Assembly: GCA_043798915.1 (NCBI GenBank)
Contig: JAZDOG010000002.1
Coordinates: forward strand, 712 to 64,711
DNA from: Pseudomonadota bacterium
GTDB lineage: Bacteria > UBA10199 > 2-02-FULL-44-16 > JAAZCA01
Length of the DNA: 64,000 nucleotides
Direction: 5' to 3'
The notes below the pieces were generated by a model. The model was not told where the DNA came from. It worked only from the letters and a program-made list of their open reading frames with translations, and searched no databases. Each line of letters opens with the position of its first letter. The stretch's first letter is position 1. A program made the translations under genes and the position numbers. This document shows positions 1-64,000 of the stretch, piece by piece.

Positions 1-2
1 AA

Positions 3-686
3 GGGGAAGGCGGGCTCATCGACTTTCTCGCAACGATTCCAGAAGCGAGAAAGGCAAGGGGTATACGATACAAATCCGTCACGCTGCTCGCGCTGTCCGT
101 CTGCGCCTGCCTGTCAGGTGCGCTCTCTTATGAGGATATTGCGCGCTGGGCCAAATCTCTGTCCAGCGACATCCTTCGTCTCTTCGGCTGCAGGCAGGGA
201 AAGGCCCCGAATGAAGCAACCCTCCGCCGATTCTTGCAAAAGCAGGACGCCGATGCGATCGATCTCAAGGCCGGACAGTGGCTCGCCGGCATCGGGAAGC
301 TGCACGGGCCAAGGGACATCGCCATCGACGGCAAGACTCTTTGTGGATCGCACGACGGGGAGAAAAAGGCCGTCCATCTTTTGAGCGCCGTCCTTCAAAA
401 GGAGGGAGTGGTCATTGCCCAAAGGGCAGTACCATCAAAAACCAACGAGATCCCCGAGGTCAAACCGCTCCTGGAGCCTTTGGACATTGAGGGCTCGGTG
501 GTCACCCTCGACGCCCTGCACACGCACAGAGAAACGGCCCGATACATTGTGGAGGATAAAAAAGCTGATTATGTCCTTGTTGCGAAGGACAACCAATCGC
601 TGATTAAAAAGGACATCCTCGATCTGGACGAGGGCTTTTTTTCCCCCTCCGCACACGGAAACCAACAAGGGACACGGTCGCATTGA
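3..686 (+). CDS. ISAs1 transposase, N-terminal part (open from window edge)
   Basis: Frame is open from nt 3 (GLIDFLATIPEARKARGIRYKSVTLLALSVCACLSG...) through the DGKT and DALHT motifs; stops shortly after a T7C5 run. Confidence 0.85.
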   Translation, partial: GEGGLIDFLATIPEARKARGIRYKSVTLLALSVCACLSGALSYEDIARWAKSLSSDILRLFGCRQGKAPNEATLRRFLQKQDADAIDLKAGQWLAGIGKLHGPRDIAIDGKTLCGSHDGEKKAVHLLSAVLQKEGVVIAQRAVPSKTNEIPEVKPLLEPLDIEGSVVTLDALHTHRETARYIVEDKKADYVLVAKDNQSLIKKDILDLDEGFFSPSAHGNQQGTRSH

Positions 687-1131
687 AACGCGCACCATTC
701 ACGTGAGCTGTGACCTCAACGGCTATCTCGATTTTCCGTATCTCGGACAGATATTCCGCATCGAACGCCATGTGACAGACCTCGATGGAAGCAATCCGCG
801 AGAGGAGACCGTCTGCGGTCTCACGAGTCTCAATGCTGCCAAAGCTCCCCCAAGCCGAATCCTTGAAGCCAATCGCGGGCATTGGTCCATTGAAAACAGG
901 TTGCACTGGGTGCGCGACGTCACCTTCGACGAGGACCGGTCTCAAATCAGAAAAGGCAGCGGGGCTCACGTGATGGCCTCGATCCGAAACATTGTCATCA
1001 GCATCTTCCGCATCGCAGGCTATATCAAAAACATTGCTGCTGCTCTCCGTGATTGCTGCTGGAACGTGAAAAAGTCCTTGAGACTTGCAGGCCTTATACC
1101 GCCGCAGGGTTGTCCATTGGGCGCGCAGTGA
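637..1131 (+). CDS. ISAs1 transposase, C-terminal part in the +1 frame
   Basis: Frame reads FFPPPHTETNKGHGRIETR...HWSIENRLHWVRD, continuous from the T7C5 run. Confidence 0.8.
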   Translation, partial: FFPPPHTETNKGHGRIETRTIHVSCDLNGYLDFPYLGQIFRIERHVTDLDGSNPREETVCGLTSLNAAKAPPSRILEANRGHWSIENRLHWVRDVTFDEDRSQIRKGSGAHVMASIRNIVISIFRIAGYIKNIAAALRDCCWNVKKSLRLAGLIPPQGCPLGAQ

Positions 1132-1193
1132 AGGGACCGCAAGGGTCCCGTAACGAAGCGCCGTGGGCAACCCGTCGCATCATCCCCGCAGGA

Positions 1194-1287
1194 AGGAGAG
1201 TTACCCACAGAGTCCCATCCATCCGCCCGCCCAGCTACGCTTGGGGGCTCGCGGACGGACGGATGAGACTCTATGGATAACTCCCCT
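1194..1287 (-). repeat. 37-bp imperfect inverted repeat (long hairpin) inside the IS right end
   Basis: Arms 1194-1230 and 1251-1287; all six mismatches are C/A on +, i.e. G-U wobble pairs on -. Confidence 0.85.
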
Positions 1288-1429
1288 CGCATGGAATGAA
1301 AACAGTGTGCCGAGAATAGATGGCGGCGGTATCGGCTCGTATCCTTGCCCTATAAGCGCTTTCGCATTTGGGGACCCGGCGTATTACTGATCGCCGATCG
1401 CCTGACATCACGACTTTGCCGTTGCCGTG

Positions 1430-2380
1430 GCCAGATTCCAATCCTATATTGACAAATCGGAATCCCGCGGTCTTCATTGCACGGAAGACATCTCCGTAAT
1501 CGCATCCTGGTGTAATACGAAGGTTCGTGCCAAACGTGAGAGGTATCGTCCTCAGTCTGTTGAAGTCGGCCAACTGGGAACACAGCTCCAGTGTCCAATC
1601 GAGCCTAACTCCAATGGTCTCAACCTCGAGGTAGAGCTCCATGATCGCCGGTTCGGCCGAAGTAAGTGCAGCGATCTCTGAAACAATCTTTTCTGGTGAC
1701 CTGAAACGCACGTATCTTCCAGCAGCCAACTTTTTGAGAGCGTGGTTAGAACAGTACGAACAATCGAAAGGGCAACCGCGCCCGAGGAGAACAGAATGAG
1801 TGGACGAACTGCGAGGGGATATCCATCGCGTCCACAACTCCCGATCCGGGAACGGAATTTCGTCCAAATCATCGATGAACGGACGCGTTGCATTTTTCTC
1901 GATGTTTTCGCCGCTTTTAATCCATAGATTCGCGATACCATGAGGGGAACGTCCGGCCTGAAGACAGGATACAAGCTCCAAAGTCGGGTGCTCTCCTTCA
2001 CCAACGCAAAGCGCATCAAAAGGACCAGTTATGACTGTATCAGGAGCAAGGGAAGCATGCGGGCCACCGATGATTTGAAAAACACCCTTCCCGAATTTAC
2101 GCCTTGCCCTGGCCGCTATTTTCTCTATAAAATCATACTCCGTACTTACTGACGAATAGGCGATAACTTGCGATCCAAATTCCCGCACAGCTCGTTCCAC
2201 CAATCGAAAACCCACGTCTGGCGCGAAGCACGATCCCATAACCACAGCTTGAGTAAAATGCCCGTTCTTTTTCAGGACCGAAGAGATATACGACAACCCA
2301 AGCGGCATCGACTGCCTGTGTCGCATAGGCTTGTTCAGCCCAGCCACGTCATTTTGAGAATGAACAAAAAGTACATTCAT
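1430..2380 (-). pseudogene. B12-binding radical SAM protein, 3'-truncated by the IS
   Basis: PLGLSYISS, IIGGPHASL, RGCPFDCSYC; homology ends right after IGLESG, where IS sequence starts. Confidence 0.8.
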
Positions 2381-2411
2381 AAAACTGATAACTCCAGGTT
2401 TCTCCGGCAAC

Positions 2412-3332
2412 TCATCTTGGATACATCACCGGCACACCGCTATTCACTGGGTATACGACTGCACATTGTTCACATTGCAGCCCATCGTCATGGTGCAGAA
2501 GATCTGCCTCAGACAGACAGGACGGACAACGCAATAGCGATACTAAATCGATGCTCCTATTTCGGCTATTCTGGGACAATACGTTGCGTATTAGCGAGCC
2601 GAGCACTCGGCGCATTTTAAATCCAACTTGCTCCTGTGGAGACCCGATCTTACTATACGACCTTTCAGGGAGGGGCCAGGATACGTCAACACCAGGATTG
2701 ACGATCCAGTACGGTATAGAATTACGCCAGTAGAAGCGAGTATAAAATGGACCAGGATGTTTCGACAAAAAACCCAAAAAAGCAGCATCCTTCATCTTCC
2801 TTTCGTACCCTGTCACAACTTCACTATCATGGCGCCAAGAAGGCTTGTTAAATATTCTCAGTTTGCCATCTATGTCTGTCACCTCAAGGCGATGATATGT
2901 GAATGGATTCAGCCTTTCAAAAAAACCATCCGGAGTCTCAATGTATCCCGATTTACCGACACGCATCAATTCCCCCAAGAAATTGACAGGGTCGGGGCTG
3001 TGCTCCAGCACGTGAGAAGCAATGATAAAATCAAAGGACTGTGATTTAAAAGGCATCCTTTCAACATATCCAATCGCCAGCGGTCGATCTTTCACCAACT
3101 TGGATTCATTGCGTTCCACAGTGTCTTCGTAGGCATCCAGCAGCACATTTGCGCGTGGATATGGATTTCCACCCGAACCCACCTCCAGGACCAAGGCATC
3201 CGACGACACGGGGCAATGCAGGCGGCGCAGAGACCACGCCAACCGTTCCATACCGAGGCGATTCAGAATGCGCATCGGCAAAGATTCGGATGAAAGAGCT
3301 GTCCTGGTGTTTTTTGCCATCGATTCAATCAT
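2412..3332 (-). CDS. Class I SAM methyltransferase with C-terminal Trm112-like domain
   Basis: VLEVGSG, FDFIIASHVLEH; C-terminal LLRCPSC...LQCEQC...YPVNSGVPVM. Start approximate. Confidence 0.75.
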   Translation of the reverse strand: MIESMAKNTRTALSSESLPMRILNRLGMERLAWSLRRLHCPVSSDALVLEVGSGGNPYPRANVLLDAYEDTVERNESKLVKDRPLAIGYVERMPFKSQSFDFIIASHVLEHSPDPVNFLGELMRVGKSGYIETPDGFFERLNPFTYHRLEVTDIDGKLRIFNKPSWRHDSEVVTGYERKMKDAAFLGFLSKHPGPFYTRFYWRNSIPYWIVNPGVDVSWPLPERSYSKIGSPQEQVGFKMRRVLGSLIRNVLSQNSRNRSIDLVSLLRCPSCLSEADLLHHDDGLQCEQCAVVYPVNSGVPVMYPR

Positions 3333-3354
3333 TCTGATTTTACGAGACAAATAT

Positions 3355-4071
3355 TCACATTTTTCCAACAGTATCCGGCTTAACCGCTTCCACGAAGAGC
3401 GAGTCCTCAGGACGATTATCCAGCAGTTCGATATCAGGCAATTTGCCTTTTTGAAATACCCATTTCTCAATGTCCACAAAACCATTTTCAGCCAGGATGT
3501 TTTTTAAACCATCATACTCATACATATACTTATGCCGCGAATGATGACTCCCATCGTGGTCAACAAAGAAGTAATTCTGTAACATAAGCTCTTTTTCTCC
3601 TCGATTATACAGGGACAATGCATAATCCAGATCCGGAACAGACAATCTTACCCGCCCACCCGGCTTAAGAATGCGATAAATCTCTCCAATCAAACGACAA
3701 CCATCGCGCCGCGACAAATGCTCAAGAAAGTGGGAAGAAAAAACATAGTCGACAGCGTTATCGGCAAAGGGAGCGCCATAGCTCAAATCATGAAAAACAA
3801 AACGATTCTGGCTGAGAAGAGAATGGTACTGTTGAAATGTATAATACCCGCTAGCCCCGGAGACCCTATATGTCATGCGATGAATCCACCTAGGGCAGGA
3901 TGCAAACAGCGCATTTAACGAACCGTCGACATTCGTCCAATCAGTCGCAACCGCTAAGCCAGAACCAAGGTTTACCTTTACCAACTTGCCAATACCGACA
4001 ATGTGTACGCGGCGCAGCCGGAATGACCAACCCAGGAATCGTGTACAAATATCTGTAATTCGTCTGAGCAT
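3355..4071 (-). CDS. Class I SAM methyltransferase
   Basis: VNLGSG, VDYVFSSHFLEHL, YRILKPGGRVRLSVPD. Confidence 0.8.
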   Translation of the reverse strand: MLRRITDICTRFLGWSFRLRRVHIVGIGKLVKVNLGSGLAVATDWTNVDGSLNALFASCPRWIHRMTYRVSGASGYYTFQQYHSLLSQNRFVFHDLSYGAPFADNAVDYVFSSHFLEHLSRRDGCRLIGEIYRILKPGGRVRLSVPDLDYALSLYNRGEKELMLQNYFFVDHDGSHHSRHKYMYEYDGLKNILAENGFVDIEKWVFQKGKLPDIELLDNRPEDSLFVEAVKPDTVGKM

Positions 4072-4078
4072 TTAATCC

Positions 4079-5176
4079 CTATGCCATAACATCATTTATC
4101 CAAACCAACAACTGCCTCATCCGCGAGACAACATCGTGTCCATCCTCCCACGCGCGCTTAAAACCCGCTGCAGCAACTGACTGACGCAGAGGATCGTCAT
4201 GAACATATCGCCGCAATTTCGCAACCAATTCTTCCCTTGATCGAAAGAATTCTACATCACGCCCTTCTTTATACATTGTCGCAAGATCATCAGAATACTC
4301 GGAAAGCATCATTGTGCGAGTAGCGGGAATTTCAAAACAACGCCTCGTGTAGGTGTCGCGATTGCGCTTCGACAAGAAACACAACGCCACCTTAGCGCCA
4401 CACAAGGCTTTATTGTAATCCTCTCCCCAGACCAGACTCACCGGAGCTAATTTGCGCAGGACCGAAGAATTCATAACCGCAGAATGCCATCCGTTCTCTC
4501 CAAAACCTCTATTTGGCCCAAAAAGCCTCAGCCGAAAACCATTTTGCGCTATTTCTTCCAGCACTTCCATGCGCCCATCCGGTTCGTTATGTCCGACAAA
4601 CACCACATCACATTCAAACCGCGCCCTATCTTCCTGCGAAAGGACTACAGGGTGATTGACCTCAGGAACAAACCACGAGCGCATCAATTTCACACGGCCT
4701 GATCCGGCATTTCGAAAATCGTCAATGTTATGGTTGCGATAAGCCAGCATCAGGTCATATTCGGGAATCGCGTTAACAAAGTGCCTCCACGCCCAACGAG
4801 GCTGACGCGGTGAAAAAGGGTCATCGTTGTTATAGCCAACCAGAATCGTGTGCGAACACGCCTGTTTGATAGCGCGAAGGGTCGCAGCCGTAATGTGCGT
4901 TCCGCGATAGACAAAGAGCGCATCGGGTTGAGTCTGAATCGTACGAGCAAGCAGATCACGGTTAACAGCTCGAAATATCGGACCCAATAGATATTTATTC
5001 TGAAATTTTCGATTCAATCCATCCAGAGCCGCAAACCCAGGGGGGGTCGCCAGTGCAGATTGAAAGTACTGATGCCAGGCAAACCGCTCAACTCCGTGCC
5101 CCAACGCCACCAACGCACGCCCGACATGCTCTTCGTGTACTTGCGAGTGCCAATCTCCCACAACGAGAATTTTCAT
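4079..5176 (-). CDS. Glycosyltransferase, CgeB/GT4-like
   Basis: YNNDDPF, CDVVFVGH, RRCFEIPA, AGFKRAWEDGH (CgeB-type C-terminus). Confidence 0.8.
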   Translation of the reverse strand: MKILVVGDWHSQVHEEHVGRALVALGHGVERFAWHQYFQSALATPPGFAALDGLNRKFQNKYLLGPIFRAVNRDLLARTIQTQPDALFVYRGTHITAATLRAIKQACSHTILVGYNNDDPFSPRQPRWAWRHFVNAIPEYDLMLAYRNHNIDDFRNAGSGRVKLMRSWFVPEVNHPVVLSQEDRARFECDVVFVGHNEPDGRMEVLEEIAQNGFRLRLFGPNRGFGENGWHSAVMNSSVLRKLAPVSLVWGEDYNKALCGAKVALCFLSKRNRDTYTRRCFEIPATRTMMLSEYSDDLATMYKEGRDVEFFRSREELVAKLRRYVHDDPLRQSVAAAGFKRAWEDGHDVVSRMRQLLVWINDVMA

Positions 5177-5180
5177 TCAT

Positions 5181-6212
5181 TCACAAGCGCGGAGTGTGCC
5201 CTAGCAGCCGTTTCACCCGCACAATTCCTTTATCACACATGTTTTCGCCGAACAGCCACAAAGCGGCGCTGTAAAAATAGTAATGCCAGGTTTGGTTCAA
5301 TTGTGTTTCGCGGGCCAATTGACATGCATACGCAAGAAATTCTCGCCGCCCCCTTTTGCGCTGGATTGAAAGAAATGGATACGCATATTTCGAAAGATCT
5401 CTCCTGATGGGCGTCGTTGTATCGATGCCATATTTCCCATCTATATACTTGCTTATAACAAAGAAACCCTTCGTAAAGTTGACTGAAGTATGCGCGGTAA
5501 TCTTTCCTGGCTGGAACGCCTTCCTCTCTGCCAAGGCCGTTCCAAATTGTGCATTATCCTCGCGAAAGGTCTGAGCGGCAATCGCAACAGGTATATCGCA
5601 ATATATAGTCGGCTCATGAAGAGCGACCTCCGCCACCAGATAGAGCTGATAGAGAAGCAAACCATCGAACCTATCAGTGGCATATTGCAAAGCACGCTCG
5701 CGCCTGAACGTCACACCGCCAATGGACACAGTGCGCTTATAGTGGAAGACGCAGGCATCGATGCCGGGGGCAAATCGTCGCGTTTCCGGACAGTAGCTGA
5801 ACATCTCCAGCTTGCCATTTGGGTGCTGAGCGCAGTAGCTGCGCAACACATAGCCCACATCGCGGTTAGCGCGCAAAAATTCAAGATATGAACCCAGCTT
5901 ACCTGGAATAAACCAATCGTCATCCCCCATAAACAAGACAAAATCGCCTCTCGCCTGCTCGATCAAGCCGCGCACATTTTTATCGTAGCTGAGGTTATGC
6001 TCGTTCTCATAATAATTCACCGCGTATGGCGAGCTGCGGCGAAACTCCCCCACAGCCGCTCTCACTTCCTCGCGGCGGGGCGCTTTATCTTCTCCAACGA
6101 CAATTTCAACGTCACCCGGCGGAGCGTCGATCGAAGCTAGCAATCGGGCAATCAATTCGGGGCGATTGTAGCTGGGAATACAAATTGAGAGCAATATAGG
6201 TTGAGACGTCAT
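5181..6212 (-). CDS. GT2 family glycosyltransferase
   Basis: LSICIPSYNR, ARGDFVLFMGDDD. Confidence 0.85.
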   Translation of the reverse strand: MTSQPILLSICIPSYNRPELIARLLASIDAPPGDVEIVVGEDKAPRREEVRAAVGEFRRSSPYAVNYYENEHNLSYDKNVRGLIEQARGDFVLFMGDDDWFIPGKLGSYLEFLRANRDVGYVLRSYCAQHPNGKLEMFSYCPETRRFAPGIDACVFHYKRTVSIGGVTFRRERALQYATDRFDGLLLYQLYLVAEVALHEPTIYCDIPVAIAAQTFREDNAQFGTALAERKAFQPGKITAHTSVNFTKGFFVISKYIDGKYGIDTTTPIRRDLSKYAYPFLSIQRKRGRREFLAYACQLARETQLNQTWHYYFYSAALWLFGENMCDKGIVRVKRLLGHTPRL

Positions 6213-6248
6213 GATCGCCTTAAATTCAAAGGATGCTATTCCGCGTTT

Positions 6249-6953
6249 TTATGCGTGCCTTAACAGCCAAGTAGTTCGTCTTACTCGACCGAGAGTCCGC
6301 CCTTTAAGAGATCTGCTCCTGTGGCTCACGAGGGCAAATCCATGTTTTGTAAGTATCTGCGACATCTGGTCCTCGGTCCATTCGTATGGGTGACCTGGCA
6401 GACTGCCGCGATTTGGACATATTGCCTTAAGAATTTTTTTATGGACAAGGGATCGGACCGAATGAGCATCTACCGCAAATGCAAAAACACCGTCGGGTGA
6501 TAGAACCCTTTTTATCTCTGTCAGAATTGCCAACGGGTCATGAACGTGATCGAGGACGTTATTGCATACAACACAATCAAAGAACTTCTCCTCAAACGGA
6601 ATGGACTCTGCCTTAGCCATGACGTATTCTGTGCGACTTTGCACCCCGCCGATAAATTCATCCAAAAGCTTACAGCCGGATTGCGGGGGAAGAACGGGCA
6701 ACGGTTCCAAACCATAGGCCTCTTCAGATTGGAGCAACCACAACATTCCAACTCCCAATCCGCCGCATCCAACATCCAGCAATCGATGGAATCTCCTTGC
6801 CAAATACCCTTCCCTTTGAAGGTGCTCTGCTAGCGTAAACTGTCCATATAAATCATCTATAAGTCCAACTGGATCATGCTGCCGACTTATCCAATAGTCA
6901 GACTCAAACTTTTGTGCTTCCCGAAATCGCGTATCGCTGATAATCCTCGTCAT
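6249..6953 (-). CDS. Class I SAM methyltransferase
   Basis: LLDVGCGG, FDCVVCNNVLDHV, KRVLSPDG. Confidence 0.8.
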   Translation of the reverse strand: MTRIISDTRFREAQKFESDYWISRQHDPVGLIDDLYGQFTLAEHLQREGYLARRFHRLLDVGCGGLGVGMLWLLQSEEAYGLEPLPVLPPQSGCKLLDEFIGGVQSRTEYVMAKAESIPFEEKFFDCVVCNNVLDHVHDPLAILTEIKRVLSPDGVFAFAVDAHSVRSLVHKKILKAICPNRGSLPGHPYEWTEDQMSQILTKHGFALVSHRSRSLKGRTLGRVRRTTWLLRHA

Positions 6954-7861
6954 ACTCCGCCTCCATTTTCAGGTTCAATATTCACCGTTGTCCAATGCGG
7001 TGGAATCCAGTCGTCTCCCCATGGTGACAGCCCACGGGGGGCAACGATATTCTTGGCTTCACTATCACTCAGCCAAGCGGCCCACCAGCTGAACGTACTG
7101 TCTCCGATAATCGCATGGTCACATGAATACATAAGGTAAAAATCGATCAAGCTTTGCGCGTTTCCTTTCGCAGCAGGAATGTCAGCAAATATGACATTGC
7201 CCCCTAGAGAATCAAGTTCTTCCTTTGCAGCGGACTGATCATCGGAAAAGACAAAGAAGCGCACATCCGGATACTTGTTTTCCATGATCTCCATTGCAGA
7301 ACGGTAGTACTCGGTCAGGGACGGGTGTGAGACACCAACCTCCTCCGAGTACGAACGCCAATGAATTGAACACGACCTCACCGACTCGATCTTGTCGAGG
7401 ATGCGCAATGCTAAAGGGTCATCAGGCTTTGGCGGGAGGAGTTCATCGCGCAACTCACCGGCGATGTCCTGGTAATACCGATACGTTGCCCAGCACCCCA
7501 GGAAATAGGGATTACTTTTGTATTTAGTGCGGTGCACATCCTCCTGGTAGCGCTGTGGATATCCTTCGCAAACGATCGGTCTTAATGAAAGCGGACATTT
7601 ATTGCTCAATGCAATGCCGAGCCGGATTTTAGCCTTGAACATTAACTGGGCAATTCTGTTTTTTGGCATTTTTTTCCTGTTGATACTGACAAGCGGGAAG
7701 GCGTCCAACAGGTATTGCCTTTTATAGGGATCGTTCCAGTACCCGGATTCCGCATCCACTTCCAGGATCGCTTCATTTTGTGCGGCGACAGCACGGCCAA
7801 ACGCATAACAATGCAGCTGGTTTCCCAATCCGCCAACAATACATACTGTTGCTTTCTTCAT
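6950..7861 (-). CDS. GT11 alpha-1,2-fucosyltransferase-like protein
   Basis: GGLGNQL, FFVFSDD, IIGDSTFSWWAAWL; ATG at 7861 overlaps the upstream stop. Confidence 0.8.
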   Translation of the reverse strand: MKKATVCIVGGLGNQLHCYAFGRAVAAQNEAILEVDAESGYWNDPYKRQYLLDAFPLVSINRKKMPKNRIAQLMFKAKIRLGIALSNKCPLSLRPIVCEGYPQRYQEDVHRTKYKSNPYFLGCWATYRYYQDIAGELRDELLPPKPDDPLALRILDKIESVRSCSIHWRSYSEEVGVSHPSLTEYYRSAMEIMENKYPDVRFFVFSDDQSAAKEELDSLGGNVIFADIPAAKGNAQSLIDFYLMYSCDHAIIGDSTFSWWAAWLSDSEAKNIVAPRGLSPWGDDWIPPHWTTVNIEPENGGGV

Positions 7862-8826
7862 TGAAGATTCCCGGTCCGCACAGCGATGCAACTCGCCCTG
7901 AATTCTGAAAGCGTTTGCGGCTTTACACCATGGTTTTGCCACCAGGCAAAAACCCGGCGATAGGCATCAAAATGCCGATCCACATCAGACTCCGTGCGCC
8001 AATAAGGAGAGCAGCCTGCCATGAACTCGGACGAGTGGGACATCAGATTCAGCTGTGGCAAACGACTGTTGGCCCATGAACATACATTTAGCAAATTGCC
8101 GGCTGAAGCCTGAGGCGATGGCCTCAGCCAATTATTTGCAAGGCCCAACCTCCTTATGATGGCCGAGACATACCGGTTTTTTTCACATCCAAACAACCGC
8201 AACCCTGGCTTGATGGTACAAGGAACTTCCAGCAATTCACTCGCACCACGCCTGCAAATATCCTCTGTCCCCATGAGATAGGGTTGCATAGGTGCGCGCG
8301 TATAATCCATGATTCCAGTCGATGACCAATCGATGCCAGGTATGACGCTGGTGTCAATTCGAACACCGAGGGAAGTGAGGATATGCACGTGTCGTACGTC
8401 CAGCCCCCACCTCCCCGCTCGATGACTAAGTGGCGCACCAAATCGTTTGGTGATGAGATTTACCAAAGAAGTGAGCTTTGCCTCCAGAACCTCTTCGCTA
8501 TAGTCCGGCCCAACCCAGGCATGTTCTGATGAATCCTGTTTCACGACAGGCGGGGTTTCCCACAAGTGAGGGTGAATGCCCACCTCGCAATCACCATGGG
8601 CTAACAACGTTTCAAGGACGGAGGCACACACATCATCAGCGGCGACGGACCACGAAACGAGATACGTCGGACGAACACCGTAATCCTGACACAAGCGGTG
8701 AAATATCGGAAGATTCTGTATATTTTTCAAACACCGGCTATGCGTATCAGCCCAGACGTTGTCGGGTTCGACATCAATGGTGACGATACCTGCCGAACTC
8801 GACTTGTCTGAGAGACATTCATTCAT
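7858..8826 (-). CDS. Polysaccharide deacetylase (WalW-like)
   Basis: VTIDVEPD, EVGIHPH, SHRAGRWG, SHSSEF. Confidence 0.75.
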   Translation of the reverse strand: MNECLSDKSSSAGIVTIDVEPDNVWADTHSRCLKNIQNLPIFHRLCQDYGVRPTYLVSWSVAADDVCASVLETLLAHGDCEVGIHPHLWETPPVVKQDSSEHAWVGPDYSEEVLEAKLTSLVNLITKRFGAPLSHRAGRWGLDVRHVHILTSLGVRIDTSVIPGIDWSSTGIMDYTRAPMQPYLMGTEDICRRGASELLEVPCTIKPGLRLFGCEKNRYVSAIIRRLGLANNWLRPSPQASAGNLLNVCSWANSRLPQLNLMSHSSEFMAGCSPYWRTESDVDRHFDAYRRVFAWWQNHGVKPQTLSEFRASCIAVRTGNLQ

Positions 8827-9565
8827 GAGGCAAACCTACAGGACGCGCAATGGCGGCAAGAATCACCGGCGAACTCATCCTTGTCCCCAAAGGAGAGCAC
8901 TTGTCCTCGACCAGGATCCGCGCATTTGTGAAAATGTTCAGCAGCTTGGCCAACCCTCTCCCAAACGGCATTTTCTGCAACCAGGTATTAAAGATGAGTT
9001 GTCGCAAGTGCAAACCGGTGCCAAGCGTACCGACTATAGGGAACATGACCTCGACCTCAAAACCCGCCTCTCTCAGAATATGTCGCAACCCGTCCTGAGT
9101 GAAACGATAGTAGTCGCCTCCGGATGCCGGGTGATACGTCCATGTGCCATGGGTGGTTATAAACATCCGGCCTTCCGGGCGAAGCAATCGCCGGCAATCG
9201 CGCAAATAAAAGTTGTATCCAGGGATCAGATACACGACCTGCGTTGATATAATGCAATCCGCCACAGCATCTAGCAGAGGCACTATCTGCCCTGGTTCTA
9301 TAGTCACATCGGCGTGCGGGTTTGAGTGGGTGTCAATGCCAATATATTCGCAGTTATCTGGAAACATACTACGGTAGGGTTTCCCCCCGCAACCGAAGTC
9401 AATGACCTTCATTTTGGACTTAACATGTTCCGCTGCAAATTCCTTGATCGCATCGGCCAAGCCTCGCACAGGACAATAGTCAGCGTCCCAAATGCGCGGA
9501 TGCAGGCGCCTTGTCGTTTCGAATGTGCGCCCGTATTCATAAGGTATAATCTGTTTGCTCATCAA
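8819..9565 (-). CDS. Class I SAM methyltransferase
   Basis: VIDFGCGGKPY, RLLRPEG, DYYRFTQDGL. Confidence 0.8.
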   Translation of the reverse strand: MMSKQIIPYEYGRTFETTRRLHPRIWDADYCPVRGLADAIKEFAAEHVKSKMKVIDFGCGGKPYRSMFPDNCEYIGIDTHSNPHADVTIEPGQIVPLLDAVADCIISTQVVYLIPGYNFYLRDCRRLLRPEGRMFITTHGTWTYHPASGGDYYRFTQDGLRHILREAGFEVEVMFPIVGTLGTGLHLRQLIFNTWLQKMPFGRGLAKLLNIFTNARILVEDKCSPLGTRMSSPVILAAIARPVGLPHE

Positions 9566-10683
9566 TGTTTCCCCGCTGCCCGCAGCGCAAGCTCATGCCC
9601 GTCTACCATGCTCTCAAGGCTAAACAATTTATCAACGCGCAGCCTGGCACTAAATGAAAAATTTTGGTACCGGGATCTATCCTTCAAGAGAGCGACAGTC
9701 ATATTCGCAATAGACGCAGTGTCGCCATAGGGGGCCAAGATGCCCGTTTTATTTTGAACCACGGCATCACGAGTCCCACGGGCGTCAAATCCAATCACTG
9801 GCAATCCGGCGGCCATCGCTTCGAGCACTACTATCGGCATCGCCTCAATTTCGCTCAACTGCCACAGAAGATGTGAAGCAGTGAGTATTTCCGACACATC
9901 GTGCCGCTGCCCAAGGAGCTCCACCTGGTGTTCCAGTCCATGGACCTTCACAAGTTCTTCGAGTGCCGCACTATCAACCCCATCACCAATAATTAGCAAT
10001 CTGACATTAGGGAGTTTATCCAAAACAGCCTTGAATGCACGTATGCCGTGTGCCTGCCCTTTGTTGGGACTCAATGTTCCAATCATCACGATCACAGGGG
10101 AGTTGTCAGGCAGCTTTGGCACAAAACAGAACTTTTCAAGGTCAATACCGTTGGAGACACAGCGAAACCTCTCTTCATCAGCCTTAAAGTAACGCGCAGC
10201 AAACGGGATCATCGAATCGGACACCGTTATAAATGACGACTTCAGCCTCCACGCAACGAAACGAGACAAATAGCGGATAAACTCATTCTTGAGTGTACCG
10301 TAACGGGTCATATCGCTATAACTATGTAGTGTATGCGCACATGGCACGACCAAACCAGCCCCCGCCGCCAGCCAAGCGACGTTTGGCGTATGAATCTCAA
10401 TCACATCGGGATTAAATTGCTCGACCACTTTGCGTAGTGAAGCCGCTGAACGTGGAATTGACCTCACCCAACGATACTTATCCTCAGGCAGCAGATAATG
10501 GCGAAGGACTGCCTTATAACGATCCTCCTGATACTCATCCACATCCAGCCAAGACACCACTTCAACTTCATGGCCACGCCTTTGAAGACCCAAGGCAATC
10601 TCTAAAAGGACACGCTCAGCGCCGCCGCGGCGCAGGCTATGGACAAGCATTAAAATACGCATTGGTAAACTCTCGTCATTCAA
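9562..10683 (-). CDS. GT4 glycosyltransferase
   Basis: GGAERV, NGIDL, EAMPIVVLEAMAAGLPVI. Confidence 0.9.
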   Translation of the reverse strand: MNDESLPMRILMLVHSLRRGGAERVLLEIALGLQRRGHEVEVVSWLDVDEYQEDRYKAVLRHYLLPEDKYRWVRSIPRSAASLRKVVEQFNPDVIEIHTPNVAWLAAGAGLVVPCAHTLHSYSDMTRYGTLKNEFIRYLSRFVAWRLKSSFITVSDSMIPFAARYFKADEERFRCVSNGIDLEKFCFVPKLPDNSPVIVMIGTLSPNKGQAHGIRAFKAVLDKLPNVRLLIIGDGVDSAALEELVKVHGLEHQVELLGQRHDVSEILTASHLLWQLSEIEAMPIVVLEAMAAGLPVIGFDARGTRDAVVQNKTGILAPYGDTASIANMTVALLKDRSRYQNFSFSARLRVDKLFSLESMVDGHELALRAAGKH

Positions 10684-11498
10684 CGAAACACAAAATTATA
10701 AGTCTCCATTTGGCTCTTTCCTGCTACAACTTCAGCCACGGTTCCACGAGTCACTTCCCGCAACATCCCATCCACCGTAAACGCACGATAACCCCGGCTA
10801 AAAAACATCTCGAAGGTCTGTACAAAGTTCGGGTTCATGGATGTCCCGGCGGGCTGGTGCTCGGTGGTGGTGATCTCCACCATCCAGATTGGACGGGGTT
10901 TATTGGCAAAGGTCCGCGTAGCGCCTTGCAGCACCATCAGCTCCGTGCCTTCAATGTCAACCAAAATCAAGGCTCGCTTCCCCTGCAGCACGCCGCCCAG
11001 CATTCGATCCAGACTCAACACCGGCACATGGGTGACATAGCTTTCTGGGCTAGAGGCCCAGCCTTTGACAAGCGAGGCGCCAGACCCACCTCCCCACATT
11101 TGCAGAATATCCGTATCAGCCCCCAACGCCAAGGGGAACACCTCTGCCTGAGTTGCCCAGCCATTGTTGCGAATGTTCTTCAGCAGATAGTGCAAATTGC
11201 GCGCGATGGGCTCAACAGCAACGACTGGTTTGCCCAAGCTTAGCGCATGGCAGCAGTAATAACCCACATTGGCACCGATGTTGACCAACACATCCACTTC
11301 CTGCAACAGGCTGCGCACCAATTTTGTTTCCTCCGGCTCAAATGTTCCGGCCGCCATGGCTTCATTCCCCGCAAGAGTGAAACTCCAAGGGGTCATCCTG
11401 GCAGGGTCGCGCTGGTCAAGCAAATCGCGCAAGTTGCGCAGAAATTGAGCAACAGCGGGGAATCGCTCAATCGTTGAGCGAATAAGCGTTCTGTTCAT
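10680..11498 (-). CDS. FkbM family methyltransferase
   Basis: NIGANVGYY, VAVEP, LVDIEGTELMVLQGA; RBS GGAG before ATG 11498. Confidence 0.85.
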   Translation of the reverse strand: MNRTLIRSTIERFPAVAQFLRNLRDLLDQRDPARMTPWSFTLAGNEAMAAGTFEPEETKLVRSLLQEVDVLVNIGANVGYYCCHALSLGKPVVAVEPIARNLHYLLKNIRNNGWATQAEVFPLALGADTDILQMWGGGSGASLVKGWASSPESYVTHVPVLSLDRMLGGVLQGKRALILVDIEGTELMVLQGATRTFANKPRPIWMVEITTTEHQPAGTSMNPNFVQTFEMFFSRGYRAFTVDGMLREVTRGTVAEVVAGKSQMETYNFVFR

Positions 11499-11526
11499 AT
11501 ATATTCTCCAGTCAGTGTTTTTGCTA

Positions 11527-12345
11527 TCACCTGGTTTGAGCAGGCGAGTAACCTCTTTTGATGAAGACGAAAACACCGAGGTTATAACGACTTTGCGCCA
11601 GTTCCAACAGCGTATCTGGGTTTGGCTGCACCTGTCGAACCACACCACCAGCACCGATCACGATCAATTCCCGCAACCGCAACCCACTGGATTCAGCGCA
11701 GCGAATGATCGTGCGCGGATCAAATACGCGGTGGGCATTGAATTCCACCCGCTCCCAACCGATGGGTGTTGAAAGATAGAATCTGCCATCAGGCTTGAGC
11801 AGTTGCGCCATGTTGGCAATACCGCGCTCATGACCTCTAGGATCAATGGGGTCACCGTAGCGACCCAGCCCAAAATGCTCGATGGCGTGCAGACAGGAAA
11901 GCGAGTCACAGTAGCCCCCCCCGTCGGCAGAGGGCAATGCAACCGGCTGCATCAAATCCGCCTGCTTGAACACAACCCCTGGAATCTGGGCTGTAATAGG
12001 ACGCACATCGAACACTTCGATCTCTCGAAAACTCGCCACATGGGCGACAAACACGTTCACAAGAGAGCCGACATCCACATGATGTTGTGGCCTTGCATCA
12101 TGAATCCATCGAGCAACAAGCAGATCCTGCCAGAAATACTCACCTTTGGTTGTACCGCCTTCCTCGTAGCGATCGTGAAAACAAGGCATCAACATCAGCT
12201 TGTCGGAACAGCCCCTGCGAAACCTCCGCCAGTCACGCAGAAAAAGCGGAATACCCCATACCGAACGTATGAAGCGGCGCGGGTCGAAACCGAATTCGCT
12301 TGATAGTAGCCAGTGAAGTTTGATTAGAAAATTTTTTAGGGACAT
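11527..12345 (-). CDS. DUF268-like methyltransferase-fold protein
   Basis: YFWQDLLVAR, HVDVGS, SLSCLHAIEHFGLGRYGDPID, FNAHRVF. Confidence 0.75.
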   Translation of the reverse strand: MSLKNFLIKLHWLLSSEFGFDPRRFIRSVWGIPLFLRDWRRFRRGCSDKLMLMPCFHDRYEEGGTTKGEYFWQDLLVARWIHDARPQHHVDVGSLVNVFVAHVASFREIEVFDVRPITAQIPGVVFKQADLMQPVALPSADGGGYCDSLSCLHAIEHFGLGRYGDPIDPRGHERGIANMAQLLKPDGRFYLSTPIGWERVEFNAHRVFDPRTIIRCAESSGLRLRELIVIGAGGVVRQVQPNPDTLLELAQSRYNLGVFVFIKRGYSPAQTR

Positions 12346-12352
12346 TTCGGGC

Positions 12353-13792
12353 CTACAATTTTCGATAAACCAAGATATAAAGGAAATGGGCAATGCACAC
12401 AATTGATATATACGTTACGAAACTTCGTTTGACAAACTGTGTATCCAAACCGTTTCGCAAGAGCCACAAAACCAGAATGGATAATGATGGAATAAGATAA
12501 TAAGCTCCCGTCCTCATGCCCGACAAAGCAGGTAAAATAAACATCAATGAAATGAGAAACAATACAGGACAGCAAGTAGCCCCGCTTAGAATTTTTTTTA
12601 CTATTGACACAACTACAAATAGTTTGCCGATCATAAAAACCGGGAACACATTAAGACTGATAAGTACTGCAGGCACAATCAAGGCGAATTCATCACCATC
12701 CTTAAACATCTGATAAAATGGAAATGGCGACAAAACCAGGAAAAACAATTTAACCAAATCGTCAAAGACGGGAATTCCCACACGAAATTGCTGCCAAAGG
12801 TCCTGCTCACTCGCTGCGAGTTGAAATACCTCTATATTATTTGCGGCTATTGTTGAAAAAGAACTGAAAAAAGCACTTATATGAACTAAAAAAGCGGATA
12901 CAAATAACATACCAAGAAACCAGAGCAATGCTCCGCGCTTTGACATCGATTGAAATCTTTTCAGCAGAAAACCTATTCTGAGTTTGCAGGAGATAAAGAT
13001 AACAGCCAAAGCGAACACAAGGGGTATATACACAGGTCTATGAATCGCAATAAGCCACATAGACATTGCTATACTTAGCCAATCCAGCAAGGATAACCGA
13101 TACGGACTGACAATTCCAAGTGCCACGAGGCACATTGCAACCACGGCTATAGCTTCTCGATCGTATGGCAAAGCAAAAGGTAAAATAAACCAAGCAATCA
13201 TGCCCGCCAAAAAGAAGTTTTTCCTTTGTCCATCCCCGGACAAGTTATATATGTGCAAGGCTACTGCATAAAAAGTCACCCCAAACCACCATGCCAGAAT
13301 GGCAAAGGAATAGTAACCAATGCCAGGCATAGACACTAAAGCAAAACCAAATTTATAAGGAGAGAGTAAATTATTATAATGGGCGCTTACCACCCAAGGA
13401 TATTGCAAGGCTTCTATCAACCCGCTGTCCTCATACATGGCCTGAAATCTTGCAGCAGCATCACCCATAGAAATTAAATCGCTCTTGTGATACGCGGTTG
13501 TTTCGAAGGCCTGAATGGCTTTGAATGAATCCAAACCTTCCAACATAAGCGCGAAGTAACTACCCAACAGGGAAAGAATCAGGCTGAACACTAGAAAGAA
13601 TAAGAAGGTTCTTTGCGCTTGCCGATGGAAAGCGAGTCCCCGATACAAGAAAACAGTACCCACTGCCAAAAAGACAAGCACCGCAATCCAAGTGACACCT
13701 GCACTGCCGCTGAAGTCGTGAATAAAAGCCCCGGCAACAAACGGGGCAAATGCGCAAATAAAAATCTGGAATGGTGAGATAAATTTCTTCAT
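12353..13792 (-). CDS. Multi-pass membrane protein, putative Wzy polymerase or O-glycan ligase
   Basis: Ten or more hydrophobic segments, AT-rich, located in a glycan locus; function inferred from context. Confidence 0.5.
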   Translation of the reverse strand: MKKFISPFQIFICAFAPFVAGAFIHDFSGSAGVTWIAVLVFLAVGTVFLYRGLAFHRQAQRTFLFFLVFSLILSLLGSYFALMLEGLDSFKAIQAFETTAYHKSDLISMGDAAARFQAMYEDSGLIEALQYPWVVSAHYNNLLSPYKFGFALVSMPGIGYYSFAILAWWFGVTFYAVALHIYNLSGDGQRKNFFLAGMIAWFILPFALPYDREAIAVVAMCLVALGIVSPYRLSLLDWLSIAMSMWLIAIHRPVYIPLVFALAVIFISCKLRIGFLLKRFQSMSKRGALLWFLGMLFVSAFLVHISAFFSSFSTIAANNIEVFQLAASEQDLWQQFRVGIPVFDDLVKLFFLVLSPFPFYQMFKDGDEFALIVPAVLISLNVFPVFMIGKLFVVVSIVKKILSGATCCPVLFLISLMFILPALSGMRTGAYYLIPSLSILVLWLLRNGLDTQFVKRSFVTYISIVCIAHFLYILVYRKL

Positions 13793-13798
13793 TAGATT

Positions 13799-15694
13799 TT
13801 ATATTGTTCGAGCAGACCAAAACATATGCCATCTGTTGATGAGTAATTTGATTTTTGCTCTGCACAGCATCTTGATATATTTTACCGAGCTCACATCGAA
13901 TGCAGTTGCTCCCTGATTGAGTGCATAACAATTATCTTCCGTCGTATCGTGTATTTCCGCAGGCTTTCCAAGGACGGCATCCATCCAAGTGTTTAATTCA
14001 GTCAATACGTCGTTCACATACGCGGTGTCTGACTTCATTTGTGAAATAATATCGATCAACTCTGGCGGTTGAGAGACTATCATTGGGTAACCATAAGCAT
14101 ACGGCTTATAATCAAATACGTTCATCGACCCTTCTGGCGCCACTACAATCGTGGGCACCCCCGCCATGATTGCATCACAACTTACCGTCGAAAAATTCTC
14201 AATCGGACATACTAAAACGCAGGCATTTTTTAATGAAGACGTGATGTCCTTATACCTTGCATTTTCTCTTGTTACGCGGGGGCTGGAGAGCCCAGGAAGC
14301 AAATTGCCGGGGTTCCTGGGATGTGCACGCATAACAATCGACCATTCGGACGGCATAGTATTGATAAATTCAGTAAAGAATTTAATTTGCAGTATCTTGT
14401 TTGCTGGGTTGATGAACTGGTCGTCTGTCACAAGGATATATTTGCTGCCACCAGCATCTTCAATTTTACTGGATGGTGCAGAACATTTTCTATCGCGCGG
14501 CACAACATCACATCCGATCACGTCTATTGATAAATTATTTTTATAGAACTCAGAGTTCGCCGAAAAATAGCAGCCTTCCAATGCACATTTATCGGGCCAA
14601 TGTGGTTCACCCAAGCCGCCATGTTGGCGAATGGTCACCTCTACACCTTGTGCTGCTAAATATGACGCAATAACGGCGCCGGTCGGTCCAGAGTACCCCG
14701 TTATCACGGCGAACTTGACGTCGTGTTTTGAAATAACATCCTTCATGGATTCAATAATTGAACAGCAACTCCGAAAGTTTCTCCGTAATTGTTTGGTTTG
14801 ATAATTAATGAGTTCCTTAATCGAAGGAAACTCGCCAAGGATTCCTCCAAAAAACTCGCTCAATACCATATCAACCGATTTTCTAAAATTGTGATATGAT
14901 TTACCGTATGTCTCGTCATTTACTGCAACGGTATTTGAAAAATCGAAATCATAAGAGATCGATTCTGGAGCATACTTGGACAGTTTGCCTGTTAAAATGC
15001 CACAGTTCTCTGGCCATCTTTCGGGGCTCGCCAGCGCCTCCAAGTCATCTTTACACATCTCATACATATATAGAAACAAGGCATTTTCCTGCTTTTTATG
15101 GGTTATCGCCCGCAGCTTATTGTGTGCAGCCTTGACATCGCAACAATCAGTGCATTCCGACAAATACCGATCGTAGCGTGTGGACTCAGTCACCTCTCTT
15201 TTGCTCATTAATTCATGAGTTGTTTTCTTCATGCGTATGCCGCGAGTCCGGCATTCTCTGGATAGAAATAAATATTCCAATACCCCCCCGCGAGGAGTTT
15301 CAACTACGGATGCACGGTATCTATCACCATAAACGAATGTCACATCTGAAGGGATGCAACTATCCAGCAATCCCCTCATTGCGTAAATGTGGCGATCACA
15401 CGCGTAAATTAGATAACTTATCCCGTGTATCATCTCAGAAAGGTGCCCTTCGGGATGGAGTAAGACAGCAAGATTTTTCCTCAAGCTGCTTTCCTGCACA
15501 ATGCTTCTGTGATATGATTCACATGCTTTTTCAGACGGGAAATATTTACCCATCGCCAGCACTTCTATCCCCTTCACCACCGCTTGATTAACAACGCTGT
15601 CGGAATCTGTAACCACTGTGTGCAAATCCGGCCGCACCCAGCCTGGGATAGCGTTTTCAAACCAGGCAGGTTCCGTAATATAGACTAGATGCAT
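13799..15694 (-). CDS. Hypothetical 631-aa protein, possible nonulosonate transferase
   Basis: C-terminal half has QHGG, RAHPR and STV...AIMAGVPTI motifs typical of GT-B capsule/sialyltransferase-like proteins. Confidence 0.45.
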   Translation of the reverse strand: MHLVYITEPAWFENAIPGWVRPDLHTVVTDSDSVVNQAVVKGIEVLAMGKYFPSEKACESYHRSIVQESSLRKNLAVLLHPEGHLSEMIHGISYLIYACDRHIYAMRGLLDSCIPSDVTFVYGDRYRASVVETPRGGVLEYLFLSRECRTRGIRMKKTTHELMSKREVTESTRYDRYLSECTDCCDVKAAHNKLRAITHKKQENALFLYMYEMCKDDLEALASPERWPENCGILTGKLSKYAPESISYDFDFSNTVAVNDETYGKSYHNFRKSVDMVLSEFFGGILGEFPSIKELINYQTKQLRRNFRSCCSIIESMKDVISKHDVKFAVITGYSGPTGAVIASYLAAQGVEVTIRQHGGLGEPHWPDKCALEGCYFSANSEFYKNNLSIDVIGCDVVPRDRKCSAPSSKIEDAGGSKYILVTDDQFINPANKILQIKFFTEFINTMPSEWSIVMRAHPRNPGNLLPGLSSPRVTRENARYKDITSSLKNACVLVCPIENFSTVSCDAIMAGVPTIVVAPEGSMNVFDYKPYAYGYPMIVSQPPELIDIISQMKSDTAYVNDVLTELNTWMDAVLGKPAEIHDTTEDNCYALNQGATAFDVSSVKYIKMLCRAKIKLLINRWHMFWSARTI

Positions 15695-17532
15695 GTTTGT
15701 CTCGGCTGCCTAATCGTCAAGTGATCGCTCGGCTGCTGTTTCATAATATCTTCATAAGAATACTGCGCCATCATCTTCCCGTGTTCCAATTGCACAATCG
15801 TATCGCAATTTTGAAGGGTGGTAATTCTATGTGCAATAATGAACATGGTTAGGTCGCGGTTAAGATCTTCGATGGCGCTCATCACCGCCATCTCTGTCGC
15901 GCTGTCGAGCGCACTGGTTGCCTCGTCGAAAACCAGCACCGTTGCCTGCTTATAAAGCGCCCTGGCAATGCCAATGCGCTGTCGTTGGCCACCACTCAGG
16001 CGGATGCCGCGTTCGCCCACGAAGGTGCTATAACCCTCGGGGCGATTCTCGATGAATTCGGAAATCTGAGCCCGACTAGCGGCTTCACGAACACGATCCA
16101 GATCGATCTGCTTTGGCGGAACACCAAAGGCAATATTCTCGGCAATTGTTGTGTCAGCCAGATATATGCTTTGTGGTACGTGGGCAATGGTGCGCTGCCA
16201 AGCTCGTCGATTTCCGCTGCTGATCGGCCTGCCATCTACCAAAATCCTTCCCTGTGCAGGTTCCAGCAGGGCCATCAGCAAATCCAGCGCCGTGCTTTTG
16301 CCGCTGCCAGTGCTGCCCACAAAACCAATTCGCGCCCCTTTGGGTATCACCAAATTCACTCCGTCTAATATCCATGGGCCATCTTTTCCATAACGGAAAC
16401 GCACATTGTCAAAACTGACTGTATCCTGAATCGCGAGCGGCACAGGCGCCGATTGGTGGGCATCTTCCGGCAGGGGTTGATCGAGCAGATCAAGCACGTC
16501 AATCAACGATGCCTGGCTTCCAACCACATTTCCCCAATTAGCATATAGTTGCTGCAACAAAGGGAGCAGGCGTTGAGCACCCAATGCAAGCGCACCCAAC
16601 ACAGGCAGCGCCGCACCTACGCCACCCGGCCGTTTACTCAACGCAAAGGCAAAGGCAGAGATAAGCACCATACCAAGAACCTCCATGGCATAACGCGGAG
16701 CCTGACTTATGAATGTATTTTCGCCAACCGCCCGTTGCAAGTTGTGTATGGCCTTGCTGTAAACATCACAGTATACTGCCTGGGTGCCGTCCAGCAGCAC
16801 ATCGCGAATAGCGCCGAGGCCTTCCTGCAGCGCCTTGACCCACTGCGTCTGTTCATACGCCATACACTGGCCGTTGCGCATCAGTCTGTGGCGCGTTTGC
16901 CATGCGATCATTATATAGCCAGACCCAAAACTGATCAGCGCCACAATTGCCACCGTTGGATCAATTGCTAGCAAGGTCAACAGAATGCCGAAAAACAACA
17001 TCGTTGCCGTGGTTGCGACCACTAGAGACACCAGCACACCTGTAGCCGTCACCACCTTTTGAGTAATGCCGCTGATAATTTCGTTGCTGCTGCGAGCCAC
17101 ATGCACAGGATAGGGCTGATAGAGGGTGCGGCGATAAACCTCAATACTGAGATCAGCACCGGTGGCATTTGCGAGACGAGTGCTGACCCATAACAACAGC
17201 AGGCGCAGCCCTCCAGCAACTAACCCGGTCACACCAAATGCTACGGTAAAAGGCAGTATCAATTGTTCCGGCACCGTGATGCCAAACAGCCGAACTACGC
17301 CCGCCATCGCGGGGTAGGCAAACACTTTTCCCGGCTGGGTGAGTATTCCGATGAATGGCACCACCGCGCCAAGGCTCACCACCTCCGCAAAGGAACCTAC
17401 CATCGTCAGACAAAGCAACAACACGAACTGGTATCGGCGTCGGCGACTGATGTGCCGAAACAGCCTGATCAGCAGGGTAAAGAGGCTGGCTATTGATGTT
17501 CGAGATTGCATCAGAGATTTATCGTTGCACAA
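15685..17532 (-). CDS. ABC transporter permease/ATPase fusion (PglK/MsbA-like flippase)
   Basis: N-terminal TM domain; GSTGSGKST, LSGGQRQR, FDEATSALD, IAHR. Confidence 0.9.
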   Translation of the reverse strand: MCNDKSLMQSRTSIASLFTLLIRLFRHISRRRRYQFVLLLCLTMVGSFAEVVSLGAVVPFIGILTQPGKVFAYPAMAGVVRLFGITVPEQLILPFTVAFGVTGLVAGGLRLLLLWVSTRLANATGADLSIEVYRRTLYQPYPVHVARSSNEIISGITQKVVTATGVLVSLVVATTATMLFFGILLTLLAIDPTVAIVALISFGSGYIMIAWQTRHRLMRNGQCMAYEQTQWVKALQEGLGAIRDVLLDGTQAVYCDVYSKAIHNLQRAVGENTFISQAPRYAMEVLGMVLISAFAFALSKRPGGVGAALPVLGALALGAQRLLPLLQQLYANWGNVVGSQASLIDVLDLLDQPLPEDAHQSAPVPLAIQDTVSFDNVRFRYGKDGPWILDGVNLVIPKGARIGFVGSTGSGKSTALDLLMALLEPAQGRILVDGRPISSGNRRAWQRTIAHVPQSIYLADTTIAENIAFGVPPKQIDLDRVREAASRAQISEFIENRPEGYSTFVGERGIRLSGGQRQRIGIARALYKQATVLVFDEATSALDSATEMAVMSAIEDLNRDLTMFIIAHRITTLQNCDTIVQLEHGKMMAQYSYEDIMKQQPSDHLTIRQPRQTCI

Positions 17533-17559
17533 AATTCTACTGTTTTGTGACTGAAATTC

Positions 17560-19101
17560 TTAATACTTATTGCTGAAAGAGACCTTGTCGCGCAGGTTCT
17601 TAAAATACGACAGATTGGCTAAGGGCGCAAGAATCCTATACTCCAGTTTCTTGTTCCTCGACGACAACCAATACGATACTCGACACAAAGACGTCACCAA
17701 CACATATTCAAAAAGATTAAAGTGACGCCTCGAAAAAACCTTGAATGCCGCCCACGAAAACCACTCGATGTCCGCCTGGCGCTCTTTTGAATAATTCCAA
17801 TAAAGATCTTTCACATACAAAGGGATGAACGACCCAGCAAAATAGACGAAAAATGGCCGTGTGCTGTGGGAAGGAGGATATGTCAGCGGATTATGTTTAG
17901 TCGAATCAAGCCACCAATCTGTGAAACCAAATTGCTTGTGATAATCGTCATAAAGCTTTGTTTCCGGATAAGGGATTGGATATACTACGATCATAAAGAA
18001 TCTTACATTGCCGGGAATTTTTTTTATTTCATTTAAAATATTCTGGTAATGCTTTCGATTCTCCCACGGAAACCCAACAAGAACATTAAAAGAAATATGA
18101 ATGGGCTGTGTTTGTGACAAATATCCAAATCGTTGATGAATCGTTTTAACATCATACCTCTTATTGATCTTCCTTAATGTCTCATCATCCCAGCTTTCAA
18201 TGCCGAAGCTTATCCGTGTAATTCCAGCCTGTTTAGCTCTCTGTAAACTCTCCAAGTCAATGCTATCGATGCGCGTCCTGATGGACATTTTCAGCTTCAA
18301 CCCGGATTCAGCAATCAAATCGCAGAAACGATAAAAACGATCTTTCTTACATAGAATCTCATCATCCTGAAAAGCCACGGACTGAATCTTATATTTCTCC
18401 ACCAAACTTTTAATCTCCCCAAAAACATTTTCCGCGCTTCTTACACGCATCGTCCGGCCAAAAGCGGTGTGGCTTGAGCAAAAAATACAATTAAAAGGAC
18501 ACCCACGGCTTGAAAAAACACTCCAAAAAATTGGATTCGACATTGGATCGCTGCTGCCCGAATAGTCCTCAATTCGAAAATCCTTAAAATCAGGAAATGG
18601 AAGCGTATCCAATTCTTTAATCAGCGATCTTGGCTCGGTGAATACAATCTTGCCACCTTCATCCTTAAAGCATATCCCCTTGACGGTCTTTAATTCCCGT
18701 TGACCCTGATAGTATTCAGCTAGCTCAAGAATCGTTCCTTCTCCCTCTCCAATGCAGACAATATCACCGCCGTTATCCAGAGACTCATGTGGACGGGAAT
18801 TAGGGTGAGGCCCCCCCAAGACGACCGGAATATTATGCTTTTTTAAATTCCGAATATACTCATAGGACGCTATCACATTAGTAATTGTCAGTGTAATACC
18901 AATAAAATCCGGACAATATTGAGAGATAATCTTTTCGATCTCTTCCGGCGACTTATAAGCGTGCGGCGCCGTTCCATCCACGATACGCACGTCATGGCCG
19001 CGGGCTCGAAGCACTGCGGCCAAATAACCGAGATTCAACAGCGGTTCTGGTGATGGAGGAGCCGTGGGCGGATTCAACAATACAACTCGTAAATTATTCA
19101 T
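17560..19101 (-). CDS. B12-binding radical SAM protein
   Basis: LLNPP...LGYLAAVL, LGGPHP, SRGCPFNCIFC, FGIES; RBS GGAGG before 19101. Confidence 0.9.
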   Translation of the reverse strand: MNNLRVVLLNPPTAPPSPEPLLNLGYLAAVLRARGHDVRIVDGTAPHAYKSPEEIEKIISQYCPDFIGITLTITNVIASYEYIRNLKKHNIPVVLGGPHPNSRPHESLDNGGDIVCIGEGEGTILELAEYYQGQRELKTVKGICFKDEGGKIVFTEPRSLIKELDTLPFPDFKDFRIEDYSGSSDPMSNPIFWSVFSSRGCPFNCIFCSSHTAFGRTMRVRSAENVFGEIKSLVEKYKIQSVAFQDDEILCKKDRFYRFCDLIAESGLKLKMSIRTRIDSIDLESLQRAKQAGITRISFGIESWDDETLRKINKRYDVKTIHQRFGYLSQTQPIHISFNVLVGFPWENRKHYQNILNEIKKIPGNVRFFMIVVYPIPYPETKLYDDYHKQFGFTDWWLDSTKHNPLTYPPSHSTRPFFVYFAGSFIPLYVKDLYWNYSKERQADIEWFSWAAFKVFSRRHFNLFEYVLVTSLCRVSYWLSSRNKKLEYRILAPLANLSYFKNLRDKVSFSNKY

Positions 19102-19162
19102 GTCTCCTCCATTAGTAATATTGACCACACCACGTTTGCAATTGCATGCGCCAGGATGCTAC

Positions 19163-20149
19163 CTAGAGTGTATATTCAGCAGCGTTATATTTATCGAGAT
19201 TGCCTCTCATCCATTCAATAGTGGCGCTCAATCCGTCTTCCAGAGATACGGCGGGAACCCAGCCCAGCATATTTCTCGCCTTCGTGCTGTCCGCAATTAA
19301 TCTCCCAACTTCACTTTTCTCCGGTCGCAATCTCCGGTCATCCTGCTTGATCTGAATCTTGCAATCCGTCATACGCGCAATTACCTTTACCAATTCACCA
19401 ATGCTGATCTCGCGCCCCGATCCAAGATTAAATGTCTGCCCAATGGCCTCAGGACACTCAGCTGCCCTGATGTATCCATCCACTGTATTTCTTACATAAT
19501 TCAGGTCGCGGGTTGGCGCAAGGCTGCCAAGACAGACCTCTTTGCCCGAAAGACATTGAGCGATGATGGTTGGAATGATTGCCCGTGCCGACTGGCGAGG
19601 CCCAAATGTGTTGAATGGACGAACCGTGACCACCGGCAGTTCATACGAGCGATGAAACGACTCCGCAACTTGATCCGCGCCAATTTTACTGGCCGAGTAG
19701 GGTGATTGGCCCTGCAGCGGATGCTTCTCATCTATCGGAGCATACAAGGCCGTACCATACACCTCGCTTGTGGACGTATGCACTACTCTGCTTACGCGAG
19801 CCTCCCTGGCCGCCTGCAGAATATTCAGCGTACCTTCGATGTTAGTGCGAATATAAGACAATGGGGCATGATACGAATAAGGAATGGCAATGAGCGCTGC
19901 AAGATGAAACACCGTATTCACATCACCCATGGCCTCCTTCACAATCATCGGATCACATATATCCCCAGCTATAACCTCGATATCATTCTTTTGCACGAAA
20001 GCACGGTCGAGGCTCCCCCATGAGCCCGAGGCATTATAGTGCACAAAGGCCCGAACACATGCGCCCAATTTAACCAGCTCATCTGTCAGATGACTTCCGA
20101 TAAATCCAGCAGCACCTGTGACGAGCACTTTCTTTTTACCCCAGTCCAT
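19163..20149 (-). CDS. legB: NAD-dependent 4,6-dehydratase, LegB-like
   Basis: GAAGFIGSHL, HLAALIAIPYSYHAP, HTSTSEVYGTA, QSPYSASK, RPFNTFGPRQSARA, RLRPEKSEV. Confidence 0.85.
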   Translation of the reverse strand: MDWGKKKVLVTGAAGFIGSHLTDELVKLGACVRAFVHYNASGSWGSLDRAFVQKNDIEVIAGDICDPMIVKEAMGDVNTVFHLAALIAIPYSYHAPLSYIRTNIEGTLNILQAAREARVSRVVHTSTSEVYGTALYAPIDEKHPLQGQSPYSASKIGADQVAESFHRSYELPVVTVRPFNTFGPRQSARAIIPTIIAQCLSGKEVCLGSLAPTRDLNYVRNTVDGYIRAAECPEAIGQTFNLGSGREISIGELVKVIARMTDCKIQIKQDDRRLRPEKSEVGRLIADSTKARNMLGWVPAVSLEDGLSATIEWMRGNLDKYNAAEYTL

Positions 20150-20158
20150 GACTGCCCC

Positions 20159-21226
20159 CTATATCATTCCGTTTTTGACATCGCTGATGGCCTTCTCGTA
20201 ATTCTCGATTTGGCCAATATCCATCCAGTATTCTCTGATGGGGAAACTGATGACGCGCCGCCCGCTTTCAACCGCATTCTTAATGAGATCGGTCATATCA
20301 TAGTGCTGATCACCTGGAATCTGCCGGCAGAGTTGAGGACCAATCAGATAGATTCCTGCGTTGATAAAGTTTCGGATTACCGGTTTCTCCGAAAGGCCGG
20401 TGACCTTGGCACCCTCTGTATGGACGACCCCATATGGAACACACACCTCGTGCTGCTTCACGGCTATAGTCATATCTGCCTTATGATCATGATGGAAATC
20501 GCACATGGACCGAAAATCCAGCCCGGTAAGGACATCCCCGTTGATGACCAACAGAGGCTCTTCATGTTCTTTGATCAATCCCAACGCCCCCGCTGTGCCA
20601 AGAGGGCGATCCTCTTCGACATACTGAATTTTTATCCCAAAGTCGTCCCCATCGCCAAAGTGGTCGACAATCTGATCCCTCATATGACGGGTTGCGAGAT
20701 TCACACGCCGGATGCCCGTTTTTTTCAACTGCATGATGATCAATTCCAGCAAAGGGCGGTCTCCCATGGGGAGCATGGGTTTACAGATATCCTTCGTCAG
20801 CGGATATAGCCGCTTTCCAGCGCCACCAGCCATGACGACGGCGTTAAGAGGCAATGTATAATCAGAAACAAGATCGCTAAGAATAACAAGATCGACAACC
20901 CTTCCATCCGCATCCGTCAATGGAATATGGCGGACATCATGTTCTGTCATCAGCCGGAGCAACTCAACTGCCGGCGTACCGACGGAGGCCGTAAAAGGCT
21001 GCCTGTTTCCAGACTCCGAACGCTGCCTCGCCCAATCTTCAACAGTCATGTGCATGGGAAGATCATGCAAAACGACGCGCCTGAGATCCCCATCTGTAAT
21101 AGTGTACAGCAAGCGATTTTCATCGTCTACCACCAGCGCTATTCCCTTGAGGTTCACATCCACGCGTTTCATCGTCTCATGAAGGGTGTGATGTGGCGTG
21201 ACGCAAATATTTTTGAGTTTATCCAT
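20159..21226 (-). CDS. ptmE: CBS-domain sugar-1-phosphate nucleotidyltransferase (PtmE/LegX-like)
   Basis: Two N-terminal CBS domains (TITDGDLRR) followed by MAGGAGKRLYPLT, LGTAGAL, YWMDIG. Confidence 0.8.
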   Translation of the reverse strand: MDKLKNICVTPHHTLHETMKRVDVNLKGIALVVDDENRLLYTITDGDLRRVVLHDLPMHMTVEDWARQRSESGNRQPFTASVGTPAVELLRLMTEHDVRHIPLTDADGRVVDLVILSDLVSDYTLPLNAVVMAGGAGKRLYPLTKDICKPMLPMGDRPLLELIIMQLKKTGIRRVNLATRHMRDQIVDHFGDGDDFGIKIQYVEEDRPLGTAGALGLIKEHEEPLLVINGDVLTGLDFRSMCDFHHDHKADMTIAVKQHEVCVPYGVVHTEGAKVTGLSEKPVIRNFINAGIYLIGPQLCRQIPGDQHYDMTDLIKNAVESGRRVISFPIREYWMDIGQIENYEKAISDVKNGMI

Positions 21227-21230
21227 TGGA

Positions 21231-22421
21231 TTAGTAGGTCATTTTCTTTTGAATGAGGCCTGCATCAATAGGAATAGTCGCCAGTGTTTCAGCAATGCGG
21301 GACCCTGCATTCCCCGCACCGTATGGATTGGCACATTGCGCGCAATGAGATCTCCATGCTTCATCATCGATACATTTTCTCACTGCCGCGTAGATATCAT
21401 TCTCATCGTAGCGCACATCAACCACATTGTCTCCTCGGAGGCGCCCCTGCTGTCGGGATCCTATGTTTACCGCAGGGCATCCGAAGTAGGGCGTCTCTTT
21501 TATCAAGGCCGATGAATTTCCAACAAACGCACCCCTTCCTATCCGGCCGATGTAATGCAGCACCCCATGAAAATTATGTCGACCAAGGCTCTGATATATC
21601 TGAATGTCTTTGCCCTGCATGCCTTCAAATTGCCTGTTTATCTCATCAATGATCCGCACACCTCCAGCATCATTGTTCGGGTATGTGACAATGACCTGGC
21701 ATCCGTCCTTGATCAAGCGTTTGATGGCACGCGCTGCCGGAACAACCTGCGCAACGGCCAGATCGAACTCCGTAGTCACTGAATGCTGGCAGAACAACAC
21801 GAGCGGGCGATCCGGACGACTGCCATGCCGTCCTTCAATTTCCTCCTTATTGGCATATTCGCCACGGGCCGCAAGATCCAAACAGGGTTGGCCTACGGTA
21901 AATACGCGCCATGGTTCTTCACCCATCTGACATATCCTTTTTGCCGCATGTTCATTCGTCGTGAAGTGGAGGTGGGCCAGCTTCGTCATGGCGTGGCGCA
22001 CTGAATCGTCAAGGGCACCCCCTTCAGTGTAATCCCCCCCCTCTATGTGCGCTGTTGGAATTCTCATCTGCGTGCCCGCCGTCAGTGCCGCAAAACTTTC
22101 GAACCTATCGGCATAAATCACAAGCCAATCAGGCTGCAGTTCATCGAGGATGTGGCTCACGCTGACAATGCCCGTTCCAATAGCCTGTGCCGTCGCATAC
22201 AGAGAATCCTGTCGCATGGTCATTTCAACAGTTCGATAGACGCTGAATCCATCTCGTTCAATTTCAGAGATCGTCTTTCCAAAACCTGATTCGAGATGAG
22301 CTCCACCGACAATGAGGTACGGTTCAAGTCTCTCATCGCCGTAAATTGCGCGTAAAATCGGATACTGCAAACCGTACTCGGCCCTATTTCCTGTAAATAT
22401 CGCAATTTTTCTTCTTTTCAC
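21231..22421 (-). CDS. neuC: Hydrolysing NDP-GlcNAc 2-epimerase (NeuC/LegG)
   Basis: FTGNRAEYG, DRFE, HIEGGD, DDSVRHAMTKLAHLHF, GNSS, NIGSRQQGR. Confidence 0.9.
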   Translation of the reverse strand: MKRRKIAIFTGNRAEYGLQYPILRAIYGDERLEPYLIVGGAHLESGFGKTISEIERDGFSVYRTVEMTMRQDSLYATAQAIGTGIVSVSHILDELQPDWLVIYADRFESFAALTAGTQMRIPTAHIEGGDYTEGGALDDSVRHAMTKLAHLHFTTNEHAAKRICQMGEEPWRVFTVGQPCLDLAARGEYANKEEIEGRHGSRPDRPLVLFCQHSVTTEFDLAVAQVVPAARAIKRLIKDGCQVIVTYPNNDAGGVRIIDEINRQFEGMQGKDIQIYQSLGRHNFHGVLHYIGRIGRGAFVGNSSALIKETPYFGCPAVNIGSRQQGRLRGDNVVDVRYDENDIYAAVRKCIDDEAWRSHCAQCANPYGAGNAGSRIAETLATIPIDAGLIQKKMTY

Positions 22422-22422
22422 G

Positions 22423-23343
22423 TCAGCTCCTCATCAAGTGGAGTGTATCTGCAAGCCCATCATCGAGCCCCCACATTGGACGCCACGCACAATCGCGTTC
22501 AATCTTCTCAATATTGAGAACTATTCGCGTGTCGCCTTCAGATGGGCCGGTTTCCTCTGCCTCATATGCCCTTCCACCGAGTCGACAGAGGCATTGAATC
22601 AACCCTCCCACTGAGGTTCCCACGCCCGCGCCAAGATTATAAATTCCAAACGACCCTTGAAGCGCCCTCTCGGCAAGATTCACAAGGCCATCGGCGACAT
22701 CCTTGACATAAATAAAATCCCGAACGGGGCGAAGTGTTCTCACACAGAAGCGTTCCTGCTGTATCTCCTGGCGCAGAATTATGGCTGCTATTGAATCCTC
22801 AGCGGCACCCCGACCATACACATTTCCCAGTCGAGCAACGGCGCAGGACATTCCGAATTCTTTGGAGTAGGCTCGCAAAAGCTCTTCAACCGCTAATTTT
22901 GAAGCCGTGTAAATGGAAGTTGAATGTACTTGATCAGTCTCAATCGATGTCTGGCCAATCGTCTCTCCGTAGAGAAGAGATGTGGAGGGATAAACGATTT
23001 GATGGATTCCGACTTGGCGGCACCACTCGAGCACATGCAACATCCCATCAACATTGACATTCCACGCATGCAGGGGACTCCGGCTATTGCTCCCCGCATG
23101 CGACATGCCGGCAAGTTGAAATACCACTGTCCCGGCTCCACCACTTTCCACATACCTCGCGACATCGCCCAACCCATTGCTCCGGCAAATATCAGCCTCC
23201 ACAAATGATACTCCCGGGCGCACAACATTCTCGCAGTCAACCGCTACGATATTGATGCCCTTATGTTGAAGGCACTCAACAAGCGCCCCGCCCAAGAAAC
23301 CGTTCGCACCTATCACAATCGCATTCGAAAACGATTCGATCAT
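22423..23343 (-). CDS. Extended SDR epimerase/4-keto-sugar reductase
   Basis: GANGFLG, YTASK (YxxxK), RLGNVYG, RDFIYVKDVA. Confidence 0.8.
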   Translation of the reverse strand: MIESFSNAIVIGANGFLGGALVECLQHKGINIVAVDCENVVRPGVSFVEADICRSNGLGDVARYVESGGAGTVVFQLAGMSHAGSNSRSPLHAWNVNVDGMLHVLEWCRQVGIHQIVYPSTSLLYGETIGQTSIETDQVHSTSIYTASKLAVEELLRAYSKEFGMSCAVARLGNVYGRGAAEDSIAAIILRQEIQQERFCVRTLRPVRDFIYVKDVADGLVNLAERALQGSFGIYNLGAGVGTSVGGLIQCLCRLGGRAYEAEETGPSEGDTRIVLNIEKIERDCAWRPMWGLDDGLADTLHLMRS

Positions 23344-24374
23344 TTGAAGTCCGTCGGCGCCAACTGGACATCTGGTGGAAGATCCTTTGCCGCCATGCAG
23401 CCGAGAACTTTTGGAAATTCGCGCGCAAGGAGTGCGCCTGTGCCCGGCCTTTTGACCCAGATATTTTCGGGGGTCAGCTTTTCACCCGTTTTGATTGGCT
23501 TGATCGTAACGATGCTTGCATACGCGAAATCAATCGTCGGCTGTTCCTCCGGCAGGATGGTCTTCTGCCCCCCCAACGCCATATGGATCGCTTTCGAACC
23601 ATCGATCATATCTCTGAGCTCTTCTGGATCGATCGAGAGTGCGATGTCCGGGCCTGGCCACTGTTTGTCGGATGTAAAATGTTTTTCAAGAATCCGAGCT
23701 CCCAGCGCCACGGCTGCCAAACAGGTATAGTTTCCAACTGAGTGGTCGCTCAAGCCCATGACGGCATCGCTGAATTGATTCTGAAGCTGCGCAATCGCTC
23801 CCAGCCGAACCTTCTCATAGGGGGTTGGGTACATTGACGTGCAATGCATCAGTGCATACGGAACTCCAGCCTTTCGAACAATATCAACAGCTCCCGATAT
23901 CGATTCCATGTCATTCATGCCGGTGCTTAATATGACTGGCTTTCCAAATGACGCGATATGCGCGATGAGCGGATAGTTATTGCATTCGCCTGATCCAATC
24001 TTATAGGCGCAAACACCCATCTGCTCAAGACGGTTTGCCGCTGCCCGTGAGAACGGAGTGCTCAAATAAATCATGCCGTTTTCTTCTACGTATGTTTTTA
24101 TCTTCCTGTCCTCCGACTCGGACAGCGCACAGCGTTTCATGATAGCCCAGATGCTCTCCCTGGCATTTGCAGGAATCACATCATTGGGAATCATCTCGTC
24201 CTCAACCACATGGCACTGAAACTTCACGCATTCACATCCCGCGGCCTTAGCATCATCCACCATCTGGACCGCCTTATCGACGCAGCCCTCGTGGTTGATG
24301 CCGATTTCCGCTATAACCAGCGGAAGAGAATCATCTCCGATCGTTCGACCAGATATTATCAATGATTTCTTCAT
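23340..24374 (-). CDS. neuB: N-acetylneuraminate synthase with C-terminal SAF domain
   Basis: AEIGINHEG, STPFSRAAA, KIGSGECNNYPL, GLSDHS, EKHFT, WVKRPG. Confidence 0.93.
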   Translation of the reverse strand: MKKSLIISGRTIGDDSLPLVIAEIGINHEGCVDKAVQMVDDAKAAGCECVKFQCHVVEDEMIPNDVIPANARESIWAIMKRCALSESEDRKIKTYVEENGMIYLSTPFSRAAANRLEQMGVCAYKIGSGECNNYPLIAHIASFGKPVILSTGMNDMESISGAVDIVRKAGVPYALMHCTSMYPTPYEKVRLGAIAQLQNQFSDAVMGLSDHSVGNYTCLAAVALGARILEKHFTSDKQWPGPDIALSIDPEELRDMIDGSKAIHMALGGQKTILPEEQPTIDFAYASIVTIKPIKTGEKLTPENIWVKRPGTGALLAREFPKVLGCMAAKDLPPDVQLAPTDFK

Positions 24375-24396
24375 GAGACATTTGCCCTTTCAGAAA

Positions 24397-25506
24397 CTAC
24401 TCAATGATAAACTTTTCTCTCCAGACACCATCTCTATCCTGCTCAAACAGATCTCTGTTATACCACTTATCCAGAGTGCCCCAGAACTCCCGCGGAGACA
24501 TCCGGGTAAACTCGCAAAACTCATCGACAATTCCCTGATCAAGCTTCTTGTCATACTCTCTCACGAAGGGGATCATCTCGTCTCGCGTCTTGAGTCCGGC
24601 GCGTATCCAGCGCGACGCCATCTCCGTGGCAGATGCGTGACCGAATTTCGGATACTTCAAATACTGATTCAAAAGATAACCTATTGAGTCGACCTGATTA
24701 TACTGCTCGAGAGTTCCTTCTCTGACATATTCATGCCCCAAATGCCGAAATCCCCAACGCTTGGCGACTTCGTAATTATGATGAGTGTCCCATGGGACAA
24801 AGTAGCTCATATAGATCGGCTCCAGTTCATGCCGTTTGCACTCTTCAAACGTCGGCTGTTTCGCTGACTCCAAGTCTTTGTATGTCAGCTGTCCATCAGC
24901 TACCCACCGGCTGAAATCTACCGGCTTCACCACATCATTCAGCGGCTGCATCATGGCCGACGGTGTCTCCTCATTGTATTTTCCGCCGTATGTATAATTG
25001 ACATTCTCCCCGTACACGAGGAGCTTTACCCCAAGCTTCATCGCCATTCGATAGGGATACGCATATATCAATGCATCTGCATACCACGTGGGGGAACCCA
25101 GTTCGATAAAAGCCTTTTTATCCATAATTCTCGCCGCGTGGCGATTAGGATTCAATTGAATGATGTCACAGCCGAACGTTTCCGATATATTCTCAACATT
25201 TTTTCTTCCTGTCTCTGTCCAATCCGTATTTCCAACCGCCAAGAGAATCGGATTCATCTTCATCAATTCCTTCATCACATATACTTGAAAATGCGAATCC
25301 TTACCTCCTGATACCGCGACCGCACAGTCGTAAGAATTGCCATTGCAACCGCGATATTTATCGCAAATGGCTTCTAGTTCCTTCCTGCGCTTCGCCCAAT
25401 CAGTTGTCTTCTGTTTTTCATAACTGATACATGCCGCGCACACTCCATCGACAAACGTTATCCCAGGCCTCGTGTCCGGCATTAGACATTTTTTACATCT
25501 CTTCAT
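24397..25506 (-). CDS. N-acetyl sugar amidotransferase (PseA/WbpG/PtmG family)
   Basis: CKKCLMPDTRP, CAAC, PP-loop SGGKDS, YLKYPKFGH. Confidence 0.88.
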   Translation of the reverse strand: MKRCKKCLMPDTRPGITFVDGVCAACISYEKQKTTDWAKRRKELEAICDKYRGCNGNSYDCAVAVSGGKDSHFQVYVMKELMKMNPILLAVGNTDWTETGRKNVENISETFGCDIIQLNPNRHAARIMDKKAFIELGSPTWYADALIYAYPYRMAMKLGVKLLVYGENVNYTYGGKYNEETPSAMMQPLNDVVKPVDFSRWVADGQLTYKDLESAKQPTFEECKRHELEPIYMSYFVPWDTHHNYEVAKRWGFRHLGHEYVREGTLEQYNQVDSIGYLLNQYLKYPKFGHASATEMASRWIRAGLKTRDEMIPFVREYDKKLDQGIVDEFCEFTRMSPREFWGTLDKWYNRDLFEQDRDGVWREKFIIE

Positions 25507-25510
25507 AATT

Positions 25511-26242
25511 TTACCCTCCCTTTGTGTTAGAGTGATTTTGATTCGTCATAATAAGACCGGCGAGATACAAATCCCATTCCGTATCGATGTCAATCGATCG
25601 TTCGGGGGGCATGATGTACGGAAATGTTCGTTTGGGGAAAAAGGTCTTTTCATCGACCAACGAACGGCAGCGGTTGAGATAAAGCGCGCCGTTGGTCGCA
25701 TATGCCGTCGGCAATGACTGCCGGCGCAGATATTGAATATCGCTTGCGACAAAATCCTCAAGCGTCCCGTCGGCACGCAGCCGTTTCGTCAAAAATGGAT
25801 GTTTATCAACCTCACAAACGCTGACAACAGCGTCTGCAGATTGCTCCTCCGCGATGCATATGCAATTGTCGATATCTGCTGCAGTTCTACACGGCGAGGT
25901 GGGCTGCAAGAGCAAAATGTAATCCGAACTCACATTGATCTGGTCACGCATAAATTCAAGGGCATGCAACACGACTGAGATATGGGAGGAATCATCCTGT
26001 GCCAGAGATGGCGGGCGCATGAACGGCACATCAGCGCCAAAGGATTTTGCAACATCAGCGATTTCCTGATCATCGGTGGACACAATGATCCGGCTGATCC
26101 TTTCGCACTGCAGAGCCGCTTCGACAGTCCATCCGATCAACGGCTTTCCTGCGAGCATTTTGACGTTTTTTCGCGGAATCGACTTCGATCCGCCCCTGGC
26201 GGTGATGAGGGCTATAATTTTCGGCGTTTCTGATCGTTTCAC
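25511..26242 (-). CDS. neuA: CMP-nonulosonate synthetase
   Basis: ARGGSKSIPRKN, VSTDD, LQPTSP, SIDIDTEWD; GTG start overlaps the rfbD stop. Confidence 0.9.
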   Translation of the reverse strand: MKRSETPKIIALITARGGSKSIPRKNVKMLAGKPLIGWTVEAALQCERISRIIVSTDDQEIADVAKSFGADVPFMRPPSLAQDDSSHISVVLHALEFMRDQINVSSDYILLLQPTSPCRTAADIDNCICIAEEQSADAVVSVCEVDKHPFLTKRLRADGTLEDFVASDIQYLRRQSLPTAYATNGALYLNRCRSLVDEKTFFPKRTFPYIMPPERSIDIDTEWDLYLAGLIMTNQNHSNTKGG

Positions 26243-27180
26243 CTCGCAACTCCTCTTGAGTCTGCTGATACTATTTTTGCACATTCGCTCGACCACAGGC
26301 GCAGCGGCCATGACCATTCAGCTAGCGACAGGCTAAAAGTCTTTCTGAGTTTCGACATCTCGAGAAGAGAGTATAGCGGACGACTGGCTGATGTCGGGTA
26401 GTCAGCAGTCGGGATCGGGGTCAGACGCTTCAACACATGCCCATGCCTCTGCGGATCCGCCTCTAAAATCGCCTTCGCAAAATCAAACCACGAAGCCTGT
26501 CCCTGTGATGACATATTGTAGATGCCAGACCGATCGCCGACGAATTCCGGAAGACACGCCGTACCCTGTGCCAGTACCTGCGCTGTCATCTCGGCCAGCA
26601 GGCGGGCCCAATTCGGCGTCCCCACCTGATCGTCAACCACTTTGAGTTCTTCGCGTTCTCCCGCGAGCCGAAGTATCGTCAGCAGGAAGTTTTGTCCCCT
26701 CCACCCATATACCCAGCTAGTTCTAAAGATGAAGTGAGGGATATCAACCGCCTGGATAGCCAGATCGCCTGCGAGTTTGGTCTTGCCGTAGATGTTCAGA
26801 GGATTCGGGATATCCGTCTCCAGATAAGGCGACCTTTTGTGGCCGTCGAAGACGTAGTCCGTTGAATAGTGAACGAGAACCGCACCGATACGTTTCGCCT
26901 CTTCCGCGATGATCCCCGGAGCCACGCCGTTGATCGTCATCGCCTTTTCTGGTTCTGATTCGGCCTTATCGACTGCGGTATACGCGGCCGCATTGATGAT
27001 GATCGCCGGCTTCGCTTCCCTGATGGCGCCACAGATGCTGTCAGGATTCGCGAAGTCGATCTCCGGGTAATCCAGCGCCGTCACATTGCCGAGCGTAGCG
27101 AGGGTGCGGCATAGCTCCCAGCCGATTTGGCCGTTTTTACCAAAAGTTAGGATCGTTGGAGCAGCTTCGGATTGCACCAT
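26239..27180 (-). CDS. rfbD: dTDP-4-dehydrorhamnose reductase
   Basis: GKNGQIG, AAYTAVDKAE, STDYVFDG, YGKTK. Confidence 0.93.
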   Translation of the reverse strand: MVQSEAAPTILTFGKNGQIGWELCRTLATLGNVTALDYPEIDFANPDSICGAIREAKPAIIINAAAYTAVDKAESEPEKAMTINGVAPGIIAEEAKRIGAVLVHYSTDYVFDGHKRSPYLETDIPNPLNIYGKTKLAGDLAIQAVDIPHFIFRTSWVYGWRGQNFLLTILRLAGEREELKVVDDQVGTPNWARLLAEMTAQVLAQGTACLPEFVGDRSGIYNMSSQGQASWFDFAKAILEADPQRHGHVLKRLTPIPTADYPTSASRPLYSLLEMSKLRKTFSLSLAEWSWPLRLWSSECAKIVSADSRGVAR

Positions 27181-27737
27181 CACCTCCCGTACCGTGGCAA
27201 CCTGTCCGTCGGAATATGTGAAAGACAGGAATAAGATTGATCCTTTGTTGAGAGCAGCGGCGTCTGGATCGGCCAATCAATGGCAATCTCCGGGTCATTC
27301 CACCGAATACCCAGCTCGCAGTCCGGGGCGTAGAAATCAGTGCATTTATACTGAAACTCAGCGGTGTCGCTCAAGGTGCAGAATCCATGGGCAAAGCCTG
27401 TGGGCACGAACATCTGCCGGGCGTTTTCCTCGCTCAGGATCGTGCCGAAGTGCCTGCCGAAGGTGGGTGAGCCCACGCGGATATCGACCGCCACATCGAA
27501 GACCTCGCCCCGGGTCACGCGCACCAGCTTTCCTTGAGCGTTCGGGAGCTGGTAGTGCAGGCCCCGCAGGGTCCCGCGGACCGATCTCGAGTGATTGTCC
27601 TGCACAAAATGATGCGCGATACCCAAAGCCTCGAACTTCTGGGCATGGTAGCTCTCAAGAAAGAAACCGCGCTGATCGCGGTGGATATCCATTTCGATCA
27701 GCTTCACCTCCGAAATTGTGGTTTCGATCAGCTTCAT
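27180..27737 (-). CDS. rfbC: dTDP-4-dehydrorhamnose 3,5-epimerase
   Basis: [30 protein letters not shown]. Confidence 0.95.
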
Positions 27738-28627
27738 CGACTCCCCCTCTCCTTCAGGAGATCCAGCAGATACCTGCCGTAACCGTTCTTCTCCATGGGA
27801 ACCGCCAGCCGCCGCACCTGTTCGGCATCGATGTAGCCCATGCACCAGGCGATCTCCTCGAGGCAGGCGACCTTAAGACCCTGACGCTGCTCGATGGCCT
27901 CGATGAAGTTCGAGGCCTGCATGAGCGACTCGTGCGTGCCCGTATCGAGCCATGCGATGCCGCGGCCGAGCTTCTCAGTCCGGAGTTGCTTGCGATCGAG
28001 GTACATCCGGTTGAGATCAGTGATCTCCAACTCACCGCGGACCGATGGCTTGAGCGATGCCGCGAAATCAGCAACCTGCATGTCGTAGAAATAGATGCCG
28101 GGGACGGCATAGTGCGACTTGGGTGCCTTCGGCTTCTCTTCCAGGCCGATCGCGCGGCCATCCCGGTCAAACTCAACTACGCCGTAGCGCTCCGGGTCCC
28201 TGACCCAGTAGCCGAAGATTGTTGCGCCTTCGGTCTGCGCATTGGCCTTCTGGAGGATTTCCGGAAGCCCGTGGCCATAGAATACGTTGTCGCCGAGGAT
28301 CAGGCAGGATGGATGTCCGGAAACAAAGTCGCCGCCGATGATGAAGGCCTGCGCCAGGCCCTCGGGTTCCGGCTGTTTCGCATAATGGAGGTTCAGTCCG
28401 AACTGACGCCCGTCGCCAAAGAGCGACTGATACATCGGCAGGTCCTGCGGCGTCGAGATGACGAGGATATCCCGGATCCCGGCGAGCATAAGCGTAGACA
28501 GCGGATAGTAGATCATCGGCTTGTCATATATCGGAAGGAGCTGCTTCGAGATCACGCGGGTGAGCGGATACATGCGCGTTCCAGAACCGCCAGCGAGGAT
28601 GATACCTTTTCGCATTTTAGTCGTCAT
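27734..28627 (-). CDS. rfbA: Glucose-1-phosphate thymidylyltransferase
   Basis: [42 protein letters not shown]. Confidence 0.95.
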
Positions 28628-28638
28628 AGAGGTCCTCC

Positions 28639-29727
28639 TTAGCGCCCTGCATAGTTCTTGCTGATCCAATCTCTGTAGGAACCATCGCGGACGGAGTCGG
28701 TCCAACAACGATTTTCCAGATACCACTGCACAGTTTTGGCGAGGCCGGTGTCGAACGATTCCTTCGGTTTCCAGCCGAGTTCGCTGGCAATCTTATTGTC
28801 ATCGATAGCGTAACGACGGTCATGGCCGGGCCGGTCTTTCACAAATGTCATAAGCGAGGAATAGGGCGCACCGCTCAGCATGGGCCTCAGTTCGTCGAGT
28901 ACTGCACAAAGACGGTTGACGAGTTTCAGATTCGTCAGCTCACACCGGCCACCTATATTATAAGTCTCGCCCACCCTTCCATTCTGAAGAACCGTGGCAA
29001 TCGCGCGGCAGTGATCCTCCACGTAGAGCCAATCGCGAACATTTCTGCCGTCGCCGTAAATCGGGAGAGGCTTCCCCTCCAGGGCATTGAGGATCATGAG
29101 GGGAATGAGCTTCTCCGGAAACTGATGCGGGCCGTAGTTGTTCGAGCAGTTCGTCGTCAAGACTGGCAGCCCATAGGTGTGGTGATAGACGCGGACGAAA
29201 TGATCGCTGGACGCTTTGGAAGCTGAATAAGGACTGTTGGGGGCGTAGGGCGTCTCCTCGGTGAACGGCGCATCGCCCTGACCCAGCGAACCATAGACCT
29301 CGTCGGTGGAGACATGCAGGAAGCGGAATGACTTTTTTTGCCCCTCGGGCAGTTCCTTCCAATATCCGCGCGTTTCGTCCAGGAGACAAAAGGTCCCAAG
29401 GACGTTGGTGCGAACGAATTCCGCTGGACCATCGATGGAGCGATCCACGTGGCTCTCGGCGGCGAAGTTGACGATGGCATCCGGCTGATGCTTCACCAGC
29501 AGATCGCGCACAAGGGCCACATCGCCGATGTCACCTTTGACGAATATATGATCGGCATCGTCGCGCAGCTCGTCGAGATTGGCCAGATTGCCGGCATAGG
29601 TCAGGTTGTCGAGATTGATAATGCGTGCCCAGCTTGCCTTACGAGCCATACGCACAAAGTTCGACCCGATGAATCCGGCGCCACCGGTCACTAGCCACAC
29701 CTGACACGGTTTTTCCGTATCTTTCAT
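28639..29727 (-). CDS. rfbB: dTDP-glucose 4,6-dehydratase
   Basis: [39 protein letters not shown]. Confidence 0.95.
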
Positions 29728-30698
29728 ATGCGGCCGCTCCCATTTTTATAACATTCGACCGTTCTTTTGATGCCATCATTCAGTGGAATCTTGCGACACC
29801 AGCCGAGCGACGCAAGGTGGCAAACATCCAGGAGTTTTCGCCGTGTTCCATCCGGCTTCGAGTGGTCAAAGCTGATATCGCCATCGTAATCGACGGCATC
29901 CTTGATCATGCAAGCCAATTCGGCAATAGAAACGTCTTCTCCGGTCCCCACATTGACGAAGCAGAGATGATTTGCACTTCCCTCGCCAAAACGGTTCAAA
30001 TCAGCAGCGGAAACATTCTTCATCAGATAAACGCATGCGTCGGCTGCGTCATCGACATGGAGAAACTCGCGTTTCACCTTCCCGGATCCCCATACGGTAA
30101 CACAAGGATTCGCATTTTGCTTTGCCTCGACAAACTTCCGAACGAGGGCCGGGAGGACATGGGATGTCTCAAGATCGTAATTGTCATTAGGCCCATAGAG
30201 ATTCGTCGGCATAGCTGCGATAAAGTCTGTTCCGAATTGCCGATTGTATGACTCACACAGCTTTAGGCCAGCGATTTTTGCTATCGCATAGGGCTCGTTG
30301 GTCGTTTCAAGGGGGCCGGTCAAGAGATACTCCTCTTTGATCGGCTGAGGGCATTCCCTCGGGTAGATGCAGGAACTCCCGAGAAACAGCAGCTTCTTCA
30401 CACCGAACTTGTACGCCGAATGAATGACGTTGTTCTGGATGGCAAGATTCACGTAGATAAACTCTCCGCGATAGCGGTCATTCGCCTGAATCCCACCAAC
30501 TTTTGCCGCCGCCAGGAAGACGTATTCGGGTCGTTCTTGTGCAAAAAAGCTGTCAACAACCCCCTGATCTATCAGATCGAGCTCGCCGATCGACCGTCCA
30601 AGGAGGTTATTGTAACCTTGGATCTTGAGAGCGCGCCATATCGCTGAGCCCACCATCCCCTGATGTCCGGCAATATAAATTTTCGATCCAGTATCCAT
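29724..30698 (-). CDS. fcl: GDP-L-fucose synthase
   Basis: AGHQGMVGSA, AAAKVGGI, GSSCIYP, YAIAKIAG, PTNLYGP, KPDGT. Confidence 0.93.
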   Translation of the reverse strand: MDTGSKIYIAGHQGMVGSAIWRALKIQGYNNLLGRSIGELDLIDQGVVDSFFAQERPEYVFLAAAKVGGIQANDRYRGEFIYVNLAIQNNVIHSAYKFGVKKLLFLGSSCIYPRECPQPIKEEYLLTGPLETTNEPYAIAKIAGLKLCESYNRQFGTDFIAAMPTNLYGPNDNYDLETSHVLPALVRKFVEAKQNANPCVTVWGSGKVKREFLHVDDAADACVYLMKNVSAADLNRFGEGSANHLCFVNVGTGEDVSIAELACMIKDAVDYDGDISFDHSKPDGTRRKLLDVCHLASLGWCRKIPLNDGIKRTVECYKNGSGRI

Positions 30699-30699
30699 A

Positions 30700-31767
30700 T
30701 TATTCCCTCGACGGCACGTTATACTGCATTTGATTGCTGGTCCAGAGAATGCCCCTCTCCTTCAGTATAGACTGACCTCTGCCCTTCGGTTTCAAACCGG
30801 CATGCTCCATGTCCGCATCGACCATGATCTTTACCAAATCCGCGAATGTCACTTGGGGCGTCCAATCCAGCGTTTTCCTTGCTTTTCCTATATCTGCCAA
30901 TAGAGCATCGACCTCTGTTGGTCGGAAATACTTTTCATCAATGCGCACATAGCATTCGGGATCGAGTCCGCCATAGCTGAACGCCTCGTTGACAAACTCC
31001 TCTACGGAATGGCTCTCGCCGGTGCCGACGACGTAATCGTCCGGGCGCTCCTGCTGAAGCATGCGCCACTGGCACTCCACGTACTCTGGTGCAAAACCCC
31101 AGTCCCTCTTCGACTTTGTATTCCCGAGATAGAGGCAGTCCTGCTTCCCCGCCAGGATGTTCGCAATAGCGCGCGTGATCTTCCTCGTAACAAAGGTCTC
31201 GCCGCGACGCGGGCTCTCATGGTTGAAGAGAATGCCGTTGCAGATGTGCATATTGTAGCTTTCGCGATAATTGACGGCACACCAATACGAGTAAACCTTT
31301 GCGGCACCATATGGGCTCCGCGGATAAAATGCCGTCTTTTCGCTCTGCGGCGGCGGGCTCGCCCCGAACATCTCGCTCGACGAAGCCTGATAGTAGCGCG
31401 TCTTGATTCCGCTGCGCCGGATTGCCTCCAGGAGCCTTATGGTGCCAAGGCCGGTGATATCTCCCGTGTATTCGGGCATCTCGAAGCTGACCTTCACATG
31501 GCTCTGCGCACCAAGGTGGTAGACCTCATCCGGCTGGATGTTGTAGATGAGGTTTGTGAGCTGGCTGGCGTCGCTCAAGTCGCCATAGTGAAGAAGCAGG
31601 CGCGTGCCGGGAATATGCGGATCGCTGTAGATGTGATCGATCCGGTGAGTGCTGAAAGTGCTCGATCGTCTGATGAGACCATGCACCTCATATCCTTTTG
31701 AAAGCAAAAGTTCGGCCAAATATGACCCATCCTGCCCGGTGATTCCCGTTATCAATGCTCGTTTCAT
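30700..31767 (-). CDS. gmd: GDP-mannose 4,6-dehydratase
   Basis: [42 protein letters not shown]. Confidence 0.95.
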
Positions 31768-31794
31768 AGCCTGGCTCCATTTTGATGGCATGCT

Positions 31795-33021
31795 CTAGTC
31801 ATGTTGCCTGCCATAGTCATCAGCGATACGAACAACATCGTCAATCTCCGGAGTGGAAACCTCCAGAACAAGACAGTCGCTCAAGGCGCGGATACGGTGT
31901 TTCATGCCCGGTGGCACGTGCTGGACATCCCCTGAATTCATCGCGCGAGCCCTTTCATCTCCGACTTCAATCTCCATATTGCCCGACAACAACCGAAGCG
32001 TCTCGTCCTTCTGCTTGTGATATTGAAGAGAGAGCCTATGGCCCTTCCTGATGAACAGGATTTTGCCGACGTACTTCTGCGTCAGCGCCCACAGCTCCTC
32101 GTGCCCCCATGGTTTTGGCACCACGCAGCGCCACGGACACAGGTCGTCGCCCTGGAGCACTGCCTTGACGCACCCAGAGATATCGATGCCCTGGCTCATC
32201 AGGCGATGGACGCTCTCCCAAGTCCCCACATCGCTCCAACCAACAGAAACAGGGATGACGACGACCTTCCCCGATTTTTCCATGACCGCGCGATCAATTG
32301 AAATTGATGGCGCAGCGCGGAAGTATTCTCGCATGAAGTCGTAACCTGCCCGAAAGGCATCCAGCCGAACGGCGCAGTCGGGGGCATGCAGCTTCAATTC
32401 GCTTAAAAATACGCTGGCCTTCCATAAAAAGATGCCGCCATTCCAAAGGTAGCCCTCCAGTCGATATTTTTCGGCAGCCTGCGTATCCGGTTTTTCCGCA
32501 AATTTTTTAACCGGCGACCATCCCTGGTTCTTTTCCAAAGGACATATGTAACCATATTCGGGCGATGCCCAGGTCGGCTCCATACCGAACGTCACCAAGT
32601 AGTCATCCCGAGCAAGAGAGACCGCTTGAGCCAACACCTTCCGGAAACCATCCTCATCCTGTATGTGATGATCTGATGGCAAGCAGATGACTGTCGCATT
32701 GTTATCGCGCTGATCAATCAAAGCTGTGCAGTATGCAAGGGCCGGAGCAGTATTGCGTTTGAAGGGCTCTGCGATAATCCGGTCAGCGGACAATTCAGGG
32801 ATCTGCTCCTCGACGAGTGAAACGTATTTTTCGTTTGTTGAGACATAGATATTTTCTAGAGGAACCAACGGTGCAACCCTCTCAAATGTCTGACGAATAA
32901 ACGTCTTTTGGCCGATGAAGTTGAGAAACTGTTTTGGCTGCTCAGGCGTTGAGAGCGGATAGAATCGCGTTCCTTCACCACCGGCCATGATCAGGACGAA
33001 TACATTTTTCATACGAATCAC
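31795..33021 (-). CDS. manC: Mannose-1-phosphate guanylyltransferase with C-terminal cupin
   Basis: MAGGEGTRFYPLS...PKQFL, RNTAPA, PSDH, WSDVG; cupin KPWG...LSLQYH. Confidence 0.88.
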   Translation of the reverse strand: MIRMKNVFVLIMAGGEGTRFYPLSTPEQPKQFLNFIGQKTFIRQTFERVAPLVPLENIYVSTNEKYVSLVEEQIPELSADRIIAEPFKRNTAPALAYCTALIDQRDNNATVICLPSDHHIQDEDGFRKVLAQAVSLARDDYLVTFGMEPTWASPEYGYICPLEKNQGWSPVKKFAEKPDTQAAEKYRLEGYLWNGGIFLWKASVFLSELKLHAPDCAVRLDAFRAGYDFMREYFRAAPSISIDRAVMEKSGKVVVIPVSVGWSDVGTWESVHRLMSQGIDISGCVKAVLQGDDLCPWRCVVPKPWGHEELWALTQKYVGKILFIRKGHRLSLQYHKQKDETLRLLSGNMEIEVGDERARAMNSGDVQHVPPGMKHRIRALSDCLVLEVSTPEIDDVVRIADDYGRQHD

Positions 33022-34304
33022 AACCTCCAGTAGGTCATGCCCTGGGCGCGGGCTTCGTCAGCACAGAAAATTCCCTTCACATCCGCCAAAACCGATGAGC
33101 CGCCGGAGAGCCGTTTCAGACCCTCGATTCCCAGTTCCCGAAACTGCCGGTGTTTCACAGCAACGACTACGCCGTCGTATGAAGCGCAGTCAGATGGATT
33201 GGCCAGGAGCTTGAGGCCGTATTCCTCATAAACTTCCTGACAGTCTGCGTATGGATCATAGACGTGGACGTCGCAGCCGTATTCCTTGAGCTCACCGATG
33301 ATGTCCACGACGCGAGTGTTGCGAATATCGGGGATGTCCTCCTTGAACGTTATCCCCAAGACTAGAACCCTAGATCCCTTAATTGTCTTTCCGCTGGCGA
33401 TCATGTGTTTCACCGTCTGCTCAGCGACGTATTTCCCCATCGAGTCGTTGATCCGGCGACCGGCGAGGATAACCTGCGGGTGATAGCCAATCTGCTCCGC
33501 CTTATAGGTGAGATAGTAAGGATCAACGCCAATGCAATGGCCACCGACGAGGCCAGGTTCAAACGGCAGGAAATTCCACTTTGTGCCCGCAGCCTCGAGC
33601 ACCTCGCGAGTGTCGATGCCCATCTTATTGAACAGAACAGAAAGTTCGTTCATGAGCGCCAGGTTCAGATCGCGCTGCGTGTTTTCTATCACCTTCGCAG
33701 CCTCGGCCACTTTTATAGATGAAGCCCTGTGGACGCCGGCCGTGACAACGCTTGAATACACTGCTGCGATGATATCGAGCGAGGCAGAGTCCTCGCCGGA
33801 GACGACCTTTTTTATCTTCGTGAAGGTGTGTTCTCTATCTCCCGGATTTATCCGTTCCGGAGAATAACCGACCTTAAAATCGATGCTGGCTTTTAAGCCC
33901 GATTCCCTCTCGAGGATAGGCAGGCAAACATCTTCCGTGACACCAGGGTAGACAGTTGATTCGTAAACGACGATCGCGCCGCGAGAAAGATTCCTGCCGA
34001 CTGTCTCGCTGGCCTTGATCACTGGAGTCAGGTCTGGCCGCTTGGCATCGTCAATAGGCGTGGGTACAGCGACGATGATGAAATCCGCTGTTTTTAACGA
34101 TGTTGGGTCTGAGGTGAAATTGATCTTCGTGGAACGGATATCTTCTGCATTCACCTCTCCGGTTAAATCCCGGCCCTCTTTGAGTTCTGCAATCCTGCGC
34201 ACGCTGATGTCGAAACCGATAACTTCGTCATGTTTGCCGAACGCGACAGCAACGGGCAATCCGACGTATCCAAGGCCAACAACTGCGATTTTTCGTTTTG
34301 TCAT
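33018..34304 (-). CDS. UDP-N-acetylhexosamine 6-dehydrogenase (WbpO/TviB type)
   Basis: GLGYVGLP, ESTVYPG, SPERINPGD, KVIENTQRD, GGHCIGVDPYYL. Confidence 0.9.
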   Translation of the reverse strand: MTKRKIAVVGLGYVGLPVAVAFGKHDEVIGFDISVRRIAELKEGRDLTGEVNAEDIRSTKINFTSDPTSLKTADFIIVAVPTPIDDAKRPDLTPVIKASETVGRNLSRGAIVVYESTVYPGVTEDVCLPILERESGLKASIDFKVGYSPERINPGDREHTFTKIKKVVSGEDSASLDIIAAVYSSVVTAGVHRASSIKVAEAAKVIENTQRDLNLALMNELSVLFNKMGIDTREVLEAAGTKWNFLPFEPGLVGGHCIGVDPYYLTYKAEQIGYHPQVILAGRRINDSMGKYVAEQTVKHMIASGKTIKGSRVLVLGITFKEDIPDIRNTRVVDIIGELKEYGCDVHVYDPYADCQEVYEEYGLKLLANPSDCASYDGVVVAVKHRQFRELGIEGLKRLSGGSSVLADVKGIFCADEARAQGMTYWRL

Positions 34305-34323
34305 GTGATCTGCCCCAGCCCGA

Positions 34324-34373
34324 ACATCCCTCCGCCGCCAGAACTTAGGCGGGCAAGTTTACAAAGGGGATGT
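34324..34373. repeat. TACAA-loop palindromic element, apparently interrupted by a CCGCC/GGCGG hairpin
   Basis: ACATCCCTCC-[GCCGCCAGAACTTAGGCGGGCAAGT]-TTACAAAGGGGATGT; supplies the stop codon of the epimerase gene. Confidence 0.5.
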
Positions 34374-35291
34374 GGTGTTGTTTCGGAACCACTCTGCGGT
34401 GCGCTTCATACCGTCAAAAAAAGAGACCTGTGGATGCCAACCCAATTCGCGCTCGATCTTTGCAGACGAAATTGAGCTGCGCTTCTGCTCGCCTTTCTTC
34501 GCCAGGCCATGAATCTCCTTGCAGTTTGAACCCGAATACTCCCGCAGCGCGTGGAAGATGGCATTGACGTCCGTCTCTACACCGGTGCCTACGTTGTATG
34601 CGCCGCGCGCATTATCGAGCAGGGTTAAGCGGTTGGCCTCCACGACATCGCCGACGTAGACATAGTCGCGCGTCTGCCTGCCATCGCCGTTGATGACCGG
34701 TGTTTCGCCTTTGAGCATCTTCTCGATGAATATCGACACCACGCCGGCCTCGCCGTGCGGGTTCTGGCGCGGACCATAGATATTGGCGTAGCGGAGGACG
34801 ACATATGGAATTTCGTATTGAACTTGATAATAGTGCAGATACTTTTCGCACATGAGCTTGTTGAGACCGTAGGGGCTGATCGGCCAGGTCGAGTGCTCCT
34901 CCGTTGCCGGAAATTCCCTCTGCTCACCGTAGACCGTCCCGCCGGATGAGGCAAAAATCACTTTTTTTAGCCCAGCCTGTCTTCCAGCTTCCATGAGATT
35001 GATGAGCCCCGTCACGTTGATTTTGATGTCGCTGACCGGATTGGCAACAGAGACGCGAACATCGATCTGTGCGGCGTGGTGGTTCAGGACATCGGGATGC
35101 TCTCTACCGATAGCCTCGGCAGCCTTGGGAGAACAAATATCGAGCTCAATAAATTTCGCCTTGGGATTTAGATTCTTGCGGCTTCCAGTTGAAAGATTAT
35201 CGAGGACGACGACCTCGTGGCCATCGGCGATGTATGCGTCGACGATGTGCGATCCGATAAAGCCTGCGCCGCCTGTGACCAAAATCTTCAT
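34359..35291 (-). CDS. galE: UDP-glucose 4-epimerase-like NAD-dependent epimerase
   Basis: [43 protein letters not shown]. Confidence 0.85.
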   Translation of the reverse strand: MKILVTGGAGFIGSHIVDAYIADGHEVVVLDNLSTGSRKNLNPKAKFIELDICSPKAAEAIGREHPDVLNHHAAQIDVRVSVANPVSDIKINVTGLINLMEAGRQAGLKKVIFASSGGTVYGEQREFPATEEHSTWPISPYGLNKLMCEKYLHYYQVQYEIPYVVLRYANIYGPRQNPHGEAGVVSIFIEKMLKGETPVINGDGRQTRDYVYVGDVVEANRLTLLDNARGAYNVGTGVETDVNAIFHALREYSGSNCKEIHGLAKKGEQKRSSISSAKIERELGWHPQVSFFDGMKRTAEWFRNNTTSPL

Positions 35292-35450
35292 GGATTATCC
35301 TTTTTTCGGCCCCTTCATCAAAAAATCCTTTTTCCCCTTCCGGCCTCCGCAAATCAGGCGCTGCAGGTCAAACTCGCACGCTTTCGCTATCCATCGCCAG
35401 AGCGAAGGTGTTCATTCTGGCGTCTGATCGTCCACATCTCAATCGACAAC

Positions 35451-35903
35451 CTATATCTGATTGAAAAAGGAATTGATGTCACGTCGATAAAGCGCCTTGA
35501 GCTTCGTCGCGTCCTCAAACACGGCTCTGACTTTCCTCTCGTCAAGATCGTACATGTAGGCATGGCGGAGCAGGTGCCGAAATGCCCGCAGGTTATCGAA
35601 AAGAGCGCGGCTATCGGCTGAAATCAGGGCAGGCCGAACCCCTTCAATCGACACGCTCATCCGTTTGAGCAGCTCCACATGATACCCTCCATCCATGGAA
35701 ACATGATTCTCGAAGGCAGCCGCCACCAGTTTGAATATATCCTCGAATGCGCAATAAAGGTTGTGAAGCCAGTAACTCAATCCTTCAAGTTCAGCGGGGC
35801 CCTTTCCTCTTGCACGCTCTTCAATGCGAGCGTAGATGCGCTCTATTTCAACCAGCTGTGCGTTCACATCAGCCCTGAGAACGGCTATTTGCGCTTTTTC
35901 CAT
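35451..35903 (-). CDS. HEPN-domain ribonuclease toxin (HepT-like)
   Basis: LHNLYCAFEDIF, YHVELL, FRHLLRHAY (RX4HXY). Confidence 0.85.
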   Translation of the reverse strand: MEKAQIAVLRADVNAQLVEIERIYARIEERARGKGPAELEGLSYWLHNLYCAFEDIFKLVAAAFENHVSMDGGYHVELLKRMSVSIEGVRPALISADSRALFDNLRAFRHLLRHAYMYDLDERKVRAVFEDATKLKALYRRDINSFFNQI

Positions 35904-36235
35904 TTCACCCCCCCTGTTCGAATTTTATCCGCAAACCTGTGACCCTCAAGACGGACCACATCGACATCGACACCGAGCTCATTCGATAAATACGCCGTGG
36001 CCATTATGACGTCCTCATCGCGCAGACCGGAGAAGGCAATGTCAATGTCCGAAGCGCCGTCAAAACCGCCCTCCCTGGCAACGGATCCGAAGACGAACGC
36101 CTCATCAAAGCAGCGATGCACCGAAAATCGATCGAGCACCGACATCACGCGCCCCAGATATTCCAGCCTCCTAGCCTCGCGCGCCCGCGCCTTCGCCTTG
36201 ACGATTTCATCGCGCAGCTTTGTCGAAGACTTCAC
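35885..36235 (-). CDS. Minimal nucleotidyltransferase (MNT) antitoxin
   Basis: VFGSVAREGGFDGASDIDIAF, VDVVRL; overlaps the HEPN gene. Confidence 0.85.
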   Translation of the reverse strand: MKSSTKLRDEIVKAKARAREARRLEYLGRVMSVLDRFSVHRCFDEAFVFGSVAREGGFDGASDIDIAFSGLRDEDVIMATAYLSNELGVDVDVVRLEGHRFADKIRTGGVKWKKRK

Positions 36236-36522
36236 AGCGTTTCCTTGGGACAGGTGCACTGCGCCACAGGTTCCCCGTCGTCGCTCCAGGACACGGCGAC
36301 ATCATATATCTCGGAACCCTCCACCTCCGCCTCTATGCTCAGGTCGTCGTTCACCTCCAGCGACAACACCCGGTCTTCCTGAAAATAACCGATGCCACGC
36401 CAGTAGACTTTGGACGAAACCCAGTCCCGAACTTTGAAACTCTTTGCGAAATCGGCGGGGATCGCAGAAGGGCCGGCATTTTCGTTATATGTGCTGATCT
36501 GTGGTATGATATTTTCCTTCAT
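36232..36522 (-). pseudogene. Truncated SWIM zinc-finger protein N-terminus
   Basis: RGIGYF...AEVEGSEIYDV...CTCP then stop; the CxH half of SWIM is missing. Confidence 0.65.
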
Positions 36523-36586
36523 TCAATGTAGATGTCCTCGACATGGATCTCGCGAAGCCAGCGCCGCCTATGACGAGGATCTTCAT
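36519..36586 (-). pseudogene. Relic 5' end of an NAD-dependent epimerase gene
   Basis: MKILVIGGAGF then frameshifted HVEDIYIE; parallels [22 protein letters not shown] at 35291. Confidence 0.7.
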
Positions 36587-36589
36587 TTT

Positions 36590-38101
36590 CTATCCCTTTT
36601 CCTCCATCGAGATGAACGAATCTCGGAGCAGCTTCCCCTGGAGGACGAAGGCTCGCTTGGCGCTGCGCGGCTCTTTCATGAGCGCGATCTCCTGCGTCAG
36701 CAGCCGCGAGATGTACATCGTGTATGACCATGCCCGCTTCATCTCGCGATGATACAAGGGGTGATCGCGGTTGATGTAGATGACCGTCCCCTCGCTGAAG
36801 CACTCGGGGCTGGCGTCGCCGAAGTGGTCGAGGCAACATGCGATCCTGTGATTGCCGAATTTCATCCTCTTGACGACCGCATTGGGCGTCACTTTTTTGA
36901 TCCTTCCCGGCTTCTTCATCAGGCGCGCGGGGAGTTCATCTTCAAGCTTTGTCTGCTGCGGCTCTCCCATGGCATCGGGCACCAGCACCGCCTCGCCCGT
37001 TGCCGCCCCGGGCTGCGCTGTCTTTTCCGGCGGCTCTTTCGCAGCCGCGCCGCCGGGCCGTCTCCCCGGCTCGCCGAGCGGAATTGCGCCAAAGGGAGAG
37101 CACTCCGGGTTCTTCACGATCGCATGCCAGACGCGGTCGATCGCTTCATTGAGCGCCCGCGACGCACGGCGGTTCTCCTTCTTGTCTGAGAGGGACGCAA
37201 GCGCGCGCCGGACGTCGGCCATCACGCGCTCCATGGCGACGCGGAAGGCGCGATACTCGGGCGCGTCGATAATGAAGCCGGTCCGGTCGCTCGTAATCGG
37301 CAGGAAGTCAGCATTTATCTCGCCCCGGACGCGCGACGCCGCCATCCCCCACGTCTCGATTCCGAAGGTCTCCCGGCGGATCGCCGCGCCCTTGACCCTG
37401 CACTCGATCCCCATCCCGTCGTATGAACCGCCGCTCTCGGGGAGGATAACGACCTCTCCGTGGACGAGGCCGAACGGAGTTCCCTCGAGAATCGGAAGGC
37501 GCTGGCCTGCCCAGCTGCGCGGTTGCACGGGATAACCGTTGAGCGTCACCTTGAAGTTCGGCGCTTTGAGGGGGACACCGGAGACGATGCAGTCCTCCAC
37601 GTCGCCCAGCTCGAACTGACGCGAGAGGCTCGAAAGGACGACTGTCGTCCCGTCCCTCCGCGACGGATCTGGCGACAGGATTTCGAGTGGAAGATGCCAG
37701 CTGTCGGTGCTCTCCCACTTTTCACGGTCGAAGACGACGCAGGCGGCGAAGCTGTCCTTCTGTGTCGTGACTTCGAAGCGGTCGGCCGCCGCCAGCGACG
37801 CAAACTTGCCAATCCCGAACTGGCCCACTCGATCGCGCGTATACAGAGACGTCCGTGGCGCCTGGAGCTTCTCCGGCGAACCGACGCTGAAATACTGGCG
37901 AAGGCCTTCGAGGTCCATCCCCGAACCGTCATCCTTGACGACGATCTCATCGTCGCCGATCATCACCTCCACCTCCGTGGCGTCGGCGTCGTAAGAGTTG
38001 TTGACTAGCTCGCGAATGAGTTCAATCGACTGCGAGTAAAGGCGCTCGCCGATCGTCACTATGTGGCTCTTGTCAAATGTAAGCTCTATCGTATCGTTCA
38101 T
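36590..38101 (-). CDS. GHKL (HATPase_c_3, MORC/Hsp90-like) ATPase
   Basis: IRELVNNSYDA, DDGSGM, GQFGIGKFA, GTTV; S5-like GEINADFL...SDRTGF; C-terminal INRDHPLY. Confidence 0.85.
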   Translation of the reverse strand: MNDTIELTFDKSHIVTIGERLYSQSIELIRELVNNSYDADATEVEVMIGDDEIVVKDDGSGMDLEGLRQYFSVGSPEKLQAPRTSLYTRDRVGQFGIGKFASLAAADRFEVTTQKDSFAACVVFDREKWESTDSWHLPLEILSPDPSRRDGTTVVLSSLSRQFELGDVEDCIVSGVPLKAPNFKVTLNGYPVQPRSWAGQRLPILEGTPFGLVHGEVVILPESGGSYDGMGIECRVKGAAIRRETFGIETWGMAASRVRGEINADFLPITSDRTGFIIDAPEYRAFRVAMERVMADVRRALASLSDKKENRRASRALNEAIDRVWHAIVKNPECSPFGAIPLGEPGRRPGGAAAKEPPEKTAQPGAATGEAVLVPDAMGEPQQTKLEDELPARLMKKPGRIKKVTPNAVVKRMKFGNHRIACCLDHFGDASPECFSEGTVIYINRDHPLYHREMKRAWSYTMYISRLLTQEIALMKEPRSAKRAFVLQGKLLRDSFISMEEKG

Positions 38102-38114
38102 GGAGTCGTATCCA

Positions 38115-38528
38115 TTACAGCAATCGAGAATATATCTTTGCCAGCGCTTCGATATCCTTCAATTTCTTTCCTGTGATTCCGTAGACATGGTCCAGATCCA
38201 GCCGCACATAATCATGCACGAGCAGGTTCCGAAACGCGGCCATGCCATCCAGACGGCGCAGAAGAGTTTTGGATATGATTCCCTCTTCGGCCAGCACGTC
38301 AAAAATCTCGCCGTATGTCTCAGGTTTTCTCAATTTCCGATCCGATATGACGTGATTGCCAATGTCGAGGAGACACTCGATCGAGAGATGAAGGTTGCGC
38401 TCAGCAGCGCCGTGAACGAACGGATCGTCCTTGAACCTCTTCAAACCCAATTTGCGCACAAGCTTCAAGAACTTAATGTACCCCTTCAGCCTCTCAAGCC
38501 TCAATAGAACGACCTCGCGGTCAACCAA
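38115..38528 (-). CDS. hepT: DUF86/HepT ribonuclease toxin
   Basis: AAERNLHLSIECLLDIGNH, FRNLLVHDY (RX4HXY). Confidence 0.88.
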   Translation of the reverse strand: MVDREVVLLRLERLKGYIKFLKLVRKLGLKRFKDDPFVHGAAERNLHLSIECLLDIGNHVISDRKLRKPETYGEIFDVLAEEGIISKTLLRRLDGMAAFRNLLVHDYVRLDLDHVYGITGKKLKDIEALAKIYSRLL

Positions 38529-38946
38529 AGTAGACCCCCTTGAGCAGCTGCTCCTTCACGAAGCAGCGGTGAACCGACCTGATATACAGGGTGTCGAGGT
38601 ATTCCCCGACGACGGCCGTCTCGAAGGCAACGCGGGTGGAGGGTTCATCCTTCAGAATTTTCCCGCCCTTCACAACCTCGTACCTGAGCAACAACGGAGA
38701 ATCATTGAGGACGACGAGGTCGAAATCATCCGATCCCAGCGCCCGGGCCAGCGTATCCATGAGCTTCAATCGATATGCAAACGGATCGCGCCGGCCCTTC
38801 ATAAAAACCGCAAAATCCAGATCGCTCAGAGGGCCTGCATCCCCACGCGCCGCTGAACCGAAGATATAGGCAAACACAATTTCCGCCTCACCCTTAAAGA
38901 GGCGCTCCGCCCGCTTGACCCTCGATGAGAAAGAAGAGGTGCTCAT
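38521..38946 (-). CDS. mntA: MntA adenylyltransferase antitoxin
   Basis: [21 protein letters not shown] (GSX10DXD), [12 protein letters not shown]. Confidence 0.88.
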
Positions 38947-39968
38947 GAGTAATAGGACTGGTACCACTCCACAAATCTCCTGATACCCTCTTTGACCGGC
39001 GTCTTTGGGGCAAAACCGACGTCGCGCGAGAGGTCATCGACATCGGCATATGTCGCTGGAACGTCGCCAGGCTGCATGGGGAGGAAATTTATCTTCACCT
39101 TCCTACCTGTCGCCTCTTCGATCGCTTTTATGAAATCCAGCAATTCGATCGGGCTGTGGTTGCCGATGTTGTAGAGCTTGTAGGGGGCGGGAGTGAAAGC
39201 TGGATCTACCTCCCCCATCCCCTCCTTACAAAGGAGGGGGGAATGTTGCGGTATATGGTCGGCCACCCGGGCGACGCCTTCGACGATATCGTCTATATAT
39301 GTGAAGTCGCGCTTCATCTTCCCATTGTTGTAAACATCGATTGACTGCCCTTCGAGGATCGACTTCGTGAATTTGAAGAGCGCCATGTCCGGCCGGCCCC
39401 ATGGGCCGTAGACGGTGAAGAAGCGCAGGCCCGTCGCAGGGATCCCGTAGAGGTAGCTATAAGTGTGGGCCATCAATTCGTTCGCCTTTTTCGTAGCGCC
39501 GTAGAGGGAAATGGGATGATCGACGTTGTCTCGGACCGAGAAAGGCAACTTCGTGTTGAGGCCGTAGACGGAGGAGGAGCTTGCATAGACAAGATGGCCC
39601 ATCTTGCGTCCAGCCCAGTGAGCACGACAGCCCTCAAGGACGTTCATGAAACCAACGAGGTTCGATTGCACATATGCATGCGGGTTCTCGATGCTGTAGC
39701 GAACGCCCGCCTGCGCAGCCATATGGATGATGCGATCGAAGCTGCTTTCGTCGAAGAGGCGCACCATCGCCGCCTCATCACAGATATCCATCCTGACGAA
39801 GCGGAAATTCTTGAACGGCTTGAGTTCGGAGAGCCTCGCCTCCTTGAGCGCGACGTCGTAGTAATCGTTCAGGTTGTCTATCCCCACGACATCATCGCCG
39901 CGCTCGCAGAAACGCCTGGCCAGATGAAAACCGATAAACCCCGCTGTACCAGTGACGAGTATCTTCAT
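38943..39968 (-). CDS. UDP-glucuronate 4-epimerase
   Basis: [54 protein letters not shown]. Confidence 0.9.
39209..39243. repeat. BoxC-like palindromic element translated in frame inside the epimerase
   Basis: CCTCCCCCAT-CCCCTCCTT-ACA-AAGGAGGGG; encodes [11 protein letters not shown]. Confidence 0.7.
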
Positions 39969-39974
39969 AAGCAG

Positions 39975-40592
39975 TTACATGACCTCATGGCCTTTGGCAT
40001 CCCCATCCTGTTCAGTGCCATTCCCGAGTTCGGACACAAGATCGACCCGGCGGCAGCCTTTCACTTCGAGCAGCGAAGGCGTGGTGTTCAGCACCACTTC
40101 CCTGCGGCCCTTGATGATCATGCAGCGTTCGCCGGAATCCCCGCCCTTGCCGAGGAGATGGTCCGGCACGCCGCGTCGCAGCTCTCCATACCCGAGTTCC
40201 GAAAACACAGTGACGACGAGGCCCGCGAGCTCTCCCTCGCCGTGCAGGTAAAATCTGGTGATCCCCTCGGTGCTCAACTTGTTGATGATCCCGACCAGAC
40301 CGCCCCGGATGCGCCGGTAGCTCTCCACCGTCCTGACAACATAATGGTAAGACCTGAGCGCCGTCCTTGCGAACCCTTCCGGAGTCAGCAGATACTCCAG
40401 CTGTCGCTTGTTCAAATGGCCGGTCTTGACGTAGCCGGTGTGGACGAGCCTCTTGATAACCGCGTTGATCAGCCCCACCGACAGCCCCGTGCGGCGTGCG
40501 AGCTCCCGTTGCGACACGGACTGCGATGCGCCGTGGAGCGATTCGAGGACCGCGAGTTCGCTTGGTGTCAATTCGTTGATATCAGGAGGCAT
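39975..40592 (-). CDS. MarR-like winged-helix regulator (EPS-associated type)
   Basis: SQRELARRTGLSVGLIN...LVHTGYVK...YLLTPEG. Confidence 0.85.
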   Translation of the reverse strand: MPPDINELTPSELAVLESLHGASQSVSQRELARRTGLSVGLINAVIKRLVHTGYVKTGHLNKRQLEYLLTPEGFARTALRSYHYVVRTVESYRRIRGGLVGIINKLSTEGITRFYLHGEGELAGLVVTVFSELGYGELRRGVPDHLLGKGGDSGERCMIIKGRREVVLNTTPSLLEVKGCRRVDLVSELGNGTEQDGDAKGHEVM

Positions 40593-40606
40593 GATGCTGG
40601 AACGGA

Positions 40607-40618
40607 CAGGCTACCGCC
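40607..40618 (-). promoter_or_regulatory. ops element (RfaH loading/pause site)
   Basis: GGCGGTAGCCTG matches GGCGGTAGnnTG exactly, 14 nt upstream of the first ATG of the operon. Confidence 0.85.
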
Positions 40619-40762
40619 GGGGCGAGAGATTTATATCTCCCGCAGTTGAGAGTAAAAAACGTGTCTGATTCCGACGATGTCGCCCCACATAGCTGCGCAA
40701 CAAAAGGAATTTTTTGCTGCGCTTAAGTAAGAATGACTTTGCTACGACATCAACTTCCGATA

Positions 40763-40807
40763 GTTCAATTAATGAACGTTCAAGAATTGAACGCTCAAAG
40801 TATGAGC
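40763..40807. promoter_or_regulatory. Three head-to-tail 15-bp operator-like palindromes
   Basis: GTTCAattaaTGAAC, GTTCAagaatTGAAC, GCTCAaagtaTGAGC. Confidence 0.75.
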
Positions 40808-40878
40808 GTTTCTAGTATCTCAGTCACATTTGGTCAAGGAGAAAATCGAATTTCTTGGAAGATAAATACGATATAAAT

Positions 40879-41415
40879 TCAATCAGTTAGACGCTCTACA
40901 TCCGCTGCGGAAAGTTCACAGCGGACCTGGTGACGCATGATCTTTAAAAGGACCTTAACACGTCCGGCGGCAGATACCGGCTTCTCAAGGATACCCACAA
41001 GATCGCGGAAAACACCGCTTCGGACTCGTACGGAATCGCCCTTCTTCATCGTCAGTTGCTGCTCGATGACGCCGTCCCCGTCCATGCGCGATCTGATGAT
41101 TTCGATCATCTCGTCCGGGACCGGCGTAGGAACGATGCCGTCGCCCAGGATGCGGCGCACGCCGCGCGTGTATTTGATCATCCTGTAGAGATTCGCGTCC
41201 CTCAGGTCGAGATGTGCAAACAGGTAGGAGGGGAACAGCGATCTGACGCGCGACATCGGCTTTTTGCTGCTGCGCACCATCGACCTGATTCGCGGAAGGA
41301 AGGTTTCGAACCGCGCGTTCTTGAGGTGCTGTTCGACTATCGCCTCGACCGTCGGTTTTGTCTGGATTACATACCATAAGACCCGTTGGTCTTTGTCATT
41401 GCTGATCTTTGGCAT
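40879..41415 (-). CDS. rfaH: NusG paralogue antiterminator (RfaH/UpxY-like)
   Basis: NGN domain WYVIQTKP...LFPSYLF...TRGVRRIL; KOW domain GDSVRVRSGVF. Confidence 0.85.
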   Translation of the reverse strand: MPKISNDKDQRVLWYVIQTKPTVEAIVEQHLKNARFETFLPRIRSMVRSSKKPMSRVRSLFPSYLFAHLDLRDANLYRMIKYTRGVRRILGDGIVPTPVPDEMIEIIRSRMDGDGVIEQQLTMKKGDSVRVRSGVFRDLVGILEKPVSAAGRVKVLLKIMRHQVRCELSAADVERLTD

Positions 41416-41431
41416 AATAGCGAACAGACAT

Positions 41432-41467
41432 CCCTCACCCTGACCCTCTCCCTACAAGGGAGAGGGG
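41432..41467. repeat. BoxC-like palindromic element at the ugd 3' end
   Basis: CCCTCACCCTGA-CCCTCTCCCT-ACA-AGGGAGAGGG; contains the ugd stop codon. Confidence 0.75.
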
Positions 41468-42804
41468 ATCGATGGGCGGCCAACGCCCGCATATGTGAAT
41501 CCGGCGGAGCGCATCGCCTCCGGATCATATAGATTCCGCCCGTCGAAGATCACCGGGGTCTTCATGAGAGATTTCATCCGCACAAAGTCCGGCGAGCGGA
41601 ATTCGCGCCACTCGGTGCAGATCACAAGCGCCTCCGCACCCTCGATGGAATCGTAGATGCCCTTTGCCCAGCAGACATCCTTCGCCCTGCTGCCGACCGC
41701 TGCCTTGCCCGTCTCCATAGCCACTGGATCGAATGCCGCGACCCACGCGCCTGCCTCGGAGAGGCGCTCGATGAGATAGAGTGCCGGCGCAAACCGGACG
41801 TCATCGGTGTTCGCCTTGAACGCAACGCCCCAGATGGCGATGCGTTTGTCTTTGAACCCGCTGTGACCGCCGAAATGTGCGGCGATTTTACCCCAGAACC
41901 AGGCGCACTGCACGCCATTGGCACGATCGGCTGCCTCAATGACAGTCATGTGAGAGCCGTACTCCTTGCCGAGCTCGATGATCGCCTTCGTATCCTTGGG
42001 AAAACAGGAACCGCCATAACCCAAACCCGCATAGAGAAAGTCGGGGCCGATGCGCGGGTCGCTGCCAAGACCGCGCTGGATATCAGCGATGTCCGCCCCC
42101 ACCATCTCGCAGAGCCTGGCTGCCTCGTTCATGAAGGAAATGCGCGTCGCAAGCATCGCGTTTGCAGCGTACTTTGCAAGTTCGGCGGAGGGAATGCTCA
42201 TCTTGAAGAAGCGGTCCTGCCGGCGCATGAAGGGTCGGTAGAGCTCATGCAGCTTTTCACCAGCGATAGCATCTTCCACACCAACGATGACGCGGTCGGG
42301 CTTCATGAAGTCCTCGACGGCGCTGCCCTCTTTGGGGAACTCCGGGTTGGAGGCAACGGAGACCATTGCAGTATCGAGATTTCGCTCCCTCAGCCGCTCC
42401 GTAAGCGCATCTTTCACTCGCCCCGTCGTCCCCACCGGGACCGTGCTCTTGGTGACTACAGTCACAGGATGATCGATGATATCGCCGAGTTGCTCGGCGA
42501 CGGCCAGGACGTTGGTAAGGTCGGCACGGCCGTCGCTGCCCGGAGGCGTATCGACCGTGATGAAGCAGATATCGGCATTCCCAAGGCCTTCCCGAAGATC
42601 CGTCGTGAAGGCGAGCCGGCCATCCTGGATATTGCGGCGGACGACGTCTTCAAGCCCCGGTTCATAGATCGGGATGTGATGCTTCTTCAAGGCCGCAATC
42701 TTGGCGGCGTCTTTGTCGACGCAGATGACGTCGTTGCCCACGTCGGCGAGGCATGCGCCGCTCACAAGCCCCACGTAACCAGTTCCAACCACACAGAGCT
42801 TCAT
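41452..42804 (-). CDS. ugd: UDP-glucose 6-dehydrogenase
   Basis: VGTGYVGL, KSTVPVGT, ELAKYAANAMLATRISFMNE, GYGGSCFPKD, FDGRNLY. Confidence 0.93.
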   Translation of the reverse strand: MKLCVVGTGYVGLVSGACLADVGNDVICVDKDAAKIAALKKHHIPIYEPGLEDVVRRNIQDGRLAFTTDLREGLGNADICFITVDTPPGSDGRADLTNVLAVAEQLGDIIDHPVTVVTKSTVPVGTTGRVKDALTERLRERNLDTAMVSVASNPEFPKEGSAVEDFMKPDRVIVGVEDAIAGEKLHELYRPFMRRQDRFFKMSIPSAELAKYAANAMLATRISFMNEAARLCEMVGADIADIQRGLGSDPRIGPDFLYAGLGYGGSCFPKDTKAIIELGKEYGSHMTVIEAADRANGVQCAWFWGKIAAHFGGHSGFKDKRIAIWGVAFKANTDDVRFAPALYLIERLSEAGAWVAAFDPVAMETGKAAVGSRAKDVCWAKGIYDSIEGAEALVICTEWREFRSPDFVRMKSLMKTPVIFDGRNLYDPEAMRSAGFTYAGVGRPSIPSPL

Positions 42805-42942
42805 GGCACCCCTTTCAGAAAGAGAGATGACTATTATAGATGGAAGGCTCGAAATCAATATGATTCACATATTTACAAACAAAATCAATGTGATAGTATT
42901 AGTATCCGTTAAAAACAACCTAATCAACCACGGGAGGGGGAA

Positions 42943-43194
42943 ATGGAAAAGGAGATCGGGTTCGTAGAGCACTTCTTCGGCCATTTGAGCGTCGCCGCAA
43001 TCAAGATCACCGGGGGGACGCTGAAGGTCGGCGACACGGTTCACATCAAGGGGCACACCACCGACTTCACCGAGAAGATCGTGTCGATGCAGATCGACAA
43101 CAAGGACATCCAGGAGGCCAAGGCCGGCGACGACATCGGCGTGAAGATGGTCGGCAAGTGCCGCGAGCACGACAAGGTCTATCTGGCTGAGTAA
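42943..43194 (+). CDS. Small EF-Tu domain II / U32 C-terminal-like beta-barrel protein
   Basis: IGFVEHFFGHLSVAAI...LKVGDTVHIKGHTTDF...SMQI...A..GDDIG; RBS GGAGG. Confidence 0.75.
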   Translation: MEKEIGFVEHFFGHLSVAAIKITGGTLKVGDTVHIKGHTTDFTEKIVSMQIDNKDIQEAKAGDDIGVKMVGKCREHDKVYLAE

Positions 43195-43198
43195 AACA

Positions 43199-43226
43199 AA
43201 TGGCGCTCCTTTTCAGAAGCGCCATT
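43199..43226. terminator. Probable intrinsic terminator between the convergent ORF and tRNA
   Basis: Stem AATGGCGCT/AGCGCCATT; T-rich tail on the - strand. Confidence 0.6.
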
Positions 43227-43230
43227 CTTG

Positions 43231-43303
<73 letters not shown>

Positions 43304-43327
43304 ACAAGGGCACCGTGCCTAGCTAAT

Positions 43328-44164
43328 TCACCGACAATTGGCAAGGGCTTTGTATCTCTTCAGAAATATTGCCGCGTCCATATCATCCCTGATGCCCAGC
43401 CTCGTCAGCGCAAAGTCGTATCTGACCGGATCATCGGGCGAGACGGAGGCGAAGGCCGCTGTAATCTCGAGGGCCGTCCGCATGTCCGCGGCCTTTCTGC
43501 GCGTCAGCCCCATCGCCCGCCCTATCCTGTGCATGTGCGTGTCGAGAGGGACGATGAGTTTGGAAGCGGGCACGCCGGCCCATCCGCCAGGGTCCACCTC
43601 ATCGCGCCTCACCATCCACCTCAAGAAAAGGTTGAGCCTCTTGCACGCGCTCCCCAACCCGGGCAAGGGCAAAAGGCTCATCTTCCTTCCGCCGGAGAGC
43701 TCGGCCGCAAACCGGGAAAGCGCCGGCAGGACCGTCGGATCATCCTTCTTGAAACCGGCAGCAAAACATCCATGAAGCGAACCGTGTTTTGCGATCGCCG
43801 CCTTCGCACCGACGAGCATCCTGGAAAGTTCCCCGCCGGTCGTGAAGCGATGTTTGAACCCGGCAAACGCCCTGCCGATCTCCTTCTCCGTCGATTCCTT
43901 CACGAAGCCGCAGGGCGATGGCGACATGCGCGAAAGGACTGCCGAAACGCTCTTGAGTATCTGCCTCACCCTCCCGTAAGCCAGGGATGATGCGACGAGC
44001 GCCGCGATCTCCCTGTCATGAAGGTCGCCATAATCGTAGAGAAATTCCAGCGGGTCGGGATGGACCAGCTCACGCCTGTTGCAGGTCTGATAGAGCTCCT
44101 CGAGTGCTTCTTTTTTGACGCGCATGGGCATCGAACTCAACCTTTTTAGAGGAATTTCAGGCAT
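43328..44164 (-). CDS. TIGR02757/DUF2400 family protein
   Basis: PDPLEFL, DREIAAL...LAYG, SACKRLNLFLRWMVR, VPLDTH, DPVRYDFAL. Start uncertain. Confidence 0.85.
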   Translation of the reverse strand: MPEIPLKRLSSMPMRVKKEALEELYQTCNRRELVHPDPLEFLYDYGDLHDREIAALVASSLAYGRVRQILKSVSAVLSRMSPSPCGFVKESTEKEIGRAFAGFKHRFTTGGELSRMLVGAKAAIAKHGSLHGCFAAGFKKDDPTVLPALSRFAAELSGGRKMSLLPLPGLGSACKRLNLFLRWMVRRDEVDPGGWAGVPASKLIVPLDTHMHRIGRAMGLTRRKAADMRTALEITAAFASVSPDDPVRYDFALTRLGIRDDMDAAIFLKRYKALANCR

Positions 44165-45495
44165 TCGCTGACTGTCGACACGCCAAAGACTTCCATTTTA
44201 GTTGGAACCTTGGATTTGAGGTTCGATTTGGGAACGATCGCGCGGCGGAAGCCCATCTTCCCGGCCTCTTTGATCCTCATCTCGACGCCCATCACGGCGC
44301 GGATCTCGCCGGCCAGCCCAACCTCGCCTATGACGACCGTCTCGTGATCGAGAGGCCGGTTTCTGAAGCTCGAATCTATCGCGGCGACTACACCAAGATC
44401 GGCCGCGGGCTCGGTTATCCTGATCCCGCCGGCAACGTTGACGAAGATGTCCTGCCCCTTGAGCTCGAGCCCCTCGATCTTCTCGAGCACCGCGACGAGG
44501 AGCGCCACGCGTCCGCCGTCGACGCCTATCGCCGTGCGGCGCGGGGTGCCGAAGCCGGACGACGTCACCAGCGCCTGAAGCTCCAGGAGTACCGGCCGCG
44601 AACCCTCGAGCGATGCGACGACCACCGACCCGGCGACCGATTGCGGCTTCTCCGCGAGGAATATGCCGGATGGGTTCGGGACCTCCTTGAGGCCGGCGCC
44701 GGTCATCTCGAAGACGCCGATCTCATTGGTGGAGCCGAAGCGGTTCTTCATCGTGCGCAGTATCCTGAATGCGTGCCCGCGCTCGCCCTCGAAATAGAGG
44801 ACGGTGTCCACCATGTGCTCGAGAACCTTGGGGCCGGCTATCGCGCCGTCCTTCGTAACGTGCCCGACGAGGAACATGGCGGTGCCGCTGGCCTTGGCCA
44901 GCGAGATGAGTTTTCCCGCGGACTCGCGCACCTGCCCGATCGTGCCGGGCGCGGAGGGAAGGTCGTTCGTGTACATCGTCTGGATCGAGTCGATCGCGAC
45001 GACGGGCGGCTTCATCTGCCGGATGTGCTCGGAGATCCGCTCGACGCAATTCTCGGTGAGGACTATGAGTCCCTTCGCGAGCGCGCCCATCCTGTCCGCG
45101 CGCAACCTCACCTGTGACGCGCTCTCCTCGCCCGTGACGTAGAGGACCGGCCGGCCGGTCGCCGCGAGCTTCGCGAGCGCCTGCATGACGATCGTCGATT
45201 TGCCAATCCCGGGATCGCCGCCGATGAGCGCCACGCCGCCGGGGACATAGCCGCTGCCCAGCACCCGGTCGAGTTCCGCTATTCCGGTCGGGACGTGCAC
45301 ACCTGAATCCCCGTCAATCTCGGTGATCGGACATGGGCGGGATGAGTTCTCCGCGATCGGCTCTCGCCGAGGTGCGGTCTCGGTCATCTCCTCGGCGTAT
45401 GTGTTCCATTGCCCGCAATCTGGACAGCGCCCAATCCAGCGCGGCTGTTGCGCCCCGCAATTCTGGCAGGAGAATATCGTGTGCTGTTTGGCCAT
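44146..45495 (-). CDS. radA: DNA repair protein RadA/Sms
   Basis: CxxC...CxxC zinc finger, GDPGIGKST, KNRFG, Lon-like C-terminus. Confidence 0.96.
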   Translation of the reverse strand: MAKQHTIFSCQNCGAQQPRWIGRCPDCGQWNTYAEEMTETAPRREPIAENSSRPCPITEIDGDSGVHVPTGIAELDRVLGSGYVPGGVALIGGDPGIGKSTIVMQALAKLAATGRPVLYVTGEESASQVRLRADRMGALAKGLIVLTENCVERISEHIRQMKPPVVAIDSIQTMYTNDLPSAPGTIGQVRESAGKLISLAKASGTAMFLVGHVTKDGAIAGPKVLEHMVDTVLYFEGERGHAFRILRTMKNRFGSTNEIGVFEMTGAGLKEVPNPSGIFLAEKPQSVAGSVVVASLEGSRPVLLELQALVTSSGFGTPRRTAIGVDGGRVALLVAVLEKIEGLELKGQDIFVNVAGGIRITEPAADLGVVAAIDSSFRNRPLDHETVVIGEVGLAGEIRAVMGVEMRIKEAGKMGFRRAIVPKSNLKSKVPTKMEVFGVSTVSECLKFL

Positions 45496-45675
45496 CGCAT
45501 CGATAGAGCAGCCACGGCGCTATTTGTCAATGCACAGGCTTGCAGCAGCGCTGCATCATTTTGCTGCGCCAGTAATATCCGGCCAGTTGATTTCCAAGCA
45601 GATTTCGCTGGCACGCCATGTGCATACCAAAGGCGTTGTTTTTTGAACGGGGTTGAGCTATCAGTCCGCGCACAT

Positions 45676-46146
45676 ATGAATCGGATCATCACATTTTTCG
45701 CCACAGGCTGTTACGCAGGCAATATCCCCGTCGCACCTGGCACATGGGGGACCGTGGTCGGCCTCGCGCTCTATTGGCTCATCCGCACCCTGCCCGCCCC
45801 GGCATATGGAGCGACGGTCGTCGCCTTCATCGCGTTCGCCGTGTGGATATCCGATCAGGCTTCGAGGATATTCGGAGAAGAGGACCCGCAGCAGGTGGTG
45901 ATCGACGAGATCGCGGGCATCCTCGTCACGCTTGCTTTTCTTCACCCCAGCCTCAAGGTTGCAATGGCTGGCTTCGTCCTCTTCCGCCTCTTCGACATCA
46001 CCAAGCCCCCGCCGATCAGGTGGATCGAACGGCGTTTCGCCGGCGGCTTGGGTATAGTCTTCGACGACGTGGCGGCCGGCGTCTACGCGAATATCATGCT
46101 GCGTCTGCTCGTATTTTTGCTGCCTATGGCCGGCATAAAGTGGTGA
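45676..46146 (+). CDS. pgpA: Phosphatidylglycerophosphatase A
   Basis: APGTWGT, DPQQVVIDEIAG, FRLFDITKP, GIVFDDVAAG. Confidence 0.92.
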   Translation: MNRIITFFATGCYAGNIPVAPGTWGTVVGLALYWLIRTLPAPAYGATVVAFIAFAVWISDQASRIFGEEDPQQVVIDEIAGILVTLAFLHPSLKVAMAGFVLFRLFDITKPPPIRWIERRFAGGLGIVFDDVAAGVYANIMLRLLVFLLPMAGIKW

Positions 46147-46156
46147 AGCATATATA

Positions 46157-47278
46157 ATGAAGATAGAGATCATCACAACCGGCGACGAAGTGGTAAACGG
46201 CGTGATCGTCGACACGAACAGCGCACGGATCGCCGAGCGCTGCGCACAGATGGGCCACGAGGTCGCAAGGCACACATCCGTGGCCGATATTCTGGCGGAC
46301 ATCGGCGACGCGCTGAAGGGCGCCGCCGCCCGCGCAGACGCCGTGATCGTCAGCGGAGGCCTTGGGCCCACCGTCGACGACCTGACGCATACCCTCATAC
46401 CGGCTGGCGGCAAGGTCCTTCCGAACAAGGTGGGCACGGCGCCAGGAATACAGGTGAAGCTCGGCCGTGCGGAAGTTTTCTTTCTCCCGGGTGTCCCGAA
46501 GGAACTCTTCCAGATATTCGACGACTCGGTTCGCCCCTGGCTCGAAGGCCGCGCCGGTGAAGCGGTGTCGGAGCGCGTGCTCCGCTGCTTCGGACTGCCC
46601 GAGGCCACGATCGACGAGAGGCTTCAAGGCGTCGATCTCTGCGGCACGCGCCTGAGCTTCCGCGTCAAGTTCCCTGAAATCCTCCTCAAGGTCGTCGCGC
46701 GCGCGGGCAATCCTGCAGACGCAAAGCAGGCGACCTCGACGGCTGCGGCAAATATACGCGAGAGGCTGGGCGAAGTCGTCTATGCGGATGGCGAGACATC
46801 CCTTGCGGCGGTCGTGGGCGCCATGCTATGCGAGCGGAAGATGAAGATCGCAGTCGCGGAGTCCTGCACCGGCGGGCTCCTGTCGAGCACGATCACGGAT
46901 GTCTCCGGCTCAAGCGCCTGGTTCGAGCGCGGCATCGTCTCGTACAGCAACGTTTCCAAGGTGGAGCTCCTGGGAGTGACCGAAGAGATGCTGCGCGCAT
47001 TCGGGGCCGTTTCGCGCGAGACGGCGATGTCGATGGCCGAAGGGATAAAGAGAAAGAGCGGCGCGTCGATTGGCCTCGGCATCACGGGAATCGCCGGCCC
47101 CGGCGGAGGGACGCCGGAGAAACCGGTCGGCACAGTGCATATAGCGCTGGCGCATGAAGGCGGCACTGAGGAACGCGAGTTCCATTTCAACCGCGACCGC
47201 CTCTGGTTCAAGCAGATCGTGGCGGCGACCGCGCTGGATCTGGTGAGAAAACATCTGCTGGAGCGATTCGCATCATGA
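46157..47278 (+). CDS. cinA: CinA (MoCF-like domain plus PncC NMN deamidase), internally shortened
   Basis: GDEV...DTNS, GGLGPTVDDLT, LPGVP; AESCTGG, GAVS, TGIAGPGGG...KPVGTV. Confidence 0.9.
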   Translation: MKIEIITTGDEVVNGVIVDTNSARIAERCAQMGHEVARHTSVADILADIGDALKGAAARADAVIVSGGLGPTVDDLTHTLIPAGGKVLPNKVGTAPGIQVKLGRAEVFFLPGVPKELFQIFDDSVRPWLEGRAGEAVSERVLRCFGLPEATIDERLQGVDLCGTRLSFRVKFPEILLKVVARAGNPADAKQATSTAAANIRERLGEVVYADGETSLAAVVGAMLCERKMKIAVAESCTGGLLSSTITDVSGSSAWFERGIVSYSNVSKVELLGVTEEMLRAFGAVSRETAMSMAEGIKRKSGASIGLGITGIAGPGGGTPEKPVGTVHIALAHEGGTEEREFHFNRDRLWFKQIVAATALDLVRKHLLERFAS

Positions 47279-47850
47279 AACTGCGTTCATTCCTGGCGTT
47301 CGACATAAACGACGAGATGCGGGCCGAGCTCGCATCGATCATCGCCCTGCTCTCCCCCAAGGCGAAGGGCGTGCGATGGGTGAAGCCGGAGCTCATGCAC
47401 TGCACGCTCCGCTTCTTCGGCGACGTCGAGGAGGATATGCTCGTCGGCAACCTCTCTGAAGTGATCGAGCGGGAGATCAGGCATCAGACCCCGATACACC
47501 TCACGGGCCGCGGCGTGGGCGCCTTCCCCAACTGGCGCTATCCCCGCGTGCTCTGGGCCGGCCTCGCCGGCGAGACGGAGGCGATGATGAGCCTCCATGC
47601 AAAGCTTGCGGCCGCGTTCGAGGAATTCGATCTCCCGAAGGACAGGAGGGAATTCCGGCTCCATCTGACGCTCGGCCGCATGAAGTCCGCCCCCAGGGAC
47701 AGCGGCCCCCTCATGCAGCTGGTCGAGAAGCTAGCCGACCGCGAATTCGGAGAGCTCGACATCCGGACCTTGACTCTGTACAAGAGCGTGCTAACGAAGG
47801 AGGGCCCGATCTACACGGGGCTCAAGACTTTCAACCTTGGTGGAAAATAA
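47275..47850 (+). CDS. thpR: RNA 2',3'-cyclic phosphodiesterase
   Basis: Two HxT motifs (HCTLRF, HLTLGR), PRVLWAG. Confidence 0.9.
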
Positions 47851-47861
47851 AGGAGCTATCC

Positions 47862-48944
47862 ATGAGCACCAACCAGCCGATGCCCGACAACAGAGAGAAA
47901 GCCCTGAGCCTCGCCGTCGCCTCGATCGAAAAACAGTTCGGCAAGGGATCGATCATGCGGCTGGACAAAAATCAGCCGCTGATCCTTGGCCTCGAGACCG
48001 TGCCCACCGGCTCCATCTCGCTCGACATAGCGCTCGGCGTCGGCGGCCTGCCACGCGGCAGGGTCATCGAGATATTCGGCCCCGAATCGTCGGGCAAAAC
48101 CACCATGGCGCTTCAGGTCGTGGCATCGGCACAGAAGCAGGGGAATATCGCCGCCTATGTGGACGCGGAGCATGCCCTTGATGTCGACTACGCCAGGAAG
48201 CTCGGCGTCAAAACCGAAGATCTCCTCATCAGCCAGCCAGATAGCGGAGAGCAGGCGCTCGAGATCGTCGACACGCTCGTGCGCTCCGGCGCCATCGGCG
48301 TGCTCGTGATCGATTCAGTGGCGGCGCTCGTTCCACGAGCGGAGCTCGAAGGCGAGATGGGCGACGCGCAGATGGGCGCGCAAGCGCGACTCATGAGCCA
48401 GGCGCTCAGGAAACTCACGGCGACGATAGCCCGGTCGCAGACGATGGTCATCTTCATCAATCAGATAAGGATGAAGATCGGCGTCATGTTCGGCAATCCG
48501 GAGACGACCACCGGCGGCAACGCGCTCAAGTTCTATTCCTCCGTGCGCCTCGACATCCGCCGCATCGCGCCGATCAAGGTCGGCGAGGATGTGGTAGGCT
48601 CCCGCACTCGCGTGAAGGTGGTCAAGAACAAGGTCGCCTCCCCGTTCAAACATGCGGAGTTCGACATCCTCTATGGCGAGGGGATCTCCCGCGAGGGCGA
48701 CGTGCTGGATCTCTCGGCTGACATGGGGCTCGTCGAAAAGAGCGGCGCGTGGTACACCTGCGGCGAAGACCGCATCGGCCAGGGCCGCGACAACGCGCGG
48801 ACCTACCTCAAGGAAAACCCGAAGCTCTTCGCCCGCCTCGAGAAGGCGATCCTCGAAAAGCACGGGATCGTGCGGATGGAAAAAAAGGCGGAGGCCCCAA
48901 AGCCTACACCGCCGCCAGCAGCGCCGACGAAGCCGGCGAAATAA
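47862..48944 (+). CDS. recA: Recombinase RecA
   Basis: [50 protein letters not shown]. Confidence 0.98.
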
Positions 48945-48960
48945 TTGCGGCATCATTGAA

Positions 48961-51900
48961 TCACCACGTCTGACTGATGGGGAAATCCTTCCAGATGTTC
49001 TTGTACTCGTTCACCTTTGTGACGGTGACTGGAATTCCTACTTCCATCATGTTTCTCAACTCTTGGGCCGAAACAAGATGATCCTGGTCGACCCTGGCCC
49101 GCAGGTCGGCCATCGGGTTGATGGCGTAGCTGATGTCGACGCTTGTCGGATTTCCAGAGGCATCGACCATCACCTTCATGACAGAGGCCCCGAAGGGGTG
49201 CTGGACCCAGTTTCTGAAGATTCCGCCGCTTGCCGTCGGCTCGTAGAAGATAGAAACATCGCTTCTGCCCGCCATTCCTGCAACTATTCGCGCAGAACCG
49301 ACAAAGACCTTCACATCCTTCCTCGAGAAGAGGACGTTGAGCGTGCTAAAGTCGGGGTCTGCGTTGGACTCCAGGGCAATGGTGCGCTGTGCCCCATTTG
49401 AGTCCTCATCTCCCATCCTCTTTCCTGCCTTATTCAGGTAGTCCACGGGATGCGTGTGGAGGATGAAGGTGTGCTCGTTTCCAGCGCTGCTGACGTAACT
49501 CAAATCACCCATGCTGATATACGGGACCGGCTCTCTTCTGCCATAGTCGTATTTGAGAGTCACGCCGACCTCGCGCATAAGGCCCGTCTCGCCTATGAAG
49601 CGCGCGAACTGAACGGCGCTCTGCGGGTCGGAGGCCATGCGATGGCGGAATGGGCCGAAGTATGCGGCGACGATGGTGGAACGCTCTTCAGGCGAGGCGC
49701 TCCGGAAATCCTCGCGCATCTCGCTGGCATGGGGCGACCTGCTGAAATTGTCGAAATTGCGCCTTATGGCCTCCTGCGCGCCGGCATAATCGCCTTTGGC
49801 GACCGACGCCTGGCCGAAGGCCCGCTGCACGAAACCGCCAACGTATTCGATCTCTTTGACTGTCGGCTCGCCATATATTGATCTCCCCTCCTTCACATTG
49901 AGATACATGCGCGCAAACCTGTAGCGCCGCTGTAGCGACGGCCGATACGCTCGCCCGCCGGCATGATCCCGCTCATAGGATTTGAAATGTTCTCCGGTGA
50001 AATAATTGTGTTCATCGCCGGACCAATCATTCCCTGCCACTTGATCGCACACCTCCGCCATGTGTTTTTCCACGAGCTCGCGGACTCCGCCGCCGCTCGT
50101 CACATGCTCCAGGGGGAGCCCTCTCTCGAGGACGCGATAGACCGTCTCCTCAATCTGCCCGGCGGTATACATCTGGCCATCGGAGCCTTCTATGCTCCCG
50201 CCATTCTTTTTGAAAAGACGGCGCAGTTTGGTCAGAAATTTCGGGTCCAGAGACGTCGTCTTTGTGCGCGCCCCTTCAAAATAGAGCCCCCACACCTTCT
50301 GTTGCAGCCCTAGGTCCTGCGAAATGGAGTTGGCCGTATCGACTATGTCTTTGACCCGCGCCCCGGACTTCGGATCGGCGCCATTCAATTTATCGAGGAG
50401 CTGAGCCTCCCTCGCCGCGAACGAGAGGGGCGAGTTCAGGAGCGCCCTTTTCACGTCGCCTATTTTGACAGCGCCCTCTATCACCGACTTTAATTCGATA
50501 GCCGCGCGCAGGGCATGGTATTGGCTCTCCTCCTTTGGCGCATTCCTCTGAAGGGCATGTTTCGGTTGGAGCTGTGGTTCATATCCGGAAGGCAGCTGCC
50601 GCTTCATCGACGCGCTGGCCTCTCCGATGAGCTTGAGAAAAGCGGCACGCACCGGGCGGGAGAGGGAGTCAGACGAAGCGTCGCCGCGCAGGCATGCGTC
50701 CATGCTGGCGATCTCACGCTGCGCCGCAAAGGACAACTTCCCCTTCTGTTCGCCCCCAAGCGCTGCCATCTCCCGAAGCGATGGAAGATCGCCGAGCGCC
50801 TTTTTCAGCGAAGGGATGTCGGCGGCCGCTGAGATATTTTTCACGGCGATGTCGGCAGTCGCGGAATGCCCCCCGCTCGACCCTGACAGGCTATTCAGCG
50901 CTCCGTCGAGGAGGGTGGGTGTGCGCACAGCAAACGTATATTGCCACACTCCTCCCCCAGCAGTATCGCCGGGGACGATCTCATGCCACTGGCCCTGATC
51001 CAGCTCCTCATACACGCCCTCATGACCGATGAAGAACGGTTTATTTTCGGGGTGCAAATCAACCCTGCAGTGTTGCGGATTTATCTTCTCATGGTCCACG
51101 TCCGCCGGGGCGCGCTGGTCCATTATGAAATATCTGCCGCCGGCCTCCCTCTTGATGACCATCGGCAGCGCCTTCCCATTTTTAAAACGCAGCTGCGCCT
51201 GGCCGTTGGCGTCCACTGGTTCAAATGCTGGAGCTGCGCCATAAAGGGAATAAAAAACAGGTTCCCATTCCCGCAGAGCCGATTTCGGCGCCGGGGGCTG
51301 CCACATCCATCCAAACTCGACGCCGCCCAGGCTGACGACGTCCCCGTCTAGGAGTTGATAGGGCCTGTGCTCCACGGCTATCCTCGAACCGTTGCGGATT
51401 ATGGATGTGCCGTTCGTGCTCTTCTTGTCTCCGGAACCGTCGCTTATCCAGTAGCTCCCGTCCGAACGATGCTCGATCGTCGCATGCCGAGCCGAGACCA
51501 CATTGCCCTCATTGTCAACGACCTGCAGCGCCCCATACCGATCAGACCGTCCGATGACGGCCGCGCCTTCGCTCGCAATATCGACCGCCACCGACGAACC
51601 ATTGCCTCCCCTTCTGATCAGCCGGTAAGAGCCGCCGGTCAGCTGAGGGAGTGCAGCGTTCACCGGGCCGACCGGACCAGCCTGTATCGGCAACTGCTGT
51701 TTCTCTCCGGCTTTCACGTCGGAAGGCGGAGGCAACACGAGAAGAAACTGCGTGAAATCATCTTTCTCTTCCCCCGCCGCAACAATTGCGCGGCCCTTTA
51801 TGATAACCCGGTATCTTCCGGGGGCAAGATCGGCCCCGAGAACTCTGTCTTTGATGTCCTTATCGTTCTCGGACGGAATTTTCTGGCCCGTCGCTTCATC

Positions 51901-54879
51901 CTCGATGGTGACCCTGTTAATTTTGTTGTTGTCATGGGTCAGACGCCAGCCGTTTGCCTCGCGCCTGAGGGTCAACTCCTTGCGTGAAATATTCTCCGGC
52001 GCACCTTTGATGACCGCACCCGGGCCGACATTGGCCCCGGATTTGCCGGCTCGGCCTATCGTCATCTCCGCAGCATCCTGCGGCACATCTATCGTCATTT
52101 CCGCAGCATCCTGCGGCACATCTGCGGCCTGACCCGTCCGTATGGGCAACGGCTGTTTCTCTCCGGTTTTCACATCGGAAGAGCGAGGCAGCACCAGAAT
52201 AAACGACGTGGAGGTTTTCTCTTCCCCGGCCTCACGAAGCAGGTCGCGCTCCACACTGCGGCTGCCTTTTATGCCGGTCACATCCACCCTATCTATCTTC
52301 TGCTCCGAAGTTATTGCGCGACCTTCTACGACGATCCGATATGTCCCGCCGGGTTTGAGGTTGGCCACAAGAGGCGCACTCGCAAGCGGAATGTCTCGGC
52401 CCGTCGCTTCGTCCACAACGGCGATCCTGTTAAATTTGCTGTTGTTGTGTAACAGATGCCAGCCGTCGGCCTCGCGCTTGAGGGTCAACTCCTTGCGTGA
52501 AATATTCTCCGGCGCTTCATTTATGACTGCACCCGGGCTGGCACCGGCATTGGATTTACTGGCCCGACCTATAGTCATCTCTGCAACACCCTGCGGCACC
52601 TCTATCATCCGAAAACGCGGAGCCAGGACCGGGCTGCGCTCACCACAACGCGAAGACTTTGACGTCATTGATCGCAGGCTGCCGATGTACCGGGCGCGAG
52701 CTTCCGGAGTGACTTCGAGAAACTCGGCGCCATCGAACGTGAACGGCAGGCCGGCGCGCCCCAGGATGTCGTTGGCCTTGAGCACAGTATCAGCAAGTGT
52801 TCCCCTTCCCTTTGCAAAGTCCTTGCCGAGCTTGACCATGGCCCTTGCCGAAATTTTATCCTGCACATGCGCCATGTAGATATTCTGCGCCAGTGCGTTT
52901 GCGAAATCGGCGTTGCCTCCGGTCATCCCCTTCGCGATCCTCTGTGCCGCCTTTATGACAGATGCCGACCGTATCTTGGCCGCCGTGCGGTCCAACTTTC
53001 CGTTTGTGGCAACATTCGCGAGCCTCGCCGCCGCCTGGAACTGGATGAGTTTCAGCGCCTCGTCGATAAGTTTTGGAGACTCCTTGTGCAACCCGAGGCC
53101 GTATCCGGCCCAGCCGCCGGCATAGAAGGCTCCGACCTGCGAGGCAAATTCCGTCGCATTGAAGAGCGTGCCGCCAAGGCGGCCGAGCGCAGGCACCGAC
53201 TTCCCAGCATACATGACAGGGCTGGCCCCGGCCCTCCCGAACGCCTTGCTCTTCCCCATCGCGCGCCGGAGCGGCTGAAGCGGCATATTGGTCGCGCGCA
53301 GGAATCCGAAGCAGAGCGCGAGCGATGCCCAGTCTTTGAAAATAGCGCCGGCGCTCCAATCCACATTCTTTGTGGTCAGCGCCCCGGTCAGGACCCGCTG
53401 ATAGAGCGTGAATGCCCCCGCATCGGCTATCGACTCGGCGGCGCCCACGCCCCTGACGGAGACCAGGTATTCGCCGAACCCGGTCGTCGCAAGGCGCCCC
53501 ATGATAGCCGCCGTCGTAATCCTCGCGAGGCCGTAGCCGCCGAGCATGATTGCAAGATTTTCCGGATCGGCGGCGCCGTGCAGCGTGTCCCGCACTGTCA
53601 CGAACGTCCCGCGGTCCTCGAACTCGCTGGATATCAGGCCGGCCATGCCGCGCCCGTATTCGGGAAGTTTTCTGTAGGCGTTTGCGACAGCCAACACCTC
53701 GGCCTTCCCCTCTTCGCCGGCATTGGCGTTTATGGAGGCAAGATCCCCTGCGAGACGTTTCGGATCGGGGTGCTCGTCCTGCCTGATGAGCGCGGCGAGC
53801 GTCACGTGGTTGTTGATGATCTCCGCCCCGTACAATAAATCCGACAGCTTGCTCCCTTCGGGAACCGCGTCCTGATAGCCGCACATGAACGCTATCCCAC
53901 GGCGACCCTCCGGGTCATTCTTCCAGATGTCCTCAAGGATCGCGCGCGTCGAGTCGAACTGTCCGCCTTGCCACCTCTTTGCCCACCCGTCGATTGCAGC
54001 CCTGTATGCCTTCTTCAAGGCGGAAAAATCCTTGCGGAGGATCCTTCCGGGAAAAGATTTTTCCGTGTCCTCCATCAAGGCGATGTCGGTTCCGGCAAGA
54101 GCATCAGCGGCAGACAGCACATGCCCCATCTTCTCAATTCTGTGGTATCTCTCCACATAGCCGGTGAGGATCGCGCGGCCGGAGTGCTTTTCCGGAATGG
54201 CCTTGAGGAGGGACTCCACTCCGGCGACGTTTCCGTCGCCCATCGCGCGCAGGGCAAGATAATAAGCGGCGTCGTCATTCCTGCCCGCGCCGCGCGCCGC
54301 ATCGACCATCAGCTGGTTGCAATGCCTCTCCTCGCGCGAGAAACCCAGCAGCGTGAAGATCTGGCCTGCCTGGCCGCGCATCCATTGCGCCATGTCGTAG
54401 TCATATGGCTGGCCGGACTTTTCCGCCTCCGAAAGCCTTGAAAGGAGATCCAGACCCGCCTTGTAGAATTTTGCGCGCGAAGGATCGTCCGCGTCTGCCA
54501 CGTGGCGCGGCGTGACGATGTTGTAGAGGCCGTAATCATTTTTCAGCCTATCTGGATACTCGAAGCTCTTGCCTATAAAATCTTTGAACGTGGCAAATCC
54601 ATGCGTCTTTTGGAAGATTCCGAAGCCATCGATGACATCGTAACCCTCAAGGCCGGATTTCGCCTTGCCGAATTCCTTCTCCGTCAGGGCTCCATCCTTG
54701 TCGCCGTCCAGCATCTCAGCCAGCGACGGTTCCTCGCCGCCAGCGATATCTGCCCGGAAATAGCGAATCGGGCCTTGATGATCGGACCAGTCGTTGCCGG
54801 GAGGCGCCTGCTCGGGGGTCGCCCCCTGCCCATTCGGCTTCAGACCCGGTTTTATCGGTATGTCGCCCCCACCTCGCAC
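48961..54879 (-). CDS. Giant ~1970-aa protein with FHA/FHA-like domains and a JAB-like C-terminus
   Basis: Long ORF; GGAGGT RBS before GTG 54879; canonical FHA (VIGRS...VSARHATI...STNGT); duplicated FHA-like modules; E...HTHP...FSxxD near the C-terminus. Confidence 0.8.
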   Translation of the reverse strand: MRGGGDIPIKPGLKPNGQGATPEQAPPGNDWSDHQGPIRYFRADIAGGEEPSLAEMLDGDKDGALTEKEFGKAKSGLEGYDVIDGFGIFQKTHGFATFKDFIGKSFEYPDRLKNDYGLYNIVTPRHVADADDPSRAKFYKAGLDLLSRLSEAEKSGQPYDYDMAQWMRGQAGQIFTLLGFSREERHCNQLMVDAARGAGRNDDAAYYLALRAMGDGNVAGVESLLKAIPEKHSGRAILTGYVERYHRIEKMGHVLSAADALAGTDIALMEDTEKSFPGRILRKDFSALKKAYRAAIDGWAKRWQGGQFDSTRAILEDIWKNDPEGRRGIAFMCGYQDAVPEGSKLSDLLYGAEIINNHVTLAALIRQDEHPDPKRLAGDLASINANAGEEGKAEVLAVANAYRKLPEYGRGMAGLISSEFEDRGTFVTVRDTLHGAADPENLAIMLGGYGLARITTAAIMGRLATTGFGEYLVSVRGVGAAESIADAGAFTLYQRVLTGALTTKNVDWSAGAIFKDWASLALCFGFLRATNMPLQPLRRAMGKSKAFGRAGASPVMYAGKSVPALGRLGGTLFNATEFASQVGAFYAGGWAGYGLGLHKESPKLIDEALKLIQFQAAARLANVATNGKLDRTAAKIRSASVIKAAQRIAKGMTGGNADFANALAQNIYMAHVQDKISARAMVKLGKDFAKGRGTLADTVLKANDILGRAGLPFTFDGAEFLEVTPEARARYIGSLRSMTSKSSRCGERSPVLAPRFRMIEVPQGVAEMTIGRASKSNAGASPGAVINEAPENISRKELTLKREADGWHLLHNNSKFNRIAVVDEATGRDIPLASAPLVANLKPGGTYRIVVEGRAITSEQKIDRVDVTGIKGSRSVERDLLREAGEEKTSTSFILVLPRSSDVKTGEKQPLPIRTGQAADVPQDAAEMTIDVPQDAAEMTIGRAGKSGANVGPGAVIKGAPENISRKELTLRREANGWRLTHDNNKINRVTIEDEATGQKIPSENDKDIKDRVLGADLAPGRYRVIIKGRAIVAAGEEKDDFTQFLLVLPPPSDVKAGEKQQLPIQAGPVGPVNAALPQLTGGSYRLIRRGGNGSSVAVDIASEGAAVIGRSDRYGALQVVDNEGNVVSARHATIEHRSDGSYWISDGSGDKKSTNGTSIIRNGSRIAVEHRPYQLLDGDVVSLGGVEFGWMWQPPAPKSALREWEPVFYSLYGAAPAFEPVDANGQAQLRFKNGKALPMVIKREAGGRYFIMDQRAPADVDHEKINPQHCRVDLHPENKPFFIGHEGVYEELDQGQWHEIVPGDTAGGGVWQYTFAVRTPTLLDGALNSLSGSSGGHSATADIAVKNISAAADIPSLKKALGDLPSLREMAALGGEQKGKLSFAAQREIASMDACLRGDASSDSLSRPVRAAFLKLIGEASASMKRQLPSGYEPQLQPKHALQRNAPKEESQYHALRAAIELKSVIEGAVKIGDVKRALLNSPLSFAAREAQLLDKLNGADPKSGARVKDIVDTANSISQDLGLQQKVWGLYFEGARTKTTSLDPKFLTKLRRLFKKNGGSIEGSDGQMYTAGQIEETVYRVLERGLPLEHVTSGGGVRELVEKHMAEVCDQVAGNDWSGDEHNYFTGEHFKSYERDHAGGRAYRPSLQRRYRFARMYLNVKEGRSIYGEPTVKEIEYVGGFVQRAFGQASVAKGDYAGAQEAIRRNFDNFSRSPHASEMREDFRSASPEERSTIVAAYFGPFRHRMASDPQSAVQFARFIGETGLMREVGVTLKYDYGRREPVPYISMGDLSYVSSAGNEHTFILHTHPVDYLNKAGKRMGDEDSNGAQRTIALESNADPDFSTLNVLFSRKDVKVFVGSARIVAGMAGRSDVSIFYEPTASGGIFRNWVQHPFGASVMKVMVDASGNPTSVDISYAINPMADLRARVDQDHLVSAQELRNMMEVGIPVTVTKVNEYKNIWKDFPISQTW
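52057..52122. repeat. 33-bp tandem duplication (DVPQDAAEMTI x2)
   Basis: TATCGTCAT(C/T)TCCGCAGCATCCTGCGGCACATC twice, one mismatch. Confidence 0.9.
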
Positions 54880-54931
54880 TCGGACACCTCCCCACAACAA
54901 CGTGGAAGACTACGACACTCCACTGTCTCTA

Positions 54932-54960
54932 TTATCGGCTGAAAAGGGGGCAAGAGTTGC
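54932..54960 (-). promoter_or_regulatory. Sigma28 (FliA)-like promoter for the giant gene
   Basis: GCAAC-N16-GCCGATAA on the - strand; the -10 box matches the sigma28 consensus, the -35 box is non-canonical. Confidence 0.55.
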
Positions 54961-55000
54961 GCGACTTGAAATTATTAAATATTTTCCTGCGGGGTTTGCG

Positions 55001-55471
55001 CTATTGCGAGGGACATTGGACTGAACCGTCAGGCTGCGGCTCGCAGCCAGTGATCGCCTTTCCGCCCTGGTAGCAGACCAACTGCCCGTCGGGAAGATAT
55101 TCACATGAATTGTCAGTGCCAACAGCGGAGGCCTCTTCACCGTCTGTGTTATTGACTCCGGCCTGCGCAGGAGGAGCGGTCTGCTGTTGTGGCATTCCGG
55201 GCTGGGCAGCGCCGGGTGCAACGATCTCCTGTGGCGTCCCCGCTTCAGGAGCCGTCGCCCCATTCATTTCTTCTCCGGTTTCATCCACTGCCACACCCAC
55301 AAGCATGGGCCCACCGCATCCGCCACTGGACTGGTCGGCATTGGCTGCATCGCCGGACTGGTCCGCCGTTGTTGCGCTGCCGGACTGGCCAGTCTTGGCC
55401 GCATCCTGGGCAACCGCTATGGTGCCAAGAACGGAGACCGAAATTAATACGATAATGATAACCCGCAACAT
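55001..55471 (-). CDS. Putative secreted low-complexity protein with two Cys-hairpin repeats
   Basis: Signal peptide MLRVIIIVLISVSVLGTIAVA-Q; ADQS repeats; CEYLPDGQLVC and CEPQPDGSVQC. Confidence 0.65.
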   Translation of the reverse strand: MLRVIIIVLISVSVLGTIAVAQDAAKTGQSGSATTADQSGDAANADQSSGGCGGPMLVGVAVDETGEEMNGATAPEAGTPQEIVAPGAAQPGMPQQQTAPPAQAGVNNTDGEEASAVGTDNSCEYLPDGQLVCYQGGKAITGCEPQPDGSVQCPSQ

Positions 55472-55744
55472 GGTTGAGCCCCCCCAAAGCATTCTATGCA
55501 TTAATTACTGCAAAATTTGTGCCGGAATGGATAAAAAGACGAAATACATGTTAGGGTGTATCTAGCTGATATAAATCAGATATTTCGGGAGGCAATTTTC
55601 TGTTTTGGCAAATGCGATTATCAATATGGGAATTTCTCAAAAAAGCGTCAATAAATTGACGATTTTATGAAACAAATAGAAAAAAGATAAACAGGCCGGC
55701 TGAAATTCTTGCCTTTTCGGCAAAAATCGTTTCTAATTGCGGGG

Positions 55745-57292
55745 ATGAGTCCACTTCCCGTCAAAAAGATCGTCTTCATCGAACCCAAATCGCCCGGCGA
55801 CCATATCTATACAAAGTGGGGTCTGCCGCGGCTGGGCACGCTGCAGCTCGGCACGATACTCAAAGAGGCCGGCTACGAGGTGAAGGTCTTCCTCGAGGAC
55901 ATCCGCGGCATCGACTTCGACGAGGTCTTCGAGGCCGACGCGGTCGGCATCTCGACGATCACCTCCACCGCCCCGCGCTCATATGAGATGGCCCGGCAGA
56001 TACGCATGGCCGGCATACCGGTCTTCATGGGCGGGCCGCACGTCTCGTTCCTTGCGGAAGAGGCTCTCGATCACTGCGACTTTGTCCTCCGCGGCGAGGC
56101 CGACGACACGATCCTCCCGTTTATCAGCGCCCTTCAATCGGGCGAGGGATTTGAAGATGTCCCGGGCCTGTCGTGGCGGAAGGATGGCAGGATTGAGCAG
56201 AACCCTCTGCCTGAATTCTGCAAGGACCTGGACCGCCTGCCCTTCCCCGACTTCAATCTCGTCTCCGGAAGCAAAAAATCAACGGGCGATTCCACGATCA
56301 CGCCGATGATGACCTCGCGCGGCTGCCCGTTCGGCTGCAACTTCTGTTCGGTGACGAGGATGTTCGGCCGCGGCTATCGTTTCCGATCGGTGGACAACGT
56401 CATGCAGGAGCTTCGCGAGCGGAAGCCCGAGTGGGTCTTCTTCTATGACGACAACTTCGCCGCGCGGCCCGAGCACACGAAGGAGCTCTTGCGCCGGATG
56501 ATCGCCGAGGGCATCACTCCCAAGTGGAGTTCGCAGATGAGGATAGATGTGGCGAAGGACTTAGAGCTCATGGATCTCATGAAGCGCTCCAACTGCTCCT
56601 ACATCTACATCGGGCTCGAATCCGTCAACCCCAGGACGCTCGCAGCCTTCAACAAGGGCCAGACACCCGAGCAGATGGAGGATGCGATCCGCATCATCAA
56701 CAGCTACGGCATCAACATACACGGGATGTTCATCTTCGGGGCCGACCACGACGACGTCGCCACGATCCGCCAGACGGTCAAATTCGCCAAGAAAAACCAG
56801 CTCGCCTCAGTCCAGTTCATGATACTCACCCCCCTGCCCGGAACGCCCGTCTTCGAGCAATTCGAGAGGGAGGGGAGGCTCCTCTCGCGCGACTGGAGCT
56901 ACTACGACGCCCACCATGTCGTCTTCGCGCCCAAGGGAATGAGTTTCCTGCAGCTGCAGAAACAGACCCTGAAGGCGATGCTCAAGTTCTATTCGCTGCC
57001 GCAGATATTCCAGCGCCTCAACCGGTTCGATATATGGACGATGATCGTGCGCGCCTACGGTTGGAGGATGACGCGGAAGACCCGGCACAACATGCGCGAC
57101 TTCGTGGCGCACCTCAAAGAGCTCTATGCGCAGGCCGGTTCGGGCCTCTCGACAGCCAGGCACAGCGTGGAGCTGCGCGCGCGCAAGGGCTCGGACGACA
57201 TCAAAGAATATTTCCACTCGATAAATATCGACCGCATCCGCGCCATGAAGCAGGAACGCATCAAGCAGTGGCGCAGCTCCAATCAGCGTTAA
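55745..57292 (+). CDS. B12-binding radical SAM protein
   Basis: PRLGTLQL, MGGPHVS, TSRGCPFGCNFC, YDDNF, IGLES, LTPLPGT. Confidence 0.9.
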   Translation: MSPLPVKKIVFIEPKSPGDHIYTKWGLPRLGTLQLGTILKEAGYEVKVFLEDIRGIDFDEVFEADAVGISTITSTAPRSYEMARQIRMAGIPVFMGGPHVSFLAEEALDHCDFVLRGEADDTILPFISALQSGEGFEDVPGLSWRKDGRIEQNPLPEFCKDLDRLPFPDFNLVSGSKKSTGDSTITPMMTSRGCPFGCNFCSVTRMFGRGYRFRSVDNVMQELRERKPEWVFFYDDNFAARPEHTKELLRRMIAEGITPKWSSQMRIDVAKDLELMDLMKRSNCSYIYIGLESVNPRTLAAFNKGQTPEQMEDAIRIINSYGINIHGMFIFGADHDDVATIRQTVKFAKKNQLASVQFMILTPLPGTPVFEQFEREGRLLSRDWSYYDAHHVVFAPKGMSFLQLQKQTLKAMLKFYSLPQIFQRLNRFDIWTMIVRAYGWRMTRKTRHNMRDFVAHLKELYAQAGSGLSTARHSVELRARKGSDDIKEYFHSINIDRIRAMKQERIKQWRSSNQR

Positions 57293-57298
57293 AATTTG

Positions 57299-58483
57299 TC
57301 AGAGGTCGCTCAATTTCAATCTCCTTATCCGCTCCGCGGCAAGCCTGCACTGCGGAAGCGCAGGAACGAGAGCAAGCCGCACGAATCCCTCGCCGGGGTT
57401 TATGCCGGCCGCGGGCTCGCTCACCCAGCTGCCGGGTGTGGCGACGATTGCGACCTCGGGATCGAGGAGCCGCTTGGCAAACTCGACCGAACTCACACCT
57501 TTCGGAATTCGCTGCCAGATGTAGAGCGTGGCCTCCGGCCGGCACTCAGGAAGGCCTGCGGCGACGAAGGCGTCGACGATGATGTCGCGCTTCTTCCTGT
57601 AGAGTGCCCTCAGCTCCTCGACGTGCGACTCGTCCGAGAGCGCGGCCGCGGCCGCATCCTGTATGAACGTCGGCGTCCCGGAATCGATGTTAGTCTTGAG
57701 CTTCTTGAACGCCTCCACGATCCTCGAATCGCCGGCGATCCAGCCGACGCGATATCCAGTCATGCAGCTGCGCTTCGAAAGCGAGTGAAACGCTATCACC
57801 CCTTCGCGCGCAACCTCGAGGATCGACGAAGGGGGCTCCCCGTAGTAATTCTCTGTGTAGGCCTCGTCGGATGCGACGATGATTCCGTGCTTCGCCCCAA
57901 ACTCGGCCGCTCTTTTGAAAAATTCGCGCGGCGCAACAGCGCCCGTCGGATTATTGGGATAGTTGATCCAGATGATCCTGGCGCGGCGGAGGGCGTCATC
58001 GGGAATCGCTTCGAGATCCGGCAGGAACCCCCTCTCCGGCAGGAGGTTCATGTAATGGGCCTGGCCCTCCGCAAAGAGCGTGCCCCGCGCGTAGGGCGGA
58101 TAGCCTGGATTGGGGACGAGGACGACGTCGCCGGGGTTTAAGATCGCCTCCGGAAAGTTGAAGACCGCTTCCTTGGAGCCGATCGTCGCGCTGATCTCCT
58201 TTTCAGGATCGAGCTCGACTTTGAACCTGCGGCGCATCCACGCCGCCGCGGCCCCCCTGAACTCGCGCGAGCCTGCGTAGCTCGGGTATCCGCCCGACGC
58301 GCGCGCATCCACGGCGCGCTGAATCGCGGCGCGCACAATCTCCGGGGTCGGCTCGGTCGGATCGCCAACGCCGAAGTCGATCGGCTCGATGCCTTTGGCT
58401 TTCAGCTCCGCGACCCTTCTGTCGACCTCGGCGAATGCATAGCCGGAGAGCCCCGCAAGACGTTCCGATAATGTTATTTGCAT
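57299..58483 (-). CDS. Class I/II PLP aminotransferase (LL-diaminopimelate aminotransferase-like)
   Basis: FGVGDP, GSKEA, NYPNNPTG, DEAY, SLSKRSCMTGYRVG, GEGFVRLAL. Confidence 0.88.
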   Translation of the reverse strand: MQITLSERLAGLSGYAFAEVDRRVAELKAKGIEPIDFGVGDPTEPTPEIVRAAIQRAVDARASGGYPSYAGSREFRGAAAAWMRRRFKVELDPEKEISATIGSKEAVFNFPEAILNPGDVVLVPNPGYPPYARGTLFAEGQAHYMNLLPERGFLPDLEAIPDDALRRARIIWINYPNNPTGAVAPREFFKRAAEFGAKHGIIVASDEAYTENYYGEPPSSILEVAREGVIAFHSLSKRSCMTGYRVGWIAGDSRIVEAFKKLKTNIDSGTPTFIQDAAAAALSDESHVEELRALYRKKRDIIVDAFVAAGLPECRPEATLYIWQRIPKGVSSVEFAKRLLDPEVAIVATPGSWVSEPAAGINPGEGFVRLALVPALPQCRLAAERIRRLKLSDL

Positions 58484-58575
58484 GCGCTGAGTTTTAGGGG
58501 GGAAATGTGAACATGTCAACGCCGGAGAGATATTTCGCAATTGCTTTTATTCCGATTAATTCCTAGTCTTTCCGC

Positions 58576-58782
58576 GTGCGCGAAAATAAAGGGAAAGCTG
58601 AGCGGGCCGCAAAAAAATGGGGGATCGATATCTCCTTGATCGAGGCCAATTTGGAGAGAACTCCTGACGAACGTCTGGAAGTGCTGCAGCAAACCCTGAA
58701 CACCATTTTCGAACTCAGAAAGGCCTGGAATCGTGCTCAACGCAAAAGGCATCCTTCAGAGGCTTCTGGAAAACGACATTGA
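58576..58782 (+). CDS. Small hypothetical protein paired with the downstream nucleotidyltransferase
   Basis: GIDISLIEANLERTPDERL motif; overlaps the next gene. Confidence 0.6.
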   Translation: MRENKGKAERAAKKWGIDISLIEANLERTPDERLEVLQQTLNTIFELRKAWNRAQRKRHPSEASGKRH

Positions 58783-59218
58783 TTTTGTCCTCGTCGGCGG
58801 CCTGGCTGCCACGATGTACGGCGCCGCAACGGTCACTTATGATGTGGATGTGTGCCTTGATTTTTCGATCGGCAATATTCAAAAACTTCTGATCGCCCTC
58901 GAGGACGTCCGCCCCCGCGTGAGGGTCCAAAAAAAATGGCGCAGCCTTCAAGAACTGCCGCTGAAACAGATCGCTGATCTCAAAAACCTCTATCTGCAGA
59001 CCGACTGTGGCGGCCTGGATCTTTTGGGCTCGCTGACTGAAATCGGCGGCTACGAAGAGGCGAGACGCCATTCCACGGAGATCACCGTCTTCAACCGGCC
59101 CTGCCGCATCCTCAAGATTGAGGACCTGCTCAATATCAAGGAACGCATGGACAGGCCCAAAGACCGGCAAGTGGTCCTGGAGCTCAAGGCAATCCTGGAA
59201 AAACAGTCAAGGAAATGA
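58733..59218 (+). CDS. Nucleotidyltransferase (DUF6036/AbiEii-like)
   Basis: FVLVGGLAA...TYDVDV...LDLL...K...RPKD. Confidence 0.75.
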   Translation: MLNAKGILQRLLENDIDFVLVGGLAATMYGAATVTYDVDVCLDFSIGNIQKLLIALEDVRPRVRVQKKWRSLQELPLKQIADLKNLYLQTDCGGLDLLGSLTEIGGYEEARRHSTEITVFNRPCRILKIEDLLNIKERMDRPKDRQVVLELKAILEKQSRK

Positions 59219-59230
59219 GAAGGTCGCGGG

Positions 59231-61336
59231 CTACAATATTATCCTCGCATCCAGCGCATAACCGCCCTTGCCCTTGCGCAACACATAGAACGGATTGATG
59301 TCGATCTCCTTTATCTCGGGGAAGTCAGCGATGAGCCTCGATAGTTTGAGGATGGCGTCCTCAATCGCCTCGATGTCATATGGCTTCTCGCCGCGCGCGC
59401 CTGCGAGGATCGGATAGCCCTTGAGCCCCTCGAGCATCTCGCGCGCCTCGCGCCTGTCGAACGGCACGACCCTGATCGCAGAGTCCTTGAATATCTCCAC
59501 GAATATGCCGCCCAGGCCCGCGAGCACGATCGGCCCGAAGTTGGGGTCGTGCCTGGCGCCCAAGATCAGCTCCCAGCCCTTCTTGAGCATCGGCTGGATG
59601 ACGACCCCCTCGATCTTCGCCTTCGGGGCCTTGTGCTTCGCCGCCTTCATCATCTCCGCATATGCGCAGCGGACATCCTCCGCATTTTTCAGATTGAGCT
59701 TCACGCCGCCGAAGTCGGTCTTGTGCGAGATGTCCTTGGACAGGATCTTCATCGCGGCCGGATAGCCCGCCTTCGCGGCTGCCTTCGCGGCGGCAGCCGC
59801 ATCCTTCACGAACGTGCTCTTCACGATCGGAATGCCGTAGTCCTCAAATATCTCCATACCCTCCTGGAGAAGCGGGCTGCGGCGGGCCTTGATGCAGGCC
59901 CTGATTATCCTTCCCGCCTCCTTTCCGGCCTTCGTGGCGGGATGGACGGGCATCTTTTTGGACGGCTTGGAATGTCTCCTGTCCAGCTGCCTCAGGTAGA
60001 AATCCCTCGAGAGTGCCAGAGCGTTGATCACCGCGACCGGCACCGAGAAGAGAGGATAGTCGAGATCCTTGCGCAGCCGCGAATACTCGGCCTCGTCGGT
60101 GGCGATGCATATCCCCACGGGTTTCTTGTGCTTGATCGAGAGCGCCTCGATATCCCTGAAGAGCTGGCGGGATTTTTCTCCCTCGGTCTCCACAAAATAC
60201 GTGTGCATGAAGACCACGCCGTCGACGTAATCCTCGGCGAGCGTCTTGTCGATGATGTCGACATAGACGTCGTAGTCGAAGAGATCGCCGATATCGAGCG
60301 GGTTGGTGAGCTTTATCACCTTGGCGCGGAAGTGCTTCTCTATGCTCTTCAAAAAGGGCGCGCTCAGCGGCGCCAGATCGAACCCGGCCTTCTCGCTCGC
60401 GTCGGCCGCGATGATGGCGTGGCCGCCGGAGCGCGAGATGATCGCCAGCCTGTTCCCGCGCATCCTGGGCAGCGGCATGATCTTCAAATAATTGACGAGC
60501 GTCTCCTTGTCGAGGACCCGCGCGATCCCGGCCTGTTTGAGCGCCGCGTCCACCACCGCGTCGTCGCTCGAGAGTGCCGCCGTGTGCGATTGCGCGATGG
60601 ATTTGGCGTGTGTACCGATGTTCGCCTTCTGCACGAGGATCGGTTTCGTGGAGCGACTGGCGATCTCCATGAGTCGGCGCCCGTCGGTTATGCCCTCGAG
60701 ATAGAGACAAATAATTTCAGTGTCGCTGTCCTCAATGAGATATTCGAGGAGATCGTTCTCGTCCACATTCAGCTTGTTGCCTATGCTGGCGAACTTCGCG
60801 ATCCCCAGATTTTCGCTCGCCAGGATCATCAGATAGCTGAACCCCACGCCGCCGCTCTGCGAAACGATGGAGATCCCGCCGCTCCTGAATATATTTTTGA
60901 AGGAGACGAAGGCGACCCCAAGGCCGCTCTGCGTGCAGTGCGTGCCGATGCAGTTGGGGCCTATGAACCGGATGCCGTATTTTTTCGCGATCTTTACGAT
61001 CTTTTCCTCCAGGATTTTGCCCTCGTCGCCGAATTCCCTGAAGCCGGCTGATTCCACGATGACGCGTTTCACTCCCTTTTTGCCGCACTCCTCCATTATC
61101 CCCGGTATGGTGGCGGCGGGCGTGAGTATCACGGCGAGATCGACGGGGTCTTCGATGTCGAGGATGGATTGGTATATCTTTCTGCTGAAGAGCGTCCCGG
61201 CGTTCCTGCCGACCTGATAAATTATCCCTTTAAACCCAAACTCGATCAGGTTGCCGACGATGTTCCTGGCCATGTTCTGCGGCGATTCTGAAACGCCGAT
61301 CACTGCGACGCTTTGCGGTTTGAAAAATGATTCCAT
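59231..61336 (-). CDS. Acetate/acyl-CoA ligase (ADP-forming) family protein
   Basis: FFKPQSVAVIGVS, IGPNCIG, SQSGG, SHTAAL, NPLD; ATP-grasp HKTDFGGV, EIDINP. Confidence 0.9.
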   Translation of the reverse strand: MESFFKPQSVAVIGVSESPQNMARNIVGNLIEFGFKGIIYQVGRNAGTLFSRKIYQSILDIEDPVDLAVILTPAATIPGIMEECGKKGVKRVIVESAGFREFGDEGKILEEKIVKIAKKYGIRFIGPNCIGTHCTQSGLGVAFVSFKNIFRSGGISIVSQSGGVGFSYLMILASENLGIAKFASIGNKLNVDENDLLEYLIEDSDTEIICLYLEGITDGRRLMEIASRSTKPILVQKANIGTHAKSIAQSHTAALSSDDAVVDAALKQAGIARVLDKETLVNYLKIMPLPRMRGNRLAIISRSGGHAIIAADASEKAGFDLAPLSAPFLKSIEKHFRAKVIKLTNPLDIGDLFDYDVYVDIIDKTLAEDYVDGVVFMHTYFVETEGEKSRQLFRDIEALSIKHKKPVGICIATDEAEYSRLRKDLDYPLFSVPVAVINALALSRDFYLRQLDRRHSKPSKKMPVHPATKAGKEAGRIIRACIKARRSPLLQEGMEIFEDYGIPIVKSTFVKDAAAAAKAAAKAGYPAAMKILSKDISHKTDFGGVKLNLKNAEDVRCAYAEMMKAAKHKAPKAKIEGVVIQPMLKKGWELILGARHDPNFGPIVLAGLGGIFVEIFKDSAIRVVPFDRREAREMLEGLKGYPILAGARGEKPYDIEAIEDAILKLSRLIADFPEIKEIDINPFYVLRKGKGGYALDARIIL

Positions 61337-61348
61337 CGTATTTCCTTT

Positions 61349-63379
61349 CTAAGAGCGCTTCAGGCGCAGGCTGTTTGTGACTACAGAAACGGAACTCGCT
61401 GCCATCGCTATCGAGGCATATATCGGCGAGAGCAGGACGCCGAAGAACGGATAGAGGACGCCGGCTGCGAGCGGTATGCCGATCGAGTTGTAGAGGAACG
61501 AGAAGAGGAGGTTCTGTCGTATCGTCCTCATCGTCCGCTTCGAGAGCCGGATCGCCGTGACCACGCCGGCGAGGCTCCCTGACATCAGCACGATATTGGC
61601 AGCCTCGATGGCGATGTCCGTCCCGGTGCCGATAGCGATCCCGACATCCGCTGCGGCGAGCGCTGGCGCGTCGTTGATGCCGTCGCCCACCATGGCGACC
61701 TTCCGCCCCTCGCCCTTCAATATTTTCACCCACTCGGCCTTCTCCGCGGGCCCCGCCTCGGCGATCACCCTTTCGATACCAACTTTGCGCGCAACCGCAT
61801 CCGCGGCGGCGCGACTGTCGCCCGTAATCATCACGAGGTCAATCCCCATCTCCTTCAAGCAGGCGACGGAGGCGGCGGAATCATCCTTCACCGTGTCGGC
61901 GAGCGCGATTGCGCCGGCCGCGCGGCCATCCACCGCGACGAAGACCGGCGTCTTTCCCCCAGCCGCAAGGCGGCCGCCCAATGCATCGAATTCGCCAACG
62001 CCTGCGACCTTCTTCTCCTCGATGAATGCACGCGTGCCAACGAGGACCCTGTGCCCTTCCACAAGAGCCGCCACTCCTCGCCCGGCCTCGGAGATGAACT
62101 GCTCCGCCTTCGCAATCGTAGCGCCGCGCTTGAGAGCCCCTGCAACGATGGCCGCTCCGAGAGGATGCTCGGAAGGCTGCTCCGCCGATGCGGCAAGCCT
62201 GAGGAGTTCGACGGGATCGAAGCCCGCAAGCGGCGAGACCTCGGCGAGTTCCGGCCTGCCGCGCGTTACTGTCCCTGTCTTGTCCAGGATGATGCACGAT
62301 ATGCCGCCCGCTGTTTCGAGGGCTGCAGCGCTCCTGATCAGCACGCCCCTCTCGGCCCCGAGGCCGGTGCCGACCGTGATGGCGGTGGGCGTGGCCAGCC
62401 CCAGCGCGCATGGGCATGCGATGATGAGTACGGAGACGAAGGCGACGAGGGCGTGCGAGAGCGCCGGCTCCGGGCCGAAGGCCAGCCACGCGCCGAAGGA
62501 GATGGCCGCAACGATGATCACCGCCGGGACGAATACGGCGCTCACGACATCGGAGAGCCTCTGCACCGGCGCCTTCGACGCCTGCGCATCGCGGACAATC
62601 TGGATGATTCTGGCCAGCACCGTCTCGCTCCCCACCCTTTTTGCCTCGAACGTGAAGCTGCCTCCCAAGTTCATCGTCCCGCCGACGACCTCGTCCCCTT
62701 CCCTCTTGTCGACGGGCAGGGGCTCGCCGGTTATCATCGACTCGTCGACGGACGAGTTGCCGCTTCGCACCACGCCGTCGACCGGGATGCGGCTGCCAGG
62801 GCGCACGACGACGATATCTCCAACCCGAAGCTCCGCCGCGGAAATCTCCACCTCTTTCCCGTCGCGCACGACGCGCGCATGGTGGGGCGAGAGGTCCATG
62901 AGTTTGACGATCGCCGATGAGGTCCTCCTGCGCGCCCGGCCCTCCAACATCTGGCCGAGCAAGATGAAGGCGATGATGAAATCGGCAGTCTCGTAATAGA
63001 CGTCGGCCGGGAGGCCCGCGCGCAGGAAGAAGCCGGGGAGAAACGTCGCGGCGGCGCTGTAGATGAACGCCGCCGATGTCCCCAGCCCAATCAGCGTGTC
63101 CATGTCAGCTGTGAGATTCTTAACCGTCGCCGCCATGCCGCGGAGGAAACGCCAGCCGCACCAGAGCCAGACCGGGAGGGAGAGCGAGAAGAGGATATAG
63201 CGAAGGATGGCGTCGGGGATCCTCCCGGGCCACGGATGCCAGCCCATCGTGAGCGCCATCGAGATGGCCGACAGGATGATCGCCGGGATGAAGCGGTTGC
63301 GGAGATAGAGATACCCGCCGCCGTCGTCCCCGCCGTCCCCGATGTGCCCCTCGCACGCCGAGCAGTGCATGTGTTTCAT
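61349..63379 (-). CDS. copA: P1B heavy-metal ATPase, Cu(I) type
   Basis: [42 protein letters not shown]. Confidence 0.88.
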
Positions 63380-63478
63380 CCGCCGAGACTAAACCTTAAG
63401 GCCCGCGCTCGGCAATACGATTTTTTTGACAGATGCGCGCCCTTTGAATAGAACCCGTTTCAAGAAAGGATGTGAGCC

Positions 63479-64000
63479 ATGTCGAAGATCGCAAAGGACA
63501 TCACGGAGCTGATCGGCAACACGCCGCTCGTTTGCCTGTCGAAGATTGCGAAGGGCGCGAAGGCGGAGGTCGTCGCGAAGCTCGAGTCGTTCAACCCGGC
63601 AGGCTCCGTCAAGGACCGGATCGGATTCGCGATGATCGAGGCGGCGGAAAAGGATGGCTCCATCAAGCCCGGCGACACGGTGATCGAGCCGACGAGCGGC
63701 AACACCGGGATAGCGCTGGCGATGGTGTGCGCCGCGAAGGGCTACCGGCTGATCCTCACGATGCCCGAGACGATGAGCGTCGAGCGGAGGAGTCTGTTCG
63801 CGGCCCTCGGCGCGGAGCTCGTGCTCACCCCCGGCCCGGAGGGAATGAAGGGGGCGATAAAAAAAGCGGAGGAGCTCGCAGCAGAGAACAAGGGCGCCTT
63901 CATGCCGCAGCAGTTCAAGAATCCCGCGAATCCCGAGATCCATCGCAGGACCACGGCGGAAGAGATATGGAGAGACACGGACGGCAGGGCCGACATCCTG
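63479..64000 (+). CDS. cysK: Cysteine synthase A, partial (runs off window)
   Basis: [18 protein letters not shown]...[16 protein letters not shown]...[12 protein letters not shown]...QQFKNPANP; absent from the ORF track because it has no stop in the window. Confidence 0.93.

Follow-up and report, generated by a model that had tools for sequence, protein, structure and literature searches.

A hybrid nonulosonic acid gene module with a reductase-like enzyme proposed to stand in for the usual amination steps

Within the window, the whole 64,000-nucleotide stretch of DNA analysed here, seven tightly packed minus-strand genes at positions 19163-26242 encode a NeuA, a WbuX-type amidotransferase, a NeuB, an extended SDR, a NeuC, a PtmE-like CBS-nucleotidyltransferase and a LegB-type 4,6-dehydratase, with intergenic gaps of only -4 to 22 bases (Table 1). 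A reductase-like enzyme here appears to take the place of the usual amination steps, so that the surface sugar of the cell is probably a 9-deoxy relative of sialic acid. On balance, the seven genes are best regarded as one operon-embedded pathway whose product would be a 3,5,9-trideoxy nonulosonic acid, activated with CMP and still bearing its C7 hydroxyl. The contiguous seven-gene module of the original prediction was borne out in gene families, coordinates and packing, and of the computational tests named there, all of which were carried out, none came out against its hybrid-pathway interpretation. A full-text literature search found no pathway of the form described, in line with the earlier remark that none had been characterised.

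Module layout and proposed pathway

Table 1. Genes of the module and its downstream neighbour (positions in the window)
Gene and assignment	Position	Strand	Family evidence
neuA, CMP-nonulosonate synthetase (cytidylyltransferase)	25511..26242	-	PF02348 (CTP_transf_3) 95 bits
WbuX/PseA-type N-acetyl sugar amidotransferase (acetamido to acetamidino)	24397..25506	-	TIGR03573 321.6 bits (cut-off 203.2)
neuB, nonulosonate synthase, Neu-type clade	23340..24374	-	PF03102 255 bits and SAF domain
Extended SDR, proposed NDP-4-keto-6-deoxy-HexNAc 4-reductase	22423..23343	-	PF01370 (Epimerase) 152 bits
neuC, hydrolysing NDP-HexNAc 2-epimerase, Leg (GDP) lineage	21231..22421	-	TIGR03568 361.9 bits (cut-off 235.9)
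ptmE-like CBS-domain sugar-1-phosphate nucleotidyltransferase	20159..21226	-	two CBS stretches and PF00483 (NTP_transferase) 150 bits
legB, NDP-GlcNAc 4,6-dehydratase	19163..20149	-	TIGR04180 455.2 bits (cut-off 475)
B12-binding radical SAM enzyme, module membership uncertain	17560..19128	-	PF02310 and PF04055

The favoured scheme, for which the balance of evidence tips modestly positive, runs from GDP-GlcNAc through a 4-keto-6-deoxy intermediate and its reduction by the SDR to 6-deoxy-ManNAc and a 9-deoxy-Neu5Ac-type acid, with amidination and CMP activation. PtmE, probably a GDP-forming enzyme, would supply GDP-GlcNAc, which LegB would convert to GDP-2-acetamido-2,6-dideoxy-4-hexulose. Reduction at C4 by the SDR would then take over from two steps of the legionaminic route, amination by LegC and acetylation by LegH, after which the Leg-lineage NeuC would remove GDP and invert C2 to give 6-deoxy-ManNAc or its C4 epimer. 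The Neu-type NeuB is predicted to join this sugar and PEP into the 9-deoxy-Neu5Ac-type acid, WbuX to convert its 5-acetamido group to acetamidino, and NeuA to yield the CMP donor for an O-antigen-like polysaccharide. The scheme builds on the gene families and their order, on the conservation of the module, on where its enzymes fall in the trees and on the absence of LegC and LegH; beyond these we infer the SDR reaction, the nucleotide used, the C7 stereochemistry, the timing of amidination and the product.

At the upstream end of the module the GTG start of neuA (26242) overlaps the rmlD stop codon and is preceded by a ribosome-binding site, AAGAGGAG. Its product scores 165 bits against TIGR03584 (PseF), under the cut-off of 205.7, and the NeuA assignment is therefore generic rather than sugar-specific. 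At the other end, the B12-radical SAM gene begins 34 bases past legB. The top NCBIfam matches of this enzyme are B12-radical SAM methylases, every one far under cut-off, and weak homologues lie near nonulosonate genes in metagenome loci L123 (32%) and L177 (24%), so a role as a tailoring C-methylase is possible.

Lineages of the module enzymes

The synthase resembles true sialic acid synthases. Its alignment to N. meningitidis NeuB (E 9.4e-121, against 3.7e-51 for SpsE and 4e-41 for PseI) contains all six motifs quoted in the original prediction and keeps 12 of the 13 listed active-site residues, the exception being N184, which is replaced by serine; this substitution is missing from the module synthases of L137 and L146, which keep N184. 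In a tree whose Neu and LEG types were labelled by gene context, the window NeuB falls in a clade (support 100/99) with three synthases from plain neuABC clusters, those of Bacillus cereus pBC210, an Alistipes plasmid and S. meliloti pSymB, and the synthases of LegB+LegC clusters form a clade apart (supports 100/99 and 97/86). The phylogenetic check thus came out as anticipated. Module NeuBs are 46-56% identical to plain-Neu NeuBs, and the window NeuB shares 31-39% identity with the synthases that canonical LegB+LegC clusters of its phylum encode; a search of 187 Fusobacteriales genomes gave 22 homologues, spread over 21 of them, and none exceeds 40% identity to it. The score of the window NeuB on TIGR03569 is 368.7 bits (cut-off 399.65). 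A large published phylogeny reportedly could not cleanly tell NeuB from LegI (PMC8208679), which weighs against the favoured scheme.

The epimerase belongs elsewhere. In a quick tree with SH-aLRT support only, module NeuCs form a clade of their own (100) on the LegG side of a split supported at 98, opposite the plain-Neu NeuCs, and it is this placement on the Leg side that makes the module truly hybrid. Identities are 30-32% between module and plain-Neu NeuCs and 31-37% between the window NeuC and that of canonical Leg clusters of the phylum. The front end is likewise of legionaminic type: the PtmE-like enzyme is 29-48% identical to its counterpart in canonical LegB+LegC clusters (35-51% in module loci), and LegB, which carries the STSEVYG and YSASK (YxxxK) motifs, is 53-60% identical to the LegB of same-phylum canonical clusters with an above-cut-off LegC. 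Points that tell against the favoured scheme are that LegB and NeuB both score just under their NCBIfam cut-offs and that WbuX lacks its usual partners, as judged by the HisF-like (WbuZ) family. The N184 of L137 and L146, the departures seen in metagenome loci L117, L121, L122 and L123 and the fragmented state of the genome bin, all described below or above, count on the same side.

The enzyme on which the scheme turns is the SDR. All 15 family members compared keep GxxGxxG, S120, Y145 and K149, and the dehydratase Glu is missing (PSTSLLYG). Its nearest relatives by sequence and by fold (Foldseek; AF2 model, pLDDT 87) are GalE 4-epimerases (2p5u, 1.3e-26; 4zrm, 1.6e-23), and the Rmd reductase 2pk3 is nearly as near in fold, ranking 18th at 3.3e-21, so that sequence and fold do not separate a reductase from a 4-epimerase. 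The enzyme might accordingly be a 4-epimerase or other redox epimerase acting on an NDP-sugar or a nonulosonate, in which case a further enzyme would deal with the 4-keto group, or the group would persist at C7, and the product would be a stereoisomer or a 7-keto form. Besides the GalE matches, such a role would agree with the invariant Asp that closes strand 2, a residue that in SDRs generally suggests a bound NAD, and with two loci in which the NeuB-SDR-NeuC trio occurs without LegB. Yet known UDP-4-keto-6-deoxy-GlcNAc 4-reductases are likewise GalE-like, and the module has no other reductase candidate: the other dehydratases of the locus each have a reductase of their own (Gmd-Fcl and RmlB-RmlD), which leaves the SDR as the partner of LegB. 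The epimerase role is judged rather improbable, and a 4-ketoreductase acting on the LegB product is what we infer for this enzyme.

Recurrence of the module and the missing LegC and LegH

The arrangement was followed in 33 metagenome loci (280,047 bases) that carry a member of the SDR family beside NeuB and/or NeuC. In all 33 the SDR is flanked by NeuB and NeuC or, where the contig keeps just one of them, adjoins that one, a recurrence that excludes chance. NeuB and NeuC of at least 50% identity occur in 31 and 30 of these loci, LegB of at least 50% identity in 16 and PtmE in 17; where at least 2 kb are available downstream of the trio, LegB is present in 14 of 16 loci. The five module genes occur in three or more different orders and yet remain together. 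In L121 and L123 the trio is followed by more than 5 kb without LegB (a 29% 'LegB' in L123 was rejected as a true GalE), and L122 additionally holds a second NeuB, of the LEG clade, and a LegH-like gene. An independent parallel in favour of the scheme comes from eight loci that pair a PseB/FnlA-like dehydratase with a different GalE-like SDR. NeuB is retained in five of them and there belongs to the clade of the window NeuB, and none of the eight has an aminotransferase in the module, a weak DegT-fold match in L175 lying 7 kb off.

It could be that two pathways merely travel together, NeuC, NeuB, NeuA and WbuX making Neu5Ac or Neu5Am, and PtmE, LegB and the SDR making a GDP-6-deoxy-HexNAc of QuiNAc or FucNAc type that is used directly by a glycosyltransferase. 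The well-preserved active site of the synthase, the retention of N184 in L137 and L146 and the trio without LegB in L121 and L123 would all fit, as would an amidotransferase 74% identical to the window WbuX that lies beside a plain neuA-neuB-neuC cluster, with no dehydratase, on an Alistipes indistinctus plasmid. Against such a division, the SDR adjoins NeuB or NeuC, not LegB, in 33 of 33 loci, the five genes stay linked as their order changes, and the module NeuC lies on the Leg/GDP side, far less like its plain-Neu counterparts than NeuB is. Two separate pathways are accordingly considered unlikely, if the least so of the alternatives, and the single-pathway reading is preferred.

The original prediction had also noted that the locus lacks both a DegT/LegC aminotransferase and a LegH/PglD acetyltransferase, and contig C46, of which the window is positions 712-64711, indeed carries neither. 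The contig measures 65,681 bases, so that 711 and 970 bases lie outside the window at its two ends, not enough room for legC and legH together. Across the genome, a 105-contig bin that is 97% complete, no member of either family was found at cut-off. The DegT fold (PF01041) has six matches, none on C46; on the LegC family nothing scores above 208 bits (cut-off 420), the value for an aminotransferase of an Arn-like locus on contig C99, adjoining a polyprenyl-phosphate glycosyltransferase, and the best score on the NeuD/PglD family (TIGR03570, LegH type) is 55 bits (cut-off 160.8). Searching the genome by tblastn with LegC from canonical clusters matched C99 and C76 alone (23.6-30.5% identity), and three LegH-like queries of the same origin gave partial, short hexapeptide-repeat fragments, all on contigs other than C46; the LegH query was confirmed as PglD/PerB-like. 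None of 12 genomes of the same family has LegC.

The metagenome loci, which answer the suggestion that clusters lacking legC be sought, conform: one alone of 33 (L117) has a LegC-type gene, and one of 33 has a LegH-like gene. In L117 a LegC-family gene (402 bits, cut-off 420) directly follows LegB, which shows that SDR and LegC are not mutually exclusive. Six other loci contain a DegT-fold gene that was ruled out as LegC, being RfbH, the 3-dehydrase of a separate 3,6-dideoxyhexose module (the L116 copy, at 690.7 bits and a cut-off of 423, neighbours an E3-like reductase, an SDR and a TPP enzyme). That the cell makes ordinary legionaminic acid, with LegC and LegH acting in trans (an aminotransferase on C99 or C76, or genes that the bin does not contain) and with an accessory epimerase role for the SDR, would suit the close similarity of LegB to canonical LegB, the gene order in L117, the fragmented and incomplete bin and the 208-bit C99 score. 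This is nonetheless the least probable of the alternatives, and quite improbable: NeuB lies outside the LEG-context clade, LegC-type and LegH-like genes are each lacking in 32 of 33 module loci, the C99 gene is part of an Arn-like set, and neither this genome nor its relatives offers a LegC at cut-off.

Comparison with known nonulosonate systems

The usual classification of nonulosonic acids recognises Neu, Leg and Pse routes, and in genome surveys the sugar is predicted solely by the clade to which the synthase belongs. The module is liable to be misread under such schemes, as 'sialic acid' from its NeuB or as 'legionaminic acid' from its LegB and PtmE. If the reading preferred here is true, a dehydratase and SDR without an aminotransferase would become an annotation rule for a 7-hydroxy-9-deoxy sugar, and the module would provide a genetic basis for 3,5,9-trideoxy nonulosonates, the biosynthesis of which was not found in print, predict a new stereoisomer, and offer enzymes with which 9-deoxy sialic acids could be made. 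In the literature consulted, such acids are met solely as synthetic ligands of Siglecs or neuraminidases. More tentatively, and at somewhat less than even confidence, the module and its PseB-like/SDR version may represent an uncharacterised, environmentally widespread class in which a 4-ketoreductase replaces transamination and acetylation, the GDP-linked version of the window making 9-deoxy-neuraminic acid derivatives (D-glycero-D-galacto, 5-acetamidino) that the B12-radical SAM enzyme may modify further. No report of D-glycero-D-galacto 9-deoxy-neuraminic acid in a natural glycan was found in the literature consulted.

Fusaminic acid, which the original prediction had cited as precedent, is 9-deoxy with a C7 hydroxyl and a 5-acetamidino group (PMC7371886); no other natural trideoxy nonulosonate is named in the literature consulted. 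Its substitution pattern is the one predicted for the module, and the gene content of the module is compatible with it. The parallel thus holds for the trideoxy pattern but not for the pathway, since the L-gluco configuration in the name as cited there would point to a PseB-type (inverting) route; no account of fusaminic acid biosynthesis was found in the literature.

Among WbuX/PseA amidotransferases, to which the window gene belongs by its above-cut-off TIGR03573 score, members also occur in L111, in L169 and in the canonical Leg clusters that the phylum contains. There they are accompanied by HisH- and HisF-like genes, whereas the window WbuX stands alone as judged by the HisF-like family: the best score in a genome search, which covered the WbuZ (HisF-like) family only, was 38 bits against a cut-off of 299.7. 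The Alistipes homolog is also solitary in the 18.4-kb stretch examined.

The Neu5Ac pathway (N. meningitidis SiaA/SiaC/SiaB) shares with the module a Neu-type NeuB with nearly all its active-site residues. That route makes ManNAc directly from UDP-GlcNAc without deoxygenation genes, whereas the operon here also encodes a dehydratase, a nucleotidyltransferase and an SDR, its NeuC falls outside the Neu lineage, and its NeuB has Ser in place of Asn184. The CMP-legionaminic acid pathway of Campylobacter jejuni (PtmE, LegB, LegC, LegH, LegG, LegI, LegF) shares with it the CBS-nucleotidyltransferase, the LegB-type dehydratase (455 bits) and the Leg-lineage 2-epimerase, and related loci have a Ptm-like neighbourhood of Gfo- and adh_short-type genes. 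Unlike that pathway, the module has no LegC or LegH, its synthase is not of the LegI lineage, and an SDR sits between synthase and epimerase.

The module and its polysaccharide locus

The contiguous run of seven genes originally predicted at 19163–26242 is confirmed by gene coordinates and family matches (see table), with intergenic spacings of −4 to 22 bases. The neuA gene starts with a GTG overlapping the stop codon of rmlD, and the module therefore belongs to a long polysaccharide operon, in which manC-gmd-fcl, rmlB-A-C-D and genes for UDP-glucose dehydrogenase and an ABC exporter of MsbA/PglK-like type are joined by two B12-radical SAM genes and by several for methyltransferases and glycosyltransferases. 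The glycan made here is probably heavily methylated, and possibly C-methylated. Two ORFs between the exporter and the methyltransferases, for which no Pfam or NCBIfam family match was obtained, are candidates for a polymerase or nonulosonate transferase.

Features of the module and its surroundings, in window coordinates
Feature	Position	Strand	Family match or remark
neuA	25511–26242	minus	CTP_transf_3
WbuX-type N-acetyl sugar amidotransferase	24397–25506	minus	TIGR03573, 321.6 bits (cut-off 203.2)
neuB	23340–24374	minus	PF03102, 255 bits, and SAF
extended SDR	22423–23343	minus	Epimerase family
neuC	21231–22421	minus	TIGR03568, 361.9 bits (cut-off 235.9)
CBS and NTP_transferase gene (PtmE-like)	20159–21226	minus	CBS, PF00483
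LegB-type dehydratase	19163–20149	minus	TIGR04180, 455.2 bits (cut-off 475)
B12-binding radical SAM proteins (two)	17560–19128; 1271–2410		polysaccharide locus
SAM methyltransferase-like genes (at least six)	near 2412–3485; 6249–6953; 8819–9565; 10680–11654; 11527–12402
ORF of 479 aa	12353–13792
ORF of 631 aa	13799–15694
ORF of 1979 aa	48961–54900	minus

Base composition differs along the window, G+C being 43–51% over 12–26 kb versus 54–65% from 36 kb on. With an SDR profile, which gave the window's own gene 442.6 bits and the next best 183, none of the 92 further genomes of the phylum showed an orthologue, and none was present in 40 relatives (identity at most 33%). The low G+C and the absence of the SDR from the 92 phylum genomes suggest that the locus was acquired horizontally.

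Enzyme lineages and the missing amination genes

The lineage of the synthase was examined in a tree whose members were labelled by gene context alone: nine LEG-context synthases from same-phylum clusters with LegB and LegC over cut-off, three plain-Neu synthases (bpsEFG of B. cereus pBC210, an Alistipes plasmid, and S. meliloti pSymB beside a polysialyltransferase), and one annotated PseI. The finished IQ-TREE analysis (49 rows) places the window NeuB in a 34-row clade with support of 100/99, together with all 25 module synthases of the tree, the three plain-Neu enzymes and five synthases of a second cluster type discussed below, while the nine LEG-context synthases group apart. Pairwise identities (46–56% to plain-Neu, 31–39% to LEG-context synthases) and a PDB search, in which N. 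meningitidis NeuB (9.4e-121) precedes SpsE (3.7e-51) and PseI (4e-41), likewise bear out the original assignment of a Neu-type enzyme. According to PMC8208679, a very large tree failed to resolve NeuB and LegI into clean groups.

Thirteen residues line the catalytic site of N. meningitidis NeuB in a docking study (Table 3 of PMC6795526), and 12 of those listed there are retained in the window enzyme. The position of Asn184, residue 180 in window numbering, is occupied by Ser in 23/23 core module synthases and by Asn in the three plain-Neu enzymes, and the nine LEG-context synthases have Thr or Ser there. A Ser here would fit a ManNAc-like substrate lacking the 6-hydroxyl, yet the substitution falls short of proof, because the module synthases of loci L137 and L146 keep Asn, so that it is no universal signature of a 6-deoxy substrate, and because Leg enzymes are reported to carry Tyr at this position in a Vibrionaceae study (PMC7371886).

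Unlike the synthase, NeuC and LegB lean towards the legionaminic route. A quick NeuC tree (42 rows, SH-aLRT support only) separates plain-Neu NeuCs from LEG-context epimerases and module NeuCs (98), the latter forming their own clade on the LEG side (100). The window LegB is 53–60% identical to LegB of canonical clusters, and carries a YxxxK motif and the STSE motif typical of GDP-sugar dehydratases. With NeuC and LegB on the Leg side and NeuB in the Neu clade, the module is, judged by its protein sequences, a real hybrid, Leg-type in its front end and its hydrolysing epimerase and Neu-type in its synthase, in which the SDR would occupy the place where LegC, the C4 aminotransferase, and LegH, the acetyltransferase, would act. 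As far as sequence comparison reaches, the hybrid-pathway interpretation is supported.

That neither LegC nor LegH is encoded in the locus was part of the original prediction, and neither reached its family cut-off anywhere in the 2.34-Mb bin (97% complete). The contig extends beyond the window by only 711 and 970 bases at its two ends, and none of the six DegT-fold (PF01041) matches of the bin lies on it. Searched against the genome, the LegC family model reached at best 208 bits (cut-off 420) and the NeuD/PglD model 55 bits (cut-off 160.8), and queries with the LegC and LegH proteins of canonical clusters within the phylum, the checked LegH query being PglD/PerB-like, found nothing further. 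The strongest DegT-fold match, on contig C99, scores best as PseC/ArnB-like. It lies in an Arn-like set (L009, C99:46–52 kb of genome G000) with an SDR, two polyprenyl-phosphate glycosyltransferases and a 502-aa ORF, which probably serves lipid-linked aminosugar modification unrelated to the module. A PglF-like dehydratase on contig C67 was rejected as an amination route, its neighbours being a WecA-like gene and an SDR, without an aminotransferase.

Recurrence of the module in metagenomes

Relatives of the SDR in the protein collection fall at 97% (one), 58% (one) and 35–45% (about 16) identity. Scanning metagenome contigs with an alignment of these relatives, followed by tblastn mapping, yielded 33 loci (280,047 bases in total), in all of which the family member adjoins nonulosonic-acid genes. 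At 50% identity or more, NeuB was found in 31, NeuC in 30 and LegB in 16, and PtmE in 17, counts limited by contigs that often end early; where at least 2 kb follows the NeuB-SDR-NeuC trio, LegB is present in 14 of 16 loci. LegB is lacking from the remaining two, the sisters L121 and L123, the 29%-identity 'LegB' of L123 being a true GalE instead. The five genes are arranged in no fewer than three ways: PtmE-NeuB-SDR-NeuC-LegB, NeuB-SDR-NeuC-PtmE-LegB (that of the window), and LegB-NeuB-SDR-NeuC-x-PtmE. A LegC-type gene is found in one of the 33 loci (L117), and a LegH-like gene in one (L122), where it adjoins an additional, LEG-clade synthase. L117 and its sister L111 have NeuB-SDR-NeuC-LegB-Wzm-Wzt in common, L117 adding one LegC-family gene after LegB, and form a natural pair for asking what LegC contributes.

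DegT-fold genes in six module loci were rejected as LegC, since NCBIfam identifies them as RfbH. Downstream of the L116 RfbH (690.7 bits, cut-off 423) come genes for an E3-like flavin reductase, an SDR and a TPP enzyme; this set is a yersiniose-like 3,6-dideoxyhexose module unconnected with C4 amination. The set (RfbH 3-dehydrase, flavin reductase, SDR and YerE-like TPP enzyme) lies directly upstream of the nonulosonic-acid module in L102, L109, L113, L115 and L116 (also L105 and L106), with a nucleotidyltransferase and dehydratase added in L102; the TPP gene also occurs in L101 and L110. The glycan of those loci would join a branched 3,6-dideoxyhexose to a nonulosonate. A single-SDR pattern scan of species genomes returned 80 loci (identity at most 30%), none with NeuB, NeuC or NeuA nearby, and these are therefore unrelated GalE-like genes.

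Proposed reduction, probable amidination and related routes

The SDR has a Gly-rich loop and invariant Ser120, Tyr145 and Lys149, but the dehydratase Glu is missing (PSTSLLYG), so it should be an epimerase or a reductase. Its AlphaFold model (pLDDT 87) retrieves GalE epimerases first in Foldseek (1.6e-23), with Rmd, the GDP-4-keto-6-deoxymannose reductase, barely lower (3.3e-21), a ranking compatible with either activity. Pathway logic favours a reductase of the LegB product, because a 4,6-dehydratase product needs reduction or amination, no aminotransferase is available, the other reductases of the locus pair with their own dehydratases, and a second, independent cluster type also pairs a dehydratase with a GalE-like SDR.

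This second type comprises eight loci (L163, L164, L169, L171, L174, L175, L177 and L179) with the order NeuA-(Gfo)-NeuB-NeuC2-SDRx-dehydratase. The dehydratase is a PseB/FnlA-like UDP-GlcNAc enzyme (316–328 bits), the SDR differs from the window's, NeuC is of the Neu lineage, and NeuB, retained in five of the eight, belongs to the window's clade. None of the eight modules contains an aminotransferase, a weak DegT-fold match lying 7 kb off in L175. Such clusters may make a trideoxy nonulosonate by a UDP-linked route.

Amidination of the window's product is likely, if less secure, since WbuX stands alone and no WbuZ-family gene was found in the genome. In canonical Leg clusters, as in L111 and L169 (the latter of the second type), WbuX is accompanied by HisH- and HisF-like genes, whereas the window module lacks such companions. 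The window WbuX, above its family cut-off, is 74% identical to an amidotransferase following plain neuA-neuB-neuC on the Alistipes indistinctus plasmid p2BBH45 (L187, 8331–12337), an arrangement that hints at a 5-acetamidino neuraminic acid in this gut member of the Bacteroidota.

A known product for comparison is fusaminic acid, 5-acetimidoylamino-3,5,9-trideoxy-gluco-nonulosonic acid, of F. nucleatum 25586 (PMC7371886). The accessible portions of PMC7371886, PMC12648312, PMC12940168 and PMC10915975 mention no other trideoxy nonulosonate and do not describe how fusaminic acid is made; in the searchable literature, 9-deoxy sialic acids appear as synthetic ligands only, and no route to a trideoxy nonulosonic acid through LegB or another dehydratase and a reductase was found. 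A tie between the second cluster type and Fusobacterium was rejected, Fusobacteriales NeuBs being at most 40% identical. PseB with RmlD-like and PseI-like genes and without PseC occurs in just two of 17 Fusobacteriales regions (L259 of G163 and L265 of G137), with partly fragmented ORFs; L259 has WbuX too. Their gene set might resemble a possible fusaminic-acid route. The window module itself is best filed as a variant form of nonulosonic-acid biosynthesis.
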